Origin: Bacillota bacterium
GTDB taxonomy: Bacteria; Bacillota; Sulfobacillia; JAJZYS01; JAJYTV01
Assembly: GCA_021810725.1 (NCBI GenBank)
Contig: JAJZIE010000001.1
Location: forward strand, 1 to 48,880
Length of the DNA: 48,880 nucleotides
Direction of reading: 5' to 3'
Made by a program: the position numbers and the translations under genes
In this document: piece by piece, positions 1 to 48,880 of the stretch
Layout of the letters: each line of letters opens with the position of its first letter
Position numbering within the stretch: the first letter of the stretch is position 1
Notes under the pieces: model-generated
What the model was told of the DNA's origin: nothing
Database searches by the model: none
The model's input: the letters and a program-made list of their open reading frames with translations, nothing else

Positions 1-11
1 ACATGCCCTGA

Positions 12-36
12 CCCCGAGCGTCGTCGCCGCTCGGGG
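12..36 (+). terminator. GC-rich hairpin (ccccgagcg-N7-cgctcgggg) just after a possible TGA at 8-10; possible terminator of an upstream gene outside the window
   Basis: Perfect 9-bp inverted repeat read directly; no U-tract follows. Confidence 0.25.
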
Positions 37-120
37 CATACGTTCACGGCCTTCCCTGCAGGCGATCGCCTGGGGCCGACGAACGGAACTAGCAGACCCG
101 CGCAGGGGAGGGAGCACCCG

Positions 121-2157
121 ATGCGGTCTTGGCCGCTGATCGCCTTGGCGGTCGCATCCAGCCTTGCGCTCTCGGCTTGCGGGGCAGGCCCCAGGCCCGC
201 GGCGCCTTTGAAGGCGCCCGCCCTGGTTTCGCGCGTTCGGGTGAAGCTTGCCGACACGCTGTTCGTCGCCGCTCCCAGCGCGATCCAGTTCACCTCGAGC
301 CAAGTCGGCTATGTGCTGCGGCCCACCTCGGACTACAGCGTAGGCGGCGGGGTTCTGCTGAGGACGGATGACGGCGGAGGGACCTGGCGGTCCATCGCGC
401 TTCCCAAGGGCTTCATGTTCCAGGGCATGCGCTTTTTCACCCCCCAGGACGGCGTCCTGTTCGGTCAGGACACTGCCTGCGGCCTGGTGCAGCCGAATTG
501 CCTCGGGGTCGTCTTCTGGACCGGCGACGGTGGCGCGACATTCCGTGAGGTGCTGCGCACGCCGGATGCGCTCTTCGGCGCAAGCGCCGCCTGGAGCGGC
601 AGCGGCGGCTGGCTCAGCGCCTCGAACGTCTGCGCGGGCACCTGCGCGACCGAGACCACCCTTTACGGCACATCGGACGGCGGGCTGCACTGGTCCGCCC
701 TTGACAAGACTTCGGCGCCTGGCTTCGCGGTGCTCTCCACCAGCGACGAGCAAACGGGTTACGGGCTCCAGGGCGGCCACGTCGTCAAGACGACCGATGG
801 CGGCCATTCCTTCTCGCCCGTCGCCAGCCTGCCGAGCGACCATGCTGGGCCGATCAGCGCCGTCTCAGGGTCCCTGCAGCAAATTCCCGGCGGACCCACC
901 TATGTCACGGCCTGCGACGGCGGCGCCGCGAACGGCGGTTGCATGAACTACGTCTATCGCTCCGAGACCGGTGCCTCGCCCTTCAGCACGGTCTGGTCGC
1001 GCTACTGCACCGATCAGACCGCCGTGCACATGCTGAGCGCGAATTCGGGCGTCCTTGTCCTGATGGGCACGACCGCCTGCGGTCCAGGCGGCGGATTGGG
1101 CATCGCGTCGAACATCGTCCTCGCCACCGGCGATGGCTTCCGCACGACGCACCTCGCCTACCGCTTCCCGGGCAGCGTGGACGCGGTGCAGTTCATGAAC
1201 GCAGACGACGGCTGGGCGGTCGGCACCGGCGCCCAGTGCTACGAGTCCGTGTGCCCCATGCTGGTCTACCGGACGACGGATGGCGGACTCGACTGGGCGC
1301 CGACCGCTCGGCCGCAGGGGCCGCTCGAAACGATCGCCCGCGCTCCTGGCGGGCCCTATTTCGGCGTCGGCACGGCGCTGGATCCCTGGGCGCTGCTCGC
1401 GAGTCCGACAGGACGCAGCTGGCACAAGGTCGGGGAAATCCCGAAGCTTTCGGAGGGCGTGGTATCGGCGGGGCAACTCCAGTTCGCCTCCGCCCGTCAG
1501 GGCTACCTCCTCCTGCCGAACGGCTACGGCCTGTACAGGACCCAAAACGGCGGGAGAAGCTGGTCTGCGGTCGCAGGGCCGCAGGACGGTGCAGTCGTCG
1601 CGATGTCCTTCCTGCGGCCGAACCTCGGCTACCTGCTCACGCAGAATGGCACGGGCTGTCCCATCGCGACGCCATGCCGCGACGCGGTGTTCGTGACACG
1701 GGACGGCGGGCGCCGGTTCACTGAAGTCACACGGCTGCCGAAGGACGTCTTCTTCTCGTCGCTCGCATTTGTCAGCCCTGACGTCGGCTACGCGTTCGGG
1801 CTCTGTCCCGTCGGGAGGAAGTGTGGGCCGAGGACGCCGCTCTGGCAGACGGCGGACGGTGGTGCCCACTGGCGCAAGCTGCAGCTCAGACTGCCGCAGA
1901 CCGGGTTCGGCGGCTACATCTATCCGGCGCCGGGCGGGTACGCCGTCGCGATCTTCGGTGATGGCTTCGCCGTCCTGGTTCCGGGAGCCGGGTGGCGGTC
2001 CGTCGAGGTCGAGTCCTCGTCGCCGGGCGCGACGCCACCGCTTGGCACCCCGGGGATCGGGGGCGTGGTGCCCGGGCGCAGCCGGGCGCTCGTCTCCCTC
2101 TCGGGCGTCGGCGTCTTAGAGGCCAGCTACGCGGGAGCGGCATGGACGAGGCCCTGA
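121..2157 (+). CDS. Secreted lipoprotein with about 8 BNR/Asp-box repeats (Ycf48/sialidase-like beta-propeller architecture, probably two propellers)
   Basis: N-terminal signal peptide with lipobox LALSAC. Repeated S/T-x-D-G-G-x-T/H-W/F motifs: TDDGGGTW, TGDGGATF, TSDGGLHW, TTDGGHSF, TTDGGLDW, TQNGGRSW, TRDGGRRF, TADGGAHW. Confidence 0.7.
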   Translation: MRSWPLIALAVASSLALSACGAGPRPAAPLKAPALVSRVRVKLADTLFVAAPSAIQFTSSQVGYVLRPTSDYSVGGGVLLRTDDGGGTWRSIALPKGFMFQGMRFFTPQDGVLFGQDTACGLVQPNCLGVVFWTGDGGATFREVLRTPDALFGASAAWSGSGGWLSASNVCAGTCATETTLYGTSDGGLHWSALDKTSAPGFAVLSTSDEQTGYGLQGGHVVKTTDGGHSFSPVASLPSDHAGPISAVSGSLQQIPGGPTYVTACDGGAANGGCMNYVYRSETGASPFSTVWSRYCTDQTAVHMLSANSGVLVLMGTTACGPGGGLGIASNIVLATGDGFRTTHLAYRFPGSVDAVQFMNADDGWAVGTGAQCYESVCPMLVYRTTDGGLDWAPTARPQGPLETIARAPGGPYFGVGTALDPWALLASPTGRSWHKVGEIPKLSEGVVSAGQLQFASARQGYLLLPNGYGLYRTQNGGRSWSAVAGPQDGAVVAMSFLRPNLGYLLTQNGTGCPIATPCRDAVFVTRDGGRRFTEVTRLPKDVFFSSLAFVSPDVGYAFGLCPVGRKCGPRTPLWQTADGGAHWRKLQLRLPQTGFGGYIYPAPGGYAVAIFGDGFAVLVPGAGWRSVEVESSSPGATPPLGTPGIGGVVPGRSRALVSLSGVGVLEASYAGAAWTRP

Positions 2158-2212
2158 AGTCGGGCAGGAGGCGGCTCAACAGACCCGAAACCGCGTCTTG
2201 GGGGGAGACCAT

Positions 2213-2371
2213 TTGCTCTTCGTCGCGTTCCTCTTGGTCCTCGCGGTCGCGGCCGCCGTGACCCTGTCGGTGCGAACCGAACGCATGCGCGAGATGCAGG
2301 CGCAGATCGACGAGCTGCGCAAGTCCGTGGACGACCTCAAGCGGCGCCTGGACGCAAGCGCCGGGTTCTAG
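2213..2371 (+). CDS. Small (52 aa) membrane-anchored coiled-coil protein; below the ORF-track size cutoff
   Basis: TTG start 6 nt after GGGGGAG. Translation: LLFVAFLLVLAVAAAVTLSV (TM segment) followed by RTERMREMQAQIDELRKSVDDLKRRLDASAGF. Confidence 0.4.
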   Translation: MLFVAFLLVLAVAAAVTLSVRTERMREMQAQIDELRKSVDDLKRRLDASAGF

Positions 2372-2679
2372 CCCATTGTCCCGTCCGCAGGCCTGAGATC
2401 GCCCCATGCCACGACCACGAGCGCCTCGACGCCGGACGGGTACCGCTGCAGCTGGCAAACGTAGACCGGTGTCGGATCCTGCGGTAACGGCAAGAGGGTG
2501 CCGCCCGGCTCCCGCGGAGCCAGCGCCACCTCCTCGAGGGCGCCGCCGGGCGCGGGAATGGCCGGGGACAACCGCGCCACCAGCAGGTCGTCGCGTCCGA
2601 GCTGGGCGGTGCGGCCCAAGATCAGGCAGGCGCTCTCCTTGCCGTTGCAGGCGAGCGTGTACGCCGGCGTTGCCTCCAC
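2368..2679 (-). CDS. Hypothetical protein (103 aa), trimmed from the 135-aa track ORF
   Basis: GTG start at 2679 lies 7 nt after a perfect AAGGAGG. Protein-like composition; no family recognised. Confidence 0.45.
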   Translation of the reverse strand: MEATPAYTLACNGKESACLILGRTAQLGRDDLLVARLSPAIPAPGGALEEVALAPREPGGTLLPLPQDPTPVYVCQLQRYPSGVEALVVVAWGDLRPADGTMG

Positions 2680-2903
2680 ATCCGCACCTCCTTGGTGGGA
2701 CGGCACAGTATCGTCCCGTCCTCCTTCTACGCTCGAGACCGTCCGGGTGCTCCGACCCATTGGTCCGAGGTCCAATCCGTATGCGGGTCGGAAGGCGCCG
2801 AGGGAGCCGGCGTGGAAGGATGTTGCGGCGGTGGAGGATCCTCATCCAGGTTGCCCTTGGGCGTTGACCCATTCCGAAGAACAGCAGCAGGGAGTGAGAG
2901 CAG

Positions 2904-4199
2904 ATGGCGGGTAGCAGAGCCCTGGCCGAAGCCGCGGCCAGAGGCGCCGGGCGCGGGCACTGGGTTTCCATGTCGCGCGCGAGCGGCCTTGCGATCGTGG
3001 CGCTCGGACCGACGGTCGAGATCCGGCAGGATCCGCCGCGCGAGGGCACCGTGGTGCGCGAGGTGCGGGACGGAGTCCAGCGCGAATGGGCGGTGCCGGG
3101 CTGGCAGACCGACTGGGCCCCTTCCGGCGCGCCCGTCGAAAACTTCGACTGGACCGGCGTCCGGCCGGTGGACGGCGTGACCCTCGAGGAGAAGCTCGAG
3201 GCCGTCACGCGCCTGCGCGAGCGCCTGCAGAACCGCGACCCGCGCATCGTCCAGGTCATGGTGCGCTACCAGGAGTCCGTCGAGGACAGCCGCGTCGCGA
3301 CCGACGCCTTCGACCGGCGCAGTCGTGTCGGGCGGGTGCACTTCGCGGCGCACATCGTGGTGCACAAGGATGGCCGCACCGAGTACGAGTACCAGGGCAA
3401 GGGTGCCGTCGGCGGCTTCGAACTCGCGTCGATCGACGACGAGGAGATCGACCGCATGGTCGAGCGGGCGGTGCAGCTTCTGGACGCCGCCCCGATCGAC
3501 CCCGGCACCTACAAGGTCGTGACGACGCCGGAGGTATCCGGCGTGCTGGCGCACGAGGCGTTCGGCCACGGCGTGGAGATGGACCTCTTCCTCTCGGACC
3601 GCGCCCGCTCGCAGCGCTACATCGGCCAGCGGGTAGGCAGCGACTTCGCGACGATCATCGACGATCCGGCCGTACCCGGCGGCTTCGGCGGCTACCCGTT
3701 CGACGACGACGGGGAACTTGCGAGCCCGCATGTCATCCTGGACCACGGCGTCCTGATGGGCGGCCTCGCGGACGCCGACGCGGCCATGGCCCTGCACGCC
3801 CGCGGTGGCAACGGCAGGCGCCAGGACTACAGCCGCAAGGTCTACCCGCGCATGACCAACACCTACTTCCAGCCCGGCACGAGCACGCCGGAGGAGCTCG
3901 TCGCGGGGGTCGAGCACGGCATCTATCTGCACCGCGTCGAGTCCGGCATGGAGGACCCCCGCAACTGGGGCCTGCAGATCACCTGCCACTATGGCGAGGA
4001 GATCCGGGGCGGCCGTCTGACCGGCAAGCTCTATCGCACCCTGGGCATGACGGGATACGTCCCCGACGTGCTGCACAGCATCGACGGCGCAGCGAACGAC
4101 TTCGCGATGTGGCCCGGCCACTGCGGGAAGGGGTGGAAGGAATGGGTGACCAACGGGACGGGCGGACCGCACCTGCGCATGACCGCGAGGCTGGGATGA
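2904..4199 (+). CDS. tldD: TldD-family metalloprotease
   Basis: HEAFGHGVE (HExxxH) zinc motif and typical TldD C-terminal region (GMEDPRNWG...). Stop overlaps the next start (ATGA). Confidence 0.85.
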   Translation: MAGSRALAEAAARGAGRGHWVSMSRASGLAIVALGPTVEIRQDPPREGTVVREVRDGVQREWAVPGWQTDWAPSGAPVENFDWTGVRPVDGVTLEEKLEAVTRLRERLQNRDPRIVQVMVRYQESVEDSRVATDAFDRRSRVGRVHFAAHIVVHKDGRTEYEYQGKGAVGGFELASIDDEEIDRMVERAVQLLDAAPIDPGTYKVVTTPEVSGVLAHEAFGHGVEMDLFLSDRARSQRYIGQRVGSDFATIIDDPAVPGGFGGYPFDDDGELASPHVILDHGVLMGGLADADAAMALHARGGNGRRQDYSRKVYPRMTNTYFQPGTSTPEELVAGVEHGIYLHRVESGMEDPRNWGLQITCHYGEEIRGGRLTGKLYRTLGMTGYVPDVLHSIDGAANDFAMWPGHCGKGWKEWVTNGTGGPHLRMTARLG

Positions 4200-5458
4200 G
4201 CGTCGGGCTGCCCCGCGAGGCGCAGGAAGCCTCGGAGTGGGTTCTCACCAGCACCGAGGCCGAGGAGACGCAGCTCTACTGGCGCCTTGGCGAGCTGCAC
4301 GCCGAGCGCTCGGTGGAGACCCTGGACCATGAACTCGTGCTCTACCGCGACGTCGAGGGAAAGCGCGGTTCCGCGTCCGCCTTCCTCGTCGGAGACGAGG
4401 GGGATGGCGAGCGTGTCAGGACCGCGCTCACGGCCGCCTCGCTCGCCCTGAACCCGCCATACCGCCTGCCCGAGGGCCCCGCGAGCTATCCCGCGATCGC
4501 GCTGGGCGCGGAAAGCATGCCAGACCGGGACCAGCTCGTCGCCTGGCAGGCGAACGTGCGGCGAGAGATCGAGAGCGCCGGCGCGAAGGCGTCGCATCTC
4601 GAGCTTTTCGCCGGCCGGCACGAGTCCCGCGTCGAGGCCTCGAACGGCCGCAGCCACGCCTGGCGGGGCGATCGCTACCTCCTCGATCTGGTGGTTTCCG
4701 CGGGCGAAGGCGATGCCTCGACCGAGTTCCGACTGATGCGGGAGTCCAGGCTGATCGACGATCTCCTGCCCCAGGCGGTTCTCGGCCGGGCGATCCAGGC
4801 GGTGCGCGATCGCGGCCGTGCCACCCTGCCCCCGACCGGGCGCATGGCGGTCGTGCTGCCGGCAAGCGAGCTCGCGACACTTCTCATGGCCATCTCCGTG
4901 CACACGAACGGGCAGTACCTCGTCTCGGGCATGCTGCAGAAGAAGGTCGGGGAAGCGCTGATCGAAGCCGAGGGAGACCCGATCACGATCACGGGCGACC
5001 CGACCCTGCCGTACGCCGTCGCATCCACCCCGACCGACCGCTCGACGGTGCCCGGGCGGGCCCTGCCGCTTCTTGAGGGCGGGGTGATCCGAAACATGCA
5101 CAGCGACCACCAGTTCGCGGCCTACCTCGGCGTCGAGCCGACCGGCCCCGTCGGAACGCTCGTTTGGGCGCCGGGCACGACCAGCGCCGCGGACCTCCTC
5201 GGTGACGGTCCGGTCCTCGAGGTGCTGGCGTTCTCCGCCAACATGCCCGATCCGATGACGGGCGCGTTCGCGGCCGAGATCAAGATGGGCTACCTGCACC
5301 GCGGCGGCGAGCGCATCCCCATCGCTCAGGGCAGTGTGACGGGCAACGTCTTCGAGGCCCTCAGACGCTGTCGCCTGTCGCGGGAGACCGAACAGGACAA
5401 GGGCTATTTCGGGCCCGCCATGGTCCGCTTCGAGCAGCTGCAGGTGGCTGGAGCCTGA
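4196..5458 (+). CDS. pmbA: PmbA/TldE-family protein, partner of TldD
   Basis: In-frame ATG at 4196 overlaps the tldD stop. Typical PmbA length (420 aa) and C-terminal GAFAAEIKMGY-type region; no HExxxH motif. Confidence 0.75.
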   Translation: MSVGLPREAQEASEWVLTSTEAEETQLYWRLGELHAERSVETLDHELVLYRDVEGKRGSASAFLVGDEGDGERVRTALTAASLALNPPYRLPEGPASYPAIALGAESMPDRDQLVAWQANVRREIESAGAKASHLELFAGRHESRVEASNGRSHAWRGDRYLLDLVVSAGEGDASTEFRLMRESRLIDDLLPQAVLGRAIQAVRDRGRATLPPTGRMAVVLPASELATLLMAISVHTNGQYLVSGMLQKKVGEALIEAEGDPITITGDPTLPYAVASTPTDRSTVPGRALPLLEGGVIRNMHSDHQFAAYLGVEPTGPVGTLVWAPGTTSAADLLGDGPVLEVLAFSANMPDPMTGAFAAEIKMGYLHRGGERIPIAQGSVTGNVFEALRRCRLSRETEQDKGYFGPAMVRFEQLQVAGA

Positions 5459-5465
5459 CGTCGGC

Positions 5466-5489
5466 CGGGCGCCCCGGGTGGGGCGCCCG
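5466..5489 (+). terminator. Hairpin cgggcgcccc-gggt-ggggcgcccg downstream of pmbA
   Basis: Perfect 10-bp stem with 4-nt loop, 8 nt after the stop; no U-tract. Confidence 0.35.
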
Positions 5490-5619
5490 ACCCGCTTAAG
5501 GGGAGGTTTTCGGCGCCTCATGCGAAAGGAGTAAATGGGAGACACTTTCCGGCCGCCGGGCTGTCGCGGCGGAAGTCCGCCGCCGCGGTCCCCTCGGGCC
5601 GATGGGGGAGGGACTCTTG

Positions 5620-6729
5620 ATGGCCAAGGTAGAGCCGAAGGAGCAACGTTGCCGGGCGATCCAAGTGACGCCTGGCAAGGCGCACAGCGCGAGACTTGGC
5701 GAGGAGCCCTACGCCAAGCCGACGCAGGGAGAGATCGGGCTCAAGGTGTTGCTCGTGGGCATCTGCGGCACCGACGCCGAGATCGAGGCGGGCCTCTACG
5801 GCGAGGCGCCGCCAGGCGAAGACCACCTCGTACCTGGGCACGAGTCGCTCTGCGAAGTGGAGGACGTGGGCCCGGGGGTCGTGGGGTTCCAACCCGGCGA
5901 CCTCGTGGTGCCGATCGTGCGGCGGCCGTGCCCCGAGAACTGCGAGCCCTGCAGCCGTGGACGCTGGGACATGTGCCTTACGGGCGACTACTCCGAGCGC
6001 GGCATCGCGAAGCTCCACGGCATGTTGCGCGAGCATCTCACGGACGAGGCGGCACACTGTGTCCTGCTGCCCGGTGACCTGCGCGATGTCGGCGTGCTGG
6101 TGGAGCCGCTCAGCATCGTCGAGAAGGCCATCGAGGAAACCATGCTGATCCAGCGCCGCACGGGTCTTGCGCCAAGGCGCGCCCTGGTCACCGGGGCCGG
6201 TCCGATCGGCCTCCTGGCGGCCCTCTGCCTGCGCGGGCGCGGCATCGCCGTCGACGTGCTCGACCAGCGGCCCGCGGGCAGTCCGAAGGCAGAGATCGCC
6301 CGCGCGGCGGGTGCCGGCTACATCGACGACTCGAAGACGCCACTCGAGCAGGCGACGGACGGCACCTTCTACGACCTGGTGCTTGAGGCGAGCGGCTACG
6401 CCCCGCTCGTGTTCCGGGCCTTGCGCCGGCTCGGCCGCAACGGTGCCATGGTGCTCACCGGCGTCACCGCGGGCCACCACAAGATCGAGCTCGACGTCGA
6501 CGCGCTCAACCAGGAGATGGTGCTCGAAAACCAGGTCCTGGTGGGGTCGGTGAACGCCGCGCGCCAGCACTACGAGGCCGCCGTGCGCGACCTCAAGGCG
6601 TGGCAGGAGACGTTCCCCGGTCTCGCCGCGCGGCTGATCACAGCGCGCCATCCGCTTTCCTCGTTCGAGGCCGCCCTGACCAAGGACCCCGACGGGATCA
6701 AGTCCGTGGTGGAGGTGGCGGGGCGGTGA
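5620..6729 (+). CDS. Zinc-dependent medium-chain dehydrogenase, glucose 1-dehydrogenase-like (archaeal GDH type)
   Basis: GICGTDAEI and PGHESLCEV zinc/catalytic motifs; GAGPIGLL Rossmann motif. Second ATG at 5620 chosen because GGGGGAGGGA lies 6 nt upstream. Confidence 0.75.
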   Translation: MAKVEPKEQRCRAIQVTPGKAHSARLGEEPYAKPTQGEIGLKVLLVGICGTDAEIEAGLYGEAPPGEDHLVPGHESLCEVEDVGPGVVGFQPGDLVVPIVRRPCPENCEPCSRGRWDMCLTGDYSERGIAKLHGMLREHLTDEAAHCVLLPGDLRDVGVLVEPLSIVEKAIEETMLIQRRTGLAPRRALVTGAGPIGLLAALCLRGRGIAVDVLDQRPAGSPKAEIARAAGAGYIDDSKTPLEQATDGTFYDLVLEASGYAPLVFRALRRLGRNGAMVLTGVTAGHHKIELDVDALNQEMVLENQVLVGSVNAARQHYEAAVRDLKAWQETFPGLAARLITARHPLSSFEAALTKDPDGIKSVVEVAGR

Positions 6730-8531
6730 AGTTCTACGGCTTCATCTCGAACGGCAGCACAGCGGCCCTGATCGACCCCTGGGGTTCGGTGGACTGGCTG
6801 CCCCTGCCCCGCTTCGACAGCCCGTCCGTCTTCACGCGCATGCTCGGCGGTGACGAGGCGGGGTCGTTCGCGATCGTGCCGCGGGGGACCTTTACCGCGA
6901 GCCAAGCCTACGAAGAGGGCACCAACATCCTGCGCACCACCCTCACCTGCGAGGATGGCAAGCTCGAGATCGTCGACTTCCTCTCGATCGGCCGCTCCGA
7001 GCTGCGACGGCTGGTGCGCAGCGATGTCCCGTTTGCCGTGCGCCTCAGGCCCCGCTTCGGTTATGGGCTCGTCTCCCCGGCCATCTCGACGGACGGGACA
7101 GGCGTGCTGATGCGCAACCCGCTCGGCCAGGAGGCCCTGCTCTTCACGATCGGCGGCCACGGCAAGCAGGGTGTGCTCGCGGAGGACCCCCTCTCGGGTG
7201 TCTGGCATTTGCCGAAGGGGCGCTACGACATCATCCTGCGCTATGTCGGCGACAGTCGCCGCGACCTCACCGAGACCGCGGCCGCCGTCCAGCAGGAGGC
7301 GTTGCAGGCCGAGCGGGACATCGCCTCGGAAGAGGAACACCGCACCTACCGGCGCAACGTGCAGTACTGGCGCGACACCGCCCGCTCCACCTACCGCGGC
7401 CCGTACCGCGACGCGGTCGAGCGCTCCTTGCTCGTGCTGCGCGGTCTCACCTACCGGACAACCGGTGCCCTGATCGCCGCGCCGACCACGTCCCTGCCGG
7501 AACTGCCTCATGGCACCCGCCAGTGGGACTACCGCTTCTCCTGGGTCCGTGACGGGGCGTACAGCGCGGAGGCACTGCTCGCGGCCGGCGACCATGTCGC
7601 GGCAAGGCGCTTCATCGAGTTCATGCTGGAGTGCGTCGACCTCCAGGGCAAGCCGTTCCAGGCCCCGTTCTTCCACGTCGATGGCACCCTGATCCGCGGC
7701 GAGCGGGATCTCGATTGGCTGCGCGGTTTCCTGGACTCGAGACCCTGCCGCGAGGGCAACGCCGCCACGGGCCAGCTCCAGCTCGATATCGAGGGCGACT
7801 TCCTCTGGGTCGTCTATCGCTACATCCAGGAGACGGGCGACGACGAGAGCCTCGCGGCCTGGTGGCAGATGATCAAGGCGATGGTCGGCTGGGTCGAGGA
7901 GAACTGGCAGGCCAAGGATGCGAGCCTCTGGGAGTTCCGCGGCCAGGATGCGCAGTATACGCACTCCAAGCTGATGTGCTGGGTAGCTCTGCGCTATGGT
8001 GCCGAACTCGCCGAACGCATCGGCGAGAAGGCGTACGCCGAGCGCTGGCAGGCTGCGGCGGCAGCGGTCCACCAGGCGATCGAGCAGCATGGCTTCGACC
8101 AAGCTGCGGGCCATTACACGCAGGCCTTCGATGACGGTGGCAAGCTCGACGCCGCCCTGCTCATGCTGCCGCTCTACGGCTACTGCGACGCGACGGACAA
8201 GCGCTTCGCCGCTACGCTCACGGCGATCGAGCGCGAGCTCGTACACGGCCACTGGGTCTACCGCTACGCCTCGGACATGCTCGGAACGGCGGCATTCCCG
8301 TTCGTTCTCTCCACTTCGCACCTCGCCCGGGTGCACATCCGGCGAGGGGAACCGGAGCGCGCGCGGGATCTCCTGGAGGGGCTCGTGCAGAGTGCGACCG
8401 ACCTCGGCCTACTGGGCGAGCATTGTGATATGGAGTCCGGGAGTCCTCGGGGCAATTTCCCGCAGGCGTTCTCGCATCTTGGTATCGTATTGGCGGCAAT
8501 CGAGCTCGAGGCGGCAAAGGGCGGAAGCTGA
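6726..8531 (+). CDS. Glycoside hydrolase family 15 (glucoamylase/glucodextranase/trehalase-like)
   Basis: N-terminus FISNGSTAALIDPWGSVDWLPLPRFDSPSVF; WDYRFSWVRDGAY motif; alpha/alpha-toroid-like C-terminal region. GTG start overlaps the dehydrogenase stop (GTGA). Confidence 0.8.
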   Translation: MKFYGFISNGSTAALIDPWGSVDWLPLPRFDSPSVFTRMLGGDEAGSFAIVPRGTFTASQAYEEGTNILRTTLTCEDGKLEIVDFLSIGRSELRRLVRSDVPFAVRLRPRFGYGLVSPAISTDGTGVLMRNPLGQEALLFTIGGHGKQGVLAEDPLSGVWHLPKGRYDIILRYVGDSRRDLTETAAAVQQEALQAERDIASEEEHRTYRRNVQYWRDTARSTYRGPYRDAVERSLLVLRGLTYRTTGALIAAPTTSLPELPHGTRQWDYRFSWVRDGAYSAEALLAAGDHVAARRFIEFMLECVDLQGKPFQAPFFHVDGTLIRGERDLDWLRGFLDSRPCREGNAATGQLQLDIEGDFLWVVYRYIQETGDDESLAAWWQMIKAMVGWVEENWQAKDASLWEFRGQDAQYTHSKLMCWVALRYGAELAERIGEKAYAERWQAAAAAVHQAIEQHGFDQAAGHYTQAFDDGGKLDAALLMLPLYGYCDATDKRFAATLTAIERELVHGHWVYRYASDMLGTAAFPFVLSTSHLARVHIRRGEPERARDLLEGLVQSATDLGLLGEHCDMESGSPRGNFPQAFSHLGIVLAAIELEAAKGGS

Positions 8532-8566
8532 GGCTTTCGCCCCAATGTCGCTTTGTATTCTGGGGC

Positions 8567-8596
8567 TTACCATAATAAGGATGTAATTGTATACTA
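8567..8596 (+). promoter_or_regulatory. Candidate sigma-A promoter (TTACCA-N17-TATACT) in an AT-rich island upstream of the envelope operon
   Basis: Read directly. Sits in the only clearly AT-rich stretch between 8532 and 8637. Confidence 0.3.
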
Positions 8597-8637
8597 GGGT
8601 CAGAATCCTCATGTGATCCTAGGAAAAGTGGCATAGG

Positions 8638-10389
8638 ATGAGCAGCAGTCGACCAACGCGCCGCCTTAGCGGCAATACGCAAAAAGGCGGGAAATGGGTG
8701 CCGAAGCACCTCAAAACGCGCCGGCGCCGTGTGCGACCGCTGCGCCTCATCATGGTCCTGGCGGCCCTTGCCGTGCTTCTAACCATCCTCCTGCGACCCA
8801 CCATCCCCAGTGCCGCCGCCGCCACCGCCGAAGCGGGCCTGCCGCAACAGGTCCAGCGGGCGCTGCCCAAGGATGTCCACCCCGTGCTGGTGAGCGGCAA
8901 GCCGCTCGTCGTGTCCCTGGGCGTGGGCAGGCAGCCGGCGACGGCCCTGATCGACGCGAGCGTCAAGGGCGGCGCGCCACATGTCTACGAAGTGCAGCTC
9001 GCATGGAATGGGGGCAACCTCGCCTCCGCGCAACTTGGCAAGGCCCTGCAGGCGGGCCACGGCACCTCCGACTACGGCCTCGGCGCCGCAGGCGGCTTCG
9101 CCTACTACGCCACCGCCGTGGCGGGACAGTTCCAGACCGTGACCCTGACGAAGAACGGCCTTGCGCGCTGGCTCTTCGCCCTCAGCGCACCCGCGGACCG
9201 CATCCGGCTGACGCCGAGCGGCACAAGGCTGTGGGTGGCGTTCGACGTCCACGGCACCTGGCGCCAGGGGTCCATCACCTTGAGCCAGGTCGCGCCGCGC
9301 AGTTCGTCTCCTGCCCTGGCGGCCGTGCAGAGCCAGGTGGCAAACGGCAATTCCCTCTTCATCCGGCTGGTCGAGGGTGTGCGCCAGTATTTCGGCAGCG
9401 GCATCGTCGCCGCCATCGAGGACGCCTACTACAACCTCGCGGACAGCGTGCAGCGGATCTACTACCACACGACGGGACAGCGGGCGCAGACGCCAAGTCT
9501 GGCCGTGGTTCGCCCGAAGGCGGTCCAGGCCAGCGTGGAAGCGGCGGCTCTGCCCAAGAACATCGTTCTGCCGCAGAGTTGGCCCAAGGCCGCGGGCGAG
9601 GGTGTCTGGCAGCCCGTCGGGCCGCTCGTCGGCGGACATCCCGCGATGGAGGAGACCTTCCTCCATCCCGATCCGCAGCGGCCGTGGGCCACGTCGTATC
9701 TGGTCTGGATCGATCCGCGGGCGCTCGCGGTGCACTATGAGACGGGTCTCAGCGAGCCGGTGAGCGCGTCCGGCGTCCACGGCAGCGGCATGCTGCCGAC
9801 CGACCCCGCCGTCGCAAGCCACGTCGTCGCCGCCTTCAACGCGGGCTTCAAGAGCGAAAGCACGAACTTCGGTGCGATGATGGACGGGGAGACGCTCGAC
9901 CCACCCGTCGCGGGCGTGGCGACGTTCGCCATCTACCAGGGAGGGCAGGTCGCGCTCGGCGCCTGGGGCAGCCGGACGGTGCCGAAGAAGGGACTCGTGT
10001 CGTTTCGACAGAATCTGCCCCTCATCGTGGATCATGGCCAGTTGAGCCCCTTGCTCGGGGATCCTCAGGCATGGGGCGTCGTGGTGGGCAACTCCACGTA
10101 CGTTTGGCGATCGGGGCTGGGCATCACGCCTGCCGGCGATCTCGTCTACGCGGCCGGAAACCCGCTTTCCGCATACACTCTGGCCGATACGCTGGTGGCG
10201 GCCGGCGCGGTGCGGGCCATGCAGCTCGACATCAACTCCTACTGGATCACCTTCAACTTCTACCGGTGGGTGGCGCAAGGGAGCGGCGGGTATCTCGTGG
10301 GCACGAAGCTGACGCCGGCGATCGAGCGCCCCGCAAACCGGTATCTGACGCCGGACACCCGGGACTTCTTCTACTTGACGACACCTTGA
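8638..10389 (+). CDS. Membrane-anchored secreted protein with a C-terminal phosphodiester glycosidase (NAGPA/DUF2233)-like domain
   Basis: Basic N-terminus followed by TM segment LRLIMVLAALAVLLTILL. The C-terminus RSGLGITPAGDLVYAAG...LADTLVAAGAVRAMQLD resembles the NAGPA R-x-x-x-G...G-A-x-x-A-x-N-L-D-G-G-G-S block. Confidence 0.55.
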   Translation: MSSSRPTRRLSGNTQKGGKWVPKHLKTRRRRVRPLRLIMVLAALAVLLTILLRPTIPSAAAATAEAGLPQQVQRALPKDVHPVLVSGKPLVVSLGVGRQPATALIDASVKGGAPHVYEVQLAWNGGNLASAQLGKALQAGHGTSDYGLGAAGGFAYYATAVAGQFQTVTLTKNGLARWLFALSAPADRIRLTPSGTRLWVAFDVHGTWRQGSITLSQVAPRSSSPALAAVQSQVANGNSLFIRLVEGVRQYFGSGIVAAIEDAYYNLADSVQRIYYHTTGQRAQTPSLAVVRPKAVQASVEAAALPKNIVLPQSWPKAAGEGVWQPVGPLVGGHPAMEETFLHPDPQRPWATSYLVWIDPRALAVHYETGLSEPVSASGVHGSGMLPTDPAVASHVVAAFNAGFKSESTNFGAMMDGETLDPPVAGVATFAIYQGGQVALGAWGSRTVPKKGLVSFRQNLPLIVDHGQLSPLLGDPQAWGVVVGNSTYVWRSGLGITPAGDLVYAAGNPLSAYTLADTLVAAGAVRAMQLDINSYWITFNFYRWVAQGSGGYLVGTKLTPAIERPANRYLTPDTRDFFYLTTP

Positions 10390-10425
10390 GGCCCTTCGGG
10401 GCGGTGGGGAAAGCGGTGCAGTGCC

Positions 10426-11778
10426 TTGTCGGCTACGCAGGCGGGACGAACACTCGAGATCGCGGGCTGGGGACATGCCGTGCGCCAACAGGCGGACGTG
10501 CTGCGGCCCGAGCAGCAGGGTCGCCTCGCTGAGGCGCTCCGCGGCCCGGGCATCGCCCGTGGCCTCGGCAGGGCGTACGGCGATGCGGCCCTCTCGCAGG
10601 GCAGGGTTTGGCAGACGACGCGTCTCAGCCGGATGCTGTCGCTGAGCGAGGCCGGCCTCCTGACCGCGGAGGCCGGCGTCTCCCTCGGCGACATCGTGCG
10701 CACCTTCCTGCCGCGCGGCTGGACCCTGCCGGTGACGCCCGGCACCCAGTGGGTTACGCTCGGTGGCGCCGTGGCGGCCGACGTGCACGGCAAAAACCAT
10801 CACGCCGCCGGCACCTTCGGCCAGCACGTCAAGGAACTTGTCCTGCTCACGGCCGACGGACAGCTCAGGCGCATTTCGCCCGAAGGCCAGAAGGAACTCT
10901 TCTGGGCCACCGTCGGCGGCATGGGCCTGACCGGCGTCATCGTAGAGGTGACGGTCCAGCTCGTGCCCGCCGAGACCGGCTATTTGAGCGTCGACTACGT
11001 CCGCACAGGCGGACTCGAGGAGACGCTCGAGTGGTTCTCCGGCCACGACCGGCAGTATCCCTACACCGTCGCCTGGATCGACGGCCTGAAGGAGGGTCAG
11101 GGGCTTGGCCGCGCCGTGCTGATGGGCGGCCGGGTGACCGCGTCCCGCGAACTCACGGCCGGCGAACCAAGGTACCCGATGCCGCGCGGCGCCGTCCGCG
11201 TGCCGTTCGACTTTCCGAAGGGCAGCCTGAGCCTGCCCGTGGGACGAGCCTTCAACGCGGCCTACTACGGCATGCATCGTCCCCGCCAGAACGCGCGCGA
11301 GCCGTGGTGGAAGTTTTTCTACCCGCTCGACGTCGCCGAAGACTGGTACCGGCTCTATGGGCGGACAGGATTCGCGCAGTACCAGGGCGTCTACCCGCCC
11401 GAGGTCGGTCTTGGAGAGATCCGCGCCATCCTGCGCCGTATCCACGCGGCGCGCCATCCGAATTTCCTCGGCGTGCTGAAGCGCATGGGGCCCGCGTCTC
11501 CCGGCATGCTCTCGTTCCCGCGCGAGGGGCTCACCCTGGCCCTTGACCTCCCGGTGCAGGGCGAGGGAACCCTGCGCCTGTTCCAGGACCTCTACGCGAT
11601 GACGGCGGACTACGGCGGGCGGGTCTACCTGGCGAAGGACGCCTTCCTCACGCCCTCGATGTTCCGCCGCATGTACCCAGGCTGGGAGGCCTTCCTGGCC
11701 GTCAAGGCCAAGGTGGATCCGCAGGGCATGTTCCGCTCCCTGCTCTCGGAGCGCGTCGGCCTCGGGGAGGTGCGCTAG
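10426..11778 (+). CDS. dprE1: FAD-dependent oxidoreductase, DprE1-like (decaprenylphospho-beta-D-ribofuranose 2-oxidase family)
   Basis: RGLGRAYGDAAL and GGAVAADVHGKNHH motifs typical of DprE1-type PCMH flavoenzymes; TTG start. Confidence 0.8.
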   Translation: MSATQAGRTLEIAGWGHAVRQQADVLRPEQQGRLAEALRGPGIARGLGRAYGDAALSQGRVWQTTRLSRMLSLSEAGLLTAEAGVSLGDIVRTFLPRGWTLPVTPGTQWVTLGGAVAADVHGKNHHAAGTFGQHVKELVLLTADGQLRRISPEGQKELFWATVGGMGLTGVIVEVTVQLVPAETGYLSVDYVRTGGLEETLEWFSGHDRQYPYTVAWIDGLKEGQGLGRAVLMGGRVTASRELTAGEPRYPMPRGAVRVPFDFPKGSLSLPVGRAFNAAYYGMHRPRQNAREPWWKFFYPLDVAEDWYRLYGRTGFAQYQGVYPPEVGLGEIRAILRRIHAARHPNFLGVLKRMGPASPGMLSFPREGLTLALDLPVQGEGTLRLFQDLYAMTADYGGRVYLAKDAFLTPSMFRRMYPGWEAFLAVKAKVDPQGMFRSLLSERVGLGEVR

Positions 11779-12507
11779 ATGCCCCCCGGCCGCATCGCCA
11801 TCCTGGGCGCAACCTCGACCGTCGGGCGCGCCATCGCGGCCGAGTACGCGCGCGGTGGGCGGGACCTCCTGCTCTGCGGGCGCTCGCTCGGCGAGGTGGA
11901 GCGCGTGGCGCAGGACCTCAGCCTGCGCTACGGAGTCGCCGCCGAGGCCTGTCTGCTCGACCCCGACCTTCCGGACTACCCGCAGGTGCTCTGGCGCCTC
12001 GAAGGCGGGCGGCCGCTCGGGGGCGTCGTCTGGGCGATCGGCACGATGTCGGCCGCCGCCGGGGGCGGTGGTCCCGACGAGATCCGCGAGACCACCTGGG
12101 TGAATTTCGGCGCCGCCGTGGCGGCGATCGAGGGCGTTCTGCCGGCCGTGGATCCGAAGGGTTTCATCGTGCTCCTGTCTTCGGTGGCTGGTGAGCGAGG
12201 CCGCAGGAAGAACTACGTCTACGGCGCGGCGAAGGCGGCCCTCACCACCTACGGTCAGGGCCTCAATCACCGGCTCGCGGGGCGCGGACCGCGGGTCACC
12301 GTGGTGCAACTCGGTGTCGTCGACAGCCAGATGACCTGGGGCATGTCCGGCGGGCCCGCCGGGGCCGATCCCGAGCGGGTGGCGCGGGCGATCGTCCAGG
12401 CGGTGCGTGCCGGCAAGGGACGGGTGCACGTGCCGGCCGTCTGGGGACCGATCATGCTCCTGCTGCGCCTCGTGCCGGAGAGCGTCTTCAACCGCCTGCA
12501 GGTCTAG
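11779..12507 (+). CDS. dprE2: Short-chain dehydrogenase/reductase, DprE2-like
   Basis: ILGATSTVGRAIA glycine-rich motif; YVYGAAKAAL (YxxxK). ATG immediately follows the dprE1 stop. Confidence 0.75.
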   Translation: MPPGRIAILGATSTVGRAIAAEYARGGRDLLLCGRSLGEVERVAQDLSLRYGVAAEACLLDPDLPDYPQVLWRLEGGRPLGGVVWAIGTMSAAAGGGGPDEIRETTWVNFGAAVAAIEGVLPAVDPKGFIVLLSSVAGERGRRKNYVYGAAKAALTTYGQGLNHRLAGRGPRVTVVQLGVVDSQMTWGMSGGPAGADPERVARAIVQAVRAGKGRVHVPAVWGPIMLLLRLVPESVFNRLQV

Positions 12508-12521
12508 GGGAGGGTAGGGCC

Positions 12522-13439
12522 ATGGCGAACGCGGAGCTGCAGATCGGCGAAATCCCCGCGGAGATCGGGCAGGGCAGGGGCCTGTGGCGCCTGATGCGCC
12601 CGCGCCAGTGGATCAAGAACCTCCTCGTCTTCGCGCCGCTGATCTTCGCCGACGACTTCCTGCGCCTCAAGGACCTGCTGCCGGTCGCCCTGGCCTTTTT
12701 CTCCTTCTGCCTGCTCTCGAGCGCCGTCTACATCGCGAACGACTGGCGCGACCGCGAGGAGGACAGCCGCCACCCTAAGAAGCGGACGCGGCCACTGGCG
12801 AGCGGGCAGGTCTCGCTCGAGGCGGCCGGTGCCCTCCTCGCCGTGCTGCTGGCTCTGGGCCTGGGGCTCGCCTTCCTGAGCGGCCCCTGGGTGCTCCTCG
12901 TCGCAGCGCTTTTCCTGCTCGTCAACGTCCTCTACACCTACATCCTCAAGTCGCAGCTCTTCCTCGACGCCTTCGGCATCTCCGCGGGGTTCATGCTGCG
13001 GGCCCTCGCGGGGGCCGTCGCGATCGGCGTCGCGTTCTCGCCCTGGCTCTTCGCCCTCGTTCTGCTGCTCACGCTCTTCCTCGCCTTCGGCAAGCGGCGC
13101 AGCGAGCTCAGGGCTTCCTCGGCGCCCGAGCAGCACCGCGAGGTGCTCGGGCGCTACACGGCGCCGCTCCTCGACCAGATCCTCGGCGTGCTCGTCTCGA
13201 GCATGATCGGCGTCTACGCGATCTACTCCTTCGACCAGCCGCTGCATGCGCACGCCTTCATGCTGACGATCCCCTTCGTCATCTACGGCCTCTTCCGCTA
13301 CCTCTACCTGCTCTCGGCGAACGACCGCGAGAATCCGGACGAGCTCCTCGTCACCGACTGGCCGACGCTCGTCAATCTTGGCCTCTGGGGCGTCACGGTC
13401 GTCGCCATGCTGGTGCTGAACCGGCAGGGTGTCCTGTGA
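12522..13439 (+). CDS. UbiA-family prenyltransferase, decaprenyl-phosphate phosphoribosyltransferase-like
   Basis: RPRQWIKNLLVFAPLIFA N-terminus; NDWRDREEDSRHPKKRTRPLASG Asp-rich motif; about 8 TM segments. Confidence 0.85.
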   Translation: MANAELQIGEIPAEIGQGRGLWRLMRPRQWIKNLLVFAPLIFADDFLRLKDLLPVALAFFSFCLLSSAVYIANDWRDREEDSRHPKKRTRPLASGQVSLEAAGALLAVLLALGLGLAFLSGPWVLLVAALFLLVNVLYTYILKSQLFLDAFGISAGFMLRALAGAVAIGVAFSPWLFALVLLLTLFLAFGKRRSELRASSAPEQHREVLGRYTAPLLDQILGVLVSSMIGVYAIYSFDQPLHAHAFMLTIPFVIYGLFRYLYLLSANDRENPDELLVTDWPTLVNLGLWGVTVVAMLVLNRQGVL

Positions 13440-13942
13440 AGCGGTACCTGATCTCCGTGCCGAGCGTCGGCGACGTCCCGCTGCGACAGCTCATGGAGAT
13501 GGGCGTGCGCGGACTCATCTTCGACCTCGACAACACGCTCGTCAGGCCACACAGCGACGAGGTTCCCACCGCGACGTCGCGGCTGCTGAGGGAGGCACAG
13601 GAACTTGGCCTCGCCACCGTGATCGTCTCGAACAGCAGGGCGACCCGCGTGGAGCGGCTGGGGCGGCGCATGGGGATTCCGGTCGTCGCGAAGGCGCGCA
13701 AGCCCTTCGCCGCCGCCTACCGCAAGGGACTCGCCGTGCTGGGACTCCCGGGCGGGCAGGTCGCCGCCATCGGCGACCACTTCCTCACCGACGGGCTTGG
13801 GGCCCTGCGCCAAGGCATGCCGCTGGTGCTTGTCGATCCGATCAGTCGGGAGGAGGACTTCCTGGTGTGGGCGGCCCGCCCCGTCGACTTCATCCTGCGC
13901 CGGCTGCTTCTCGGAGAAAGGCGCGGCCCCTCGAGCGCCTAG
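13436..13942 (+). CDS. HAD-superfamily subfamily IIIA phosphatase (YqeG-like)
   Basis: FDLDNTLV, VSNS, KP and IGDHFLTD motifs. GTG start overlaps the UbiA stop (GTGA). Confidence 0.75.
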   Translation: MKRYLISVPSVGDVPLRQLMEMGVRGLIFDLDNTLVRPHSDEVPTATSRLLREAQELGLATVIVSNSRATRVERLGRRMGIPVVAKARKPFAAAYRKGLAVLGLPGGQVAAIGDHFLTDGLGALRQGMPLVLVDPISREEDFLVWAARPVDFILRRLLLGERRGPSSA

Positions 13943-14745
13943 GCGACGGCGCTCGCGAGGAACATCGGCAGGATGACACAGAGGCGGCCACGTTCGCTGC
14001 GCTCGCGCTGTTCAAGAAGCCAGGCGTCGGCCACGCCGTCTGCGACGGCGCCGGAGCTCAGGCCGGCCTGCAGCGCCGCAGAGAGCAGCGGCTGTGCCTC
14101 CTCGTAGCTCGTCAGGACGTGCGTCAGCACCGAGATGCGGACGTCGTGGAAGCCCGCGTCGTGCAAGAGGCCATAGAATCGCCGCCCGATCCACGGATTC
14201 GCGACGGTACCGGCCATCGCGAGCTTCAGGGCCTGCGTCAGCTCGACGTTGTCCGCGTCGACCGTCCAGAGTTCGTAGTCGAGGTCGAGGAGCGCGATGC
14301 GGCCGCCGGGCCTCAGGACCCGCCGCGCCTCGCTCAGGGCCTTGGCCGGCTCGTGCAGGTGCTCGAAGACGCGTTCGGCGCGGTAGCCGTCCTGGCTCCC
14401 GTCCGGGAACGGCAGGGCGGCCGCTGCGGCGTGGCGGAACTCCGCCCCCGGCACCTTGCGCCGAGCGTGCTCCACCATGTTGCGGCTCGCGTCGACGCCA
14501 ACCGCCTCGATGCCGCGCTGGCGCAGCAGCCCGACCGCCGTGCCCGGGCCGCAGCCGATCTCGACCATGCGCTGGCCTGGCGCGAGGGCGAGGCGGGCGA
14601 AGGACTCTTCCCGCACCGCCTCGAGCCAGCCGAGCTGCTCGACCTGCTCGAGGAAGGCGATGAACTGACCCGGATCCTGGCTCGCGTCGATATTGCTGAA
14701 GTGGCTGATGTCGATGGGACGACCGCTTCTCGTGGCGTCGCTCAA
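13939..14745 (-). CDS. Class I SAM-dependent methyltransferase
   Basis: VEIGCGPGT motif I; LPFPDGSQD and RVLRPGGRI motifs. Confidence 0.8.
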   Translation of the reverse strand: MSDATRSGRPIDISHFSNIDASQDPGQFIAFLEQVEQLGWLEAVREESFARLALAPGQRMVEIGCGPGTAVGLLRQRGIEAVGVDASRNMVEHARRKVPGAEFRHAAAAALPFPDGSQDGYRAERVFEHLHEPAKALSEARRVLRPGGRIALLDLDYELWTVDADNVELTQALKLAMAGTVANPWIGRRFYGLLHDAGFHDVRISVLTHVLTSYEEAQPLLSAALQAGLSSGAVADGVADAWLLEQRERSERGRLCVILPMFLASAVA

Positions 14746-14750
14746 GGCGG

Positions 14751-15356
14751 CTACCTCTCCTTTGTGTGGACGTGGGCGAGCTCGTCGTGGCGGAAACAGT
14801 CCACGACGTGGTCCATGACCATGCCGGTGGCCTGCATGAACGCGTAGCAGATCGTCGGCCCGACAAAGCGCAGGCCCTCGCGGCGCAGCGTCCGGCTGAG
14901 GGTCTTCGAGACGTCGGTCTCCGCGGGGACGTCCTCGGGCCGTGCCCAGTGGTTCACCTGCGGCGCCCCGCCGACCAGGGCCCAGAGATAGTCGGAGAAC
15001 GATCCCGAGCGCTCCTGAATGGCCAGAACCCGACGGGCGTTTTCGACCGCCGCCTCGAGCTTGAGACGGTTGCGGACGATGCCGCGATCGAGCATCAGCC
15101 GCTCGATATCATCCTTCGAGAAGGCCGCCACCTTTGCGGGGACAAAGCCCGCGAACGCCCGGCGGTAGTCTTCCCGCCGGTGCAGAATTGTTCGCCAGCT
15201 CAATCCCGCCTGCGCGCCCTCGAGGCAGAGGAACTCGAAGAGACGTACGTCGTCGTAGACCGGAACGCCCCACTCGCGATCGTGATACCGGGCATAGAGC
15301 GGGTCGTCCGGTGGCACCCAGGCGCAGCGGTGCACGAAGAAATCCCCCCGCCGCAT
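14751..15356 (-). CDS. tag: DNA-3-methyladenine glycosylase I
   Basis: CAWVPPDDPLYARYHDREWGVP...EGAQAGLSW...GPTICYAFMQATGMV. Trimmed to the ATG at 15356 (MRRGDFF...); the 269-aa track ORF carries an Arg/Pro-rich false extension. Confidence 0.9.
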   Translation of the reverse strand: MRRGDFFVHRCAWVPPDDPLYARYHDREWGVPVYDDVRLFEFLCLEGAQAGLSWRTILHRREDYRRAFAGFVPAKVAAFSKDDIERLMLDRGIVRNRLKLEAAVENARRVLAIQERSGSFSDYLWALVGGAPQVNHWARPEDVPAETDVSKTLSRTLRREGLRFVGPTICYAFMQATGMVMDHVVDCFRHDELAHVHTKER

Positions 15357-15398
15357 AGTTGTCCACGGCGGGGGGGCGCACCTGCAGGGAAGCCGCGG

Positions 15399-15423
15399 AA
15401 ACGGCCGCGCGCGGCCGCCGTTT
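15399..15423 (-). terminator. GC palindrome (ggccgcgcgcggcc core) followed by TTT on the minus strand, between tadC and tag
   Basis: Read directly. Lies about 250 nt after the tadC stop, so the assignment is tentative. Confidence 0.25.
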
Positions 15424-15676
15424 GGCGCCGCGCGCAAGTCGCTTCTTGGAACTGGCGCTGGGGCTGGCCATGGTGGCCGTCGCGCCGGACGGAACGTCGA
15501 TTGCGTCCCGTCCGCTTCTCGCCGCCGTCGCCACCTCGGTCGCGTGGAGCGGGACCGCATGCATCAAGCGGGAGGGCTCGACGGGAAGGTCCGCCCGCAG
15601 CAGTGTACAGCATAGTGCCTGGGCTCCTCTGGCGCATCGTCCAGTTGCTGCGGTCCAATGTTCCCAGGACTCGCTG

Positions 15677-16312
15677 TCAGATGGACCGCCAGAGTGACAT
15701 CAGCCATGGGATGGCCACAAGCCCCACCCCCTCGAGCAGCACGATGCCCGCGAGGGTCGTGAAGACATACGGGAGGTACGCGGCGCTGCGACGCAGCTCC
15801 TTGCGCACGTCGCCCAGGGCGCTGCGGCGGTAGCGGGCGATCGAGTCGCTGAGCGGCAGACCCAGCTGCGCGTCTCGCGAGAGCAGAGCGACCAGCCGGT
15901 CCGTCTCCGGTGTGCGCAGACTGAGGCGCAGGCCGTCGAGCGCGGCGGCGACGCTGTGCCCCTCTTGCACCCGATCCTGAAAGGACCTGAGGGCCGGACC
16001 CAAGGGGTCCTGCGCCCAGAGCCCCGCGTAGCGCAGGGCCGCGTGCAGCGGCTGGCCGGCGGCGGCGGCCATCGCGAGGTCGGTGAGAAGGCCGGGAACG
16101 GCCCGCCGCACCTGATCGCGGGCGCCGCTTTTGGCGAGGGCCGTCGGGAAGCGCCGCCAGAGCATCGCGGCAGGCCCGGCCAAGGCAAAGAGGGCCATGC
16201 CCCAGGGCGCGAGGAGTGCCAGGCCGATCCAGATCGGCAGCAGCAGGGGGCGCTGCCGGCCGGCGCGCCAAAGCGCCATGGCCAGCACCAGACGTGGAAG
16301 TGCCGCGATCAT
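15677..16312 (-). CDS. tadC: T2SSF-domain membrane protein, TadC-like (short, 211 aa)
   Basis: VPGLLTDLAMAAAAGQPLHAALRYA block typical of GspF/TadBC domains, with flanking TM segments. Start overlaps the tadB stop. Confidence 0.7.
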   Translation of the reverse strand: MIAALPRLVLAMALWRAGRQRPLLLPIWIGLALLAPWGMALFALAGPAAMLWRRFPTALAKSGARDQVRRAVPGLLTDLAMAAAAGQPLHAALRYAGLWAQDPLGPALRSFQDRVQEGHSVAAALDGLRLSLRTPETDRLVALLSRDAQLGLPLSDSIARYRRSALGDVRKELRRSAAYLPYVFTTLAGIVLLEGVGLVAIPWLMSLWRSI

Positions 16313-17016
16313 GGCAGGAGCGCGGACGCGAGATAGGGCACGCCGCCACCCGTCACGAGCGCCAGGGCGATGAGCCAGGGAATGGGAGCGTTGCCTTCGG
16401 CCGCGAGCACCAGCCCCGTGAACAGGAGGGCCGTGGCCATCAGGCCCGTGACCACGAAGTAGGGCAACGTCTCACCCTCCACGCTCGCCACCTCGCGCCG
16501 GTCGTCCGCCGCGTCCTCGAGCAGCACCGCAAGGTGGCGGTCCAGGGGCGCTCCCGTGTGTCGGCTGAGCGCGAGGGCCCTGGCGAGCCGGACCAGGAGC
16601 CCGATGCCGGCCCGTTGCCCAACATCGGCGAACGCCGCCTCGCTCGAGCCGCCGCGCAGCCAGTCCGCCAGGGCGGACTGCCAGAGCGGGCGCAGGTCGT
16701 CGCTGCAGGCCGGCAGGGCCGCCAGGGCGCAGAGCTCCGCGCTGCCGTAGAGCGAGGCCTGTTCGAACATGGCCTGGATCGGCTCCTCCGCCGCGACCGC
16801 GAGACGTCTAAGGCGCGCGTGCCGCAGATACTGGCGAAGACCCGCCTGCCAGAGCGCGACGGACGCCGCGGCCGCGAGCGCGACCGCAAGCCCCGAGGCC
16901 AGGGCGACCGCGAGCGCGACGAGCGGCGGCAAGAAACGCGCCATGCGCCGCGCGCCACCTGTAGCGAGGCTCGCGCCGAGCAACGCGACCGCGGCCAGGA
17001 GCACCGCGCCGTTCAT
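16309..17016 (-). CDS. tadB: T2SSF-domain membrane protein, TadB-like (235 aa)
   Basis: N-terminal TM, cytoplasmic helical domain, C-terminal TM pair. ATG at 17016 overlaps the tadA stop (ATGA); the upstream part of the 318-aa track ORF is an Arg/Pro-rich artefact. Confidence 0.65.
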   Translation of the reverse strand: MNGAVLLAAVALLGASLATGGARRMARFLPPLVALAVALASGLAVALAAAASVALWQAGLRQYLRHARLRRLAVAAEEPIQAMFEQASLYGSAELCALAALPACSDDLRPLWQSALADWLRGGSSEAAFADVGQRAGIGLLVRLARALALSRHTGAPLDRHLAVLLEDAADDRREVASVEGETLPYFVVTGLMATALLFTGLVLAAEGNAPIPWLIALALVTGGGVPYLASALLP

Positions 17017-17948
17017 GGCCACACCTGCCCGCCACGGCCCTCGTCGTATTGCAGCAGCATAGTCGGCCGGCGCTGTCCGCCGCTCCCGCGCTCGAGGTGC
17101 ACCACGCCGCCGAGGAGATGGCGCAGTCTGACGCGCAGCAGGCGAGGCGGCATGCTGCGGGCCGGAGCGGCCGCGTACACGAGACGTTCCGTCACGTCCC
17201 AGGCCGAGGTGGCGTGCAAGGTCGTCAGGCTGCCGCGATGGCCGGTGTCGAGGGCGGAGAGCCACGCCACCGTCTCGCGCCCGCGGATCTCCCCGACGAT
17301 GATGCGGTCTGGACGCATGTGCAGGGCGAGCCGCAGGAGGTCCTCGAGGTCGATGGCGTAGAGCCCGGCGCGGTTGGGAGAGCGCGTTTCCAGGGCGACG
17401 ACGTGCGGGTGGACACGGCCAAGTTCAAGCTCGCGCGTCTCCTCGATGGTCAGGAGCCGTTCGGATGGGTCGATGACCTCCGCGAGCAGGCGGACGAGCG
17501 ACGTCTTGCCGGTGCCGGCCGCGCCCGCGATCACGACGTTGCGGCGGTTTTTCACCCAGGAGCGCAGGATGCGCATCGGCCGCTCGTCCCCGTCGAGTGC
17601 CTCGAGCCATGCCCGCTCGAGGTCCACCTTGGCCACCTTGCGGATCGTCAGGGTCGGGGCGGGCGTCAGGGGCGGCATGGTGGCGGTGAAGCGCACGCCG
17701 TCGCCAAGTCGTCCGTCCGCGTAGGGCGAGGCCTGCGTGAGTTCGCGCCCCAGCGGCAGCAGCAGCCGCTCGATCAGCTCCTGCAGGGCGCGGCGGTCCG
17801 GGAAGGTCGCCGGTTCGGGGCCGACCTTGCCGCGCCGCTCGACGAACACGCGGTCGAAGTCGAGCACCATGATCTCGCTCACCTCCGCATCCCTGAACGC
17901 GGCCTCGAGCGGGCCGAGCCAGTAGCCGAGGTGCGTCTCAAAGGGCAT
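17013..17948 (-). CDS. tadA: Secretion ATPase of the TadA/CpaF/VirB11 (T2SSE) family, short form (311 aa)
   Basis: Walker A GAAGTGKTS; Asp box LLTIEETRELEL; Walker B RMRPDRIIVGEIRGRE; His box TGHRGSLTTLHA. ATG at 17948 lies 10 nt after GGGGAG. Confidence 0.85.
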   Translation of the reverse strand: MPFETHLGYWLGPLEAAFRDAEVSEIMVLDFDRVFVERRGKVGPEPATFPDRRALQELIERLLLPLGRELTQASPYADGRLGDGVRFTATMPPLTPAPTLTIRKVAKVDLERAWLEALDGDERPMRILRSWVKNRRNVVIAGAAGTGKTSLVRLLAEVIDPSERLLTIEETRELELGRVHPHVVALETRSPNRAGLYAIDLEDLLRLALHMRPDRIIVGEIRGRETVAWLSALDTGHRGSLTTLHATSAWDVTERLVYAAAPARSMPPRLLRVRLRHLLGGVVHLERGSGGQRRPTMLLQYDEGRGGQVWP

Positions 17949-18813
17949 GGTCCGCCGTCTCCCCGCGCCGGCGCCAGATCTCCGCTCCATGGCGCGCGAG
18001 GGTCTGTCTGCGCAGGGGAAGGCGTCCCGCCGGCACCTCGGTCAGGGCGGCGAGCGGCGCGAGACCCGCGAGCCAGCGCCGGTACTCGTCTTCCACCGCG
18101 GCTGCGGCGAGCAGGATGTCGCTCGCGTGCGCCAAGGACGCGATCAGGCCGCGGTCGCCGAGATTCGCGCTCGCGCGCACGACCACATGCCGCTCGCCGC
18201 GGTCGCGCTCGAGCCGGTCGAGCAGCGGCTCCATGCCGGAGCGCAGCAGGAGCTGCGGCTGGATCGGAGCCGGCACGACCCTCAGCCTCCGCGGGTAGCC
18301 CGGTAGCTCCTGGGACTGCCCCGACGACATGTACGCGGCTAGGCATGGCTTGAGCTTCAAGCGGCGCGCGTACTGGGGTTCGGCCGTATCCGTCTCGACG
18401 AGCAAGGTGCTGCGGCTGCGGGCCAGGTGGCAGGCGACGGCGAGGGCCACCACCGCCCCCTGGCCGGCATCCCCCGGCGCCACGACCACGGCCAGCGCCG
18501 GCTGCTCGCCGGACGGCTCGCCGCGCAGCTCCGCGGCGAGGTCGTCGAGTGCCAGATCGCCGCGGGCGGTGAAGCGTCCGCGCAGCCACGCGATCTCGGC
18601 GTCGGGGTGTACCACCTCGATGCGGCGCAGGGCCCGCTGCTCCTCGCCCGAGCGCACAAGACCGGGATCGATGACGACGCGGGCGTACTCCTCGTGCAGC
18701 ATGCGGTCTTCCGTCTCGGCCAGGGACAGGGTCAGGGGTTGGCCGTAGACGGCCGCACCGCGCTCGTGCAGCTGCAGCACCGTCTCAGGATGCAGGGCGT
18801 AGAGCGAGCGCAA
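17938..18813 (-). CDS. tadZ: TadZ/CpaE-like assembly protein with a degenerate MinD/ParA-type P-loop
   Basis: Position between cpaB and tadA. LAVVVAPGDAGQGAVVALAVACHLARSRSTLLVETD aligns to the CpaE xxGAKGGVGxTTxAxNLA...LVDLD block but lacks K and G-K-T. TTG start lies 6 nt after GTAGGAGGGA. Confidence 0.5.
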   Translation of the reverse strand: MRSLYALHPETVLQLHERGAAVYGQPLTLSLAETEDRMLHEEYARVVIDPGLVRSGEEQRALRRIEVVHPDAEIAWLRGRFTARGDLALDDLAAELRGEPSGEQPALAVVVAPGDAGQGAVVALAVACHLARSRSTLLVETDTAEPQYARRLKLKPCLAAYMSSGQSQELPGYPRRLRVVPAPIQPQLLLRSGMEPLLDRLERDRGERHVVVRASANLGDRGLIASLAHASDILLAAAAVEDEYRRWLAGLAPLAALTEVPAGRLPLRRQTLARHGAEIWRRRGETADHAL

Positions 18814-18824
18814 GGCAATCCCTC

Positions 18825-19394
18825 CTACTCTTGCGGCGTGGCGGTGATGATCAGGTGGCCCGCGGCGACGCCCGCGAGGAGCGCCGGGAGAAGCGCCTTG
18901 GATACCTCGAGAGCGACAGAGGCACCGGTGCCGCCGGGCGCCACCTGCGCCAGCGGCACCAGAGACTCCGGCGCCTGCCCGGCCTGGGCGATGTAGACGG
19001 ACACCAGCTGTCCCGCCGAGAGTGGCGGTGCGCTTAGGAGGGCGCCTGCCGGGATGCCGACCACCTGGCCGCCGGCGCTGGACCTCGCGGGTCCCACCCT
19101 GACCGCGCTGCGCAGGAGAGGTAGGCCCGCGGCCAGCGGGACCGCGAGCCGTCCTTCGGGCCGACGGAGGAGGGGTCCCGGCAGTTTGCCCGTCCAGTGC
19201 GCCTGCCGCACGTCGGCGGCAGTCAGGGAGGTGCCTGCGGGGAGATTCCGCGCGGCTACGAGGATGGTTTCGCCAGAGCCGAGAGTTGCCGCCTCGAAGG
19301 CCAGAAAGGCGAACAGGGCGCTCAGCACCGGCAGCCAGAGGGGGTCGCGCAGGCGCTCAGCGAGGGCGCGCAAACTGGGGACGCGTGTCGACAA
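18825..19394 (-). CDS. cpaB: CpaB/RcpC-like Flp-pilus assembly protein (TM anchor plus SAF domain)
   Basis: TM segment LWLPVLSALFAFLAF, then ILVAARNLPAGTSLTAADV (SAF-like). TTG at 19394 lies 9 nt after GGAGAGGAGG. Confidence 0.6.
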   Translation of the reverse strand: MSTRVPSLRALAERLRDPLWLPVLSALFAFLAFEAATLGSGETILVAARNLPAGTSLTAADVRQAHWTGKLPGPLLRRPEGRLAVPLAAGLPLLRSAVRVGPARSSAGGQVVGIPAGALLSAPPLSAGQLVSVYIAQAGQAPESLVPLAQVAPGGTGASVALEVSKALLPALLAGVAAGHLIITATPQE

Positions 19395-21063
19395 GGCGCA
19401 GTTCCTCCTCTCCAAGCTGTACCGCAAAGGGCAGCGTGCCGAACTCATCCAGCAGCAGGGCCTCGCCGGGGCGGCAAGACCTGAGAAAGTCCAGGGCGCG
19501 ATCGGAGAGGCGGAGAACTTCCTTGAGGCGAGGCAGATCGCTCGGCTGCTGGTGGAAGAGCGTCAGGCGGCCGGCGTTGGCGAGCACGAGCCTGCCTCCT
19601 GTCGACTCCACGAAGTCGCCAACGTTCTGGGTGACGATCGTGACGATGAGGCCGCGCTTGCGCGCCCGCTTGGCGAGGTCGACGAGCGCGTCCTCCGCGC
19701 CGCCGGCTCCCAGCCAGAGATGAGCCTCGTCGAGGGTGAGCCAGAAGGGCTGACGCAAGGCCAGGGCCTCTGCCGAGGAGATGGCGTAACGGGCGGCCTC
19801 ACCCAGCAGGGACGGCCAGGCCGCCTGCGGCAGGCTGCGCAGCGACAGGGCCAGACGGGTCGGGCCCTGGGCGTCTGCGGGCAAAGCCGCGCCCGACTCG
19901 CCGCCCAGATGCCGCACGACGGGCAGGTACTCGCCCTCCGGATCGACCACGAGCAGGTAGTCCGGCCGCTGTCGAAGGAGTTCCGCCTTAACGAAGGCCG
20001 ACTTGCCATGCCCGGGGCTTCCCAGTACCACCGCCATCGGGTTGGCGGCGTGGAGGCGGTCCCGCCGCACGGAGGTGCGGTCCCTGAGGTGCACGCCGAG
20101 CTGGTCGCCTTCGGCGGCGGGCGCCGCGGCGGGCGTCAAGTCCAGGCAGGAGAGGGCGGTGGCCGTGAGCAGGCGGGCCGGTGGCTCGCGCCTGCTCGGC
20201 AACGGCAGGAGCCAGTCCTGCTGGGCCGCCTGCAGGCCCAACTGCACTTGCAGGAGGAAGCCCATCTCGGCGAACGTGGTGCGCATGAGGGCCGCTTGCG
20301 CCTCACATCCGCCGCGGTCCGATCCCTCGGCCGCGATCAGCCACGCCGTGGCAAAGAGGCGCTCCCGTCCCTCCACGATCACCTCGCGCAGCTTGAAGGC
20401 ATCCTCTTGCGCCTTCTCCGTCTCGACGTCCGGCAGGCGGCCACGCTGGCGGCGCAGGAAGGAACTCGCGTGCAGGTGCTGCAGCCGCCGCTCCAGGCGG
20501 AGCCGTGCTTCCGCCGCGGAAAGCGGGCTGAGCCGCAGGGCCACGATCGCGGTCTGCGAGAGGGACCACAGCCGCTCGAGGCTGAGCTCGTCCAACTGCT
20601 CCGGATAGGACTCCACCGCCATGAGCTGGCGGAAGCCGGTGCCCGCCTCCAGAAGGCGCATATGGGCGCGGGGCCCTGTGCGGCCCGACGTGGGGAAGGC
20701 CGCGCGCGGTCGGGCGGTCACCCGTCCGGTGCCTGCGAACCAGTGGGGCAAGGCGGGATTGGCGATGGCCCAGCGAAGCTCGGCCGGTGGTTCCTCTCCG
20801 AGCGGCCGAGCCGCAATGCCCAGGTCTTGCAGGGCCTGTTGGTTGCCCGCGCCCTCCTGGAGCCAGAGGTAGAGGTGGCGGAGCGCGGCCTGTAGCGAGA
20901 GCGTGAAGAACAGGGGACCCTGCACGGAGAGCAGGAAGTTGCGCAGCGCGACCTGATGGGCGTCGCGTTCCTCGGCACCCAGCCAGGCGTATTCCCTGCG
21001 ACCGAGCTCATAGATGGTGCCGGCGGGCAGGTGTGCGTCGAGGGAGTGCGGCGACCATCGCAT
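19357..21063 (-). CDS. virB4: VirB4/TraE/PrgJ-family conjugation-type ATPase, compact (568 aa)
   Basis: Walker A VVLGSPGHGKSAFVK followed by LLVVDPEGEYLPVVRHLGG; Walker B FWLTLDEAHLWL; LIVTIVTQNVGDF. The N-terminal LGAEERDAHQVALRNFLLSVQGPL block is typical of Gram-positive VirB4. Confidence 0.8.
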   Translation of the reverse strand: MRWSPHSLDAHLPAGTIYELGRREYAWLGAEERDAHQVALRNFLLSVQGPLFFTLSLQAALRHLYLWLQEGAGNQQALQDLGIAARPLGEEPPAELRWAIANPALPHWFAGTGRVTARPRAAFPTSGRTGPRAHMRLLEAGTGFRQLMAVESYPEQLDELSLERLWSLSQTAIVALRLSPLSAAEARLRLERRLQHLHASSFLRRQRGRLPDVETEKAQEDAFKLREVIVEGRERLFATAWLIAAEGSDRGGCEAQAALMRTTFAEMGFLLQVQLGLQAAQQDWLLPLPSRREPPARLLTATALSCLDLTPAAAPAAEGDQLGVHLRDRTSVRRDRLHAANPMAVVLGSPGHGKSAFVKAELLRQRPDYLLVVDPEGEYLPVVRHLGGESGAALPADAQGPTRLALSLRSLPQAAWPSLLGEAARYAISSAEALALRQPFWLTLDEAHLWLGAGGAEDALVDLAKRARKRGLIVTIVTQNVGDFVESTGGRLVLANAGRLTLFHQQPSDLPRLKEVLRLSDRALDFLRSCRPGEALLLDEFGTLPFAVQLGEEELRLVDTRPQFARPR

Positions 21064-21101
21064 CAGAGCGGAACACGACCCGCGATCGGGTCAATCGACA
21101 T
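21063..21101 (-). CDS. 12-codon upstream ORF (MSIDPIAGRVPL) whose stop overlaps the virB4 start (TGATG)
   Basis: ATG lies 11 nt after AAGGAGG. The virB4 ATG has no SD of its own, which suggests translational coupling. Confidence 0.3.
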   Translation of the reverse strand: MSIDPIAGRVPL

Positions 21102-21518
21102 CAGACCACGACCCTCCTTGTGGGATAGGTCGTTATTCCAGCAAATGTAAATGACACCTGCAAAATACTGTTCGGACTGTCCATTTCTGGCGCAGTCCGT
21201 AGGCTCAGCCTCGGTGCGGTATCCACCAGTGCGCGACGCCAGGCTCCACCGGGCCCAGACTTGGCTCGGCCACCGCGCCGCCAGCGGGAAGTCCCCTTGA
21301 GCACTGCGGCGGACGCCTGCCGGCGATGGGGCGACACCCTGGGGCTTCGAGCGTGGCAGTACGGTCGGGCACCGCCGCGTCCTGAGCGCGGCCAAGGGTC
21401 GGGTAGCTGGACGCTATGCCTGTGAAGGGTAACATAGCCGCCTGCGCCCCCTTCGAGGTTTGCCACAAGTTATGTAACGTCCGTCGTCCGTGCCACCGCC
21501 CGGGGTCCGCGACAAGGC

Positions 21519-21545
21519 GGCGGCGCCGCAGGACGCGGCGCCGCC
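21519..21545 (-). terminator. Perfect 11-bp GC hairpin (ggcggcgccgc-N5-gcggcgccgcc) 32 nt downstream of the dapB-like stop
   Basis: Read directly; no U-tract. Confidence 0.4.
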
Positions 21546-21576
21546 GAGGTATCGAGGCCGGAAGGAGCCGAGCGTT

Positions 21577-22377
21577 TCAGGCGAAGAGCAGGCGGTCCAG
21601 ACCGCGCACCAGTCCCTGCACCCTCAGGACTTCTCTCGTCGCGAGCAGCGTGCCCGCGACGTAGGGGTCCGCCCCGGACCCCGCGTCGTGGCGGATGGTC
21701 AGCCGCTCGTTGGGTAGGCCGAAGATCGTCTCGAACGCGATGACGTAGCTCGGCAGGCGCAACGAGTGCACCTGCGTGCCTTCGATCTCGGCGCCTCGCG
21801 TGTCCGGGCGACCGTGCAGGGCGGAGGGCGCCACCTCCTGGCGAGGCCGCGCCACTTGTCCCAATTCCTCGGCGAGTTCCTGCACCGTGCCGCTGGGCGC
21901 GTCCATCTTGCCCGCGCTGGCGTAATCGATGATCTCCCACGACGGAATGTACTTGGCCGTCTCAAGCGCGAAATGCTTGGCGAGAGCCGCCGTGATCGAG
22001 AAGTTGCCCGCCGCGATGACGCCTAGGCCCTTGGCCGTCGCCAAGGCGGCGATCTCCTCGTAATCCTGCGCCGTGAGGCCGGATGAACCGATCACGACAC
22101 GCACCCCGCGCTCGAGCGCGAGGATGGTGTGGCGTTTCACCGCCTCGGGCGAAGTGTAGTCGATGAGCACGTCGGTCGGTTCGGTGAGCGCGGACGCAAG
22201 GTCGGGGGCGATCTGGACGCCCGCCGGGGAAAGCCCGAGTGCCGTACCGACGTCGGAGCCAGCCAGCCGTCGCGCTACGGCGCCCGTGAGCTGGAAGCCT
22301 TCCGAAGAAATGATCTGCCGCGCGACGGCGCCGCCCGTCCAACCGGTCGCTCCCGCCACGCACACACGAATGGTCAT
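21577..22377 (-). CDS. dapB: 4-hydroxy-tetrahydrodipicolinate reductase (DapB)-family protein with a non-canonical active-site motif
   Basis: VAGATGWTGG Rossmann motif; DVLIDYTSPEA; GNFSI; KMDAPSGT. The canonical E-x-H-H-x-x-K reads IIDYASAGK. ATG at 22377 lies 9 nt after AGGAG. Confidence 0.75.
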   Translation of the reverse strand: MTIRVCVAGATGWTGGAVARQIISSEGFQLTGAVARRLAGSDVGTALGLSPAGVQIAPDLASALTEPTDVLIDYTSPEAVKRHTILALERGVRVVIGSSGLTAQDYEEIAALATAKGLGVIAAGNFSITAALAKHFALETAKYIPSWEIIDYASAGKMDAPSGTVQELAEELGQVARPRQEVAPSALHGRPDTRGAEIEGTQVHSLRLPSYVIAFETIFGLPNERLTIRHDAGSGADPYVAGTLLATREVLRVQGLVRGLDRLLFA

Positions 22378-22447
22378 CGTCACCCGCTCCTGGAGAGTGT
22401 GCCGCCACCTTCTGCCGTTGGCGGAACGTTCGCCTGTCGCCCTCCGG

Positions 22448-22813
22448 TTACCTGCTGTCCCGCGGTCTACCCACTAGACAATGCGCGATGGTTTCGAACT
22501 GATGCCTCGGCCCGTCCTGCGCCGGATCCTGCCAAAGGGTGACGTCGTGATGCTCCGCGGCGGGCGAGCGGCGCAGGGTGTGTCGCCAGAGGCGCGGCGC
22601 GAGGCGCCGGATCGGTTGGCCGTCGACCTCGAGCAGCGCGTAGCCCGCGCAGGGACCCGCCAGCAGGACGGCGACCAGGAGCGGCAGCCGCCCGGCGAGC
22701 GCCGCGAGAGCCAGCAGCCCGACCGCGAAGAACGAGATCGCCTGGCTCGTCTCGAGGTCACCCCAGATGCGCGGCTGCACCTGCAGCAGGTCGACCGGTA
22801 CGTGGCACTTCAC
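22448..22813 (-). CDS. PrgI/VirB3-like small T4SS membrane protein (121 aa)
   Basis: VPVDLLQVQPRIWGDLETSQAISFFAVGLLALAALAG... matches the PrgI-family pattern (short N-terminus, conserved L-x-x-x-Q, then two TM segments). GTG start overlaps the upstream stop (GTGA). Confidence 0.6.
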   Translation of the reverse strand: MKCHVPVDLLQVQPRIWGDLETSQAISFFAVGLLALAALAGRLPLLVAVLLAGPCAGYALLEVDGQPIRRLAPRLWRHTLRRSPAAEHHDVTLWQDPAQDGPRHQFETIAHCLVGRPRDSR

Positions 22814-23514
22814 AGCAGGAGGCGCCGCCAGGCGCCGAGCAGAGTGAACGGCAGGCGCAGCATGAAGAAGAGCAGCACGAGACTCAGCAGCATGTCCGAT
22901 GCGGGCACCGCGATCGAGAGTTCTCCCGCGAGACCGCGCACGCCCACCAGGATGAAGGCCTCGGCGGCTGGCAGGACCGACCACGCCGCCGTCTGCCAGA
23001 TCCAGAGCATGGGGATGCGCCCAAGGCGTGCGTGCACACCCAGCAGGAAGGCGAGCGGCGCGACGGAGGAGAGCAGCGCGAGCGCTGCGAGACGCGCCAG
23101 GAGCAGGCCCGCCAGGAAGACAAGCATGAGGAGGTATGGCACGCCGAAGACGAGCAGGTCTATGAGACTGGACCCGAACCCCATCGCAGGAACCGCCACC
23201 GCCCCCGCCACCTGGCCGACCGTGGCCACGAGGGCGTCGTTCAGCTGCCAGAGCCAGGAGACGATGGTGTGGCTCACGAGCACGCCGCCCACGGCGAGCA
23301 TGAGGCGCGCCACCGCCTGCAGGGACCGGCCGTAGCCGGCCTCCAGCATGAACAGCGGTACCGCGAGCGCGCCACCAGCCAGCAGCGCGATGTGGGAGAG
23401 CTCCGACACCACGGCGCCGGACGGCGGGAAGCCATGCGCCCAGAGCAGGGCGCCCACCCAGCCGTACGCGCGCTGCAGCGCCGGGCTCAGAGCGGCGCGG
23501 AAAGTCCAGCCCAT
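22810..23514 (-). CDS. Polytopic (about 6 TM) membrane protein, VirB6/TrbL-like, miniature (234 aa)
   Basis: Hydrophobic profile. The LALLSSVAPLAFLLGVHARLGRIPMLWIWQTAAW block resembles the TrbL/VirB6 core. ATG at 23514; the upstream part of the 323-aa track ORF is an Arg-rich artefact. Confidence 0.5.
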   Translation of the reverse strand: MGWTFRAALSPALQRAYGWVGALLWAHGFPPSGAVVSELSHIALLAGGALAVPLFMLEAGYGRSLQAVARLMLAVGGVLVSHTIVSWLWQLNDALVATVGQVAGAVAVPAMGFGSSLIDLLVFGVPYLLMLVFLAGLLLARLAALALLSSVAPLAFLLGVHARLGRIPMLWIWQTAAWSVLPAAEAFILVGVRGLAGELSIAVPASDMLLSLVLLFFMLRLPFTLLGAWRRLLL

Positions 23515-23729
23515 TGGAAGATCACCCGTACGATGTCCTTGGCGAAGATCACGAGCACCAGCCCGGCCATCACCGAGTACAGGTGGCCCCAGGCGCGCGT
23601 GCGGTGCTGCGGATTGTCGCCGCTCGTCCAGAGCAGGTACGCGCCGTAGAGCAGGGCGAGCACCGCGAAGCCCGCGAACCAGCTTTGCAGCGTCGTGATG
23701 GCGTTGAGGACGAACTGCAGGATGGGCAT
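23487..23729 (-). CDS. 80-aa two-TM protein, Maff2/VirB2(TrbC)-like candidate pilin or channel subunit
   Basis: MPILQFVLNAITTLQSWFAGFAVLALLYGAYLLWTSGDNPQHRTRAWGHLYSVMAGLVLVIFAKDIV. The TM-loop(GDNP...)-TM layout recalls the Maff2 family of Firmicute conjugative elements. Confidence 0.5.
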   Translation of the reverse strand: MPILQFVLNAITTLQSWFAGFAVLALLYGAYLLWTSGDNPQHRTRAWGHLYSVMAGLVLVIFAKDIVRVIFQWAGLSAPL

Positions 23730-23734
23730 CGAAC

Positions 23735-24097
23735 CTAATCCTGCGCCAAGGCGTCGGCCGGCGCCTTGCCTTCAGGAGCATCCTCGCCCAGCGGCAGGGG
23801 AGGATCCAGAAAGCGCAGGCGGTCCGCGACGATCTCGATCACGCGGCGCTGTTCCCCGTCCGAGGTGTCGAGGGGGCGACTCGCGATGCGGCCTTCGATG
23901 CCGACCAGCCTGCCCTTGAGCAGGTACTTGGAGGTGGCCTCGGCCAGCCTGCGGAACATGACGACGGGCAGGAAATCCGTACTGTTGCCCGCGCGGCCGA
24001 TCGCCAGCGAGAACGCGGAGATCGCGAGGCCGTCCCGCGAGTAGCGGAGAACCGAGTCCGTGGCGAGCCGACCGACCAGGACAACGCGGTTGATCAT
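23735..24097 (-). CDS. ssb: Single-stranded DNA-binding protein, short form (120 aa) without the canonical acidic D-D-D-I-P-F tip
   Basis: MINRVVLVGRLATDSVLRYSRDGLAISAFSLAIGR...VVMFRRLAE...YLLKGRLVGIEGRI OB-fold signature. ATG lies 7 nt after AAAGGAGAG. Confidence 0.85.
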   Translation of the reverse strand: MINRVVLVGRLATDSVLRYSRDGLAISAFSLAIGRAGNSTDFLPVVMFRRLAEATSKYLLKGRLVGIEGRIASRPLDTSDGEQRRVIEIVADRLRFLDPPLPLGEDAPEGKAPADALAQD

Positions 24098-24127
24098 GGG
24101 ACATCTCTCCTTTCTTGGCGCGGAAGT

Positions 24128-24149
24128 CCCATTCGATCCTCGAAATGGG
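24128..24149. promoter_or_regulatory. Imperfect inverted repeat CCCATTCGA-TCC-TCGAAATGGG in the divergent ssb / O-methyltransferase intergenic region; candidate operator
   Basis: Read directly. Confidence 0.3.
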
Positions 24150-24222
24150 TTATCCTTCCAACGGATGTTCGCCTGTCGGTGGCGAATGCCGTGCATGGCC
24201 TCGACCGAAAGGGGGAGCTTCG

Positions 24223-24888
24223 GTGACGGAGGAGACGTGGATCGCGGTGGATCGCTTCTTCTGCGACCACCTGGTGCCAAGCGACGAGGTCCTCGACGCG
24301 GTGCTCGAGGAGTCGGCCGCGGCGGGACTGCCGGACATCCAGCTGGCGCCGAACCAGGCGGCGCTGCTGCAGATGCTGGCGCGACTCCAAGGCGCCAGCA
24401 GACTGCTCGAGATCGGTACGCTCGGGGGCTACAGCGGTATCTGGCTGGCGCGGGCGTTGCCCGAGGGCGGTCGTCTCGTGACCGTCGAGGCGAATCCCCA
24501 CCATGCGGAGGTCGCGAGACGCAACTTCGAGCGGGCGGACGTTCTCCACAAGGTGGACCTGCGCCTGGGACCGGCCGCGGACGTTCTGCCAGCCATCGCG
24601 CGGGAGGGCGGCGATCCGTTCGACCTCGTCTTCATCGATGCGGACAAGCGGAGCATACCGCTCTACTTCGATTGGGCCCTGCGCCTCACGCGGCCCGGCA
24701 GCCTGATCATCGTGGACAACGTCGTGCGGCGGGGCGAGGTGGCTGTCGCCTCGAGTGCGAACGAGGACGTTCAGGGCGTGCGGCGCTTCATCCAGAGCCT
24801 AAAGGGCGACGACCGGGTGCAGGCGACGGCCCTGCAGACCGTCGGGACGAAGGGATACGACGGTTTTGCGATCGTTCAGGTCCTCTAG
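24223..24888 (+). CDS. Class I SAM-dependent O-methyltransferase (family 3, caffeoyl-CoA OMT/YrrM-like)
   Basis: LLEIGTLGGYSGIWLA; VTVEANPHHAEVAR; DLVFIDADK; IIVDNV. GTG at 24223 lies 5 nt after AAAGGGGGAG. Confidence 0.85.
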   Translation: MTEETWIAVDRFFCDHLVPSDEVLDAVLEESAAAGLPDIQLAPNQAALLQMLARLQGASRLLEIGTLGGYSGIWLARALPEGGRLVTVEANPHHAEVARRNFERADVLHKVDLRLGPAADVLPAIAREGGDPFDLVFIDADKRSIPLYFDWALRLTRPGSLIIVDNVVRRGEVAVASSANEDVQGVRRFIQSLKGDDRVQATALQTVGTKGYDGFAIVQVL

Positions 24889-24910
24889 GGCCAGGCGGCG
24901 CGTTTCGGGG

Positions 24911-24937
24911 GGGCACCGTTCGACCGGTGCCCCTTTC
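24911..24937 (+). terminator. Rho-independent terminator of the O-methyltransferase gene
   Basis: ggggcaccg-N6-cggtgcccc followed by TTT. Confidence 0.55.
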
Positions 24938-24967
24938 GGTATGGGGGATTCGCCGCGGAGGTGTCGA

Positions 24968-24996
24968 TTGACAAACGCTCCCCTGGCGGCTAACCT
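24968..24996 (+). promoter_or_regulatory. Sigma-A promoter TTGACA-N17-TAACCT for the metG leader
   Basis: Consensus -35 box, 17-nt spacer. Confidence 0.55.
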
Positions 24997-25002
24997 CTTA
25001 GA

Positions 25003-25231
25003 ACAAGCGAAAGCGAAGATGGAGAGCGCCTGCGGGAAGCAGTCCACGAGCGAGCCGGGAGGGTGGAAGCCGGCGGACGGTGCGCAGGACGATGCCTCCG
25101 GAGTGCGCGCACAAAGGCCTATGGCCGAGGACGCGCCGGTGCCACCGTGATCGGCGAGAGTCCAGCCGTCTTCGGCTGGAGAATGAGGGTGGTACCGCGA
25201 CCCGTCGCCCCTTGAGGGTGGCGGCGTTTTT
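25003..25231 (+). promoter_or_regulatory. T-box leader (tRNA-Met-responsive transcription attenuator)
   Basis: T-box sequence AATGAGGGTGGTACCGCG at 25182-25199. Terminator hairpin cgtcgcccc...ggtggcggcg plus TTTTT at about 25203-25231. Stem-I-like GGAGAG / GGGTGGAAGCCGG elements. AUG at 25092-25094 sits between complementary arms CCTGCG/CGCAGG as the likely specifier. Confidence 0.8.
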
Positions 25232-25254
25232 CTATTTCAGGGGAGGTTGCCGAA

Positions 25255-27177
25255 ATGACCGAGCGGTTCACGATTACGACGCCGATCTACTACCCGAACG
25301 ACCGCCTGCACATCGGCCATGCCTACACGACGGTGGCGGCCGACGCGATCGCCCGCTTCCACCGCCTGCGCGGGGAGGACGTCTTCTTCGTCACCGGCAC
25401 CGACGAGCACGGCCAGAAGATCGAGGACCGTGCCGGCAAGGTGGGCAAGACGCCGATCGCCTACGTGGACGAGATCGTGTCCGACATCCGGGAACTCTGG
25501 CAGACCCTCGGCATCTCGAACGACGACTTCATCCGCACGACGGAACCCCGCCACGAGCGCGTGGTGCAGGAAGTGTTCCGCCGGCTCGAGGCCAAGGGCG
25601 ACCTCTACCTCTCGCAGTACGAAGGCTGGTACTGCACCCCGTGCGAGTCGTTCTGGGTGGAGGGCAAACTCGTCGACGGCAACTGCCCGACCTGCGGCGG
25701 ACCGGTCGCGCGCCTGAACGAGGAGAGCTACTTCTTCCGGCTCTCGCGCTACGCCGAGCCGCTGCTCCAGCACATCGAGAGCAACCCGGAGTTCATCCAG
25801 CCCGTCTCGCGCCGCAACGAGATGATCCAGTTCATCCGCCAGGGGCTCGAGGATCTCTCGGTGTCGCGCACCAGCTTCCGCTGGGGCATCCCCTTGCCCC
25901 AGGATCCCCGCCATATCGCCTACGTCTGGGTGGACGCCCTGACCAACTACATCACGGCCTGCGGCTATCTGCAGGATCCGGAGCGCTTCAGCCGCTACTG
26001 GCCGGCCGACGTGCATCTCGTGGGCAAGGAGATCGTGCGCTTCCACGCGGTGATCTGGCCGGCGCTCCTCCTGTCGCTCGACCTGCCCCTGCCGAAGGTG
26101 GTGTACGGACACGGCTGGCTGCTCCTTGGCGAGCAGAAGATGTCGAAGTCCAAGGGCAACGTCATCGACCCGCGTCAGCTGGTGCGGCGCTACGGCCGCG
26201 ACGCCGTGCGCTACTACCTTCTGCGGGAAGTCCCGTTCGGCGCGGACGGCAACTACACGGAGGACGCCCTGATCCTGCGGACCAACGTCGATCTCGCGAA
26301 CGACCTCGGCAACCTCCTGTCGCGCACCACGGCGATGATCGAGCGCTTCACGGGCGGCGTCATTCCGAGCCCCGCCTCGAGCAGCCTGCGGGGTCAGGCG
26401 GAGGAGACCGTGCGGCGCGTCGAGGAGCGCCTCGCGCGGCTGCAGGTGTCGGACGCCGTCGCGGCCGTCTTCGAGCTTGTCAAGCGCGCCAACAAGTTCA
26501 TCGAGGAGGAGGCGCCGTGGCAGCTGCACCGCAGCGGCGACCCGCGCCTCGCGGATGTCCTCTACGACCTCGCGGAGTCCCTGCGCATCACCGCCGTGCT
26601 CTTGAAGCCCTTCCTGCTCGAAGCGCCGAACGCCATCTACCGACAGCTCGGACTGGGCGATGCGGAAGGCGCCAGGCTGGCCGACGCGGCGTGGGGCGGC
26701 CTTGCCTCCGGCACCAAGGTGGAGCGAGGCGAGCCGATCTTCCCGCGCATCGAGACAGAGCGCGAGGCAGAGGAAACGCCGGCGGCGCCAGCCAGCGCCG
26801 CCCCGGCCAAGGCCAAGGCCGAGGCCACGGCGCCTACGCCCGTTGACGCGGGCACCATCACGATCGACGAGTTCCAGCGCCTCGACCTGCGCGTCGGCAC
26901 GATCCTCGAGGCGAGCCGCGTCAAGGGCGCCGACCGCCTCCTGGAGCTCAAGGTGGACCTTGGCGAGGGCGAGCCCCGCACCGTCGTCTCAGGCATCGCC
27001 GAGTACTACGAGCCGCAGGCGCTGGCCGGCACGCAGATCGTCCTCGTCGCGAACCTGCAGCCCGCCAAGATTCGCGGTGTCGTCTCGCACGGCATGATCC
27101 TCGCAGGCAAGACGGCGGACACGCTGCAGATCGTCTCGCCGCGCCAGCCGCTGCCTGCGGGGACGAAGATCAAGTGA
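25255..27177 (+). CDS. metG: Methionine--tRNA ligase with a C-terminal tRNA-binding (Trbp111/EMAP-like) domain
   Basis: HIGH motif (LHIGHAYT), KMSKS motif (KMSKSKGN), zinc knuckles CTPCE...CPTCGG. Confidence 0.95.
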   Translation: MTERFTITTPIYYPNDRLHIGHAYTTVAADAIARFHRLRGEDVFFVTGTDEHGQKIEDRAGKVGKTPIAYVDEIVSDIRELWQTLGISNDDFIRTTEPRHERVVQEVFRRLEAKGDLYLSQYEGWYCTPCESFWVEGKLVDGNCPTCGGPVARLNEESYFFRLSRYAEPLLQHIESNPEFIQPVSRRNEMIQFIRQGLEDLSVSRTSFRWGIPLPQDPRHIAYVWVDALTNYITACGYLQDPERFSRYWPADVHLVGKEIVRFHAVIWPALLLSLDLPLPKVVYGHGWLLLGEQKMSKSKGNVIDPRQLVRRYGRDAVRYYLLREVPFGADGNYTEDALILRTNVDLANDLGNLLSRTTAMIERFTGGVIPSPASSSLRGQAEETVRRVEERLARLQVSDAVAAVFELVKRANKFIEEEAPWQLHRSGDPRLADVLYDLAESLRITAVLLKPFLLEAPNAIYRQLGLGDAEGARLADAAWGGLASGTKVERGEPIFPRIETEREAEETPAAPASAAPAKAKAEATAPTPVDAGTITIDEFQRLDLRVGTILEASRVKGADRLLELKVDLGEGEPRTVVSGIAEYYEPQALAGTQIVLVANLQPAKIRGVVSHGMILAGKTADTLQIVSPRQPLPAGTKIK

Positions 27178-27950
27178 TCGTAGACAGCCACGCGCACCTC
27201 AACCACGAGGACCTGCTCGGGGAGGCGGATGCTGTCCTCGAGCGGGCCCGTGCGGCGGGTGTGGGAGCGGTGGTCGTGGTCGGCTACGACGTGCCCTCCT
27301 CGCGGCAGGCCGTCGAGCTCGCCGAGCGCCTGCCCAACGTGGTGGCGGTCGTCGGGCTCCATCCGTACGAGGCCGGACGGGCCACGGACGACGACATCCG
27401 GGCCATTTTCGAGCTCGCCCGCTCGACACGCGTCGCGGCGATCGGTGAGATCGGCCTCGACTACCACGGCGACGAATTCGCGCCAAAGGCGCTCCAGCTC
27501 AGCCTGGCGCGCCGCCAGATGGCCATCGCGGACGAGCTCGGCCTGCCTGCGGTGCTGCACCTTCGGGAGTCAGGCCTCGACATATTGCCCCTGCTCGACG
27601 CATATCCCGGTGTCAGGGCCGTATGTCACTGCTTCGACGGCGGCGAGGCCCTGATGACGGAGGCGCTAGCCCGCGGCGCTTTCATCTCGTTCGCCGGCAA
27701 CCTGACCTTCAAGCGCAACGAGACGCTCAGGAGCCTCAGCGGCCGGGTGCCGCTCGGTCGCCTGCTCGTCGAGACCGACAGTCCCTACCTGGCGCCTCAG
27801 GGCCATCGCGGCCGCCGCAACGAGCCTGCCTTCATCGTGGAGACCGTCGCCACGCTGGCGGCGGCGCAAGGCGTCTCGGCCGAGGATCTTGCCCTCGCGA
27901 CCAGCCGCAATGCCCGGGAGATCTTCCGTCCTCTGCGCAGCGATTTCTAA
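27174..27950 (+). CDS. tatD: TatD-family metal-dependent hydrolase (YabD)
   Basis: VDSHAHL; EIGLDYH; HCFDG; ETDSPYL. GTG overlaps the metG stop. Confidence 0.9.
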   Translation: MIVDSHAHLNHEDLLGEADAVLERARAAGVGAVVVVGYDVPSSRQAVELAERLPNVVAVVGLHPYEAGRATDDDIRAIFELARSTRVAAIGEIGLDYHGDEFAPKALQLSLARRQMAIADELGLPAVLHLRESGLDILPLLDAYPGVRAVCHCFDGGEALMTEALARGAFISFAGNLTFKRNETLRSLSGRVPLGRLLVETDSPYLAPQGHRGRRNEPAFIVETVATLAAAQGVSAEDLALATSRNAREIFRPLRSDF

Positions 27951-27981
27951 GGGATCGGATCAATTCTCATCTTTTCCGTGT

Positions 27982-28010
27982 TTGAGGTCATAGGAAGCGG
28001 GTGATACAAT
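27982..28010 (+). promoter_or_regulatory. Candidate sigma-A promoter TTGAGG-N17-TACAAT with extended TG
   Basis: Read directly. It lies inside the 5' end of the track ORF 28001.., which supports the later TTG start. Confidence 0.45.
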
Positions 28011-28066
28011 ACGGCAGTCCTACAACTTCTGCCGAATGGAAGGTTGTAGGAAGAAGGAGGTCCGTC

Positions 28067-28882
28067 TTGCCACAGCTACGACAGGCAGGATGGCGCAGCA
28101 TCGCGCTGATATCGGGCGCCCTGCTCGTCCTGCTTGCGGGTTACGCCGCAAGGGCAACCGCCCTGCGCAGCAGCCCCCCCGTGCGGGCGGCTGCGAAGGC
28201 ACACAAGACGCTCACCAAAAAGCCGCTCCCTCTGCCCACATACGGCGCGACGCTGGACAGCGCCGATCCGGCCCCCGGTTACCAGAATGCTCTCTGGAGC
28301 GGCACCGTGCAGAATACGGCCACGATCGTGGCCGCGCGGCTGAGCGACGTATCGGTTCCTGTTTCGTACGGCGTGCGCAAGGTCTATGACCCCAACCTTG
28401 CGCTGGGCAGCGAAGTCGTGGCGGCCAAGGGCCAGCCCGGCGTGGCGGTGGAGACGGTCCGCCGCATCTACCAGGGCGCGCGGGTCGTGTCCGTGGCGAT
28501 CGTCGGCGAGACGGTCGTGAAGGCGGCCCGTCCCGAGCTCGTGCACATTGGCGCCAAGCTGCCCGAGGTTTCCCGCGGCAGCTTCACCGGGCGCGTGGCG
28601 GCAACCCTGAACATGGTCGCCACCGCGTACTGGGCGGATCCCAGCTGGTCGAACGGCAGAACGGCCACAGGCGTTCCCGCACGCTACGGCGTCGCGGCGG
28701 TGGATCCGAGCGTCATCCCGCTCGGCACGCGGCTCTTCATTCCCGGCTACGGCTACGCGGTGGCCGCGGATACCGGCGGGGCGATCGTCGGAGATCGCAT
28801 CGACCTCTGTTTCGATACGGGGCAGCAAGCCCTGGATTACGGTCGCCAAAGCGTCACCGTCTACGAACTCGCGACCAACTAG
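28067..28882 (+). CDS. YabE-like cell-wall protein (TM anchor, G5-like region, C-terminal 3D/RlpA-like domain)
   Basis: TTG lies 6 nt after AAGGAGG. The C-terminus ATAYWADPSWSNGRTATG...AVDPSVIPLGTRLFIPGYGYAVAADTGGAIVGDRIDL is the 3D-domain signature. Position after tatD matches Bacillus. Confidence 0.8.
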   Translation: MPQLRQAGWRSIALISGALLVLLAGYAARATALRSSPPVRAAAKAHKTLTKKPLPLPTYGATLDSADPAPGYQNALWSGTVQNTATIVAARLSDVSVPVSYGVRKVYDPNLALGSEVVAAKGQPGVAVETVRRIYQGARVVSVAIVGETVVKAARPELVHIGAKLPEVSRGSFTGRVAATLNMVATAYWADPSWSNGRTATGVPARYGVAAVDPSVIPLGTRLFIPGYGYAVAADTGGAIVGDRIDLCFDTGQQALDYGRQSVTVYELATN

Positions 28883-28892
28883 CATGAGGCCG

Positions 28893-28925
28893 GGCGGCGC
28901 TCCCCCAAGGGGGGGCGCCGCTTTT
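28893..28925 (+). terminator. Rho-independent terminator
   Basis: ggcggcgctccccc-aa-gggggggcgccgc followed by TTTT. Confidence 0.65.
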
Positions 28926-28947
28926 CGCGCCCCTGCGGGCCGCATGC

Positions 28948-28953
28948 TACAAT
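28948..28953 (+). promoter_or_regulatory. -10 box TGcTACAAT ending 7 nt before the rsmA ATG (possible leaderless transcript)
   Basis: Read directly; no SD between the box and the ATG at 28961. Confidence 0.3.
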
Positions 28954-28960
28954 ATCGGAA

Positions 28961-29824
28961 ATGGAGCCCAAACTGACCTCCCCCAGCGTGGTGCGGGAGC
29001 AGCTCGCAAGTCTCGGGATCCGGCCGCTGAAGCGACTCGGGCAGAACTTCCTCGTCGACTTCAATCTGCGCGAGCGCATCGTCGCCGGTCTGGAATTGTC
29101 CCCTGGGGAGCGGGTCGTGGAGATCGGGCCAGGCCTCGGCGCGATCACGCAGGGCCTCTTGGAGCGCGGGGGCGACGTCCACGCGATCGAGATCGACCAC
29201 GCGCTGGCGGCGCACCTCGTTGGCTTTTTCGGCCCAGGCCTGCATGTCCACGAGGGGGACGCGCTCGAGATGGACCTCCGGGAACTCCTCGGCAGGTCGG
29301 GGAAGCTCGTGGGCAACCTGCCCTACTACATCTCGACACCTTTGATCGCGGCCGTGCTCGAGGCGAAGCCCAGCGTCGCGGTCTTGATGGTGCAGAGCGA
29401 GGTGGCGGAGCGGCTGAAGGCCCCGCCCGGATCATCCGAGCGCGGAGCGCTTACGCTACTTCGGGAGTATGCGGCGGACGTCGAACCCTGGGCCAAGGCT
29501 GGCCCGTCGCAGTTCTACCCGCCGCCGCAGGTCTCGTCGCAGGTCGTCCGGCTGCGCGTGCGCCCGAGCCCAGTGGACCTGCCCTGGGCGGCGATCCGTC
29601 CGGTGGTGGCGGTGGCCTTCCGCTTCCGGCGCAAGACGCTCCAGCGGGCCCTGCGCGAGGGTCTGGGTCTCGGGCCCGGGGAAGCGGACGCGGCACTCCG
29701 GACGTCCGGCATCGACCCGCAGCGCAGAGGCGAGACGCTTTCGCTCGAGGAGTTCGGCCGGCTGGCCGCGCGCCTTGGCCAGCGCGAGGAGCTCCCTGGC
29801 GGCGCCGGCGACGCCCCGATCTGA
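28961..29824 (+). CDS. rsmA: 16S rRNA (adenine1518/1519-N6)-dimethyltransferase
   Basis: LGQNFL; VVEIGPGLGAIT; GNLPYYIS. Confidence 0.9.
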   Translation: MEPKLTSPSVVREQLASLGIRPLKRLGQNFLVDFNLRERIVAGLELSPGERVVEIGPGLGAITQGLLERGGDVHAIEIDHALAAHLVGFFGPGLHVHEGDALEMDLRELLGRSGKLVGNLPYYISTPLIAAVLEAKPSVAVLMVQSEVAERLKAPPGSSERGALTLLREYAADVEPWAKAGPSQFYPPPQVSSQVVRLRVRPSPVDLPWAAIRPVVAVAFRFRRKTLQRALREGLGLGPGEADAALRTSGIDPQRRGETLSLEEFGRLAARLGQREELPGGAGDAPI

Positions 29825-29829
29825 AGGCG

Positions 29830-30315
29830 GTGGAGGAGAGGTCCGTGCTCTATCACAGTCCGAGCCGCGGGGTGATGGACCTGGAGCAGGTGTTCCAGGA
29901 CATCGTCGCGTTCGTTCGCGAGGATCCGCAGGCGGAGCACAAGCTGATCATCGGCACCGACTCCCAGGCCAGGGACGAAGTGACGTTCGTCACGGCGATC
30001 GTCATCCACCGCCTGGGCAAGGGAGCGCGCTACTACTACCACCGCGAGGTGCACCGGCGGTTGCCGAGCCTGCGCCAGCGCATATTGCTCGAGACGTCCC
30101 TCAGCCTCGGCGTCGCGAGCCGCCTCACCGAGATGCTGTCGCGTCGCGGCCATCAGGGCTTCGACATCGAGATCCACCTCGACATAGGCCAGAACGGCGA
30201 CACCCGCGACCTCATCCGGGAGATCGTCGGCATGGTCTCCGGCAGCGGTTTCGACGCGAAGATCAAGCCGGATTCGTTTGGCGCGTCGACCGTCGCGGAC
30301 AAGTACACCAAGTGA
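29830..30315 (+). CDS. YkuK/DUF458-family RNase H-like protein
   Basis: LIIGTDSQ...VTFVTAIVIHRLGKGARYYY...IHLDIGQNGDT pattern. The true start may be the GTG at 29845, 8 nt after GGAGG. Confidence 0.65.
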   Translation: MEERSVLYHSPSRGVMDLEQVFQDIVAFVREDPQAEHKLIIGTDSQARDEVTFVTAIVIHRLGKGARYYYHREVHRRLPSLRQRILLETSLSLGVASRLTEMLSRRGHQGFDIEIHLDIGQNGDTRDLIREIVGMVSGSGFDAKIKPDSFGASTVADKYTK

Positions 30316-30437
30316 CCGGATCGCGGACGACGGGCCCGGCCGGCACCGCCGCATCGCGCACCATGCGGCTCGTGGACGCCTGCGGCGGCGCCTTTTGGAC
30401 CACCCGAGCCGCCCACGCTTAGGTGACACAATGACGC

Positions 30438-30505
30438 TTGACACCGTTTCGAAGGCTCTGATAAAATGCTTCGATCTTGACCCCATGCTTTCTTTCTGGT
30501 AGTAT
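30438..30505 (+). promoter_or_regulatory. Two tandem sigma-A promoters upstream of veg: TTGACA-N17/18-ATAAAAT and TTGACC-N17-TAGTAT (with TGn)
   Basis: Read directly. Confidence 0.5.
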
Positions 30506-30543
30506 GAGAGCGTACCGCTCCGTTCAGGAAGGAAGTGGGGCGT

Positions 30544-30816
30544 TTGGCGGCTAAGCGCGTCTTGTCCGATATCAAGCGTGACTTGGACGGCATGATCGGC
30601 GAAAGGATCCGCCTCAAGGCGAACCGCGGACGCCGTAAGGTGGACGAGCGGGAAGGCGTATTGGAGCGGACTTATCCGTACATCTTCGTGGTGAAGATCG
30701 ACGATGAGCCGTCCGGCGCCAGGCGCGTATCGTTCAGCTATGCCGATATTCTTACGGAGACCGTTGAGCTCGAAGTGGCGTCAGATGGCGTCTTTCATAG
30801 AGTCAACGTGAACTAG
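30544..30816 (+). CDS. veg: Veg protein (biofilm-formation stimulator)
   Basis: LSDIKRDLDGMIGERIRLKANRGRRKVDEREGVLERTYPYIFVV...VSFSYADILTETVEL is near-collinear with B. subtilis Veg. TTG at 30544 is preferred because AGGAAGGAAG lies upstream; the track start GTG at 30535 abuts the SD. Confidence 0.85.
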   Translation: MAAKRVLSDIKRDLDGMIGERIRLKANRGRRKVDEREGVLERTYPYIFVVKIDDEPSGARRVSFSYADILTETVELEVASDGVFHRVNVN

Positions 30817-30830
30817 AACTGAAATGAAGC

Positions 30831-30865
30831 CCGGAGGCGCCTTGCGGTGCCTCCGGTTCTTTTTG
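30831..30865 (+). terminator. Rho-independent terminator of veg
   Basis: ccggaggcgcc-ttgc-ggtgcctccgg followed by TTCTTTTT. Confidence 0.75.
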
Positions 30866-31091
30866 TGTGGCGGTGGGGAGAGGAAAAGGTTCGCCGCTCT
30901 CCGCGCGATGGGCGGCCCGGTGGATGGGTGCCGGCTCTGTCGCGCGCAAAGCGCGCTCAGTTCTGAGAAATCGGTCCTGGCTGCGGCATAGCCATGCTCA
31001 TGCGTTGGAGCCTTCCCCCACGAATCGGATCCCGGTTGCGGCCAATGCCAGCACGGTGCATGTTAAGCGGGAGGACAGAGGAGGCGACCAC

Positions 31092-31385
31092 TTGGATCTT
31101 GCGAGGCTGGGCCCGCCGATCTTCTTCTTGCTGCAGCTCGTCACAGCGCAGGTTTTCAGGTTCTATCTGCCGGAACAGCTGACGGTCGGCAACGCTTCGC
31201 AGACCGGGCAGCAAATGTATGTTTCGCGACGCATCGCGATCTGGATCGGCCCAATCGCGGCACTTCTGGTCGGAATGCTGGGTTCCGTGCTCTCCGCGTC
31301 GTACGTCCTGCTGATCGACGCCGCCATCTATGTCGCCATGATCTACCTCTACCTCACCAATCTGCAGGGCCGTCATCGCAGCTGA
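31092..31385 (+). CDS. Small (97 aa) membrane protein, unknown function
   Basis: TTG lies 7 nt after AGAGGAGG. Three hydrophobic segments (PPIFFLLQLV, IAIWIGPIAALLVGMLGSVL, VLLIDAAIYVAMIYLYL). Locally lower GC. Confidence 0.45.
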   Translation: MDLARLGPPIFFLLQLVTAQVFRFYLPEQLTVGNASQTGQQMYVSRRIAIWIGPIAALLVGMLGSVLSASYVLLIDAAIYVAMIYLYLTNLQGRHRS

Positions 31386-31635
31386 TGCCTCGGAACCTGG
31401 AACCACCATCGAGCGCGGCCGCGGCACCAGAAGGCCTTCGGCTGCGTTTGCGCGTCTCTGCGCCAACACCGCTTGCCGTCATCACGGCCGGGCAGGCATA
31501 GGCCTCTGCGCGGCGCAAGGCGTATGTTTGGCCACATCCGGCCTCGCTTTCCGACCCCGTGCGCGCTGCCCGCCGGCGGCCGCAGGAGCGCGAAGCCGAT
31601 TTGCCGAAGCGTGCGCGGAAACCCTGTAGCGCGGA

Positions 31636-32334
31636 GTGGTCAGGCTGAACGTAGAGGCGGTCGTGTTCGATCTCTTCGGGACCCTCGTGCCGAGCTTTTC
31701 CGCGGAGGCTTACGAGCCCTGCCTTGTCGCGATGGCTGACGACCTCGCCGTCCCGCTGGCGTCGTTTCGCCGGGTCTGGAACGGCCAGCTTTGGCAGGAC
31801 CGCGTGCTGGGGCGCTTTGCCGACGCCCAGGAGAGCATCGCCCGTGCCTGCGAGGCCCTGGGTGCCAGGCCGGGTGAAGACGCGGTGGAGCGGGCCCTGG
31901 AGCGTCGGCTCGAATACGAGCGCTCGCTGCTCAGGCCCTTCGATGACGTACTGCCCACCTTCGCGTGGCTGCGCGGGCAGGGACTGCGCATTGGACTCAT
32001 CAGCAATTGCGCCATGGAACTCCTGCCGCTTTGGGAAGAGACCGAGATCGCCCAGGGGCTTGACGCCGCGGTGCTGTCCGCGGCGGTGCACCTGGCGAAG
32101 CCCGACCCGCGCATCTACGAGCTCGCCTGCAGCCGGCTCGAGGTGGCGCCGAGCGGCTGCCTCTACGTGGGCGACGGCAGCGACGACGAACTGCCCGGCG
32201 CCAGGGCGGTCGGGATGCAGGCGGTGCTCATCGCCGCACGCCGAGATCTCGCGGGGCGCCGGCGACAGCCCGACGTGAACTGGGATGGGACCAGGATCGA
32301 GCGCCTCGCCGATCTCAAGCGGCTTCTGGCCTAG
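31636..32334 (+). CDS. HAD-superfamily hydrolase (subfamily IA)
   Basis: VVFDLFGTLV; LISNC; KPDPRIY; YVGDGSDDEL. Confidence 0.75.
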   Translation: MVRLNVEAVVFDLFGTLVPSFSAEAYEPCLVAMADDLAVPLASFRRVWNGQLWQDRVLGRFADAQESIARACEALGARPGEDAVERALERRLEYERSLLRPFDDVLPTFAWLRGQGLRIGLISNCAMELLPLWEETEIAQGLDAAVLSAAVHLAKPDPRIYELACSRLEVAPSGCLYVGDGSDDELPGARAVGMQAVLIAARRDLAGRRRQPDVNWDGTRIERLADLKRLLA

Positions 32335-32346
32335 GCGTCGCGGGAA

Positions 32347-33039
32347 CTATGGAGACGGGTTTTTCGCCACCTCAAGGCTGAGAAGGGCCGTGAGCGAGCG
32401 CAGGCGCCCGTCACGCAGCCCGGGATGGGCATCCCAGGGGTCGTAGAGGTACGCGGCGAGGCCGGCGGCCATGGCGCCTTTCACGTCGATCTCGAGGAGA
32501 TCGCCGACGTAGCAGGCGTCGCCGGCCTCCACCCCCAGACGATCGAGCGCGAGGCGGAAGATCCGTGGGTCCGGCTTCTCGACCCGGACCACATACGAAT
32601 CGACCACCGTCCCGAACATGTCGCGAAGGCCGGCGGCGGCGAGCTGTTCCTCGACGCGCCCGTCGGAGTTCGATACGACCCCGAGCAGGAAGCCGCGCGC
32701 CTGAAGAGTGGCGAGGACGGCCGACGCGTCGGGCGCGGCGCGACGCCACATGCCCTCCCGGGCGCCGAGGTGCTCCGCCTCCACGGCCCGGGCGAACGCC
32801 CGCTGCGCCGCGTCGCCGAGTCCGATCGCTTCGGCGATTGCGCCGAAGTAGCCCTCGAAGAACTCCGTCGGCCTCTTTGGCCGCTCGGGTGCCGGCCAGC
32901 CCTTGCGGGAGACTTCCCCCGTCGCGCGGCCGAGATCGTCCGCCGAGACGCAGGAGCCCAGGCGTTTCGCGAGCGCGGCGAGCCAGGGGTAGTCGAGGTG
33001 GAGGAGCGTGTTGCCGGCGTCGAACAGGATTGCTCGCAT
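32347..33039 (-). CDS. HAD-superfamily hydrolase (subfamily IA)
   Basis: ILFDAGNTLL; VVSNSDG; KPDPRIF; YVGDLLEIDV. ATG at 33039 lies 8 nt after GGGAGG. Confidence 0.75.
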   Translation of the reverse strand: MRAILFDAGNTLLHLDYPWLAALAKRLGSCVSADDLGRATGEVSRKGWPAPERPKRPTEFFEGYFGAIAEAIGLGDAAQRAFARAVEAEHLGAREGMWRRAAPDASAVLATLQARGFLLGVVSNSDGRVEEQLAAAGLRDMFGTVVDSYVVRVEKPDPRIFRLALDRLGVEAGDACYVGDLLEIDVKGAMAAGLAAYLYDPWDAHPGLRDGRLRSLTALLSLEVAKNPSP

Positions 33040-33208
33040 GGTGGAAACCTCCCTGCCGCAGACTGCCGGTCCGCTCTTCCTTCTGCGGCCCGTGGGCGGG
33101 TCTCCTGCCGACTTCGCATGCCGCCAGGCCTGAACGGGTAGCCTCCTCGCAGTGCGGGCCGCACGCGCAACACCACGGAGGCTCGGATGCGGCCAGAGGG
33201 GAGACGGC

Positions 33209-34039
33209 ATGGCGAAGGGCGCCCTTATGCTGATCGGCGGGCACGAGGAGCCGCGCGGCGAGATCCTGCGCTGCTTCAGCGAACTCGTGGGGGGCTCGCG
33301 CGAGATCGCCCTCTGCACCCTGGCGACGGTGGAGCCCCAGGCGGCGTTCAAGCGTTACCGCGAGAGCCTGAGGGACCTCGGCGTCACGGCCGTGCACCAC
33401 CTCGACGCCCGCACGCGCGAGGACTGCAGCGACGAGCGGGGCATCGGCCTGCTCGAGCACGCGGATGGGATCTTCTTTTCCGGCGGCGACCAGCTGCGCA
33501 TCACGAGCGTCCTGGGCGGCACGCCGTACGAGGATGCCTTGCGGCGCGCGCATCTTCGTGGCGCGGTGATCGGTGGAACCTCGGCCGGCGCTTCCGCGAT
33601 GAGTTCGACGATGCTGGTCGGCGGCGAGGACGAGGAGTCCGCCCGGCGCGGCACGGTCACGATGTGCGCGGGCCTCGGCCTCCTGCCGGACGCAGTCGTG
33701 GACCAGCACTTCGCCCAGCGCGGCCGCATCAACCGCCTGCTGGCCGCGCTTGCGCAGAATCCCGGCATCCTCGGCATCGGCATCGACGAGAACACGGCCG
33801 TGCTCGTGCATCCCGGCGAGCGCATGCAGGTCCTGGGCAGCGGCACGGTCACGGTGCTCGACGCCCGCGGCGCGTACGTCGGCGACGCCTCGGAGGCGGC
33901 CGTCGACAGGCCCATGCGGCTTGGCCCCGTCGCGCTCTGGGTGCTGCCCGAACGGTCCACGTTCGATCTCGCCCGACGCGTGTCGACGCATAATCCCGAT
34001 TCCCCGGGGGAACATAGCGAAGCGCCTGCATCGCGCTGA
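33209..34039 (+). CDS. cphB: Cyanophycinase (peptidase S51), intracellular type
   Basis: LMLIGGHEE; GIFFSGGDQLRI; GGTSAGASAM (catalytic Ser); VDQHFAQRGRINRL. No signal peptide. Confidence 0.85.
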   Translation: MAKGALMLIGGHEEPRGEILRCFSELVGGSREIALCTLATVEPQAAFKRYRESLRDLGVTAVHHLDARTREDCSDERGIGLLEHADGIFFSGGDQLRITSVLGGTPYEDALRRAHLRGAVIGGTSAGASAMSSTMLVGGEDEESARRGTVTMCAGLGLLPDAVVDQHFAQRGRINRLLAALAQNPGILGIGIDENTAVLVHPGERMQVLGSGTVTVLDARGAYVGDASEAAVDRPMRLGPVALWVLPERSTFDLARRVSTHNPDSPGEHSEAPASR

Positions 34040-34052
34040 GGAGGAGCCTTTC

Positions 34053-36692
34053 GTGCAGATCCTCGCCTGGCGGTACTTCGAGGGGCCAAACCCGCACTGC
34101 CACAGGCCCATGCTGGAACTGGAACTTGAACTTGGCCGATTGGCCGAACGGACGACGAGGGAATTCTCCGGCTTCACCGACACCCTATTGCGGGATGTGC
34201 CCGGTCTCGGCGACCACCATTGCAGCCTGGGCTATCCCGGCGGCTTCGTGCTCCGCCTGCGGGAAGGTACCCTGCTCGGGCATGTGCTCGAGCATCTGGC
34301 GCTCGAGTTCCTGCATGGCTGCGGGGCCGAGGGCGTCTACGGCAAGACGCGTCAGATCGGGCGCAGCAGCCGCTACCGCGTCGCCTTCGAATCGCCGGAG
34401 GCCGAGGTGGGCCACCTGGCGGCAGAGATCGCGCGGCAGTACATCGCGGCGCTCGTGGCAGGGCAGGCGATCGCACTTGAAGCGGAGCACCGGCGGCTGA
34501 GGGAACTTTACGCCCGGCGTTGCCTGGGTCCAAGCACGGCGGCGCTTGTGCAAGCGGCCCTGCGGCGCGACGTCCCGGTGCGCCGCATCGGCGCCACCAG
34601 CATTCTCGAGTTCGGGCACGGGCAGTACATGCGCCGCGTGCAGGCGACCCTCACCGATCGCAGCTCCGCGGTGGCGGTCGATCTCGCGGGCGACAAGCAG
34701 CTTTGCAAGGACATCCTCGCCGCGCAGGGCATCCCCGTGCCGCGGGGCCACGTCGTCGAAAGCGCCAGGGAGGCGATCGCGGCGCAGGCCGCGCTCGGCT
34801 GCCAGGTGGCTGTCAAACCGCTCGCGGGCAGCCAGGGGCGGGGCGTCACGCTGGGCCTGACCGAACCCGAGGAGATCGAGGCCGCGGTCGCCGTGGCCCA
34901 GGCCGTGATGCCCGAGGTGCTGGTGGAGGAGCAGGTGCAGGGCAGGCAATACCGCCTGCTCGTCGTCGACGGCCAGGTGGTGGCTGCGGCACAGCGCCTG
35001 CAGGCGCAGGTGACCGGGGATGGGCGCAGCAGCGTCCAGGAACTGGTGGCGCAGCTCAATCTCGATCCTCGGCGCGGCAGCGGCCACGAGAAGCCCCTGA
35101 CGAAGGTGCCTCTCGACGCGATCGCCCTGCGCTGCCTGGCCCGCCAGGGTTTCAGCGCCGAGGACGTGCCGCCGCTCGGGCGTACCGTCCTGCTGCGCGA
35201 GGCGGCCAACCTTTCGACAGGTGGCAGCGCCGTGGACGTCACCGACGAGGTGGCGGAGCCGCATCGCCTGCTGGCCGAGCGGGCGGCGCGGGCCATCGGG
35301 CTTGATGTCGCGGGCGTGGACATGGTCGCCGCGGATATCACGGATCCCGCGGGTCCCGCGTGGGTGCTCGAGGTGAACGCCGCCCCAGGCATCCGCATGC
35401 ATCACCACCCGACGCTTGGCGAACCGCGTGATGCGGCGGGAGCGGTGATCGAGTCCCTCTATCCGCCAGGCAGTCCCTCCCGTGTTCCGCTCGTGGCCGT
35501 CACGGGCTCGAACGGCAAGACGACGACGGTCCGACTCGTGAGGCAGATGCTCGAGCAGACCGGCCTCATGGTGGGCTACACCTGCACCGACGGCCACGGC
35601 GTCGCTGACGACTCGCTCGGGCGCGGCGACGATGCGGGCCCGCGCTCGGCCCGCGCGGTGCTGAGGGATCCAAGAGTCCAGGCGGCGGTGCTCGAGGTGG
35701 CGCGAGGTGGCATCGCGCGCGGCGGTCTCGGCTACGACCGCGCCGACGTCGGCTGCATCCTGAACGTGACCGGAGACCACCTCGGCCAGGACGGGGTGGA
35801 GACGATCGAGCAACTGCAGCTCCTCAAGGCCCTCGTGATCGAGGCGGTGCGGCCGCAGGGCCGCGTCGTCCTGAACGCCGACGATCCCGGCACGCCTCGC
35901 CTGCAGCAGCGGGCCGCCGCGCCGGTGATCCTGTTCGCGGCTCGCGCCGACGGCGTCGTGCTGCGCCGCCACGTGGCGGCGGGCGGCGAGGCGGTGGTGG
36001 CCGCCGAGGGGCAGCTCGCGGTCGTGCGCGGCGGCAGGGCGGAGGCGATCCTGCCCATCGCGGAGATCGCCGTGGCCGGCGGCGGAGCCTGGCGCCCGAT
36101 GCTGGAGAACGCGCTGGCCGCGGCGGCCTGCGCCGTGGGACTTGGCCTGCCGCCCGCCGCGATCGCCGCGGCCCTGCGCGCGTTCCGCGGCGACTCCGGC
36201 CAGAACCCTGGCCGACTCAACATCCACGAGATCGGGGATGTGCGCGTCGTGGTGGACTACGGCCACAACGCCGCCGCGCTCTCCGCCGTCGCGCCAGGCC
36301 TCAGAGCGATGACGCGGGGACGTCTCGTCGGGGTCGTCGGCCTGCCCGGCGACCGGCGCGACGAGGACGCGTTGGCCCTTGGCCGCACGGCCGCGGACGC
36401 CTTCGACGTCGTGTACTGCAAGGAGGACCTGGACCGCCGCGGGCGAGCGGTCGGGGAGATGGCCCAGCGGGTCGCGCAAGGCGTGCGCCTGGGCGGCCGC
36501 CGCCCGCACCTCGTGCTCTCTGAGCGCGACGCGTTGCGCACAGCCCTGCGGGAGGCGGAGCCGGGCGACGTGGTGGCGGTGTTCTTCGAGAAGATCGGTC
36601 CCATCCTCGAGGAGATCGAGCTCTGGCGGGCCGGCAACGCGCCTGGCGCCAAGAACGTCGCATCGCTTGCGCGGCGCGGAGGGGCAGGCTAA
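34053..36692 (+). CDS. cphA: Cyanophycin synthetase
   Basis: N-terminal ILAWRYFEGPNPHC...HHCSLGYPGGF...GHVLEHLALE; ATP-grasp central domain; Mur-ligase P-loop VAVTGSNGKTTT. GTG lies 5 nt after GAGGAGGAG. Confidence 0.9.
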   Translation: MQILAWRYFEGPNPHCHRPMLELELELGRLAERTTREFSGFTDTLLRDVPGLGDHHCSLGYPGGFVLRLREGTLLGHVLEHLALEFLHGCGAEGVYGKTRQIGRSSRYRVAFESPEAEVGHLAAEIARQYIAALVAGQAIALEAEHRRLRELYARRCLGPSTAALVQAALRRDVPVRRIGATSILEFGHGQYMRRVQATLTDRSSAVAVDLAGDKQLCKDILAAQGIPVPRGHVVESAREAIAAQAALGCQVAVKPLAGSQGRGVTLGLTEPEEIEAAVAVAQAVMPEVLVEEQVQGRQYRLLVVDGQVVAAAQRLQAQVTGDGRSSVQELVAQLNLDPRRGSGHEKPLTKVPLDAIALRCLARQGFSAEDVPPLGRTVLLREAANLSTGGSAVDVTDEVAEPHRLLAERAARAIGLDVAGVDMVAADITDPAGPAWVLEVNAAPGIRMHHHPTLGEPRDAAGAVIESLYPPGSPSRVPLVAVTGSNGKTTTVRLVRQMLEQTGLMVGYTCTDGHGVADDSLGRGDDAGPRSARAVLRDPRVQAAVLEVARGGIARGGLGYDRADVGCILNVTGDHLGQDGVETIEQLQLLKALVIEAVRPQGRVVLNADDPGTPRLQQRAAAPVILFAARADGVVLRRHVAAGGEAVVAAEGQLAVVRGGRAEAILPIAEIAVAGGGAWRPMLENALAAAACAVGLGLPPAAIAAALRAFRGDSGQNPGRLNIHEIGDVRVVVDYGHNAAALSAVAPGLRAMTRGRLVGVVGLPGDRRDEDALALGRTAADAFDVVYCKEDLDRRGRAVGEMAQRVAQGVRLGGRRPHLVLSERDALRTALREAEPGDVVAVFFEKIGPILEEIELWRAGNAPGAKNVASLARRGGAG

Positions 36693-36707
36693 CCTCAGGG
36701 CGGGGGT

Positions 36708-37529
36708 GTGTCCGTGCGCTTTTTCGCGCCGGCCAAGCTCAACCTGAGCCTGGACCTGGGTCCCGCCCGCCCAGACGGGTACCACGAGATCCGGTCCGTG
36801 ATGCAGGCGGTCTCCCTGGGGGACCGCCTGCACGTCGTGCCCGCCCGGGACCTGCGCGTGGAGAACCCGTCGGTGGCTTCGGGAGATCTCGTGCTGCGCG
36901 CCGCGGAGGTGTTCCGCGCCGCGACCGGCGTACGCCCGGCCGTGGCCGTGACGGTGCAAAAGCGCATCCCGATCGGCGCGGGCCTCGGCGGCGGCTCGAG
37001 CGATGCGGCCTGCATGTTGCGCGCGCTGCGCGAGCTGCTCCTGCCGGACCTCCCGACCGGGCGGCTCCTCGAGATGGCGCGGGAGATCGGCAGCGACGTG
37101 CCCTTCTTTCTTGGCGCGGGCCCCAGGGCGCTGGCCGTCGGACGCGGCGAGATCCTGACGCCCCTGCCGCCTGGCCCGCCGCGCTTCGCGGTGATCGCCT
37201 GGCCCGGCGCCGGCCTCGGCACGCGTGAGGTCTATCAGGCGAGCCAGCCGGGCTCCGGGGATGCCACGGAGCAGGTCCTCGCCGGCGCCGAGCAGGCGCG
37301 CAACGACCTCGCGCCGGCTGCGCTGCGGCTTTGCGAGCCCTTGCGGGAGATGGTCGAGCGGGCGCGACGAGAGGGCGTGCGCTTGCAAGTGACCGGAAGC
37401 GGCAGTGCCGCGTTCGCCCTCTTCGCGGACGGCAAGGCCGCCTGGGACGCGTTCGTCGTTCTGCGGCGCGTCGTACCGCGGGCGATATTCTGCCAGACGC
37501 TCGAGGCCTGGCCGTGGCGTTTGCCCTAG
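36708..37529 (+). CDS. ispE: 4-(cytidine 5'-diphospho)-2-C-methyl-D-erythritol kinase
   Basis: APAKLNLSL; KRIPIGAGLGGGSSDAA. Confidence 0.9.
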   Translation: MSVRFFAPAKLNLSLDLGPARPDGYHEIRSVMQAVSLGDRLHVVPARDLRVENPSVASGDLVLRAAEVFRAATGVRPAVAVTVQKRIPIGAGLGGGSSDAACMLRALRELLLPDLPTGRLLEMAREIGSDVPFFLGAGPRALAVGRGEILTPLPPGPPRFAVIAWPGAGLGTREVYQASQPGSGDATEQVLAGAEQARNDLAPAALRLCEPLREMVERARREGVRLQVTGSGSAAFALFADGKAAWDAFVVLRRVVPRAIFCQTLEAWPWRLP

Positions 37530-37699
37530 CGTGACGGTCGCACCGGACCTGGCGGGACGCGCCAGGATTTGGCCGTGCGGCGGCGAAGGACCGCCGCAGG
37601 TCTGGCCGCGATCCCGCGGCGGCGTTCGGATGCCCACAGGTGGGCAGAGCTAGATGGCGGGGCGTGCGATCGGGAGTCAGGTCCGGGAGGAATGTCCAG

Positions 37700-38470
37700 G
37701 TGGTCGATGTCGTGGTCCTGGCTGGCCGGCGCAACGAGGGAGAGCTCAGATCCATCTCGGATGTCGGGTGGGAGGCGCTCGTGCCGATCGCCGGCAAGCC
37801 CATGGCCGCCTGGGTGATCGAGGCGCTCAAGGCGTCCGGCGTAGCCGAGCGCATCGTGGTGGTCGGCCCCGAGGAGCTGAGAGAACACCTGCGCGAGCAG
37901 GACGCCGTGATCACGCCCTCGGACGACCTGATCGAGAATGTGCGCCGCGGCGCGCACGCCATGAGCCTTGAACACCCGCTCCTGGTCGCGACCTGCGACA
38001 TCCCGATGCTGACGCCGGGCTCGGTCGGCGCGTTCGTGAACGCCGCGGCGCAGAATCCCGCCGAGTTCCACTACCCGGTGGTGCGGCGCGAGGACGTGGA
38101 GCGGCGCTTCCCCGGCAACAAGCGGACCTATGTCCGGCTGAAGGACGGCACCTTCACCGGCGGCAATATCATCCTGCTCGATCCCAAGGCGGCCCCCCGC
38201 GCGATCAATGTCGCGGAAGAACTTGTGGCGCTGCGCAAGAAACCATGGCGTTTGGCTCTTAAAGTGGGCACCTCTTTCATGCTACGATTGCTCCTTGGGC
38301 GGGCGACCGTCGCCGAGGCCGAGGAACGTTTCTCGCGGCTGCTCGGCGTGGTGTCCCGCGCTGTGCCGTTGCCGTATGCGGAGATCGGAGTCGATGTCGA
38401 CCATCCCGGCGACATTCCGTTCTGCGAGAAGGAGCTGCGCAGCACGGAAACGGGGGCGCGAGGTGGCTAG
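37700..38470 (+). CDS. Nucleotidyltransferase-family protein (MobA/NTP_transf_3-like)
   Basis: VVVLAGRRNEG N-terminus; ATCDIPML. GTG at 37700 lies 9 nt after GGGAGG. Confidence 0.6.
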   Translation: MVDVVVLAGRRNEGELRSISDVGWEALVPIAGKPMAAWVIEALKASGVAERIVVVGPEELREHLREQDAVITPSDDLIENVRRGAHAMSLEHPLLVATCDIPMLTPGSVGAFVNAAAQNPAEFHYPVVRREDVERRFPGNKRTYVRLKDGTFTGGNIILLDPKAAPRAINVAEELVALRKKPWRLALKVGTSFMLRLLLGRATVAEAEERFSRLLGVVSRAVPLPYAEIGVDVDHPGDIPFCEKELRSTETGARGG

Positions 38471-39317
38471 GGAAGCGCGATACGCGCGGCTGCGGCGCAT
38501 CATAGAACTGACCCGGCGCATCGCGACGGCGCCGGGGCGCCTCTATTCCCTGGCGGAGCTTTCCGCCGCCACCGGCGCCGCGCGCTCGACCCTATCCGAG
38601 GACATCACCCTGATCGACGACGTGCTGCAGGAGAAGGACCTCGGCGTCGTCGAGACCGTGACGGGTGCCGCCGGCGGCGTACGCTATCGTGTGGGCTTCT
38701 CGCCGCAGCAGGCCGAAGACCTCGCGCAGGCGCTCGCGGTCGAACTGTCGGATCCGGAGCGGATCATTCCGGGTGGCTTCCTCTACATGACGGATGTCAT
38801 CTTTTCACCCCACTGGTCCGATCGCATCGGTGCCCTCTTCGCGGGGCGGTTCCAGGCGCAGGCTCCGGACATGGTCCTGACCATGGAGACGAAGGGCATC
38901 CCGCTGGCCTTGATGACGGCGCGCTCCCTGGGCGTTCCGCTCGCGGTGGCCAGGCGCGAGAGCCGCGTCACCGAGGGACCTGCGATCTCCCTCAACTACG
39001 TCTCCTCCTCCGGTCGCATCGGCACCATGTCGCTGCCGCGGCGCGCCCTGCCGGCCGGGAGCAGGGTGCTCGTGGTGGATGACTTCCTCAAGGGCGGCAG
39101 CACGGTGCGCGGACTCGTGGACCTGTGCCAGGAACTGGGGGCCGCCTGCGTCGGCATCGCCTCGCTCTGCGAGACGCCCGCGGAGGACAAGTACCTGCCC
39201 GCGCCGCAATTCAGCGTCTTGCGGCTCGACGCGGTGGATGAGCATCTGAGGCGGGTGCAGATGGGACCGTCGGATTCCTTCCAGCTTTATCTCGAGGAGG
39301 CACGTCATCATGCCTGA
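38463..39317 (+). CDS. purR: Pur operon repressor (PurR, PRT family)
   Basis: N-terminal wHTH RLRRIIELTRRI...LSEDITLI; PRT motif VLVVDDFLKGGST. Position before glmU matches Bacillus. Confidence 0.85.
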   Translation: MAREARYARLRRIIELTRRIATAPGRLYSLAELSAATGAARSTLSEDITLIDDVLQEKDLGVVETVTGAAGGVRYRVGFSPQQAEDLAQALAVELSDPERIIPGGFLYMTDVIFSPHWSDRIGALFAGRFQAQAPDMVLTMETKGIPLALMTARSLGVPLAVARRESRVTEGPAISLNYVSSSGRIGTMSLPRRALPAGSRVLVVDDFLKGGSTVRGLVDLCQELGAACVGIASLCETPAEDKYLPAPQFSVLRLDAVDEHLRRVQMGPSDSFQLYLEEARHHA

Positions 39318-40674
39318 GGGGATTCGACCCGTCGTCCTGGCAGCCGGCAAGGGCACGCGGATGCGCTCCGAGCTGCCCAAGGCCCTGCATCGCCTGGCCG
39401 GCCGGCCGCTGCTCGGTCACGTGCTCGCGGCGATCGAGGCCGCGGGTCTGCCGAAGGCGCTCTGCGTCGTCGGATATGGCGGCGAACTCGTCGAGGAGTA
39501 TTTGGCCGAGCAAGCCGACACCGTCTGGCAGAAGGAACAGCTCGGCACGGGGGACGCGGTGCGCACCGCTCTTGCGGCGATCGGCGACGACGCGGGCTGG
39601 GTGCTCGTGGTCAACGGAGACCTGCCCCTCTTGCGCGGCGAGACCCTGAGGGCCCTCGTCGCGGAACGGGGACCCATGGGCAGCCTCCTCGTGGCCGAGG
39701 TCGCGGATCCGAGCGGCTTCGGGCGGATCGAGCGGAGCGAGCAGGGCGGCCTTCGCCGCATCGTCGAGGATGCGGACTGCAGCGACAGCGAGCGGGCCAT
39801 CCGCGAGGTGAACGTCGGAGCCTATCTCCTGCCGCTCGCCCCTCTGCGCGAGGCGATTGCGCGGGTCGGCACGGCGAACGCGCAGGGTGAGCTCTATTTT
39901 GTCGACGCCGTGACGGATCTCGCCGCGCGGGGCCTGCTCTCGGTGGTCGCGGTCAGCGCGGCCGACGCGGCGCAGGTCAACGACCGCCGCGAGCTCGCCC
40001 TGGCGGAAGCGGCCCTGCGCCGCCGCCAGGTGGAACGGCTGATGGACGCGGGCGTCACCGTGCTCGACCCCTCGACGACCTATGTCGACGCGACGGTGGC
40101 GGTCGGGCGCGATACCATCCTGCATCCCTTCACGTTCCTCGAGGGCGAGACCAGGGTAGGCGAGGGCTGCGAGGTCGGGCCGCAGACGCGGCTCCTAGAC
40201 TCCGTGCTCGGCGACGCCTGCAAGGTCAGCTTCTCCGTGCTTGAGGAAACCGAGCTTGGCGACGGCACCTCGTGCGGTCCGTTCACGCATCTTCGTCCGG
40301 GGACGCGGACAGGCAGGCAGGTGTCGATCGGGAATTTTGTCGAAATGAAGGGCGTCGAGGTCGGCGACCAGACCAAGGTGCGCCACCACAGCTACCTCGG
40401 CAACGCGGCCATCGGCCGGCGGGTCAACATCGGAGCCGGTACGGTGATCGTCAACTACGACGGGCGCCGCAAGCACTTCACGCGCATCAGCGACGGAGCG
40501 TTCATCGGCTGCAATGCGAATCTGATCTCCCCCGTGGAGATCGGCCGCGAAGGTTATGTCGCCGCCGGATCGACCATCACCCAGAATGTGCCGGACGAGG
40601 CCCTCGCGGTGGCGCGCGAACGCCAACGCAACATCGAGGGTTGGGTCGCCCGGCGTCGAGCACGGGAGGAGTAG
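39310..40674 (+). CDS. glmU: Bifunctional UDP-N-acetylglucosamine pyrophosphorylase / GlcN-1-P N-acetyltransferase
   Basis: VVLAAGKGTRM; hexapeptide-repeat C-terminus. Confidence 0.92.
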   Translation: MPEGIRPVVLAAGKGTRMRSELPKALHRLAGRPLLGHVLAAIEAAGLPKALCVVGYGGELVEEYLAEQADTVWQKEQLGTGDAVRTALAAIGDDAGWVLVVNGDLPLLRGETLRALVAERGPMGSLLVAEVADPSGFGRIERSEQGGLRRIVEDADCSDSERAIREVNVGAYLLPLAPLREAIARVGTANAQGELYFVDAVTDLAARGLLSVVAVSAADAAQVNDRRELALAEAALRRRQVERLMDAGVTVLDPSTTYVDATVAVGRDTILHPFTFLEGETRVGEGCEVGPQTRLLDSVLGDACKVSFSVLEETELGDGTSCGPFTHLRPGTRTGRQVSIGNFVEMKGVEVGDQTKVRHHSYLGNAAIGRRVNIGAGTVIVNYDGRRKHFTRISDGAFIGCNANLISPVEIGREGYVAAGSTITQNVPDEALAVARERQRNIEGWVARRRAREE

Positions 40675-40680
40675 GGCGCA

Positions 40681-41625
40681 GTGGGATACCGCGACGGTGA
40701 GCTCAAGATCTTCTCCGGAAGTGCCAATCCGGCCCTGGCCCAGGCAATCGCCCAGCAGATCGGCGTGCCGCTTGGGGACATGCAGATCGGGCGCTTCTCG
40801 AACGGCGAGGTGCGCGTCATGATCCGCGACAACGTGCGCGGATGCGACGTCTTCGTCATCCAGCCGACCTGCGACCCCGTGAACGAGAACCTGATGGAAC
40901 TGCTCGTGATGCTCGACGCGTTCCGCCGCGCGTCACCGCAGCGCGTGACGGCGGTCATCCCGTTCTACGGCTACGCGCGCCAGGACCGCAAGACGTCTGG
41001 ACGCGAGCCGATCACCGCCAAGCTGGTTGCGAACCTGCTCACGACGGCCGGCGCGGACCGCATCCTGACGATGGACCTGCATGCGCCGCAGATCCAGGGG
41101 TTCTTCGACATCCCTCTCGACCATCTCCTGAGCGTGCCGATCCTCGCCAAGTACTTCCGCGACCTCGGCCTCAAGGACGGCATCATCGTCGCGCCGGACG
41201 CCGGCGGCGGCAACCGCGCGCGCGATCTTGCCGAAAGGCTGGACATGCCCATCGGCTTCATCGACAAGCGCCGGCCGGAGCCGGGCGTCAGCGAGGTGAC
41301 GCACGTCATCGGCAAGGTGCGGGACCGCACCTGCATCATGGTCGACGACATGATCGACACCGGCGGCACGATCGCCGCCGCGTCGGTGGCTCTCCTCGAG
41401 CACGGCGCGCGGGAGATCTACGTCGCCTGTACCCACCCGGTGCTTTCGGGCCCAGGCATGGCGCGCCTGCAGGCCGCGCCGATTCGCGAGGTGGTCGTCA
41501 CGGACTCGATTCCCCTGCGCGCCGACGCGGGCCAGCGCTTCCGCGTGCTGTCGGTCGCCCCTCTTCTCGGCGAGGCGATCACGCGCATCCACGAGGACGA
41601 GTCGGTTTCGTTGCTCTTCCAATGA
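40681..41625 (+). CDS. prs: Ribose-phosphate pyrophosphokinase
   Basis: IFSGSANPALA; YARQDRK; DLHAPQIQGFF; VDDMIDTGGT. Confidence 0.95.
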   Translation: MGYRDGELKIFSGSANPALAQAIAQQIGVPLGDMQIGRFSNGEVRVMIRDNVRGCDVFVIQPTCDPVNENLMELLVMLDAFRRASPQRVTAVIPFYGYARQDRKTSGREPITAKLVANLLTTAGADRILTMDLHAPQIQGFFDIPLDHLLSVPILAKYFRDLGLKDGIIVAPDAGGGNRARDLAERLDMPIGFIDKRRPEPGVSEVTHVIGKVRDRTCIMVDDMIDTGGTIAAASVALLEHGAREIYVACTHPVLSGPGMARLQAAPIREVVVTDSIPLRADAGQRFRVLSVAPLLGEAITRIHEDESVSLLFQ

Positions 41626-42203
41626 GCGGGGCGCCGCGGCTCCTCTGCGGGCTCGGCAACCCGGGACTTGAATACCACGGCACGCGGCACAACATCGGCT
41701 TTCGCGTGCTCGACACCTTTGCGCGCGAAGAACGCTTCGCGTTCCGCCGCAGCCCCTACCAGGGGTACCTCGCGAAGGGCAGCGGCCCGTCGCCGCTCTA
41801 CCTGCTCAAACCGACCACCTTCATGAACCTGTCGGGGCGATCTGTGCGCCAGGCCGTCCACGCGCTGGGCATCGCCCCGGAGGAGATCCTCTGCGTCTGC
41901 GACGACCTCGACCTGCCCACTGGCCAGATCAGGCTGCGCGCCGAGGGCAGCGCAGGTGGGCACAATGGATTGAAGTCGATCATCTCGGAGCTCGGCACGC
42001 AGCGCTTCGCCCGCCTGAGGATCGGTATCGGCCGGCCGCCGGACGATGACGTGGTGCGGTTCGTGCTCGGGGCGGCCCGCGGCGAGGACGCGGTGCGCCT
42101 CGCGTGGGCGGTGGATCTCGCGGTGCAGTGCCTGCGCACCGCGGCCACAGAGGGCATCGAGGCGGCCATGAACGCATTCAACGGCCGCAGCTATCCTGCA
42201 TAG
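41622..42203 (+). CDS. pth: Peptidyl-tRNA hydrolase
   Basis: GLGNPGLEYHGTRHNIGF; GGHNGLKS. ATG overlaps the prs stop (ATGA). Confidence 0.92.
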   Translation: MSGAPRLLCGLGNPGLEYHGTRHNIGFRVLDTFAREERFAFRRSPYQGYLAKGSGPSPLYLLKPTTFMNLSGRSVRQAVHALGIAPEEILCVCDDLDLPTGQIRLRAEGSAGGHNGLKSIISELGTQRFARLRIGIGRPPDDDVVRFVLGAARGEDAVRLAWAVDLAVQCLRTAATEGIEAAMNAFNGRSYPA

Positions 42204-42248
42204 GTAGGGAGTGGCAGCGCCGCATGGCGCTGCGGTGGGGGGACGCGA

Positions 42249-45200
42249 TTGGAGCTCACGGCACTGTGGCACAGTGCCCCTGAGTATCGGGCCTTGCGCC
42301 AGGGACTCCGGGGCGCTCCGACGGAACAACTGGTGGTTGGCCTGCAGGGGGCGGAACGCGCCTACCTGGTGGCCGCGCTTTTGCGTGAGCGGCCGGTGCC
42401 GGCCCTATGGCTCCTGCCGTCGCCTCAGGCCGCCGAGCGCCTGCAGGCCGATCTGTCGACGCTCCTGCCCGATCGCGAGGTGCTCTACTATCCGGAGCGC
42501 GAGGTATTGCCGTTCGAGGTGATCGCCGAGTCCAAGGGGCGCGTCGCGGCCCGCCTGCACGCGCAGTCCAGACTCCTCGCCGGGCGCGACGTGGTGGTGG
42601 TGGCGTCGCTCGAGGCCGCGATCTCGCGCCTGACACCACCCGACGTGGCCCGCGCCGCCGCGCTCGGGCTCAAGGCGGGCGATCGCCTGGACCTCAGGCG
42701 CACCGAGGCCGCGCTCGCGAGCCTCGGCTACGTGCGTGAGGAGAGAGTGGACGCGCCTGGCCAGTTCGCGGTGCGCGGCAGCATCCTCGACGTCTTCGGC
42801 CTTGGCGAGAGCGCCCCGGTCCGCGTCGACCTGTTCGACGACGAGATCGAGAGCCTGCGCACCTTCGACCCGGAGACGCAGCGATCGCTGGAGAGGGTCC
42901 AGGAACTCTCGGTCGGGCCGGCGAGCGAACTTGTGCTCTCGGAGCAGGTGGCCAAACAGGGCCTTACCCTGATCCGGCGCGAGCTTGCGCTGCAGATCGC
43001 GAGGCTGCGCCGCGCCGAACGGCCGGACATCGCCGGGCGGCTCGAGGAGCGCATCGGCCACGTCGTCGAGAGCTGGGACGGCGTGCCGGGCGGACAGGGC
43101 GCGGAGCGCTTCCACGCCTTCTTCTACGGCACCGGCGCGAGCCTCGTCGACTACCTGCCGGAGGATGGTCTTGTGCTCATCTCGGATCCCGACCGGTCCT
43201 GGGAGGCGGCACGCGCCGCGCACCGCCTGGCCCAGGACCGTTCGCTCGCGCTGCTCGGCGAGGGCGCGATGCTCCCCCGCCAAGGCGAGGTGCTCGTGCC
43301 CGAGCCGGACGTCGAGACGGCGCTCAGGCGTCATCACCGCATCGCCTTCACGATCCTGGCGCGGCGCATCGGCCAGTCTACGCTGGGCAGCGTCGTCTCG
43401 ATCGCGTCGCGGCCGGTCGAGAACTTTCAGGGCCAGTGGCCGCTCTTCCTCAAGGAGCTCGAGCGGCATCGCGATGGCGGCTATCGCGTCGTACTGCTCG
43501 CGTCGACGCCCGAGCGCCATCTGCGTCTCCGCCAGGAACTGCAGAAGAACGGAGTGGAGCCGAGGGAGGGCACCCTGCTCGACGCGCCCGAGCCAGGCGA
43601 GGTGCTGCTGGCGCCCGCCGCCCTGCAGAGCGGTTTCCACCTGCCGGGTCTCGCGCTCTGGCTCTTGAGCGACGGCGAAGTGTTCGGCCGGGAGAAGCGC
43701 CGGACCGTTCGGCCGAGGAGCGCGGAAGAGGGCCAGAAGCGCCTGCGCAGCACGGCTGAGCTCAGGCCGGGCGACTACGTCGTCCACGTCCATCACGGCA
43801 TCGGCCGCTACCTCGGCATGCGCGCGATGGAGATCGAGGGCGTGCGCAAGGAATACCTCCACCTCAGCTACGCCCAGGGCGACAAGCTCTACGTGCCGGT
43901 GGACCAGATCGACCTCGTCCAGAAGTACGTCGGCCAGGAGGGGCAGGAACCGCGCCTCTACCGGCTGGGCGGCAACGACTGGCACAAGGTCAAGGCGCGC
44001 GTCAAGACGTCGGTGCGCGAGATGGCCGCGGAACTCCTCGAGATCTACGCACGCCGCGAGGCCACGCCGGGCCACGCCTTCTCGGCTGACGGCGAGTGGA
44101 TGCAGAAGCTCGAGGACGCCTTTCCCTACGAGGAGACGCCGGATCAGCGCAGGGCGATCGAGGAAGTCAAGCGGGACCTCGAGCGCCCGCGACCGATGGA
44201 CAGGCTGCTCTGCGGCGACGTCGGCTACGGCAAGACGGAAGTGGCGGTGCGCGCGGCCTTCAAGGCGGCGCTCGACGGGCGGCAGGTGGCGGTGCTTGTG
44301 CCGACCACGATTCTCGCCCAGCAGCACTTCAACACCTTCCAGCAGCGCTTCGCCGGATTCCCCGTCGAGGTGGAGCTGTTGTCGCGCTTCAGAAGCCCCA
44401 AGGAGCAGGCCGATGTCCTGAGGCGCCTCAGGCGCGGCAGCATCGACGTGCTGATCGGCACGCACCGCCTGCTGGCGCAGGACGTCCAGTTCCACGACCT
44501 CGGTCTCGTCGTCGTGGACGAGGAGCAGCGCTTCGGCGTGCGCCACAAGGAGCGGCTCAAGGCCCTGCGGGCCAGCGTCGACGTCCTGACGCTCACGGCC
44601 ACGCCGATTCCGCGCACCCTGCACATGGGCCTCGTCGGCCTCAGGGACCTTTCGACGATCGACACGCCGCCCGAGGACCGCTTCCCCGTGCAGACGTACG
44701 TCGTGGAGTGGGGCGAGGAGCTTGTCCAGGACGCTCTGAGGCGTGAACTGGGACGCGGCGGCCAGGTGTTCTACGTGCACAACCGCGTGCAGACGATCGA
44801 GGCGGCGCAGCTGATGTTGCAGCGTCTCGTGCCGGAGGCTCGGGTCGCGGTCGCGCACGGCCAGATGCCGGAGCACGTGCTGGAACAGACGATGCAACAC
44901 TTCCTCGACGGGGAGTACGATGTGCTCCTTTCCACGACGATCATCGAGTCCGGACTCGACATGCCGCGGGTGAATACGCTGATCGTCGAGGACGCGGACA
45001 GGCTCGGGCTGTCGCAGCTCTATCAGCTGCGTGGCCGCATCGGCCGCTCGAACCGGCTTGCCTACGCCTACTTCACGTACCGCCGCGACCAGGTGCTGAG
45101 CGAGGTGGCCGAGAAGCGGCTGGAGGCCATCCGCGAGTTCACGGAGTTCGGCGCCGGGTTCAAGCTCGCGATGCGGGACCTCGAGATCCGTGGCGCGGGT

Positions 45201-45773
45201 AACATCCTCGGCGCGGAGCAGCATGGCTTCATCGTCGACGTCGGCTTCGACCTCTACAGCCAGATGCTCGAGGAGGCCGTGCAGGAGCTCAAGGGCGAGG
45301 CGCAGCCGGAGCACCACCTGCCGTCCCTCGACCTGCCGGTGGACGCCTTCGTGCCGGCCGACTACGTGCAGGACCCCCGTCAGAAGGTCGAGATCTACAA
45401 GCGCCTCGCGGCAGCTCAGGATGCCCAGGAGGTCCAGGACCTCTACGAGGAGGTGGAGGACCGCTTCGGCCAGATGCCGGAGCCGGTCCAGAGCCTCTTC
45501 CGCGTCGCGGGCATACGCCTGCGCGGCGAGGAGCTCGCCGTCAGCGGCATCCGGCGCGAGCGCGGCGAAGTGGTGCTGAGCATGCGCAGCCTTGGCGCCG
45601 TCTCGCGCGAGCGGCTCAAGGAGCTGCCGGTGCGGTATCGCGGGCGTGCGACGGTCTTCGCGGGGCAAAGCCCCTATGTGGCCCTCAGACTGCCGGGAGC
45701 ATCGGGTCCCGAGATGCTGACCGCGATCGAGGAGCTCTTCGACTTCCTGCGGCCGAGTCAGGCGACCGCGTGA
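42249..45773 (+). CDS. mfd: Transcription-repair coupling factor
   Basis: CGDVGYGKTEVA; VVDEEQRFGV; TATPIPRTL; LRGRIGRS; full length (1174 aa). Confidence 0.95.
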   Translation: MELTALWHSAPEYRALRQGLRGAPTEQLVVGLQGAERAYLVAALLRERPVPALWLLPSPQAAERLQADLSTLLPDREVLYYPEREVLPFEVIAESKGRVAARLHAQSRLLAGRDVVVVASLEAAISRLTPPDVARAAALGLKAGDRLDLRRTEAALASLGYVREERVDAPGQFAVRGSILDVFGLGESAPVRVDLFDDEIESLRTFDPETQRSLERVQELSVGPASELVLSEQVAKQGLTLIRRELALQIARLRRAERPDIAGRLEERIGHVVESWDGVPGGQGAERFHAFFYGTGASLVDYLPEDGLVLISDPDRSWEAARAAHRLAQDRSLALLGEGAMLPRQGEVLVPEPDVETALRRHHRIAFTILARRIGQSTLGSVVSIASRPVENFQGQWPLFLKELERHRDGGYRVVLLASTPERHLRLRQELQKNGVEPREGTLLDAPEPGEVLLAPAALQSGFHLPGLALWLLSDGEVFGREKRRTVRPRSAEEGQKRLRSTAELRPGDYVVHVHHGIGRYLGMRAMEIEGVRKEYLHLSYAQGDKLYVPVDQIDLVQKYVGQEGQEPRLYRLGGNDWHKVKARVKTSVREMAAELLEIYARREATPGHAFSADGEWMQKLEDAFPYEETPDQRRAIEEVKRDLERPRPMDRLLCGDVGYGKTEVAVRAAFKAALDGRQVAVLVPTTILAQQHFNTFQQRFAGFPVEVELLSRFRSPKEQADVLRRLRRGSIDVLIGTHRLLAQDVQFHDLGLVVVDEEQRFGVRHKERLKALRASVDVLTLTATPIPRTLHMGLVGLRDLSTIDTPPEDRFPVQTYVVEWGEELVQDALRRELGRGGQVFYVHNRVQTIEAAQLMLQRLVPEARVAVAHGQMPEHVLEQTMQHFLDGEYDVLLSTTIIESGLDMPRVNTLIVEDADRLGLSQLYQLRGRIGRSNRLAYAYFTYRRDQVLSEVAEKRLEAIREFTEFGAGFKLAMRDLEIRGAGNILGAEQHGFIVDVGFDLYSQMLEEAVQELKGEAQPEHHLPSLDLPVDAFVPADYVQDPRQKVEIYKRLAAAQDAQEVQDLYEEVEDRFGQMPEPVQSLFRVAGIRLRGEELAVSGIRRERGEVVLSMRSLGAVSRERLKELPVRYRGRATVFAGQSPYVALRLPGASGPEMLTAIEELFDFLRPSQATA

Positions 45774-45908
45774 GAAAATTGTCGGATTAGGACGGCTTGA
45801 CCCCCCGAAAGGCGATTTGAACCCCGAAATCTCTAGCAAGCCTGCCGACCGGCCTCCGGACGAGGAGGACGGCCCTTAGGTGTGGCCTGCAGGAACTGGA
45901 AAAATCCT

Positions 45909-45938
45909 GCATAGGGCGCAGGGGGGCTAAATATACTA
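45909..45938 (+). promoter_or_regulatory. Candidate forespore-type (sigma-G/F-like) promoter GCATA-N17-ATATACTA upstream of spoVT
   Basis: Read directly. B. subtilis spoVT is sigma-G dependent (established knowledge). Confidence 0.3.
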
Positions 45939-45973
45939 CGGTTGGCAAAACTACCGGCCGAGGGGGGAGCAGG

Positions 45974-46531
45974 GTGAAGGCTACCGGAATCGTTCGCCGC
46001 ATCGACGATCTCGGCCGAGTGGTGATTCCCAAGGAGATCCGTCGGACCTTGCGGATCAGGGATGGCGACCCGCTCGAGATCTTCGTGGATCGCGACGGCG
46101 AAGTGATCCTCAAGAAGTACTCGCCGATCGGTGAGCTTGGCGAATTCGCCAAGGAGTACGCAGACTCCCTGAACGAGGCGGTCGGGCACATCGCCGTGAT
46201 CGCCGACCGCGACGCAGTCATCGCCGTCGCCGGCGCTCCGAAGAAGGAGTTCCTCAACAAGGCGGTAGGGTCCCTGACGGAACGCTGCATGGAAGACCGG
46301 CAGGTATACGTCGGACCGCGGCCTGGCGAGAAGCCGAAGGGCGCCCTCATCGGCGACGAGGAGGACGAGACGCGCTTCACGTCCATGGTGGTGGCTCCGA
46401 TCATCGCCGAAGGCGACCCGATCGGTGCGGTCATCCTCTGCACGAAGGAACCGAACGTGCAGATGGGCGACATGGAGCGCAAGCTGGCCGAAACGGCCGC
46501 CGGGTTCCTCGGCAAGCAGATGGAGCAGTAA
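45974..46531 (+). CDS. spoVT: Stage V sporulation protein T (AbrB/SpoVT-family regulator with GAF-like C-domain)
   Basis: MKATGIVRRIDDLGRVVIPKEIRRTLRIRDGDPLEIF...GDPIGAV. Confidence 0.88.
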   Translation: MKATGIVRRIDDLGRVVIPKEIRRTLRIRDGDPLEIFVDRDGEVILKKYSPIGELGEFAKEYADSLNEAVGHIAVIADRDAVIAVAGAPKKEFLNKAVGSLTERCMEDRQVYVGPRPGEKPKGALIGDEEDETRFTSMVVAPIIAEGDPIGAVILCTKEPNVQMGDMERKLAETAAGFLGKQMEQ

Positions 46532-46546
46532 ACAAGAGCAGAAGGT

Positions 46547-46590
46547 GCATGAACAAGGGGGGAGCCGCGCGGCTCCCCCCTTGTTCATGC
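46547..46590. terminator. 44-nt perfect palindrome; bidirectional terminator between the convergent spoVT and acyl-CoA synthetase genes
   Basis: gcatgaacaaggggggagccgc / gcggctccccccttgttcatgc are exact reverse complements. Confidence 0.65.
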
Positions 46591-46652
46591 CCAGCTTTGG
46601 CGCTCGGCGTGTTGACGCCATCCGGGGCCAAGCCGGACGGACCTGCCCCCCG

Positions 46653-48248
46653 TCAGGCGTCCTTGGCAGCCCACTCCTGCTGGCGCAGCTCGACCCGGCG
46701 GATCTTGCCGGAACTCGTCTTCGGCAAGGACTCGACGAAGTCGATCTTGCGCGGGTACTTGTAGGGAGCGGTCACGCGCTTGCAGTGCTCCTGAAGCTCC
46801 CTGGCCAGTTCATCGGTTCCCTGGTAGCCCTGGCGCAGGGTGACGAAGGCCTTCACGATCTCGCCACGGTCGGGATCGGGCGAGCTGACGACCGCCGCTT
46901 CCAGGACGGCGGGGTGTTCGATCAGCGCGCTCTCCACCTCGAAGGGGCCGATGCGGTAACCCGAGGAGATGATGATATCGTCGGCCCGGCCGACGAACCA
47001 GAAGTAGCCGTCGTCGTCGCGGTAGGCGCGGTCGCCGGTGACGTAGTAGCGGCCGCGGCGGGTCGCACGCGTGGCCTCCTCGGCCCGCCAGTAGCCCGCG
47101 AAGATCGAAGGGGCGTCATCGCGCACGGCGACGTCCCCGACCTCGCCCGGCTCCGCCTCGTCGCCGCCGTCCGTGAGCACCCGCACGTCGTGCCCGGGGG
47201 TGGGCAGACCCATGGAGCCGGGCCGGACCTCGAGCTCGGGATGGTTCGCGACTAGGCAGACCGTCTCGGTCTGGCCGTAGCCGTCGCGGATCGTGACCCC
47301 CGTCGCGTCGCGCCAGAGCCGGATCACCTCGGGATTGAGGGGCTCGCCCGCCGCGACCGCGGTACGGACGTGACTGAGGTCGTACCGGGAGAGGTCCTCC
47401 TTGACGAGCAGGCGGAATTCGGTCGGCGGGGCGCAGAGCGCGGTGACGCCCTGGCTCGTGAGGATCTCGAGGTGCCGACGAGGCTCGAAGCGCCCTTCGT
47501 ACATGAAGGTCGGCACGCCGAGCTCCCACGGTCCGAAGAGCACGGACCAGGCGGCTTTCGCCCAACCCGTCGCCGAGGTGGACCAGAAGAGGTCCTGCGG
47601 CGTCAGGCCGATCCAGTAGCGGGCGGTGACGCGGTGGCCGATCGGGTAGCGGTGCAGGTGCAGCACCGCCTTCGGCTCGCCGGTGGTACCGGAGGTGTAG
47701 TAGCAGAGGGCGGGGTCGTCGCTGCGGGTGCGCACGGCGGGAGAGCCGGACGGCACCTCGCGCATCTCGAGGTCGAGCGGGCGGAAGCCCTGGCGCTCGC
47801 CATAGGCCACGTACCGCAGGGGCGGCGCGTCCTCGCCCAAGGCCTCGACGACCGGCGCGAGCTCGGGCGTCGTGACGATCGCCTTGGCCCTCGAGTGCTT
47901 CGTGCGGTAGAGGAGGTCGCGCGGCCGGAGCATCTCCGAGCACGGGATGGCGAGCGCGCCGATCTTGAGCGTCGCGACCATCGTCTGGTGCCAGGCGGGA
48001 ATCTTGGGCAGGACGATCAGCACGCCATCGCCGCGCCCGACACCGTCGCGGCGCAGGACATGACCGATGGCGTCCGAGGCCTCGGCCATGTCACGGAACG
48101 AGTACGCCCGCACCGCACCGTCCTGCGCCATGAAGCGCAGAGCCGGCCGATCCTCCTCCGCAAGCCGATCTACCACATCGGTGCCAAAGTTGTAGTACTC
48201 CGGGATTTCCCAGTGAAAGGCTTCGTAATCCTCCTTGTAACTCGCCAT
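46653..48248 (-). CDS. AMP-dependent acyl-CoA synthetase (medium-chain type)
   Basis: YYTSGTTGEPKAV; DGYGQTE; YVTGDRAYRDDDGYFWFVGRADD; SSGKIRR. ATG at 48248 lies 6 nt after GGGAGGTG. Confidence 0.85.
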   Translation of the reverse strand: MASYKEDYEAFHWEIPEYYNFGTDVVDRLAEEDRPALRFMAQDGAVRAYSFRDMAEASDAIGHVLRRDGVGRGDGVLIVLPKIPAWHQTMVATLKIGALAIPCSEMLRPRDLLYRTKHSRAKAIVTTPELAPVVEALGEDAPPLRYVAYGERQGFRPLDLEMREVPSGSPAVRTRSDDPALCYYTSGTTGEPKAVLHLHRYPIGHRVTARYWIGLTPQDLFWSTSATGWAKAAWSVLFGPWELGVPTFMYEGRFEPRRHLEILTSQGVTALCAPPTEFRLLVKEDLSRYDLSHVRTAVAAGEPLNPEVIRLWRDATGVTIRDGYGQTETVCLVANHPELEVRPGSMGLPTPGHDVRVLTDGGDEAEPGEVGDVAVRDDAPSIFAGYWRAEEATRATRRGRYYVTGDRAYRDDDGYFWFVGRADDIIISSGYRIGPFEVESALIEHPAVLEAAVVSSPDPDRGEIVKAFVTLRQGYQGTDELARELQEHCKRVTAPYKYPRKIDFVESLPKTSSGKIRRVELRQQEWAAKDA

Positions 48249-48403
48249 CCAAGCCACCTCCCGCAACCCTTTGGGCCAGGGATTCGCACTCGTTTGGCGA
48301 AGACCTGCGGCGCACGTGATGCTCCAAATGGACACTCCCGCGGGGCCGTTTGGCAGGTGCCACGCACCTTGCCCAGGCGCCGCGGAGGGAGGAGGACTTC
48401 GTC

Positions 48404-48703
48404 TTGGTGCAACTGGTCGCGCTTTATAGGCCGCCTGAGGACAAGGAGGCATTCCTGCGCCGCTACCGCACCGAACATCTGCCGCTTGCGGCCAAGATGC
48501 CGGGACTCGTGTCCATGGCGGCGGGGCCGCTCGATCAGCTTGGGATGGAGCTGCCCTACTGGTACATGGCCACGCTCGACTTCCCGGACCGCGACACCCT
48601 GATGGCCAGCCAGCGTGCGCCGGAGAGCCGGGCGGCCCTCAAAGCCCTCATGGCGTTCGCGCAGGGGCTCGTCGACTTCGCCGTACGGGAGGTCGAGGAA
48701 TGA
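48404..48703 (+). CDS. EthD-family protein
   Basis: VQLVALYRPPEDKEAFLRRYRTEHLPLAAKMPGL matches the EthD-family N-terminus. TTG lies 8 nt after GGAGGGAGGAGG. Confidence 0.6.
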   Translation: MVQLVALYRPPEDKEAFLRRYRTEHLPLAAKMPGLVSMAAGPLDQLGMELPYWYMATLDFPDRDTLMASQRAPESRAALKALMAFAQGLVDFAVREVEE

Positions 48704-48880
48704 CCGACGAAGCCGCAGGCGAGCCGCTCGTCCTGGTCGACAGGCGGCCGCCGGTCGCGGTCGTCGCGCTCAATCGGCCCAAGGTGCGCAACGCACTCTC
48801 CTTCGCCTTGATGGAGGCCCTGGCCGCGGCATTCTCGGACCTCGACCGCGACCCCGAAGTGCGCGCGATCGTGCTGACGG
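48700..48880 (+). CDS. Enoyl-CoA hydratase/isomerase (crotonase) family, 5' part only; runs off the window
   Basis: VAVVALNRPKVRNALSFALMEAL...DPEVRAIVLT. ATG overlaps the EthD stop (ATGA). Confidence 0.75.
   Translation, partial: MTDEAAGEPLVLVDRRPPVAVVALNRPKVRNALSFALMEALAAAFSDLDRDPEVRAIVLT

Follow-up and report, generated by a model that had tools for sequence, protein, structure and literature searches.

A donor-making operon of five genes is present in the window, the whole stretch of 48,880 nucleotides of DNA which was analysed. The kind of pathway is already known as widespread, whereas two accessory genes are unusual, and no transferase gene is linked to the operon. The host is a Thermaerobacter-like spore-former, a high-GC, spoVT-bearing member of the Bacillota. 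Judged from the sequence, the operon probably makes a polyprenyl-phosphate-linked D-arabinofuranose (Araf) donor from PRPP at the cytoplasmic face of the membrane, and this is the full explanation which we prefer. The initial annotation, which saw here a mycobacterial-type decaprenyl-phospho-arabinose operon, is confirmed as an observation and supported in part as a reading of the pathway; its novelty was overstated.

Layout of the operon

The five plus-strand open reading frames which had been proposed are all present, and they are preceded by an AT-rich region:

8532..8637, + strand: AT-rich intergenic region with a promoter-like site and a conserved 5'UTR up to the ATG at 8638 (GC, promoter scan, contig conservation)
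8638..10389, + strand: extracytoplasmic protein, 583 aa, with a divergent NAGPA/DUF2233-fold domain (TM prediction, AF2, Foldseek, PF09992)
10426..11778, + strand: DprE1-like FAD-dependent polyprenyl-phospho-ribose 2'-oxidase, 450 aa, TTG start (NF053785, PDB match, residues)
11779..12507, + strand: DprE2-like short-chain reductase (SDR), 242 aa, start codon directly after the DprE1 stop (adh_short, NF053786, PDB)
12522..13439, + strand: UbiA-type polyprenyl-phosphate 5-phosphoribosyltransferase (PPPRS), 305 aa, about 8 predicted TM segments (NF008977, PDB 8j8j)
13436..13942, + strand: HAD-IIIA phosphatase, YqeG/PgpP family, 168 aa, GTGA overlap with the UbiA stop (TIGR01668, PF09419, motifs)

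The third-position GC of the five reading frames is 0.86-0.95, compared to a GC of about 0.69 for the window, which is what is expected for real genes. The junctions are as described earlier (a 36-nt gap, a TAG directly followed by ATG, a 14-nt gap and the GTGA overlap), and the family assignments of the five genes stood up to profile, PDB and motif comparisons. The Bacillus-like synteny is also borne out, with the order metG-tatD-ksgA...ispE-purR-glmU-prs-mfd-spoVT. T2SS-E/F-like genes are neighbours on the other strand; their link to the operon is only synteny among close relatives.

The AT-rich island in front of the genes is real. Its GC is 0.44 at 8532-8637 against 0.69 in the window, and only five GC dips of this kind occur in the whole window. 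The promoter scan found a promoter-like TTACCA-17-TATACT at 8567-8595. Between the window and the three related contigs L004, L005 and L090 the flanks diverge, but TATACT (the -10 hexamer) and the block TCATGnGATCCTAGGAAAnGTGGCnTAGnATGAGC of the 5'UTR are invariant. No Rfam family matched 8532..8637. The five genes are most likely a single operon read from the conserved promoter at about 8567-8595.

The core enzymes

The proposed pathway begins with the UbiA-type enzyme, which would move ribose-5-phosphate from PRPP onto polyprenyl phosphate. In a Bacillota the carrier is probably not decaprenyl but undecaprenyl phosphate, and the "decaprenyl" of the initial annotation is not implied. A phosphatase would then take off the 5-phosphate, the best candidate being the translationally coupled YqeG/PgpP-type HAD, after which the DprE1-like flavoenzyme would oxidise C2' of the ribose and the DprE2-like reductase would reduce the resulting keto sugar, giving the arabino configuration. 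Finally, the donor would have to be flipped to the outer face and serve transferases whose genes lie elsewhere in the genome.

The UbiA protein scores 259.2 bits on NF008977 (decaprenyl-phosphate phosphoribosyltransferase), which is above the curated cutoff of 234, while the heme-O, ubiquinone and menaquinone models give it just 19-46 bits. It matches PDB entry 8j8j (Rv3806c) with 117 bits and 31% identity and retains the NDxRDxExD (NDxxDxxxD) motif. Among the fetched loci its best matches outside the window's own lineage are from Pseudomonas, at 43%.

The start of the DprE1 gene is placed in public gene calls at GTG 10480, 18 codons further 3', but the conserved GWG strand which aligns to the Mycobacterium tuberculosis enzyme is retained in the longer TTG form. 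The oxidase scores 421.5 bits on the DprE1 model NF053785, the next family giving 77 bits, and matches M. tuberculosis DprE1 in the PDB with 301 bits and 39.5% identity. The equivalents of His132, Lys134, Gln334, Gln336 and Lys418 are retained. The Cys which confers benzothiazinone sensitivity is absent: Ala372 is found at the position of Cys387 of M. tuberculosis DprE1, and the window enzyme is therefore predicted to be insensitive to benzothiazinones. The same position is Ala in all 18 non-actinobacterial homologues aligned.

The reductase matches adh_short and has the GxxSxxG, Ser and YxxxK motifs. Its sole PDB match among SDRs at E<=1e-10 is M. tuberculosis DprE2 (21gq_C; 81 bits, 33% identity). 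It should be noted that it scores 122 bits on NF053786 (cutoff 250) and 179 bits on the generic PRK07102, below both cutoffs, and that the 421 bits of the oxidase are below the NCBI equivalog cutoff of 500, so strict orthology is not established for DprE1 and DprE2. The identities of 39.5%, 33% and 31% to the M. tuberculosis proteins match the 31% of Citrobacter ORF15, whose PPPRS activity has been demonstrated biochemically (PMC11127046).

The three genes also travel together. Of 80 loci from many phyla, most have a DprE2-like gene adjoining DprE1, and in most of them UbiA adjoins this pair. In the relatives L001 and L006 the trio persists despite entirely different flanks.

The two accessory genes

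The fifth gene was initially described as a HAD phosphatase. It does belong to the YqeG/PgpP family (98 bits on TIGR01668, cutoff 89.1; 34.7 bits on PF09419, PGP_phosphatase) and retains the DLDNT, SNS, KP and GDxxLTD motifs. As a candidate 5-phosphatase for polyprenyl-P-ribose-5-P it is plausible but unproven, since the family member which has been characterised, an essential enzyme of Firmicutes, is a phosphatidylglycerophosphate phosphatase (Grundling et al., PNAS 2025, PMC11804483). The substrate of that enzyme is, like polyprenyl-P-ribose-5-P, a lipid-phospho-polyol with a terminal phosphate (PMC11804483).

Beside UbiA there is a phosphatase slot, and the enzyme which occupies it varies from lineage to lineage. 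A fused PF12710 HAD (PRP) domain is found at UbiA in 10 loci and a divergent PAP2 lies by UbiA in the Bacillota locus L012. The phosphatase of M. tuberculosis is the PAP2 Rv3807c, one system with a separate phosphatase gene has been reported, and one phage has a separate PRP gene (PMC11127046). The divergent window phosphatase is neither a PAP2 nor the fused PRP domain, and a PRP profile built from the fused examples gives it 7 bits.

It could well be, although we do not favour it, that the HAD is a mere housekeeping PgpP (YqeG) located beside UbiA, and that the 5-phosphate of the ribosyl-lipid is removed by another enzyme or by a side activity of PgpP. The protein shares the HAD-IIIA family, by the curated model, and the catalytic motifs with the Firmicutes PgpP; it scores above the family cutoff, YqeG/PgpP is essential in Firmicutes and present in nearly all of them (PMC11804483), no second YqeG copy is seen on this one contig, and the related clusters L001/L010 and L006 have no HAD. 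This is at variance with the position of the gene, which follows UbiA and overlaps its stop codon, whereas PgpP of Firmicutes is encoded in a conserved yqeG-yqeH operon (PMC11804483). It is also at variance with the behaviour of the sequence: on the YqeG model ordinary YqeG proteins reach 140-187 bits but cluster HADs only 87-110, and the HAD is the fastest-diverging gene of the neighbourhood. Cluster HADs evolve at about twice the rate of their neighbours, with 58% identity where DprE1 has 85% and 48% where DprE1 has 79%, while PgpP of B. subtilis and S. aureus are 59% identical. The fast evolution and the low scores fit an accessory copy, and in several other lineages a phosphatase gene or domain likewise lies beside PPPRS.

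The product of the first gene has an Arg-rich N-terminus, a hydrophobic helix at 34-52 (signal peptide or anchor; one TM segment is predicted), a beta-rich domain at 80-214, a helical hairpin at 240-279 and the NAGPA/DUF2233-fold domain at about 325-581. The AF2 model (pLDDT 85, pTM 0.81) has Foldseek matches to 3ohg (1.5e-10) and to zebrafish NAGPA 6pki (1.8e-9). The NAGPA fold is thus confirmed by structure prediction only; PF09992 gives 23.6 bits, short of the gathering score of 25. The term "NAGPA-like" holds for the predicted fold but not for the motif, as the invariant DGGGS sugar-phosphate loop of the family is replaced by LDINS, and by LD(I/L/M)N(S/P) in every one of the 39 subfamily members. 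In common with the NAGPA "uncovering enzyme" and bacterial DUF2233 proteins (PF09992; 3ohg, 6pki) the protein has the fold of its C-terminal 260 residues (Foldseek E 1e-10 to 1e-9), an extracytoplasmic location, and an Asp at the end of the Pfam match, followed 37-44 residues on by a conserved Arg. It differs from them in the extra N-terminal beta domain and helical hairpin, and in the linkage of its gene to a pentofuranose donor pathway.

This linkage is recurrent. In 80 metagenome loci picked solely by similarity to the NAGPA-fold protein, UbiA/DprE1/DprE2 lie within 3.5 kb of the relative in 12, and where the flank is adequate DprE1/DprE2/UbiA adjoin it in 10 of 43. The linked relatives show several gene orders, at least four separate branches of the family tree and two divergent DprE1 lineages, and the Acidimicrobiia-type loci L039 and L046 show the same adjacency. 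A literature search for the linkage found no report of it. We infer that the protein belongs functionally with the pathway.

The gene might instead be an unrelated neighbour outside the pentofuranose pathway, for instance a separately controlled cell-wall hydrolase, which we consider unlikely. Close and distant relatives do adjoin OmpR/histidine-kinase pairs where DprE genes are not in view (L007, L008, L009, L092), the trio of the Thermaerobacter-like MAG L001 lacks the NAGPA-fold gene, and loci picked by DprE1 similarity contain a relative in just 2 of 80 (about 3%). Against this stand the 12 linked loci with their varied orders and branches, and L006, which keeps the association in wholly different flanks. 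In L161 and L171 a two-component system accompanies both the NAGPA-fold gene and the DprE cluster, and in the window one conserved promoter lies upstream, with no terminator-like site in the gap of just 36 nt before DprE1.

The product and related systems

A lipid-linked pentofuranose (arabino) donor, as initially predicted, is the best reading of the sequences. That the product would be another lipid-linked pentose (polyprenyl-P-ribofuranose, the 2'-keto intermediate or another epimer) is improbable. The SDR would then not be a true DprE2 orthologue, with which its score below the DprE2 cutoff and the higher generic SDR score agree, and Ribf and Xylf systems with the same PPPRS entry step exist (PMC11127046). 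However, Xylf systems have a GalE-like epimerase and no DprE1/DprE2 pair, and in surveyed glycans Araf is accompanied by DprE1/E2 homologues (PMC11127046). Furthermore, DprE2 is the only strong PDB match of the SDR, and following an oxidase directly with its reductase would serve no purpose if the pathway ended at ribose.

That ordinary quinone/heme prenyltransferase, lactone-oxidase and fatty-acid-type reductase genes were mislabelled by weak similarity is barely conceivable: one public annotation does name UbiA "4-hydroxybenzoate polyprenyltransferase" and DprE1 "FAD/FMN-containing dehydrogenase", but this is contradicted by the family models (for DprE1 77 bits or less on lactone-oxidase models) and by the M. 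tuberculosis pathway enzymes being the best PDB matches. Family scores and PDB matches group the oxidase, SDR and UbiA with DprE1, DprE2 and Rv3806c, and not with the unrelated FAD/SDR or quinone/heme prenyltransferase families which the initial annotation had named as speaking against its reading.

The term "mycobacterial-type" implies a rarity which is not found. The trio occurs in nearly every phylum, DprE1 relatives form at least 1,716 clusters at 50% identity from nearly all phyla, and actinobacterial versions are no closer to the window proteins than versions from other phyla are. Pentofuranose systems have been described as widespread, gram-positives such as Bacillus sp. NP157 included (Kelly, Duong, Nothof, Lowary and Whitfield, PNAS 2024, PMC11127046). 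With the decaprenyl-phospho-arabinose pathway of Corynebacteriales (Rv3806c, Rv3790, Rv3791) the window shares the three core families with conserved catalytic residues, from which the same reaction sequence from PRPP to lipid-linked Araf is predicted, as well as the adjacency of DprE1 and DprE2. It differs in identities of only 31-40%, in a HAD in place of the PAP2, in having no GtrA-like Rv3789 or Emb/Aft genes nearby, and in its Bacillota host. Group IV pilin D-Araf glycosylation in Pseudomonas aeruginosa (the PsPA7 cluster, TfpW) likewise uses a non-actinobacterial PPPRS with DprE1/DprE2 and a polyprenyl-P-Araf donor; unlike there, no TfpW-like GT-C and no pilin gene were found in the window.

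The statement that the window holds no GT-C is correct, as TM prediction found no polytopic protein there which could be one; the only multi-pass membrane proteins are UbiA and two T2SS-F-like proteins. Neither is a flippase found in the window (no MATE, SMR or GtrA), and the use of the product is therefore unproven. In the closest sequenced relative a gene for a DUF2079 polytopic protein lies directly 3' of UbiA.

The three-component extracytoplasmic pentofuranose glycosylation systems (PMC11127046) have in common with the window the UbiA-type PPPRS entry using PRPP, a HAD-superfamily phosphatase coupled to PPPRS, and DprE1/DprE2 homologues as auxiliary epimerase for Araf. Three features are unusual here in comparison. 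The window has no flippase or GT-C; the HAD coupled to UbiA is of the YqeG/PgpP-type HAD-IIIA and not a PRP-type HAD domain; and the operon opens with a NAGPA-fold ectoprotein without DGGGS, of which the three-component work makes no mention and which most likely would act on a sugar-1-phosphodiester, either the lipid donor or a phosphodiester-linked product.

Operon, promoter and genomic setting

Five genes on the plus strand follow one another in the order listed here.

8638-10389, plus strand: NAGPA-fold ectoprotein
10426-11778, plus strand: DprE1-like oxidase
11779-12507, plus strand: DprE2-like SDR
12522-13439, plus strand: UbiA-type polyprenyl-phosphate 5-phosphoribosyltransferase (PPPRS)
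13436-13942, plus strand: HAD phosphatase-like protein of the YqeG/PgpP type

The GC3 of the five reading frames (0.86-0.95) fits real genes in a genome of this kind, the G+C content of the window being about 69%. The initial annotation described them as one operon joined by a 36-nt gap, a TAG abutting the next ATG, a 14-nt gap and a GTGA overlap, and this anatomy was recovered in full. The AT-rich island said to precede the operon is also real; it spans 8532-8637, has a GC content of 0.44 and is among only five such dips within the window. It holds the promoter-like sequence TTACCA-17-TATACT at 8567-8595. The TATACT and the block up to the ATG at 8638 are invariant in three related contigs while the sequence on either side is variable, and this conservation supports both the promoter and the ATG. 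On the plus strand there is no terminator-like site between the five genes, except for weak consensus matches at 12680-12695 within the UbiA gene. The presence of a regulatory RNA, in the AT-rich leader or at any other place, was rejected, since Rfam returned zero families at the gathering score for the whole window, leader included, and folding of the 36-nt spacer ahead of the DprE1 gene does not surpass that of shuffled sequence (z = +1.2).

Public gene calls differ on two of the starts. The first gene starts at 8638 (583 aa) in JGI and at 8698 (563 aa) in NCBI/ENA; the start at 8638, an ATG, is conserved in four species together with its leader. The DprE1 gene starts at GTG 10480 (432 aa) in every public call seen, as against 10426 here. 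The GTG start drops a conserved GWG strand which can be aligned to M. tuberculosis DprE1, and relatives are called at 450 aa.

The Bacillus-like synteny noted earlier holds, as metG, tatD, ksgA, ispE, purR, glmU, prs, mfd and spoVT correspond to the metS...spoVT region of B. subtilis. The SpoVT protein falls in the same cluster of at least 90% identity as that of one named Thermaerobacter sp., and the nearest GTDB representative locus, with a DprE1 identity of 73%, belongs to a MAG named 'Bacillota bacterium'. The otherwise Bacillus-like stretch ksgA...ispE-purR-glmU-prs is interrupted at 33750-36692 by a cyanophycin-synthetase-like gene (980 aa; Cyanophycin_syn, ATP-grasp and Mur ligase domains). 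Two more HAD-superfamily genes, convergent and unrelated to the YqeG type, are found at 31636-32334 (plus) and 32347-33351 (minus), the longer of which may be called too long. Immediately upstream of the operon, at 5602-8531, lie genes for a glucose-dehydrogenase-like protein and a GH15 trehalase-like protein (the latter with 596 bits on the TreH1 model, under its cutoff). The pair looks like trehalose catabolism unrelated to the operon; it is syntenic in the close relatives L004, L005 and L090 and is not upstream in L006, a relative with different flanks. The two listed reading frames overlap by about 130 nt, and one start is probably called too early.

The DprE1, DprE2 and UbiA proteins and the adjoining phosphatase

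The UbiA protein passes the curated cutoff of NF008977, the model for decaprenyl-phosphate phosphoribosyltransferase (259.2 bits, cutoff 234), and scores 19-46 bits on the heme-O, ubiquinone, menaquinone and chlorophyll synthase models. Its ANDWRDREED aligns to VNDVRDVEAD of 8j8j, the Rv3806c structure, so that the NDxxDxxxD motif of cytoplasmic loop II is intact. A simple hydrophobicity scan gives eight segments as against about nine expected transmembrane helices. The protein is thus a predicted PPPRS, which would transfer ribose-5-phosphate from PRPP to polyprenyl phosphate.

The DprE1-like protein exceeds the gathering scores of PF01565 (60.4 bits) and PF04030 (35.2 bits), the VAO-type FAD-binding domain and the ALO-like C-terminal domain. 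On the NCBIfam DprE1 model NF053785 it reaches 421.5 bits, residues 10-446 covering positions 3-449 of 449, and the runner-up family scores 77. The score is below the equivalog cutoff of 500, which we assume may reflect actinobacterial orthologues. The best PDB matches are the M. tuberculosis and M. smegmatis DprE1 proteins (about 300 bits, 39.5% identity). His132, Lys134, Gln334, Gln336 and Lys418 have identical counterparts when aligned by phmmer to the PDB DprE1 sequences and are invariant in 18 homologues. The initial annotation had also drawn attention to the DprE1 Cys behind benzothiazinone sensitivity; this is Cys387, the residue which is attacked by benzothiazinones and whose mutation gives resistance (PMC3035642). 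The corresponding residue here is Ala372, with Ala in 18 of the 18 aligned non-actinobacterial homologues; this position defines drug sensitivity and not activity.

The SDR, whose start codon abuts the DprE1 stop, matches adh_short at 70.7 bits, and GxxSxxG, Ser and YxxxK are visible in the alignment to 21gq_C. On the DprE2 model NF053786 it scores 122.3 bits, below the equivalog cutoff of 250; the generic PRK07102 gives a higher score of 178.9 bits, yet one under its own cutoff. The sole PDB match at E<=1e-10 is the DprE2 of the DprE1-DprE2 complex (33% identity). Family scores, PDB matches and motifs therefore place all three proteins with the enzymes of the pathway, as first proposed, and not with unrelated FAD or SDR families. 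The family scores rule out quinone or heme prenyltransferase and lactone oxidase identities.

The HAD protein (168 aa), whose start overlaps the UbiA stop codon, has motifs I-IV intact (DLDNT, SNS, KP and GDHFLTD). It is not a phosphoribose phosphatase of the PRP type, the HAD domain found elsewhere fused to UbiA, as its score is 7 bits with a PRP profile derived from six PRP-UbiA fusions. It passes TIGR01668 (YqeG) with 98 bits (cutoff 89.1) and is also a hit to the Pfam family of PGP phosphatases. A recent study showed YqeG to be PgpP, an essential enzyme of Firmicutes that dephosphorylates phosphatidylglycerophosphate (PMC11804483), and because the HAD belongs to this family a housekeeping PgpP role is a serious rival to a role in the pathway. 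The gene, however, is outside the conserved yqeG-yqeH operon (PMC11804483); it follows UbiA and is itself followed by a convergent methyltransferase gene. Moreover the margin is narrow, since the HADs of these clusters score 87-110 bits on the YqeG model and ordinary YqeG proteins 140-187, and the L004 orthologue (87.5 bits) falls under the cutoff. A further point against the housekeeping role is that the HAD is the fastest-evolving gene of the neighbourhood (58% identity where DprE1 has 85%, and 48% where DprE1 has 79%).

The HAD relatives of more than 50% identity with a readable context (L004, L005 and L090) all lie within the same type of cluster; the clusters of L001, from the nearest sequenced relative, and of L006 have no such gene. 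We favour the pathway role, since a phosphatase lies beside or within the PPPRS gene in many lineages. A PF12710 HAD domain is fused to UbiA in ten fetched loci, a PAP2 gene lies two bases upstream of UbiA in L012, a locus of a low-GC Bacillota MAG, the M. tuberculosis counterpart is Rv3807c, and in a phage PRP is encoded by a gene of its own (PMC11127046). If the HAD serves the pathway it would have been recruited independently, as it is not of the PRP type. A PgpP-type HAD coupled to a phosphoribosyltransferase would then be a third independent solution for the 5-dephosphorylation and possibly a second function for the PgpP family.

The NAGPA-fold protein and its linkage to the pathway genes

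Arg is abundant at the N-terminus of the protein encoded by the first gene (583 aa). Its single hydrophobic helix, which may serve as signal peptide or as anchor, is followed by AxA-like sites. An AlphaFold (AF2) model built on 39 homologues (pLDDT 85, pTM 0.81) consists of a beta-rich domain, a helical hairpin and a C-terminal domain. With the latter, Foldseek finds the Bacteroides DUF2233 protein 3ohg (E 1.5e-10, TM 0.60 on the target) and vertebrate NAGPA (E 1.8e-9 to 5e-8). PF09992 matches at 23.6 bits, below its gathering score of 25, which is passed by the relatives in L039 (28.3) and L046 (29.6), two Acidimicrobiia-type loci.

In NAGPA, GlcNAc-1-phosphate is held by an invariant DGGGS loop, a catalytic Asp is followed some 30 residues on by an Arg, and the enzyme cleaves the C1-O bond with phosphate as leaving group and retention of configuration (PMC13474241). 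The loop of the window protein reads L-D531-I-N-S instead of DGGGS. All 39 subfamily members are without GGGS; LD is invariant in a loop of the type LD(I/L/M)(N/H)(S/P/A/D/N), the Asn two residues after the Asp occurs in 37 of the 39, and conserved Arg residues stand 37-44 residues downstream. The PF09992 match stops exactly at Asp531, which suggests that this is the Asp of the DGGGS motif. A profile search of the PDB with the NAGPA-fold domain gave only spurious matches (designed Kelch repeats), so we infer the correspondence of the catalytic Asp and Arg rather than read it from an alignment. The protein has a NAGPA-like fold with a remodelled sugar-phosphate site, and the remodelled loop argues against GlcNAc-1-phosphodiesters as substrate.

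The association of this gene with the pathway was analyzed in 80 metagenome loci picked solely by similarity to the NAGPA-fold protein (34-54% identity). UbiA, DprE1 or DprE2 lies at most 3.5 kb away in 12 of them, and among the 43 that have 3 kb of flank or more, 10 are linked. Gene orders vary among the linked loci, and in four (L133, L147, L152 and L161) the clusters are flanked by two or three paralogues. Their DprE1 proteins are nearest to those of Actinomycetota (45-62% identity) and not close to the window DprE1, and in a neighbour-joining tree of the NAGPA-fold domain the linked members occupy at least four separate branches. The same pairing with DprE, in convergent orientation, is seen in L039 and L046. 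In L006 the NAGPA-fold gene stays with DprE1, DprE2 and UbiA though every flank differs, and in the window it is under the conserved promoter common to the operon. Against the link, in L007-L009 and L092 the NAGPA-fold gene comes after genes for an OmpR-type response regulator, a histidine kinase with a HAMP domain and a protein of only about 100 aa, with DprE out of view. When loci were picked by DprE1 instead, a NAGPA-fold relative was nearby in only 2 of the 80 best of at least 592 relatives, which makes the gene an accessory of a minority of clusters. A literature search found no paper pairing DUF2233/NAGPA with DprE1.

Two side observations concern these loci. L039 (a MAG labelled Acidobacteria) and L046 (an Acidimicrobiaceae MAG) have the common order sucC-UbiA-DprE1-DprE2-NAGPA-pcrA with closely similar proteins, and the Acidobacteria label may stem from wrong binning or naming. 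In L161 and L171 a two-component system, a NAGPA-fold gene and a UbiA-DprE1-DprE2 cluster occur together, which hints at a regulated envelope module.

Distribution, sugar transfer and the proposed pathway

The rarity implied by the initial annotation did not hold up. A HMMER pass over 1.84 billion representatives gave at least 1,716 DprE1 clusters at 50% identity (E<=1e-30), and a scan of one genome per GTDB species gave at least 592 confirmed DprE1 relatives. The best 80 of these come from Acidobacteriota, Pseudomonadota, Bacteroidota, Planctomycetota, Myxococcota, Actinomycetota (Streptomyces included) and Bacillota; a DprE2-like gene nearly always follows DprE1, and UbiA is inside the fetched flank in about 55. 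Such systems have already been published as widespread: Kelly et al. describe a UbiA-type synthase, a flippase and a GT-C as a system for extracytoplasmic addition of pentofuranose, in which the Araf cases have DprE1/E2 homologues and the gram-positive examples include a Bacillus strain (PMC11127046). The term 'mycobacterial-type' stands for the chemistry and fails for the ancestry, since the window enzymes are no nearer to the actinobacterial versions than to those of other phyla.

The window shares the PPPRS with the three-component system, but its adjoining HAD is of another subfamily than PRP, and the MATE/SMR/GtrA flippase and the GT-C which are coded with the PPPRS in that system (PMC11127046) are both missing from the operon. 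Two fetched Bacillota loci have the canonical make-up. One is from Bacillus solitudinis (L029), with UbiA, a PF03706 membrane protein, DprE1, DprE2 and a PMT_2 GT-C. The other, L012, has at 1833-16119 a complete mycobacterium-like set in a single cluster: a giant GT2 protein, two unannotated large polytopic proteins, DprE1, DprE2, a divergent PAP2 (DUF212) and UbiA, and further a NAD epimerase, a flavin amine-oxidase-like protein and a GtrA-family protein.

A hydrophobicity scan of all likely genes of the 48.9-kb window gave no GT-C or flippase candidate, which agrees with the reported lack of a GT-C; the only multi-pass membrane proteins are UbiA and two T2SS-F-like proteins. Lack of a linked GT-C is common, a large polytopic protein within 7 kb being absent from about half of 86 DprE1 loci. 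The relative with 73% DprE1 identity (L001/L010) has a 613-aa polytopic DUF2079 protein directly 3' of UbiA; a metagenome scan with this candidate transferase returned nothing. The large membrane proteins of the NAGPA-linked loci are mostly unrelated transporters, with two unannotated 9-TM proteins inside clusters (L133 and L152), and the loci speak neither for nor against replacement of the GT-C by the NAGPA-fold protein.

In the same relative (L001/L002/L010, 1657-9158 and 13061-14902) the DUF2079 gene has as neighbours the genes of two giant proteins (819 and 1,672 aa), which give SLH and CarboxypepD_reg-like hits, and that of a mannose-1-phosphate guanylyltransferase; what is glycosylated in this relative may be the S-layer or a secondary cell-wall polymer. 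PF03706 membrane proteins, related to the transmembrane/flippase-like region of the MprF lysyl-PG synthase, recur beside UbiA (L029, 8959-9921), within a NAGPA-linked DprE cluster (L152, 11156-12253) and near a NAGPA-fold gene (L007, 3924-4967), and may be candidate lipid-sugar flippases. Just downstream of the operon, at 15677-21063 on the minus strand, lie genes for a T2SS-F-like protein (211 aa), a T2SS-E/CpaF-like ATPase, a SAF-domain protein, two unannotated proteins and a 568-aa protein with a Walker A motif. The idea that they form a glycosylated pilus, by analogy to P. aeruginosa pilin, was rejected: no pilin-like small reading frame was found upstream, and the cluster co-occurs with the operon only in close relatives sharing all flanks and is missing from L001 and L006.

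Starting from what is observed directly, namely the gene anatomy, family membership, conserved catalytic motifs, conserved promoter and recurrent linkage, we infer the reaction steps from the established chemistry of the enzyme families. UbiA would convert PRPP and polyprenyl-P to polyprenyl-P-ribose-5-P, and the HAD would, with moderate confidence, remove the 5-phosphate. DprE1 would oxidize C2' and DprE2 reduce the keto sugar to polyprenyl-P-Araf, after which the products of unlinked genes would flip the donor and transfer the sugar. The NAGPA-fold protein would act outside the membrane on a sugar-1-phosphodiester, and polyprenyl-P-Araf would itself be such a diester. Its role as a releaser of carrier lipid from unused donor, or as a sugar transferase, is speculative; in Corynebacterineae, sequestration of the carrier is reported to be lethal when the pathway stalls (PMC3937683). 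Direct action on the lipid donor, by a GT-C-independent transferase to an envelope acceptor or by a hydrolase freeing the carrier lipid, seems unlikely to us. In either mode the operon would, in these high-GC Gram-positives, both make the donor and use it as a self-contained module.

Homology supports the interpretation of the pathway as far as it can reach. D-arabinofuranose is best known from the mycobacterial wall, and if the operon works as proposed Thermaerobacter-like Bacillota would decorate some envelope component with it. A literature search gave no relevant paper on arabinose in Thermaerobacter envelopes and no arabinose-containing polymer for the lineage. The operon adds one lineage to an already broad picture and overturns nothing; the PgpP-type phosphatase and the recurrent NAGPA-fold link are leads worth more than the pathway itself. 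The recurrence beside DprE1, DprE2 and UbiA of a NAGPA-fold subfamily without the GlcNAc-1-phosphate recognition loop suggests that the metabolism of lipid-linked pentofuranose has an accessory enzyme not described so far, and the linkage gives an uncharacterised bacterial family a testable substrate.

Follow-up and report, generated by a model that had tools for sequence, protein, structure and literature searches.

Does a run of eleven minus-strand genes that mixes parts of a conjugation-type type IV secretion system (T4SS), parts of a Tad pilus system and a protein (SSB) that binds single-stranded DNA encode one machine, two neighbouring machines or the remains of a mobile element? The window, that is, the whole 48.9 kb stretch of DNA analysed here, comes from a small hot-spring group of Firmicutes that are uncultured and represented by metagenome-assembled genomes (MAGs). 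We favour, at a probability of about 0.5, the reading that two filament or secretion toolkits have been joined here into a domesticated chimera, fixed in the chromosome, and together build one apparatus, which would probably handle and traffic single-stranded DNA (ssDNA). What is new is a conserved chromosomal operon that joins a conjugation-type T4SS core, a Tad motor and an SSB.

Gene content of the locus

The eleven co-oriented genes of the original prediction are all present, each where it had been placed (Table 1). They run in the order ssb, VirB2-type pilin gene, polytopic membrane protein gene, prgI (PrgI/VirB3-like) and dapB, followed by virB4, cpaB (SAF), the TadZ-position gene, tadA (TadA/CpaF), tadB and tadC. 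The ssb and pilin genes lie 5 nt apart, the pilin and polytopic protein genes overlap by 28 nt, and gaps of 14 nt and 11 nt separate the polytopic protein gene from prgI and cpaB from the TadZ-position gene; the virB4 and cpaB reading frames overlap, and ATGA overlaps occur at tadA/tadB and at tadB/tadC. Support from HMM or structural matches is solid for the SSB, pilin, VirB4, SAF, TadA, TadC and DapB, and weak for the PrgI family, whose match falls below the cutoff. Two of the eleven predicted labels fail HMM thresholds: ‘VirB6-like’ and ‘tadZ-like’ have no HMM, PDB, profile or structural match and are assignments by position.

Table 1. Features of the locus and the evidence for each, with positions in the window.
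Feature	Position	Strand	Evidence or remarks
Regulatory element upstream of ssb	24131..24171	-	CGAACATCCGTTGG, then candidate sigma-H-type promoter GAAGGATAA, 12 nt spacer, ATCGAAT
ssb	23735..24097	-	120-aa single-OB SSB; PF00436 3e-23, TIGR00621 1e-22
VirB2-type T4SS pilin	23487..23729	-	80 aa; PF18895 T4SS_pilin 8e-9, above cutoff; TrbC 5e-5
Polytopic membrane protein in VirB6 position	22810..23514	-	234 aa, about 5-6 TM segments
PrgI/VirB3-like two-TM protein	22448..22795	-	115 aa; PF12666 3e-4, 21.5 bits vs cutoff 27
dapB (4-hydroxy-tetrahydrodipicolinate reductase)	21577..22383	-	TIGR00036 158 bits vs cutoff 122
GC-rich hairpin, terminator candidate	21507..21557	-	Inverted repeat I22, 23-nt arms, 5-nt loop
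Second regulatory element copy, ahead of virB4	21135..21174	-	CGAACAGTATTTTG-CAGGTGTC-N11-CTGGAAT; dapB clade only
12-codon uORF MSIDPIAGRVPL	21063..21101	-	AAGGAGG ribosome-binding site; TGATG overlap joins its stop to the virB4 ATG
VirB4-family ATPase, short form	19357..21063	-	568 aa; NF045971 (CD1110 family) 5e-38; TIGR00929 2e-9
CpaB/RcpC-like protein	18825..19448	-	SAF 4e-6, above cutoff; TIGR03177 1e-3
TadZ-position protein	17938..18813	-	291 aa; same place as TadZ in L016
TadA/CpaF-family ATPase, short form	17013..17951	-	About 311 aa; T2SSE 5e-35, TIGR03819 3e-64
TadB-like platform protein, TadC paralogue	16309..17022	-	hhalign A4 vs A5: probability 90%, E 1.7e-6
TadC-like platform protein	15677..16312	-	One T2SSF domain, PF00482 3e-9, above cutoff

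In the T4SS half, hydropathy shows the pilin as a hairpin of two helices that lacks a signal peptide, and the protein is 77-100% identical across the clade (dN/dS <=0.06). It had been called ‘VirB2/Maff2-like’; the T4SS_pilin match bears out the first part of that label, whereas an HMM search found no match to Maff2. The polytopic protein has no match in Pfam, NCBIfam or PDB, and VirB6 homology is not detectable; its orthologues are conserved and begin with an invariant MGW. The bona fide conjugative plasmid pTZC1 shares the order of this half (small TM protein, polytopic protein, PrgI, VirB4), and an hhalign comparison of the two polytopic proteins was not significant. The PrgI match is weak in the orthologue from locus L003 as well. 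VirB4 retains intact Walker A (GSPGHGKS) and Walker B (LTLDEAH) motifs and lacks about 120 aa of the canonical helical insert; it matches PDB 4AG5 at 7e-19, and the top Foldseek matches of its AF2 model are TrwK/VirB4 and 4AG5 (probability 1.0). The short family, 18 clusters in all, is isolated (932 bits within the family vs 231 bits to the next relative), its canonical relatives measure 720-800 aa, and this VirB4 is nearest to those of the CD1110 family from Gram-positive conjugative systems. L004 has an ORF similar to the uORF that precedes virB4, but conservation does not extend to L005 or L008.

In the Tad half, CpaB has a single N-terminal TM segment by hydropathy, followed by the SAF domain, and its actual start codon is probably 20-60 nt downstream of position 19448, as tblastn alignments begin at residue 12-27. 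The TadZ-position protein has no Pfam match and matches VpsO weakly in the P-loop region (E 0.065); its fold may be MinD/ParA-like but degenerate, GDAGQGA standing in place of Walker A, and its single-sequence AF2 model was unusable (pLDDT 32). Compared with CpaF, TadA is missing ~145 residues at the N terminus, and in PDB it is closer to CpaF (4e-50) than to VirB11 (3e-20). Members of its short family are 310-313 aa long, while the next relatives are 365-530 aa and at most 47% identical. The TadB-like protein has the topology TM, cytoplasmic domain, TM.

The absences claimed by the original prediction hold within the window: it contains no relaxase, T4CP (coupling protein), hydrolase, Flp- or TadE-like ORF, or prepilin peptidase. 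The orthologous loci that were annotated or blasted gave no sign of a relaxase, T4CP, hydrolase, Flp pilin or prepilin peptidase either, and no orthologous locus has a Flp or TadE gene. Genes for a relaxase, T4CP, Flp pilin, prepilin peptidase or ComEC may nevertheless lie outside the window. Because the DNA-nicking and DNA-coupling enzymes are missing, the locus resembles a domesticated DNA-traffic or filament machine rather than an ordinary mobile element.

Inheritance and regulation of the cluster

Ten of the genes (dapB excluded) keep one order across about 10 related Bacillota MAG species over a VirB4 identity range of 50-100%, so the virB4/tad adjacency does recur in relatives, and the virB4/cpaB overlap is kept in every species. 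Most relatives share the core-chromosome site beside metG-tatD; in L003 the entire block has moved together into a different genomic context. Cluster genes have dN/dS values of 0.0-0.47, similar to the 0.10-0.28 of the flanking metG, tatD and tag, and purifying selection acts on all ten. An integrase, att site, tRNA, Rfam match and flanking repeat are all lacking from the window, and the GC content of the cluster matches the host. These observations agree with the earlier view of a resident chromosomal cluster rather than a recent integrative and conjugative element (ICE).

Judged from its distribution, dapB was inserted in one lineage, where it splits the operon: only the window, L004, L005 and L008 have it between prgI and virB4, and it is missing from the more distant L001/L009, L003, L010, L012 and L103. 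In all loci without it, prgI is directly upstream of virB4. The hairpin just downstream of dapB has no U-tract.

In every species examined, a regulatory element precedes ssb, with which the operon opens, and in 7 orthologous loci it is kept at an equal distance from ssb. It is the window's sole match at <=1 mismatch (0.28 expected by chance) to a sigma-H consensus (PMC4754846) that comes from Listeria/Bacillus and is applied here to a distant lineage. The elements of L003 and L005 match that consensus weakly, as do the copies next to virB4, which fit it less well than the ssb-upstream copy does. The core pattern of the regulatory element occurs twice in the window (0.03 expected) and not at all in 1.18 Mb of control loci. 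The second copy is found before virB4 only where dapB has split the operon. Because the promoter element is conserved and was duplicated with that split, the two halves appear to be co-regulated; together with the conserved order, the virB4/cpaB overlap and the block move in L003, comparison of the loci shows the ten genes to be one inherited, co-regulated unit, as had been predicted.

A proposed apparatus and its alternatives

Based on these comparisons we can propose how one apparatus might work. A Gram-positive (MPF-FA/FATA-like) inner-membrane set, made up of the VirB2-type pilin, the polytopic protein, PrgI/VirB3 and VirB4, and the cytoplasmic-membrane set of a type IVc pilus (CpaB, the TadZ-position protein, TadA, TadB and TadC) would assemble, with the dedicated SSB that heads the operon, into a single envelope-spanning structure. 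With PrgI and the polytopic protein as its docking site, VirB4 would draw the pilin out of the membrane and so build a short filament or conduit. Extension and retraction, or the spanning of the wall, would fall to CpaB, which faces the wall, and to the motor-platform of TadA, TadB and TadC. In ordinary Gram-positive T4SSs, such functions come from a hydrolase and VirB8-like parts. In this model the Tad platform would act on or beside the VirB2-type pilin; the halves could also be co-regulated yet physically separate.

The cargo would be ssDNA, which the operon's SSB would coat in the cytoplasm, and import or cell-to-cell exchange seems likelier than relaxase-driven export by analogy with ComB, a DNA-importing T4SS (PMC12857230), and Ced/Ted (PMC9905601), both of which import DNA with neither T4CP nor relaxase. 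Expression would come at the transition to stationary phase, from the sigma-H-type promoter; in Listeria, sigma-H promoters drive comG, comE and coiA (PMC4754846). With an SSB present, no T4CP or relaxase and a sigma-H-like promoter, a role in DNA uptake is plausible. The SSB itself is closest in PDB to Firmicute SsbA/SsbB, and its acidic tail is variable among the tails compared and lacks the canonical DDDIPF-type tip. It does not settle the direction of transfer, since SSB genes occur on exporting conjugative plasmids too (2421 plasmid matches).

A possible though doubtful alternative is that two machines are co-located and co-regulated, a minimal T4SS-derived pilus or channel with the SSB, and a Tad motor that draws its Flp pilin, pseudopilins and prepilin peptidase from genes elsewhere and whose pilus serves the T4SS part as a contact or retraction aid. 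T4SS and tad loci do adjoin as complete modules on plasmids of Embleya and C. acnes, with the VirB4/FtsK/TcpC locus of the latter directly upstream of tad (PMC5696575), and the R64 thin pilus that assists conjugation, PAPI-1, and the Ups pili that assist Ced offer precedents (PMC12857230, PMC12102498). The ordinary Tad locus L017 has Flp-like and TadE-like ORFs and shares a GC of 0.70 and a sample series with the hybrid locus L002, so that pilins supplied in trans are conceivable. However, the overlap of virB4 with cpaB in every species, the movement of the block as one, the loss of Walker A from the TadZ-position protein and the lack of a Flp or TadE gene in every orthologous locus argue against two machines, as does the exclusive co-distribution of short VirB4 and short TadA, both of which are found only in this cluster.

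Adhesion is the classic role of Tad systems, and the locus might have a non-DNA function, as an adhesion or contact pilus or in protein secretion like Bartonella Trw or the Patescibacteria T4SS, with the SSB a passenger or regulatory; we consider this unlikely. T4SSs without T4CP can form adhesive pili or secrete proteins (PMC12857230), and the chromosomal, relaxase-free T4SSs of Patescibacteria, with PF18895 pilins, are required for epibiotic growth and not for conjugation (PMC12102498). However, ssb stands first in every species examined and ranks with the cluster's most constrained genes (dN/dS 0.016-0.14), which is hard to explain without ssDNA handling.

It is less probable still that the locus is a module for mating-pair formation within a conjugative or mobilising system that exports DNA, with relaxase, coupling protein and oriT elsewhere (a split or trans-acting ICE). 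The CD1110-family affinity of VirB4 and the frequency of SSBs on conjugative plasmids would fit such a module, a T4CP gene may be distant from virB4 (PMC12102498), and the Embleya plasmid pairs its T4SS and Tad genes with a T4CP and a replication-relaxation protein. Against this stand the shared chromosomal site and flanks of most species, the host-like GC, the vertical inheritance with housekeeping-like dN/dS, and the absence of integrase, att site, tRNA, relaxase, T4CP and hydrolase from the 48.9 kb, the last three not being evident in orthologous flanks either. A decaying ICE remnant with no current function, which the missing canonical parts (relaxase, T4CP, hydrolase, Flp, TadV), the two shortened ATPases and the lost Walker A might suggest, is effectively refuted by conserved gene order and intact frames in about 10 species, dN/dS well below 1 for each gene, catalytic motifs invariant in both ATPases across the compared loci, and a conserved promoter re-created after the dapB insertion.

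Relation to known systems

The one-apparatus reading places the locus among known combinations as a conserved new variety; the idea, which the original prediction called previously undescribed, is not entirely without precedent, as seen in the actinobacterial T4SS/tad plasmids, ComB, Ced/Ted, the Patescibacteria systems, and PAPI-1, which with R64 is among the T4SS/type IV pilus chimeras reviewed in PMC12857230. The premise that T4SS and Tad modules never combine was likewise too strong. The Embleya plasmid carries PrgI, VirB4, T4CP, a replication-relaxation protein and a hydrolase, then SAF-TadA-TadB-TadC-TadE-TadG, although there and in C. acnes the modules are complete and separate, and contig L080 has CpaB-VirB4 within a Tad locus. 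The nearest TadA homologues outside the clade sit in ordinary Firmicute Tad loci (VirB4 in 0/3), and the Tad half would therefore derive from a normal Tad system minus its pilins; in L016 and L017, a Flp-like ORF and TadE-size ORFs follow tadC.

Gene content of the array

GC3-guided ORF calling in the window, where GC is about 70%, recovered eleven same-strand genes on the minus strand at 15677-24097, just as the original prediction had them, and with the tight junctions that it described (ATGA and TGATG overlaps, gaps of 5-14 nt). In HMM scans, the SSB matches PF00436 (3e-23); its C-terminal tip is not canonical, and comparison with PDB and plasmid sequences did not separate competence-type from plasmid-type SSBs. 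The 80-aa, two-helix pilin scores above cutoff against PF18895 (T4SS_pilin, 8e-9) and also matches TrbC/VirB2 (5e-5), while the PrgI-like protein (115 aa, two TM segments) gives a weak match to PF12666 (3e-4, 21.5 bits vs a cutoff of 27), the label being supported by its two TM segments and conserved position. The CpaB-like protein carries a SAF domain (4e-6, above cutoff) and an N-terminal TM segment; the RcpC domain proper was not detected in it by HMM scans. The TadA/CpaF ATPase matches T2SSE (5e-35) and, under the cutoff, TIGR03819 (3e-64); in PDB comparisons it is nearer to CpaF (4e-50) than to VirB11 (3e-20), and it lacks about 145 N-terminal aa. TadC matches PF00482 (T2SSF, 3e-9) and TadB is its paralogue (hhalign probability 90%), a PDB profile search with the TadB family returning nothing significant. 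DapB is genuine (TIGR00036, 158 bits vs a cutoff of 122).

Two labels of the original prediction, 'VirB6-like' and 'TadZ-like', found no HMM, PDB or profile-profile support. The 234-aa polytopic membrane protein at the VirB6 position had no family match in HMM scans, its family gave nothing significant in a PDB profile search or in per-member Pfam scans, and hhalign against its 281-aa counterpart from pTZC1, which carries a Gram-positive conjugative T4SS, was not significant. The 291-aa protein at the TadZ position has GDAGQGA at the place of the MinD/ParA Walker A motif. It likewise had no family match in HMM scans, per-member Pfam scans or a PDB profile search, its hhalign comparisons with TadZ of an ordinary Firmicute Tad locus (L016) and with a 285-aa protein of an Embleya plasmid were weak and not significant, and a single-sequence AF2 model (pLDDT 32) gave no usable fold. 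For both proteins, the names denote position, size and topology.

The VirB4-like ATPase (568 aa) matches NF045971, the CD1110 family (5e-38), and TIGR00929 (2e-9), with 131 bits against NF045971 being far under the equivalog cutoff of 325. The assignment has independent support, because the family profile matches the VirB4 structure of T. pseudethanolicus (PDB 4AG5, 7e-19) and because the AlphaFold model on the family alignment, in which the ATPase domain reaches a pLDDT of about 85-90, has R388 TrwK/VirB4 and 4AG5 as its top Foldseek matches (probability 1.0). The protein is about 170-200 aa shorter than VirB4 of Gram-positive conjugative T4SS, and its family is an isolated clade. A word-indexed search of 5.8 billion clustered proteins, with a single sequence or a profile as query, surfaced only 18 relatives, all of 562-582 aa, and nothing wider; in an exhaustive HMMER search of 1.84 billion representatives the family scored 932 bits and its next relative 231 bits. 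Beyond the clade are 4247 distant VirB4s, most among the matches listed being longer, commonly 600-900 aa, and an outgroup-profile scan of metagenomes found distant VirB4s only and no genomic context for the true sister clade (P0021-P0030). In the search for wider relatives, the genomic context of P0019 proved to be unrelated.

Conservation, surroundings and shared control

The virB4-tad adjacency recurs in related genomes: without dapB, the same ten genes (ssb, pilin, membrane protein, prgI, virB4, cpaB, the TadZ-position gene, tadA, tadB, tadC) are found in that order in about ten species-level Bacillota/'Clostridia' MAGs, one labelled Thermaerobacter sp. and many with hot-spring-style bin names. 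Assemblies with the cluster include GCA_021793215.1, those with the prefixes JAJZAT, JAJYSZ, JAJZQO, JAJYSJ and JAKAPV, and DAIBJA. VirB4 identity across these loci ranges from 50% to 100%. The block mostly lies beside an O-methyltransferase gene, and also beside metG-tatD wherever the contig reaches that far; in one orthologous locus (L003) the entire block has a different genomic context, and therefore it moves as one unit. Estimates of dN/dS are 0.0-0.47 across all cluster genes vs 0.10-0.28 for metG, tatD and tag, and the Walker motifs of VirB4 are invariant. Every cluster gene is under purifying selection.

The flanking genes (see the table) resemble what we take to be the conserved chromosomal neighbourhood of endospore-forming Firmicutes, going by Bacillus gene order. 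A cyanophycin synthetase gene (33750-36692, plus strand) sits inside this otherwise Bacillus-like ksgA...ispE-purR-glmU-prs neighbourhood, and in the orthologous locus L001 a cyanophycinase-type Peptidase_S51 gene adjoins the synthetase gene.

Features in and around the locus
Feature	Position	Strand	Remarks
dapB and downstream DNA	21064-22383	-	inserted between prgI and virB4; about 500-840 nt non-coding downstream of dapB
GC-rich hairpin	21507-21557		within the dapB insert
uORF, 12 codons	21063-21101	-	stop overlaps the virB4 start
Bipartite element CGAACA-N4-TTKG-NAGG...GAAT	24131-24171 (ssb copy), 21135-21174 (virB4 copy)	-	also in orthologous loci L001, L003, L004, L005, L006, L007, L008, L010
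3D/G5 protein	28001-28882		conserved yabE-type housekeeping neighbour, outside the cluster
Right flank		+	O-methyltransferase, metG, tatD, yabE-type G5/3D protein, ksgA, RNaseH-like, veg
Right flank, further		+	cyanophycin synthetase, ispE, purR, glmU, prs, 1174-aa ORF, spoVT
Left flank			tag, methyltransferase, HAD hydrolase, UbiA, SDR, GH15 enzyme, glucose dehydrogenase, PmbA/TldD

Within the 48.9-kb window there is no relaxase, coupling protein, integrase, transposase, tRNA or Rfam family; a repeat search of the window returned chance GC-rich matches only, with no att-like direct repeats, and sigma-70 and terminator scans gave no informative feature. Neither a relaxase domain nor a T4CP (VirD4/TcpA) is evident in the flanks of the orthologous loci either. 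HMM scans found no VirB1-type hydrolase and no VirB8/TcpC-like scaffold among the cluster genes. For the Tad half, no small hydrophobic ORF that could be a Flp pilin or TadE/F pseudopilin lies past tadC or in the gaps, tblastn with the Flp and TadE sequences of two ordinary Firmicute Tad loci (L016 and L017), together with a motif scan, gave no counterpart in the window or the orthologous loci, and no Peptidase_A24 domain, as expected of the prepilin peptidase TadV, occurs in the window. Over this span, then, the original prediction was right about what is missing: relaxase, coupling protein, hydrolase, Flp pilin and prepilin peptidase.

In all species examined, ssb is preceded at about 75-85 nt by the element CGAACAT-N3-TTGG, followed by (A/C/T)AGGAT, about 16 nt and CGAAT; the copy in the window reads GAAGGATAA, a 12-nt spacer and ATCGAAT, and the predicted transcription start is near 24123. 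It has one mismatch to the sigma-H consensus RMAGGRWWW-N11-12-RRMGAAW (PMC4754846), a consensus that comes from a lineage distant to the host, and it is the only site in the window with at most one mismatch (0.28 expected). The core pattern occurs at two sites in the window vs 0.03 expected and at none in 1.18 Mb of unrelated loci. The second of these sites holds a weaker copy, which precedes virB4 by about 110 nt and is found only in genomes in which dapB and a GC-rich hairpin interrupt the operon. That insertion is confined to the nearest sub-clade (the window, L004, L005 and L008); elsewhere, prgI overlaps virB4 directly. Since the element is duplicated ahead of virB4 where the operon is split, the insertion has left the two halves under common control. 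The ten genes are one inherited, co-regulated and selected unit. In Listeria, comG, comE and coiA are driven by sigma-H promoters (PMC4754846).

The CGAACAT half of the ssb element also resembles half a LexA/Cheo box. Read as such a box, CGAACA-N4-GTTGG has a perfect first half-site and a degenerate second one, which is not kept as GTTC in L003 or in the virB4-proximal copies, and we rejected this reading.

Origins of the two halves and known relatives

In gene order, the T4SS half follows genuine conjugative modules of Gram-positives. The module of pTZC1 runs MobC, relaxase and VirD4, next a 67-aa protein and a 281-aa membrane protein, and then PrgI, VirB4 (CD1110) and a lytic transglycosylase/C40 hydrolase; by comparison, ssb replaces the relaxase/T4CP side in our cluster and the Tad genes replace the hydrolase side. 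The succession of a small two-TM protein, a polytopic protein, a PrgI/VirB3-like protein and VirB4 is common to the cluster and the MPF-FA/FATA systems (pTZC1, PrgH-PrgI-PrgJ of pCF10, the CD1110 family of CTn2), and the cluster VirB4 scores best against the CD1110 family and the T. pseudethanolicus protein. Unlike these systems, however, the cluster has no T4CP, relaxase, MobC, VirB1-type hydrolase or VirB8/TcpC-like protein; it has a PF18895 VirB2-type pilin and a Tad module in the hydrolase position, and it is chromosomal and vertically inherited.

The nearest TadA homologues outside the family (45-47% identity, 365-445 aa vs 311 aa for the cluster TadA) sit in ordinary Firmicute Tad loci without VirB4. 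One of these, L016, has the full order RcpC, TadZ, TadA, TadB, TadC, and downstream of tadC in L016 and L017 come a Flp-like ORF of 69-72 aa, which has a G/xxxY-type leader, and two TadE-size ORFs. The cluster shares with monoderm Tad (Flp, type IVc) systems such as L016-L018 the order CpaB(SAF), TadZ-position gene, TadA, TadB, TadC, and its TadB and TadC are single-T2SSF paralogues as in those systems. It differs from them in having no Flp, TadE/F/G or prepilin peptidase, a shortened TadA, a TadZ-position protein without Walker A, and the fusion of its Tad module with a virB4 operon. In Gram-positives, DNA uptake is among the possible uses of Tad pili, as in Micrococcus luteus, where the tad and com loci are needed for transformation (PMC4322843). 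L017 (SRR33270664), which lies beside tmk-holB-yaaT and is a standard Tad locus that has both Flp-like and TadE-like ORFs, shares its GC (0.70) and sample series with L002 (SRR33270663), a contig bearing the hybrid cluster; hybrid-bearing organisms may thus own a conventional Tad system too, able to supply pilins.

The premise of the original prediction that the T4SS and Tad toolkits never combine was too strong. In linear plasmids of C. acnes, a locus for FtsK-like, VirB4 and TcpC proteins immediately precedes a functional tad locus; whether the two are functionally linked was left open by the authors (PMC5696575). An Embleya sp. plasmid (NZ_CP108778.1, 274-297 kb; PLSDB type non-mobilizable) encodes PrgI, a VirB4-like ATPase, a T4CP, a replication-relaxation protein and NlpC/P60, and about 10 kb on, on the same strand, SAF, an unnamed gene, TadA, TadB, TadC, another unnamed gene, TadE and TadG. 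A soil contig (L080, 44-8752; 74% GC, of actinobacterial appearance) has TadZ, TadA, TadB, TadC, a TadE-like protein, a 121-aa ORF, CpaB(RcpC/SAF) and a 723-aa VirB4-like ATPase, the last two directly adjoining, with no PrgI/VirB6-type gene among the ten ORFs scanned with Pfam; here, independently, a VirB4 gene lies within a Tad locus. These actinobacterial cases have in common with our cluster that conjugation genes of VirB4 type and Tad genes adjoin and point the same way. In contrast to it, those described as plasmids retain complete sets of Tad pilins (TadE/TadG), the Embleya plasmid keeps its T4CP, replication-relaxation protein and NlpC/P60 and the C. acnes plasmids an FtsK-like translocase, none of which the cluster has, and they have neither an ssb-first operon nor a PF18895 pilin. 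These examples suggest that T4SS-Tad partnerships in Gram-positives are under-appreciated.

In P. aeruginosa PAPI-1 and the IncI R64 thin pilus, too, DNA transfer involves a VirB4 ATPase together with a type IV pilus machine (PMC12857230). PAPI-1, however, is a mobile island that exports DNA, keeps VirD4 and a relaxase and has a type IVb pilus with its own pilins, whereas the cluster has no T4CP or relaxase and combines a Tad-type machine without a type IV pilin with a VirB2-type pilin. Such chimeras have been reviewed together with T4SSs without a T4CP (ComB, Trw, Ptl) and the relaxase-less, VirB2-pilin T4SS of Patescibacteria (PMC12857230, PMC12102498). ComB, Ced/Ted and the Patescibacteria T4SS resemble the cluster in having a minimal, chromosomal VirB2/VirB3/VirB4/VirB6-type set without relaxase or T4CP, the VirB3 and VirB6 of the cluster being putative, but have no TadA/TadB/TadC and no SSB in the operon. 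They also differ in host, the cluster belonging to a Firmicute of spore-forming type (the window includes spoVT and veg) rather than to a CPR bacterium, an archaeon or a diderm. The ComB set comprises VirB2, 3, 4 and 6-10 and works with ComEC; its outer-membrane parts, VirB7-10, are not applicable to a monoderm. Ted loci often have a MinD/ParA-like gene (PMC9905601). The cluster resembles the archaeal importers in architecture only and lies outside the CedB/TedB and CedA/CedA1 families: the CedB model gives E 1.4e-3 with VirB4 (17 bits vs a cutoff of 700), a match well below those of the bacterial VirB4 models. PF18895 pilins are used by the Patescibacteria T4SS (PMC12102498); the cluster has such a pilin and no relaxase in the window, and the pilins of two likely CPR loci (L025, L035) are 33-34% identical to it.

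In three loci with distant VirB4s (L025, L035 and L073, from the 0.1 um fraction of Hainich groundwater and other sources), which are probably from Patescibacteria, a pilin 32-34% identical to the PF18895 pilin of the window lies 3-4.5 kb upstream of virB4. In another (L072), a T2SSE-family ATPase 31% identical to the window TadA, which may be VirB11, lies 7 kb upstream of the VirB4 gene (2805-3410, 10001-11419).

The locus is a variant within known kinds, namely domesticated T4SS derivatives and T4SS-pilus chimeras. Its particular form, a compact chromosomal ssb-first operon in a Firmicute that joins a VirB2-pilin T4SS core to a pilin-less Tad motor, has not been described as far as the searched literature shows.

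Proposed function and its alternatives

The gene array of the original prediction stands, and its interpretation is supported in part. The cluster encodes a single pilin of conjugative type and none of type IV, along with two motor ATPases that are intact and belong to different superfamilies, and its T4SS core is translationally coupled to the Tad motor. We propose, at roughly even odds (about 0.5), that the encoded proteins make up a single apparatus that moves ssDNA. In it, the VirB2-type pilin would be handled by VirB4, PrgI and the polytopic protein, the Tad motor and platform with CpaB would give dynamics or a wall-spanning function otherwise missing from the cluster, and SSB would coat the DNA. 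Import or exchange of DNA would be favoured by the analogy with ComB and Ced/Ted and by the promoter class.

Among the alternatives, the strongest, although improbable in itself, is that the two halves are separate, co-regulated machines, with Tad pilins supplied in trans. A pilus or secretion function that does not involve DNA is less probable again; it leaves the ssb gene at the head of the operon to be accounted for. Less credible still is a split conjugative exporter, which would have its relaxase and T4CP elsewhere in the genome. A decayed remnant is ruled out, to the extent that we give it almost no weight, by purifying selection on each gene and the invariant Walker motifs of VirB4.

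The ssDNA apparatus can be drawn more boldly as a single chimeric nanomachine, in which TadA-TadB-TadC with a wall-spanning CpaB would share with VirB4 the assembly and retraction of a VirB2-type pilus. Spore-forming thermophilic Firmicutes would import ssDNA through this pilus and coat the DNA with the dedicated SSB, expression being under sigma-H-type control in stationary phase. This full version is speculative and, taken whole, unlikely. If true, it would be a third architectural type of bacterial competence/DNA-exchange apparatus and the first case of a conjugative-type pilin on which a type IV filament platform acts or to which it is physically coupled.

To our knowledge, VirB2-type pilins in monoderms are currently taken by T4SS specialists as a peculiarity of Patescibacteria; here a bona fide Firmicute lineage has one. 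T4SS/type IV pilus chimeras have been regarded as rare diderm oddities (PMC12857230), and in this lineage the core chromosome has, as a fixed part and under purifying selection, a T4SS inner-membrane core translationally coupled to a Tad motor that lost its own pilins. If the halves are one machine, they show how two unrelated filament-assembly systems can merge. If DNA is imported, the cluster would open to thermophilic Gram-positives a new path to natural transformation or chromosomal exchange and would be the counterpart, among bacteria, of Ced/Ted.

The clade bearing the cluster is small and uncultured. One of its MAGs, 'Clostridia bacterium clean5020' (DAIBJA01), has two versions of the cluster (L006 and L013), with VirB4 100% identical to that of the window in one and 78% in the other, which points to a mixed bin or to two co-existing strains or species.

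Follow-up and report, generated by a model that had tools for sequence, protein, structure and literature searches.

A putative domesticated type IV secretion operon with a VirB2-type pilin, a Tad module and an SSB at a fixed chromosomal site in Bacillota

We have found that four small minus-strand genes of a Bacillota contig belong to a longer chromosomal operon, in which the core of a Gram-positive type IV secretion system (T4SS), equipped with a VirB2-type pilin, is headed by an SSB (single-stranded DNA-binding protein) and followed by a Tad module. We read this operon as a domesticated conjugation core (MPF_FATA, of the pCF10/CD1110 type) joined to a Tad motor and used for DNA uptake or exchange, an interpretation that we hold with middling confidence.

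VirB2 pilins have been reported to be lacking from Gram-positive T4SSs, with the Patescibacteria as the sole exception (PMC12857230), and almost all Gram-positive T4SSs are conjugation systems of mobile elements (PMC12857230, PMC4027160). The operon described here adds a second, independent case of a VirB2 pilin among Gram-positives, chromosomally fixed and strongly conserved in Bacillota genomes of ordinary size. With T4SS, Tad and SSB genes in one operon, it is a compact candidate for a bacterial domesticated DNA-exchange apparatus; its gene order, which indicates derivation from a pCF10-type core, also bears on the origin of the Ced/Ted and Patescibacteria systems.

Results and discussion

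Extent of the operon

The features of the operon are listed below in the order of transcription, with their coordinates in the window, i.e. the whole stretch of 48,880 nucleotides that was analysed.

24154..24171, minus strand: control motif 1, CGAACATCCGTTGGAAGG, 18 nt, located 56 nt upstream of the start codon of the SSB gene
24097..23735, minus strand: SSB, 120 aa; ATG start with GGAG ahead; canonical OB fold, short acidic tail
23487..23729, minus strand: VirB2-type T4SS pilin, 80 aa; two-helix hairpin with a basic loop, SGDNPQHRTRAW
22810..23514, minus strand: divergent VirB6/TrbL-like polytopic membrane protein, 234 aa; 28-nt overlap with the pilin gene
22448..22813, minus strand: PrgI/VirB3-like protein, 121 aa; GTG start within a GTGA overlap
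21577..22383, minus strand: dapB (4-hydroxy-tetrahydrodipicolinate reductase); TIGR00036 157.7 bits, cut-off 122
21157..21174, minus strand: control motif 2, CGAACAGTATTTTGCAGG, located 93 nt upstream of the start codon of VirB4
19357..21063, minus strand: short VirB4-family ATPase, 568 aa; Walker A GSPGHGKS, Walker B LTLDEAH
18825..19448, minus strand: CpaB/RcpC-like protein with a SAF domain, anchored in the membrane at its N-terminus; start possibly at 19394
17938..18813, minus strand: TadZ/CpaE-like protein, 291 aa; degenerate P-loop APGDAxxGA
17013..17990, minus strand: TadA/CpaF-VirB11 superfamily ATPase; start uncertain, 311 aa according to gene callers
16309..17016, minus strand: TadB-like platform protein, 235 aa
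15677..16312, minus strand: TadC-like platform protein with a T2SSF domain, 211 aa; last gene of the operon

The stretch 22448–24097 holds four genuine genes, all on the minus strand, whose sizes and junctions are those of the original prediction: a 5-nt gap separates the SSB gene from the 80-aa gene, the 80-aa and 234-aa genes overlap by 28 nt, and the 234-aa and 121-aa genes share a GTGA overlap. In this sequence of 70% GC, the four ORFs have GC3 values of 0.86–0.90 and GC2 values of 0.43–0.48, and orthologues of all four, with their order kept, occur on more than 20 independent contigs. Orthologues keep the starts of the 234-aa protein (invariant M-G-W) and of the 121-aa protein (M-[KRT]-C-x-V-P), so that the 28-nt dual-coding overlap is real; together with dN/dS values of 0.00–0.41, these data show the four ORFs to be genes and not chance ORFs of high-GC DNA. 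Two plus-strand ORFs (22481–23335 and 23032–23649) also pass the GC3 filter; we have rejected them as shadows, antisense to the conserved genes of the minus strand.

The boundary first drawn after the fourth gene has had to be moved: the operon runs on past an inserted dapB gene, through VirB4 and a five-gene Tad module, to position 15677. The four genes first noticed make up less than half of the whole unit.

The dapB gene (dN/dS about 0.1) is missing between the PrgI and VirB4 genes in the relatives L012, L013 and L014 and in a distant clade; in relatives without dapB, the PrgI/VirB3 gene directly abuts or overlaps VirB4. We have considered dapB as a part of the machine and rejected it, since relatives without it keep the machine; it is an insertion specific to this sub-lineage. 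The uninterrupted ten-gene synteny occurs in L012–L014 and likewise in the distant clade, in L027 (without the SSB gene) and L029. The ancestral operon therefore seems to have comprised ten genes, i.e. those for the SSB, the pilin, VirB6, VirB3, the short VirB4, the CpaB-like protein, the TadZ-like protein, TadA, TadB and TadC.

Chromosomal site and selection

The carriers of the operon are uncultured metagenome-assembled genomes from a high-GC, spore-former-like lineage of the Bacillota. Across these genomes, whose methionyl-tRNA synthetases (MetRS) are 63–100% identical, the operon adjoins metG-tatD; in L027, it lies between metG and abrB-rsmI. Outside the operon, the window carries only housekeeping genes, among them an unrelated Tag glycosylase gene downstream of TadC. 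The operon thus appears to be vertically inherited, chromosomal and fixed in position. The features that would mark a conjugative element, i.e. a relaxase, a VirD4/TcpA coupling protein (T4CP), integrase or replication genes and a variable location, are not found: Pfam and NCBIfam scans of gene products of the 48.9-kb window and the precomputed annotation of L001 contain no relaxase, T4CP, integrase or replication gene. Other parts of the genome could still encode a relaxase or T4CP. A VirB1-like hydrolase and a VirB8-like protein were likewise not found in the operon or the window. Searches of viral contigs returned no relatives, no plasmid protein matches the pilin or VirB6, and the PHROGs matches consist of the SSB and a generic terminase-type ATPase match for VirB4. 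The window has neither a tRNA gene by tRNA scanning nor an Rfam match at the gathering threshold.

Every gene of the operon is under purifying selection (dN/dS 0.00–0.41). The lowest values in the operon are those of the pilin (0.00–0.09), which is as constrained as MetRS, while the SSB ranges from 0.02 to 0.15.

These data bear on two alternative readings. In the first, the operon would be what is left of an integrated conjugative element, in decay and now without a function. The loss of the relaxase, T4CP, hydrolase and VirB8-like genes, the shortened VirB4 and the housekeeping gene inserted in mid-operon agree with decay, but all of the ORFs are intact on more than 20 contigs, the selection on them is as described above, the ATPase motifs are preserved, the overlapping, translationally coupled junctions are conserved, and in the loci split by dapB, with the exception of L024, VirB4 has a control motif ahead of it. 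Selection and synteny already speak against this reading, which we regard as very improbable.

In the second, the operon would be the mating-pair-formation half of a system whose relaxase, coupling protein and oriT lie elsewhere, so that it would act as a chromosomal helper in the export of donor DNA. T4CPs and relaxases are often encoded far from virB4 (PMC12102498), the nearest relatives that bear a name are VirB4 proteins of the conjugative CD1110 family, and the TadA model TIGR03819 is described as conjugal-transfer-associated. Against this stand the lack of a relaxase or coupling protein within 48.9 kb, a site next to metG that has stayed fixed over deep divergence, unlike that of a mobile element, and the missing hydrolase and VirB8-like genes of monoderm conjugative cores. 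We consider such a helper function unlikely, though less so than decay.

The pilin and the membrane proteins

The prediction that the 80-aa protein is VirB2-like and spans the membrane twice is borne out by family matches (T4SS_pilin PF18895, 35.9 bits with a gathering threshold of 26.6; TrbC/VirB2, 4.8e-5; NF045849, Mbov_0395 pilin-like, 4.6e-4) and by its AlphaFold2 (AF2) model, a two-helix hairpin with a pLDDT of 83. The VirB2/TrbC type is marked by a short polar loop between two hydrophobic helices, and the helical hairpin and the pilin-profile matches place the protein there. As judged from the model, whose helix begins at residue 2, no leader is evident. The protein shares 52–56% identity with its counterparts in the distant clade. 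It occupies the position of PrgF and has its size, yet the hhalign probability of a relation between the two is 0.5%: in place of a PrgF/CD414 (Maff2-like) small protein, we find a PF18895 member.

The suggested likeness to the archaeal Ced proteins holds for the pilin in part: the top Foldseek match of its model in the PDB is the conjugation pilus of A. pernix (CedA1, 8DFU), with a TM score of 0.70 and an E-value of 0.89 that is not significant. A relation of the pilin to the N-terminus of the VirB6-like protein, as reported for CedA1 and CedA, has an uninformative profile–profile probability of 2.6% here.

The 234-aa protein is, as predicted, VirB6-like, in a divergent form. It has no direct Pfam or NCBIfam match, and its profile retrieves just 16 matches from 1.84 billion representatives. 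Nine of the ten distant relatives that were scanned match TrbL_4 and/or TrbL, five of them above the TrbL_4 cut-off, and the sole PDB match of the profile is TrwI/VirB6 (E 0.92). Its AF2 model (pLDDT 74.5) has five long helices and one short, and a crude hydropathy scan gives five to six, so that the earlier count of about six transmembrane helices is an approximate one. Among the six best matches that Foldseek returned for the model, five are TrwI/VirB6 chains of R388 (probability up to 1.00, E 0.04–0.08, TM 0.33–0.43); the sixth is a chain from a whole-assembly R388 entry, its identity not being given in the output. The structural match to VirB6 (E 0.04) is a weak one. Profile–profile comparison is uninformative, with a probability of 10.6% for PrgH, in an in-register alignment over 173 columns, and of 3.9% for the 281-aa protein of pTZC1. 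The assignment of the 234-aa protein as VirB6/PrgH-like is thus indirect but convergent.

The 121-aa protein is PrgI-like, again in agreement with the prediction: it scores 25.8 bits against PF12666 (gathering threshold 27), and the PrgI model picks up 10 out of 14 orthologues and relatives, the best at 7.6e-8. Sequence searches of the PDB with the PrgI and pilin profiles returned nothing relevant. Word-based homologue searches stayed within the same narrow clade: the 234-aa protein retrieved 20 matches, VirB4 18 and the pilin 7.

The short VirB4 ATPase and the Tad module

The 568-aa ATPase is best described as a member of the VirB4 family and not as a CD1110 equivalog: it matches the CD1110-family VirB4 model NF045971 at 5e-38 with 131 bits (equivalog cut-off 325), and its nearest plasmid proteins, also CD1110-family VirB4, are 29% identical. 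It matches the VirB4 C-terminal domain (PDB 4AG5) at 4e-19, about 120 residues of which (112–231) have no counterpart here. Among the core proteins, VirB4 is the only one that is clearly shortened (568 vs 756–796 aa), and its Walker motifs are intact.

In every relative, L016 and L027 among them, VirB4 is followed by the gene of the CpaB-like protein (PF08666 SAF, 27.8 bits, gathering threshold 21; TIGR03177 CpaB weakly, 1.4e-3). The TadZ-like protein has no Pfam or NCBIfam match; its 37 N-terminal residues are near-invariant (alignment A4), its profile weakly matches the P-loop region of VpsO (E 0.05), and weak Response_reg and CbiA/ParA matches are seen in its counterpart from the distant clade (310 aa in L029). 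TadA matches PF00437 T2SSE at 5e-35, as well as, under the respective cut-offs, the TadA-family conjugal-transfer-associated ATPase model TIGR03819 with 216 bits and VirB11 with 146 bits. TadC matches PF00482 T2SSF (37.2 bits, gathering threshold 25.2). The TadB-like protein has no family match and owes its name solely to a weak paralogy with the adjacent TadC (BLASTP 5e-4, C-terminal region); the position of its gene is kept in all loci. The defining set of a Tad system, i.e. a TadA ATPase with TadB and TadC platform proteins, is therefore present. No small-ORF candidate for a Flp pilin or a TadV prepilin peptidase occurs past TadC, nor does any protein of the operon match these families; a Flp prepilin and its peptidase could be encoded elsewhere in the genome.

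Comparison with known systems

The core of MPF_FATA systems has been defined as PrgF/PrgH/PrgI plus VirB4 (Guglielmini 2014, PMC4027160). The operon is collinear in gene order with prgE-prgF-(prgG)-prgH-prgI-prgJ of pCF10 and with Cutibacterium pTZC1, and gene sizes are near-equal; the common layout consists of an OB-fold protein, a two-helix protein of about 75 aa, a TrbL/VirB6 protein of about 270 aa, a PrgI protein of about 120 aa and VirB4, whose best family match here is CD1110 of the CD1110/CD1115 family. The original description of the T4SS as a miniature one does not survive this comparison: pCF10 has PrgF, PrgH and PrgI of 75, 266 and 117 aa, with PrgE of 144 aa ahead, and the pTZC1 counterparts of the pilin, the VirB6-like and the PrgI-like protein measure 67, 281 and 178 aa. 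PrgH was said to be several-fold larger, which these sizes do not support.

In contrast with MPF_FATA systems, the operon is chromosomal and fixed in position, its VirB4 is about 200 aa shorter, and a Tad module is attached to it. The window lacks a relaxase, VirD4, an adhesin, and the VirB1-like hydrolase and VirB8-like protein that accompany the core of pCF10 and pTZC1. In the place of PrgF stands a PF18895 VirB2-type pilin that has no detectable similarity to it, and the SSB is a canonical PF00436 member, while PrgE of pCF10 has no Pfam match.

The T4SSs of Patescibacteria (Quinonero-Coronel et al. 2025, PMC12102498; Wang et al. 2023, reviewed in PMC12857230) are likewise chromosomal monoderm-type (MPF_FATA-related) cores with no relaxase nearby, have PF18895/PF04956 VirB2-like pilins beside VirB3, VirB6 and VirB4, and have a functional link to a type-IV-pilus-type system. 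The operon shares with them its chromosomal place, a window without a relaxase and a PF18895 pilin next to VirB3, VirB4 and VirB6, a likeness by gene content. It differs in belonging to another phylum, in spore-former-like Bacillota with large genomes, in having one pilin in place of a pilin array, in being headed by an SSB, in carrying the type-IV-pilus-type (Tad) genes in the same operon, and in having no VirB1, VirB8 or VirD4 nearby.

The archaeal Ced (CedA/CedA1/CedA2/CedB) and Ted (TedA/TedB/TedC) systems are also domesticated chromosomal T4SSs, pared down to a pilin like VirB2, a channel like VirB6 and an ATPase like VirB4 and lacking a relaxase (PMC9905601); Ced cooperates with a type-IV-pilus system, the Ups pili, which may be compared with Tad here, and the CedA1 pilin of A. 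pernix is unprocessed (PMC9905601), the pilin here having no obvious leader. The NCBIfam model of CedB has 590 positions, a length close to that of the short VirB4. There is, however, no significant sequence similarity to Ced (17.3 bits against the CedB model, with a cut-off of 700), and the operon is bacterial and has a VirB3/PrgI protein, while Ced and Ups are separate loci in archaea.

With Tad/Flp systems, among them the actinobacterial TIGR03819 TadA cluster, the operon shares, in the order common to them, TadA, a pair of T2SSF-type platform proteins, a protein like TadZ/CpaE and a SAF protein like CpaB. Unlike them, it has its Tad genes physically joined to a T4SS operon, and neither a Flp pilin nor a prepilin peptidase was found in the window, or in the related loci as read by tblastn with the window proteins and selective ORF and Pfam checks; TadE-like ORFs, weak ones, occur in the distant clade only. 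The scores are all under the equivalog cut-offs.

The SSB and the probable substrate

The SSB (PF00436, 3e-23; TIGR00621, 80.8 bits) ends in ...GEDAPEGKAPADALAQD and indeed lacks the acidic-hydrophobic D-D-D-I-P-F tip, as do seven orthologues of 115–120 aa, none of which ends in D-D-D-[IL]-P-F. The proposed likeness to competence-type SsbB holds in this respect: SsbB of B. subtilis and the SSBs of plasmids and integrative conjugative elements are likewise small, canonical OB-fold proteins without the tip, encoded with a DNA-transport apparatus. Unlike SsbB, the SSB keeps an acidic tail of about 20 residues, and it matches 'protein A' chains equally well; its best PDB match reaches 75.9 bits, the top chains being named just 'Single-stranded DNA-binding protein', while of the chains with a more specific name, 6BHW ('protein A') reaches 71 bits and 3VDY ('ssbB') 67 bits.

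The gene is kept in every clade-A locus that covers its position and in part of the distant clade, and was not detected at the operon locus of L016, L018 and L027. Another SSB must exist in these three genomes, which argues against the SSB being the sole one of its genome; for the same reason, it does not appear to be obligatory for the machine.

The machine most likely moves DNA between cells. We infer DNA as the substrate from the conserved SSB in the same operon, from the Tad genes that are needed for transformation in M. luteus, where Tad pili can serve DNA uptake (PMC4322843), and from the precedent of Ced and Ted (PMC9905601). VirB4, docked on the VirB3/VirB6 membrane platform, would power the assembly of a VirB2-type filament or channel; the Tad module would provide contact or retraction force, the apparatus would be the route of single-stranded DNA through the membrane, and the SSB without its tip would coat this DNA in the cytoplasm. 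Because no relaxase or coupling protein accompanies the operon, we favour uptake or exchange of chromosomal DNA over export by a mobile element. ComB of Helicobacter is one precedent for uptake or exchange. The archaeal Ced and Ted systems are another (PMC9905601), and we tentatively suggest, without giving it much weight, that the operon is a bacterial counterpart of Ced plus Ups in free-living Bacillota, in which a VirB2-type pilus, a Tad system and an SSB are combined in one stress- or stationary-phase-controlled operon for the exchange or uptake of chromosomal DNA. A point against DNA uptake or exchange is that the analogous chromosomal T4SSs of Patescibacteria are thought not to work via ComEC-dependent competence (PMC12857230).

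It is less probable, though the most serious of the alternatives, that the machine is real and domesticated and its substrate something other than DNA: a filament on the surface, or a channel, would serve adhesion, cell-cell contact, or the exchange of proteins or small molecules, which has been proposed for the T4SSs of Patescibacteria, and the SSB would be left over from the conjugative ancestor. PrgE, encoded at the same position in pCF10, is dispensable for conjugation, which proceeds without it (PMC11137577), so that the SSB could be inherited baggage; its absence from L016, L018 and L027 points the same way. The T4SSs of Patescibacteria, which combine a chromosomal site, relaxase loss and PF18895-type pilins, are thought to have a non-conjugative role (PMC12102498, PMC12857230), and the T4SS of S. 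suis 89K secretes a protein (PMC12857230). Yet the strong constraint on the SSB and its retention across clade A and in part of the distant clade speak against a leftover, the operon and its flanks carry no effector-like or toxin-immunity genes, and there is one pilin and no variable pilin array. DNA uptake or exchange remains our preferred reading.

The control motif

A scan for sigma-70 promoters and intrinsic terminators from 15400 to 24400 gave no promoter, and terminators at chance level. The sigma-H-like pattern AGGA-N16-18-GAAT is, by itself, not enriched (1 match vs 1.7 expected). The 18-nt motif resembles a LexA box and is a conserved, system-specific, putative control element of both halves of the operon; in Ced/Ted, DNA import is induced by DNA damage, and the motif is the one lead to such a control here. 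Since the canonical Cheo box, GAAC-N4-GTTC, has zero occurrences in the window, the LexA reading is uncalibrated. The two copies, which offer a direct handle on the inducing condition, are the only matches of the pattern SGAACANNNNTTKGMAGG in the window, against 0.00 expected, and, with the same motif before each of the two halves that dapB separates, these would be expected to be switched on jointly. Motif 1 leads into two more conserved blocks, AGGAT and CGAAT, and then into the ribosome-binding site; its core is invariant across 10 loci (alignment A8), the remainder of the spacer diverging, and a single copy is found at the same place in 17 loci. Motif 2 is missing from L012 and L014, which have no dapB, and is present in the dapB-containing loci that cover the spacer, with the one exception of L024.

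The operon at 22448-24097 and downstream

The four adjacent genes that the original prediction had described as a four-gene cassette are the first part of a larger operon, which continues on the same strand, through dapB, to a VirB4-family ATPase and a Tad module:

24097..23735, minus strand: SSB gene, 120 aa
23729..23487, minus strand: 80-aa protein gene (pilin)
23514..22810, minus strand: 234-aa protein gene (VirB6/TrbL-like)
22813..22448, minus strand: 121-aa protein gene, GTG start (PrgI/VirB3-like)
21064-22447: dapB and spacer, between PrgI and VirB4
19357-21063, minus strand: VirB4-family ATPase, 568 aa (NF045971, 5e-38)
17938-18813, minus strand: TadZ-like 291-aa protein, with a degenerate ParA/MinD-type P-loop

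Long open reading frames are present in every frame of the window, because its G+C content is about 70%. That the four minus-strand frames are real genes of the sizes claimed is supported by their codon composition (GC3 0.86-0.90, GC2 0.43-0.48), by >20 independent contigs that carry them in this order as identical or orthologous copies, by the pairwise dN/dS of the operon genes (0.00-0.41, window versus four orthologous loci) and by the start codons of the overlapping genes, which are conserved among orthologues. The strongest constraint is found in the 80-aa gene (dN/dS 0.00-0.09), comparable to that of MetRS (0.09-0.14). The operon-bearing contigs belong to uncultured Bacillota/Clostridia MAGs, some of them labeled Thermaerobacter sp. 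The junctions are also as described originally: 5 nt separate the SSB and pilin genes, the pilin and VirB6-like genes overlap by 28 nt, and the VirB6-like and PrgI genes overlap by GTGA. The 28-nt overlap (23487-23514) is dual-coding in two frames in all orthologues of clade A, the nearer relatives of the window locus: one frame gives the pilin its conserved C-terminus (..WAGLSAPL), and the other gives the VirB6-like protein its invariant N-terminus (MGW..). Two plus-strand frames located opposite the VirB6-like and pilin genes, at 22481-23335 and 23032-23649, have a high GC3, but, in a genome of 70% GC, they were rejected as shadows of the genes on the minus strand.

Downstream of the four genes, the order is dapB (TIGR00036, above cut-off), VirB4, a CpaB-like SAF-domain protein, the 291-aa protein, a TadA/CpaF-type ATPase (T2SSE, 5e-35; TIGR03819, 216 bits) and two T2SSF-type platform proteins. 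In three related loci (L012, L013 and L014, where the 234-aa protein is 54-60% identical), dapB is absent and PrgI abuts or overlaps VirB4 within a tight ten-gene operon; dapB and its variable spacer are therefore a lineage-specific insertion. The dapB-VirB4 spacer measures 513 nt in the window, with extremes of about 150 nt in L024 and about 840 nt in L011, and has no Rfam match; purifying selection acts on dapB itself (dN/dS about 0.1). In the distant clade (loci L015, L016 and L027-L030; identity to the window 52-59% for the pilin, 26-31% for VirB6 and 63-75% for MetRS), the order pilin-VirB6-PrgI-VirB4-SAF-TadZ-TadA-TadB-TadC is unchanged; in L027, two extra ORFs, one of them weakly TadE-like, are located downstream of TadC.

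The VirB4-family ATPase matches the C-terminal domain of Thermoanaerobacter VirB4 (PDB ID:4AG5, 4e-19), but it is shortened: about 120 residues of 4AG5 (about 112-231), located between the Walker A and Walker B regions, have no counterpart. In length, it is close to the Ced ATPase (NCBIfam CedB model, 590 positions). The first 37 residues of the TadZ-like protein (MRSLYALHPETVLQLHERGAAVYGQPLTLSLAETEDR) hardly vary, even between loci with an overall identity of only 54%, which suggests a conserved interaction surface. The ATPase motifs of the operon are intact, and it is highly improbable that the locus is a dead remnant.

Family assignment of the four proteins

The 80-aa protein matches Pfam T4SS_pilin at 35.9 bits (curated cut-off 26.6) and TrbC/VirB2 at 4.8e-5, in agreement with its proposed VirB2-like character; by its sequence, it is a VirB2-type pilin of PF18895. 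Its AF2 model is a helical hairpin (pLDDT 83), with the Aeropyrum pernix CedA1 conjugation pilus as the best PDB fold match (TM 0.70, rmsd 2.7 A; E 0.89, not significant for so small a fold). The 121-aa protein scores 25.8 bits against PrgI, just under the cut-off of 27, but PrgI is matched by 10 of 14 orthologues and distant relatives (best 7.6e-8), and the PrgI/VirB3-like assignment stands.

For the 234-aa protein, no direct family match was found in Pfam or NCBIfam, and a profile built from 17 orthologues retrieved only 16 proteins out of 1.84 billion representative proteins. Nine of the ten distant relatives that were scanned match Pfam TrbL_4 and/or TrbL, five of these nine exceeding the TrbL_4 cut-off; the sole match of the extended profile among PDB sequences is TrwI, the VirB6 of R388 (E 0.92); and, with the AF2 model (pLDDT 74.5) as the Foldseek query, TrwI/VirB6 chains are five of the six best matches (probability up to 1.00, E 0.04-0.08, TM 0.33-0.43). 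We accept the proposed VirB6/TrbL-like assignment on these convergent, individually weak lines of evidence.

The SSB is a canonical bacterial SSB (PF00436, 3e-23; TIGR00621, 80.8 bits). Its top PDB matches carry a generic SSB name only (highest 75.9 bits), and the named chains score 71 bits ("Single-stranded DNA-binding protein A", 6BHW) and 67 bits ("ssbB", 3VDY). Its C-terminus is GEDAPEGKAPADALAQD; as predicted, the D-D-D-[IL]-P-F tip is absent, here and in seven orthologues (115-120 aa).

A shared upstream motif

Both halves of the operon are preceded by a common motif, specific to this system:

24171..24154, minus strand: motif copy 1, CGAACATCCGTTGGAAGG, 18 nt, 56 nt upstream of the SSB start
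21174..21157, minus strand: motif copy 2, CGAACAGTATTTTGCAGG, 93 nt upstream of VirB4

The degenerate pattern SGAACANNNNTTKGMAGG has exactly these two matches in the window (0.00 expected), and the core of copy 1 is invariant across ten aligned loci, while the surrounding spacer diverges. Loci with the dapB insertion have two copies, except L024, and loci without it have one; the second copy is absent from L012 and L014, both lacking dapB between PrgI and VirB4. Judging from this motif, common control has evidently been kept across the dapB insertion, an argument for the functional unity of the operon. The AGGA...GAAT blocks after the motif resemble a sigma-H-type promoter (putative). The first half of the motif resembles CGAACRNRYGTTYC, the Gram-positive LexA box consensus (PMC2248561), and may be a LexA box.

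Chromosomal position

The window as a whole corresponds to a conserved Bacillus-type region (metG-tatD-yabE-ksgA-veg-ispE-purR-glmU-prs-mfd-spoVT), which in B. subtilis is located near the replication origin. An origin-proximal location has also been noted for Patescibacteria T4SS loci (PMC12102498). The operon adjoins a divergent O-methyltransferase gene and metG-tatD in the window and in L007, L009, L010, L014, L023, L024 and L026, metG-tatD in the distant L016 and L027-L029, and metG in the short contig L030. This housekeeping setting is seen at 24115-46531 in the window and at 9353-20234 in L027, where the operon is directly flanked by metG on one side and abrB-rsmI-yazA on the other. The 48.9-kb window yielded no relaxase, coupling protein, integrase or replication gene, IMG/VR contigs yielded no relatives, and 72,556 plasmids yielded no tblastn match of the pilin and the VirB6-like protein. 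The operon is chromosomal and vertically inherited. It is improbable that it encodes a donor apparatus with its Dtr genes at a distance.

Comparison with conjugative systems

In the conjugative plasmid pCF10, the order is PrgE (OB fold, 144 aa), PrgF (75), PrgG (98), PrgH (266; Pfam TrbL, 29 bits), PrgI (117) and PrgJ (VirB4, 796), and in pTZC1 of Cutibacterium, 67-, 281- and 178-aa proteins precede a 756-aa VirB4; PrgF/PrgH/PrgI and VirB4 are the common core of MPF_FATA (Guglielmini et al., PMC4027160). The window cassette is collinear with this Gram-positive core and about equal in size, VirB4 alone being compacted; the cassette is therefore not "miniature", nor is PrgH several-fold larger than its 234-aa counterpart. 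The differences are elsewhere: in the position of PrgF, the window encodes a VirB2-type pilin (PF18895) that shows no detectable similarity to it; PrgE, unlike the canonical SSB, has no match in Pfam; genes for the hydrolase, the VirB8-like protein, VirD4 and the relaxase are lacking; and a Tad module is attached. According to recent reviews, the monoderm T4SS classes lack pilins (PMC4027160; PMC12102498), and VirB2 is not found in Gram-positive T4SSs, Patescibacteria excepted (PMC12857230). No account of a Bacillota T4SS-Tad-SSB operon turned up in our literature searches; domesticated or co-opted T4SSs are already known (Ced/Ted, ComB, Patescibacteria).

Proposed function

Family membership, operon structure, synteny, selection, intact ATPase motifs, shared cis-elements and the absence of mobility genes nearby are observed. 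We propose that VirB4, with VirB3 and VirB6, would assemble a VirB2-type filament or channel, that the Tad module would provide contact or retraction, and that the cargo would be ssDNA coated by the tip-less SSB. By analogy with Ced/Ted, ComB and M. luteus, the direction would be import or exchange of chromosomal DNA; Ced/Ted provide a precedent (PMC9905601), and M. luteus transformation is Tad-dependent (PMC4322843). We consider the chances of this full explanation to be about even. Against DNA as the cargo, no SSB gene was found at the operon locus in L016, L018 and L027, pCF10 tolerates the loss of PrgE, and ComEC-dependent competence is not regarded as the mode of action of the analogous Patescibacteria system (PMC12857230). 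A non-DNA role of the machine is a possible, if rather unlikely, alternative.

Additional genes of the window

At 10426-13439 (plus strand), a DprE1-like FAD oxidase, a DprE2-like short-chain reductase and a UbiA-family prenyltransferase are located side by side, a set characteristic of decaprenyl-phosphoryl-arabinose synthesis in Actinomycetota that would not be expected in a Bacillota genome. The trehalase at 6600-8531 (plus strand) has the archaeal TreH1/TreH2 models as its best NCBIfam matches (596 and 504 bits, under the equivalog cut-offs). At 33750-36692 (plus strand) and upstream, and at 1-296 of the contig L001, a cyanophycin synthetase (TIGR02068, 1024 bits) occurs with a Peptidase_S51 (cyanophycinase-type) neighbor.
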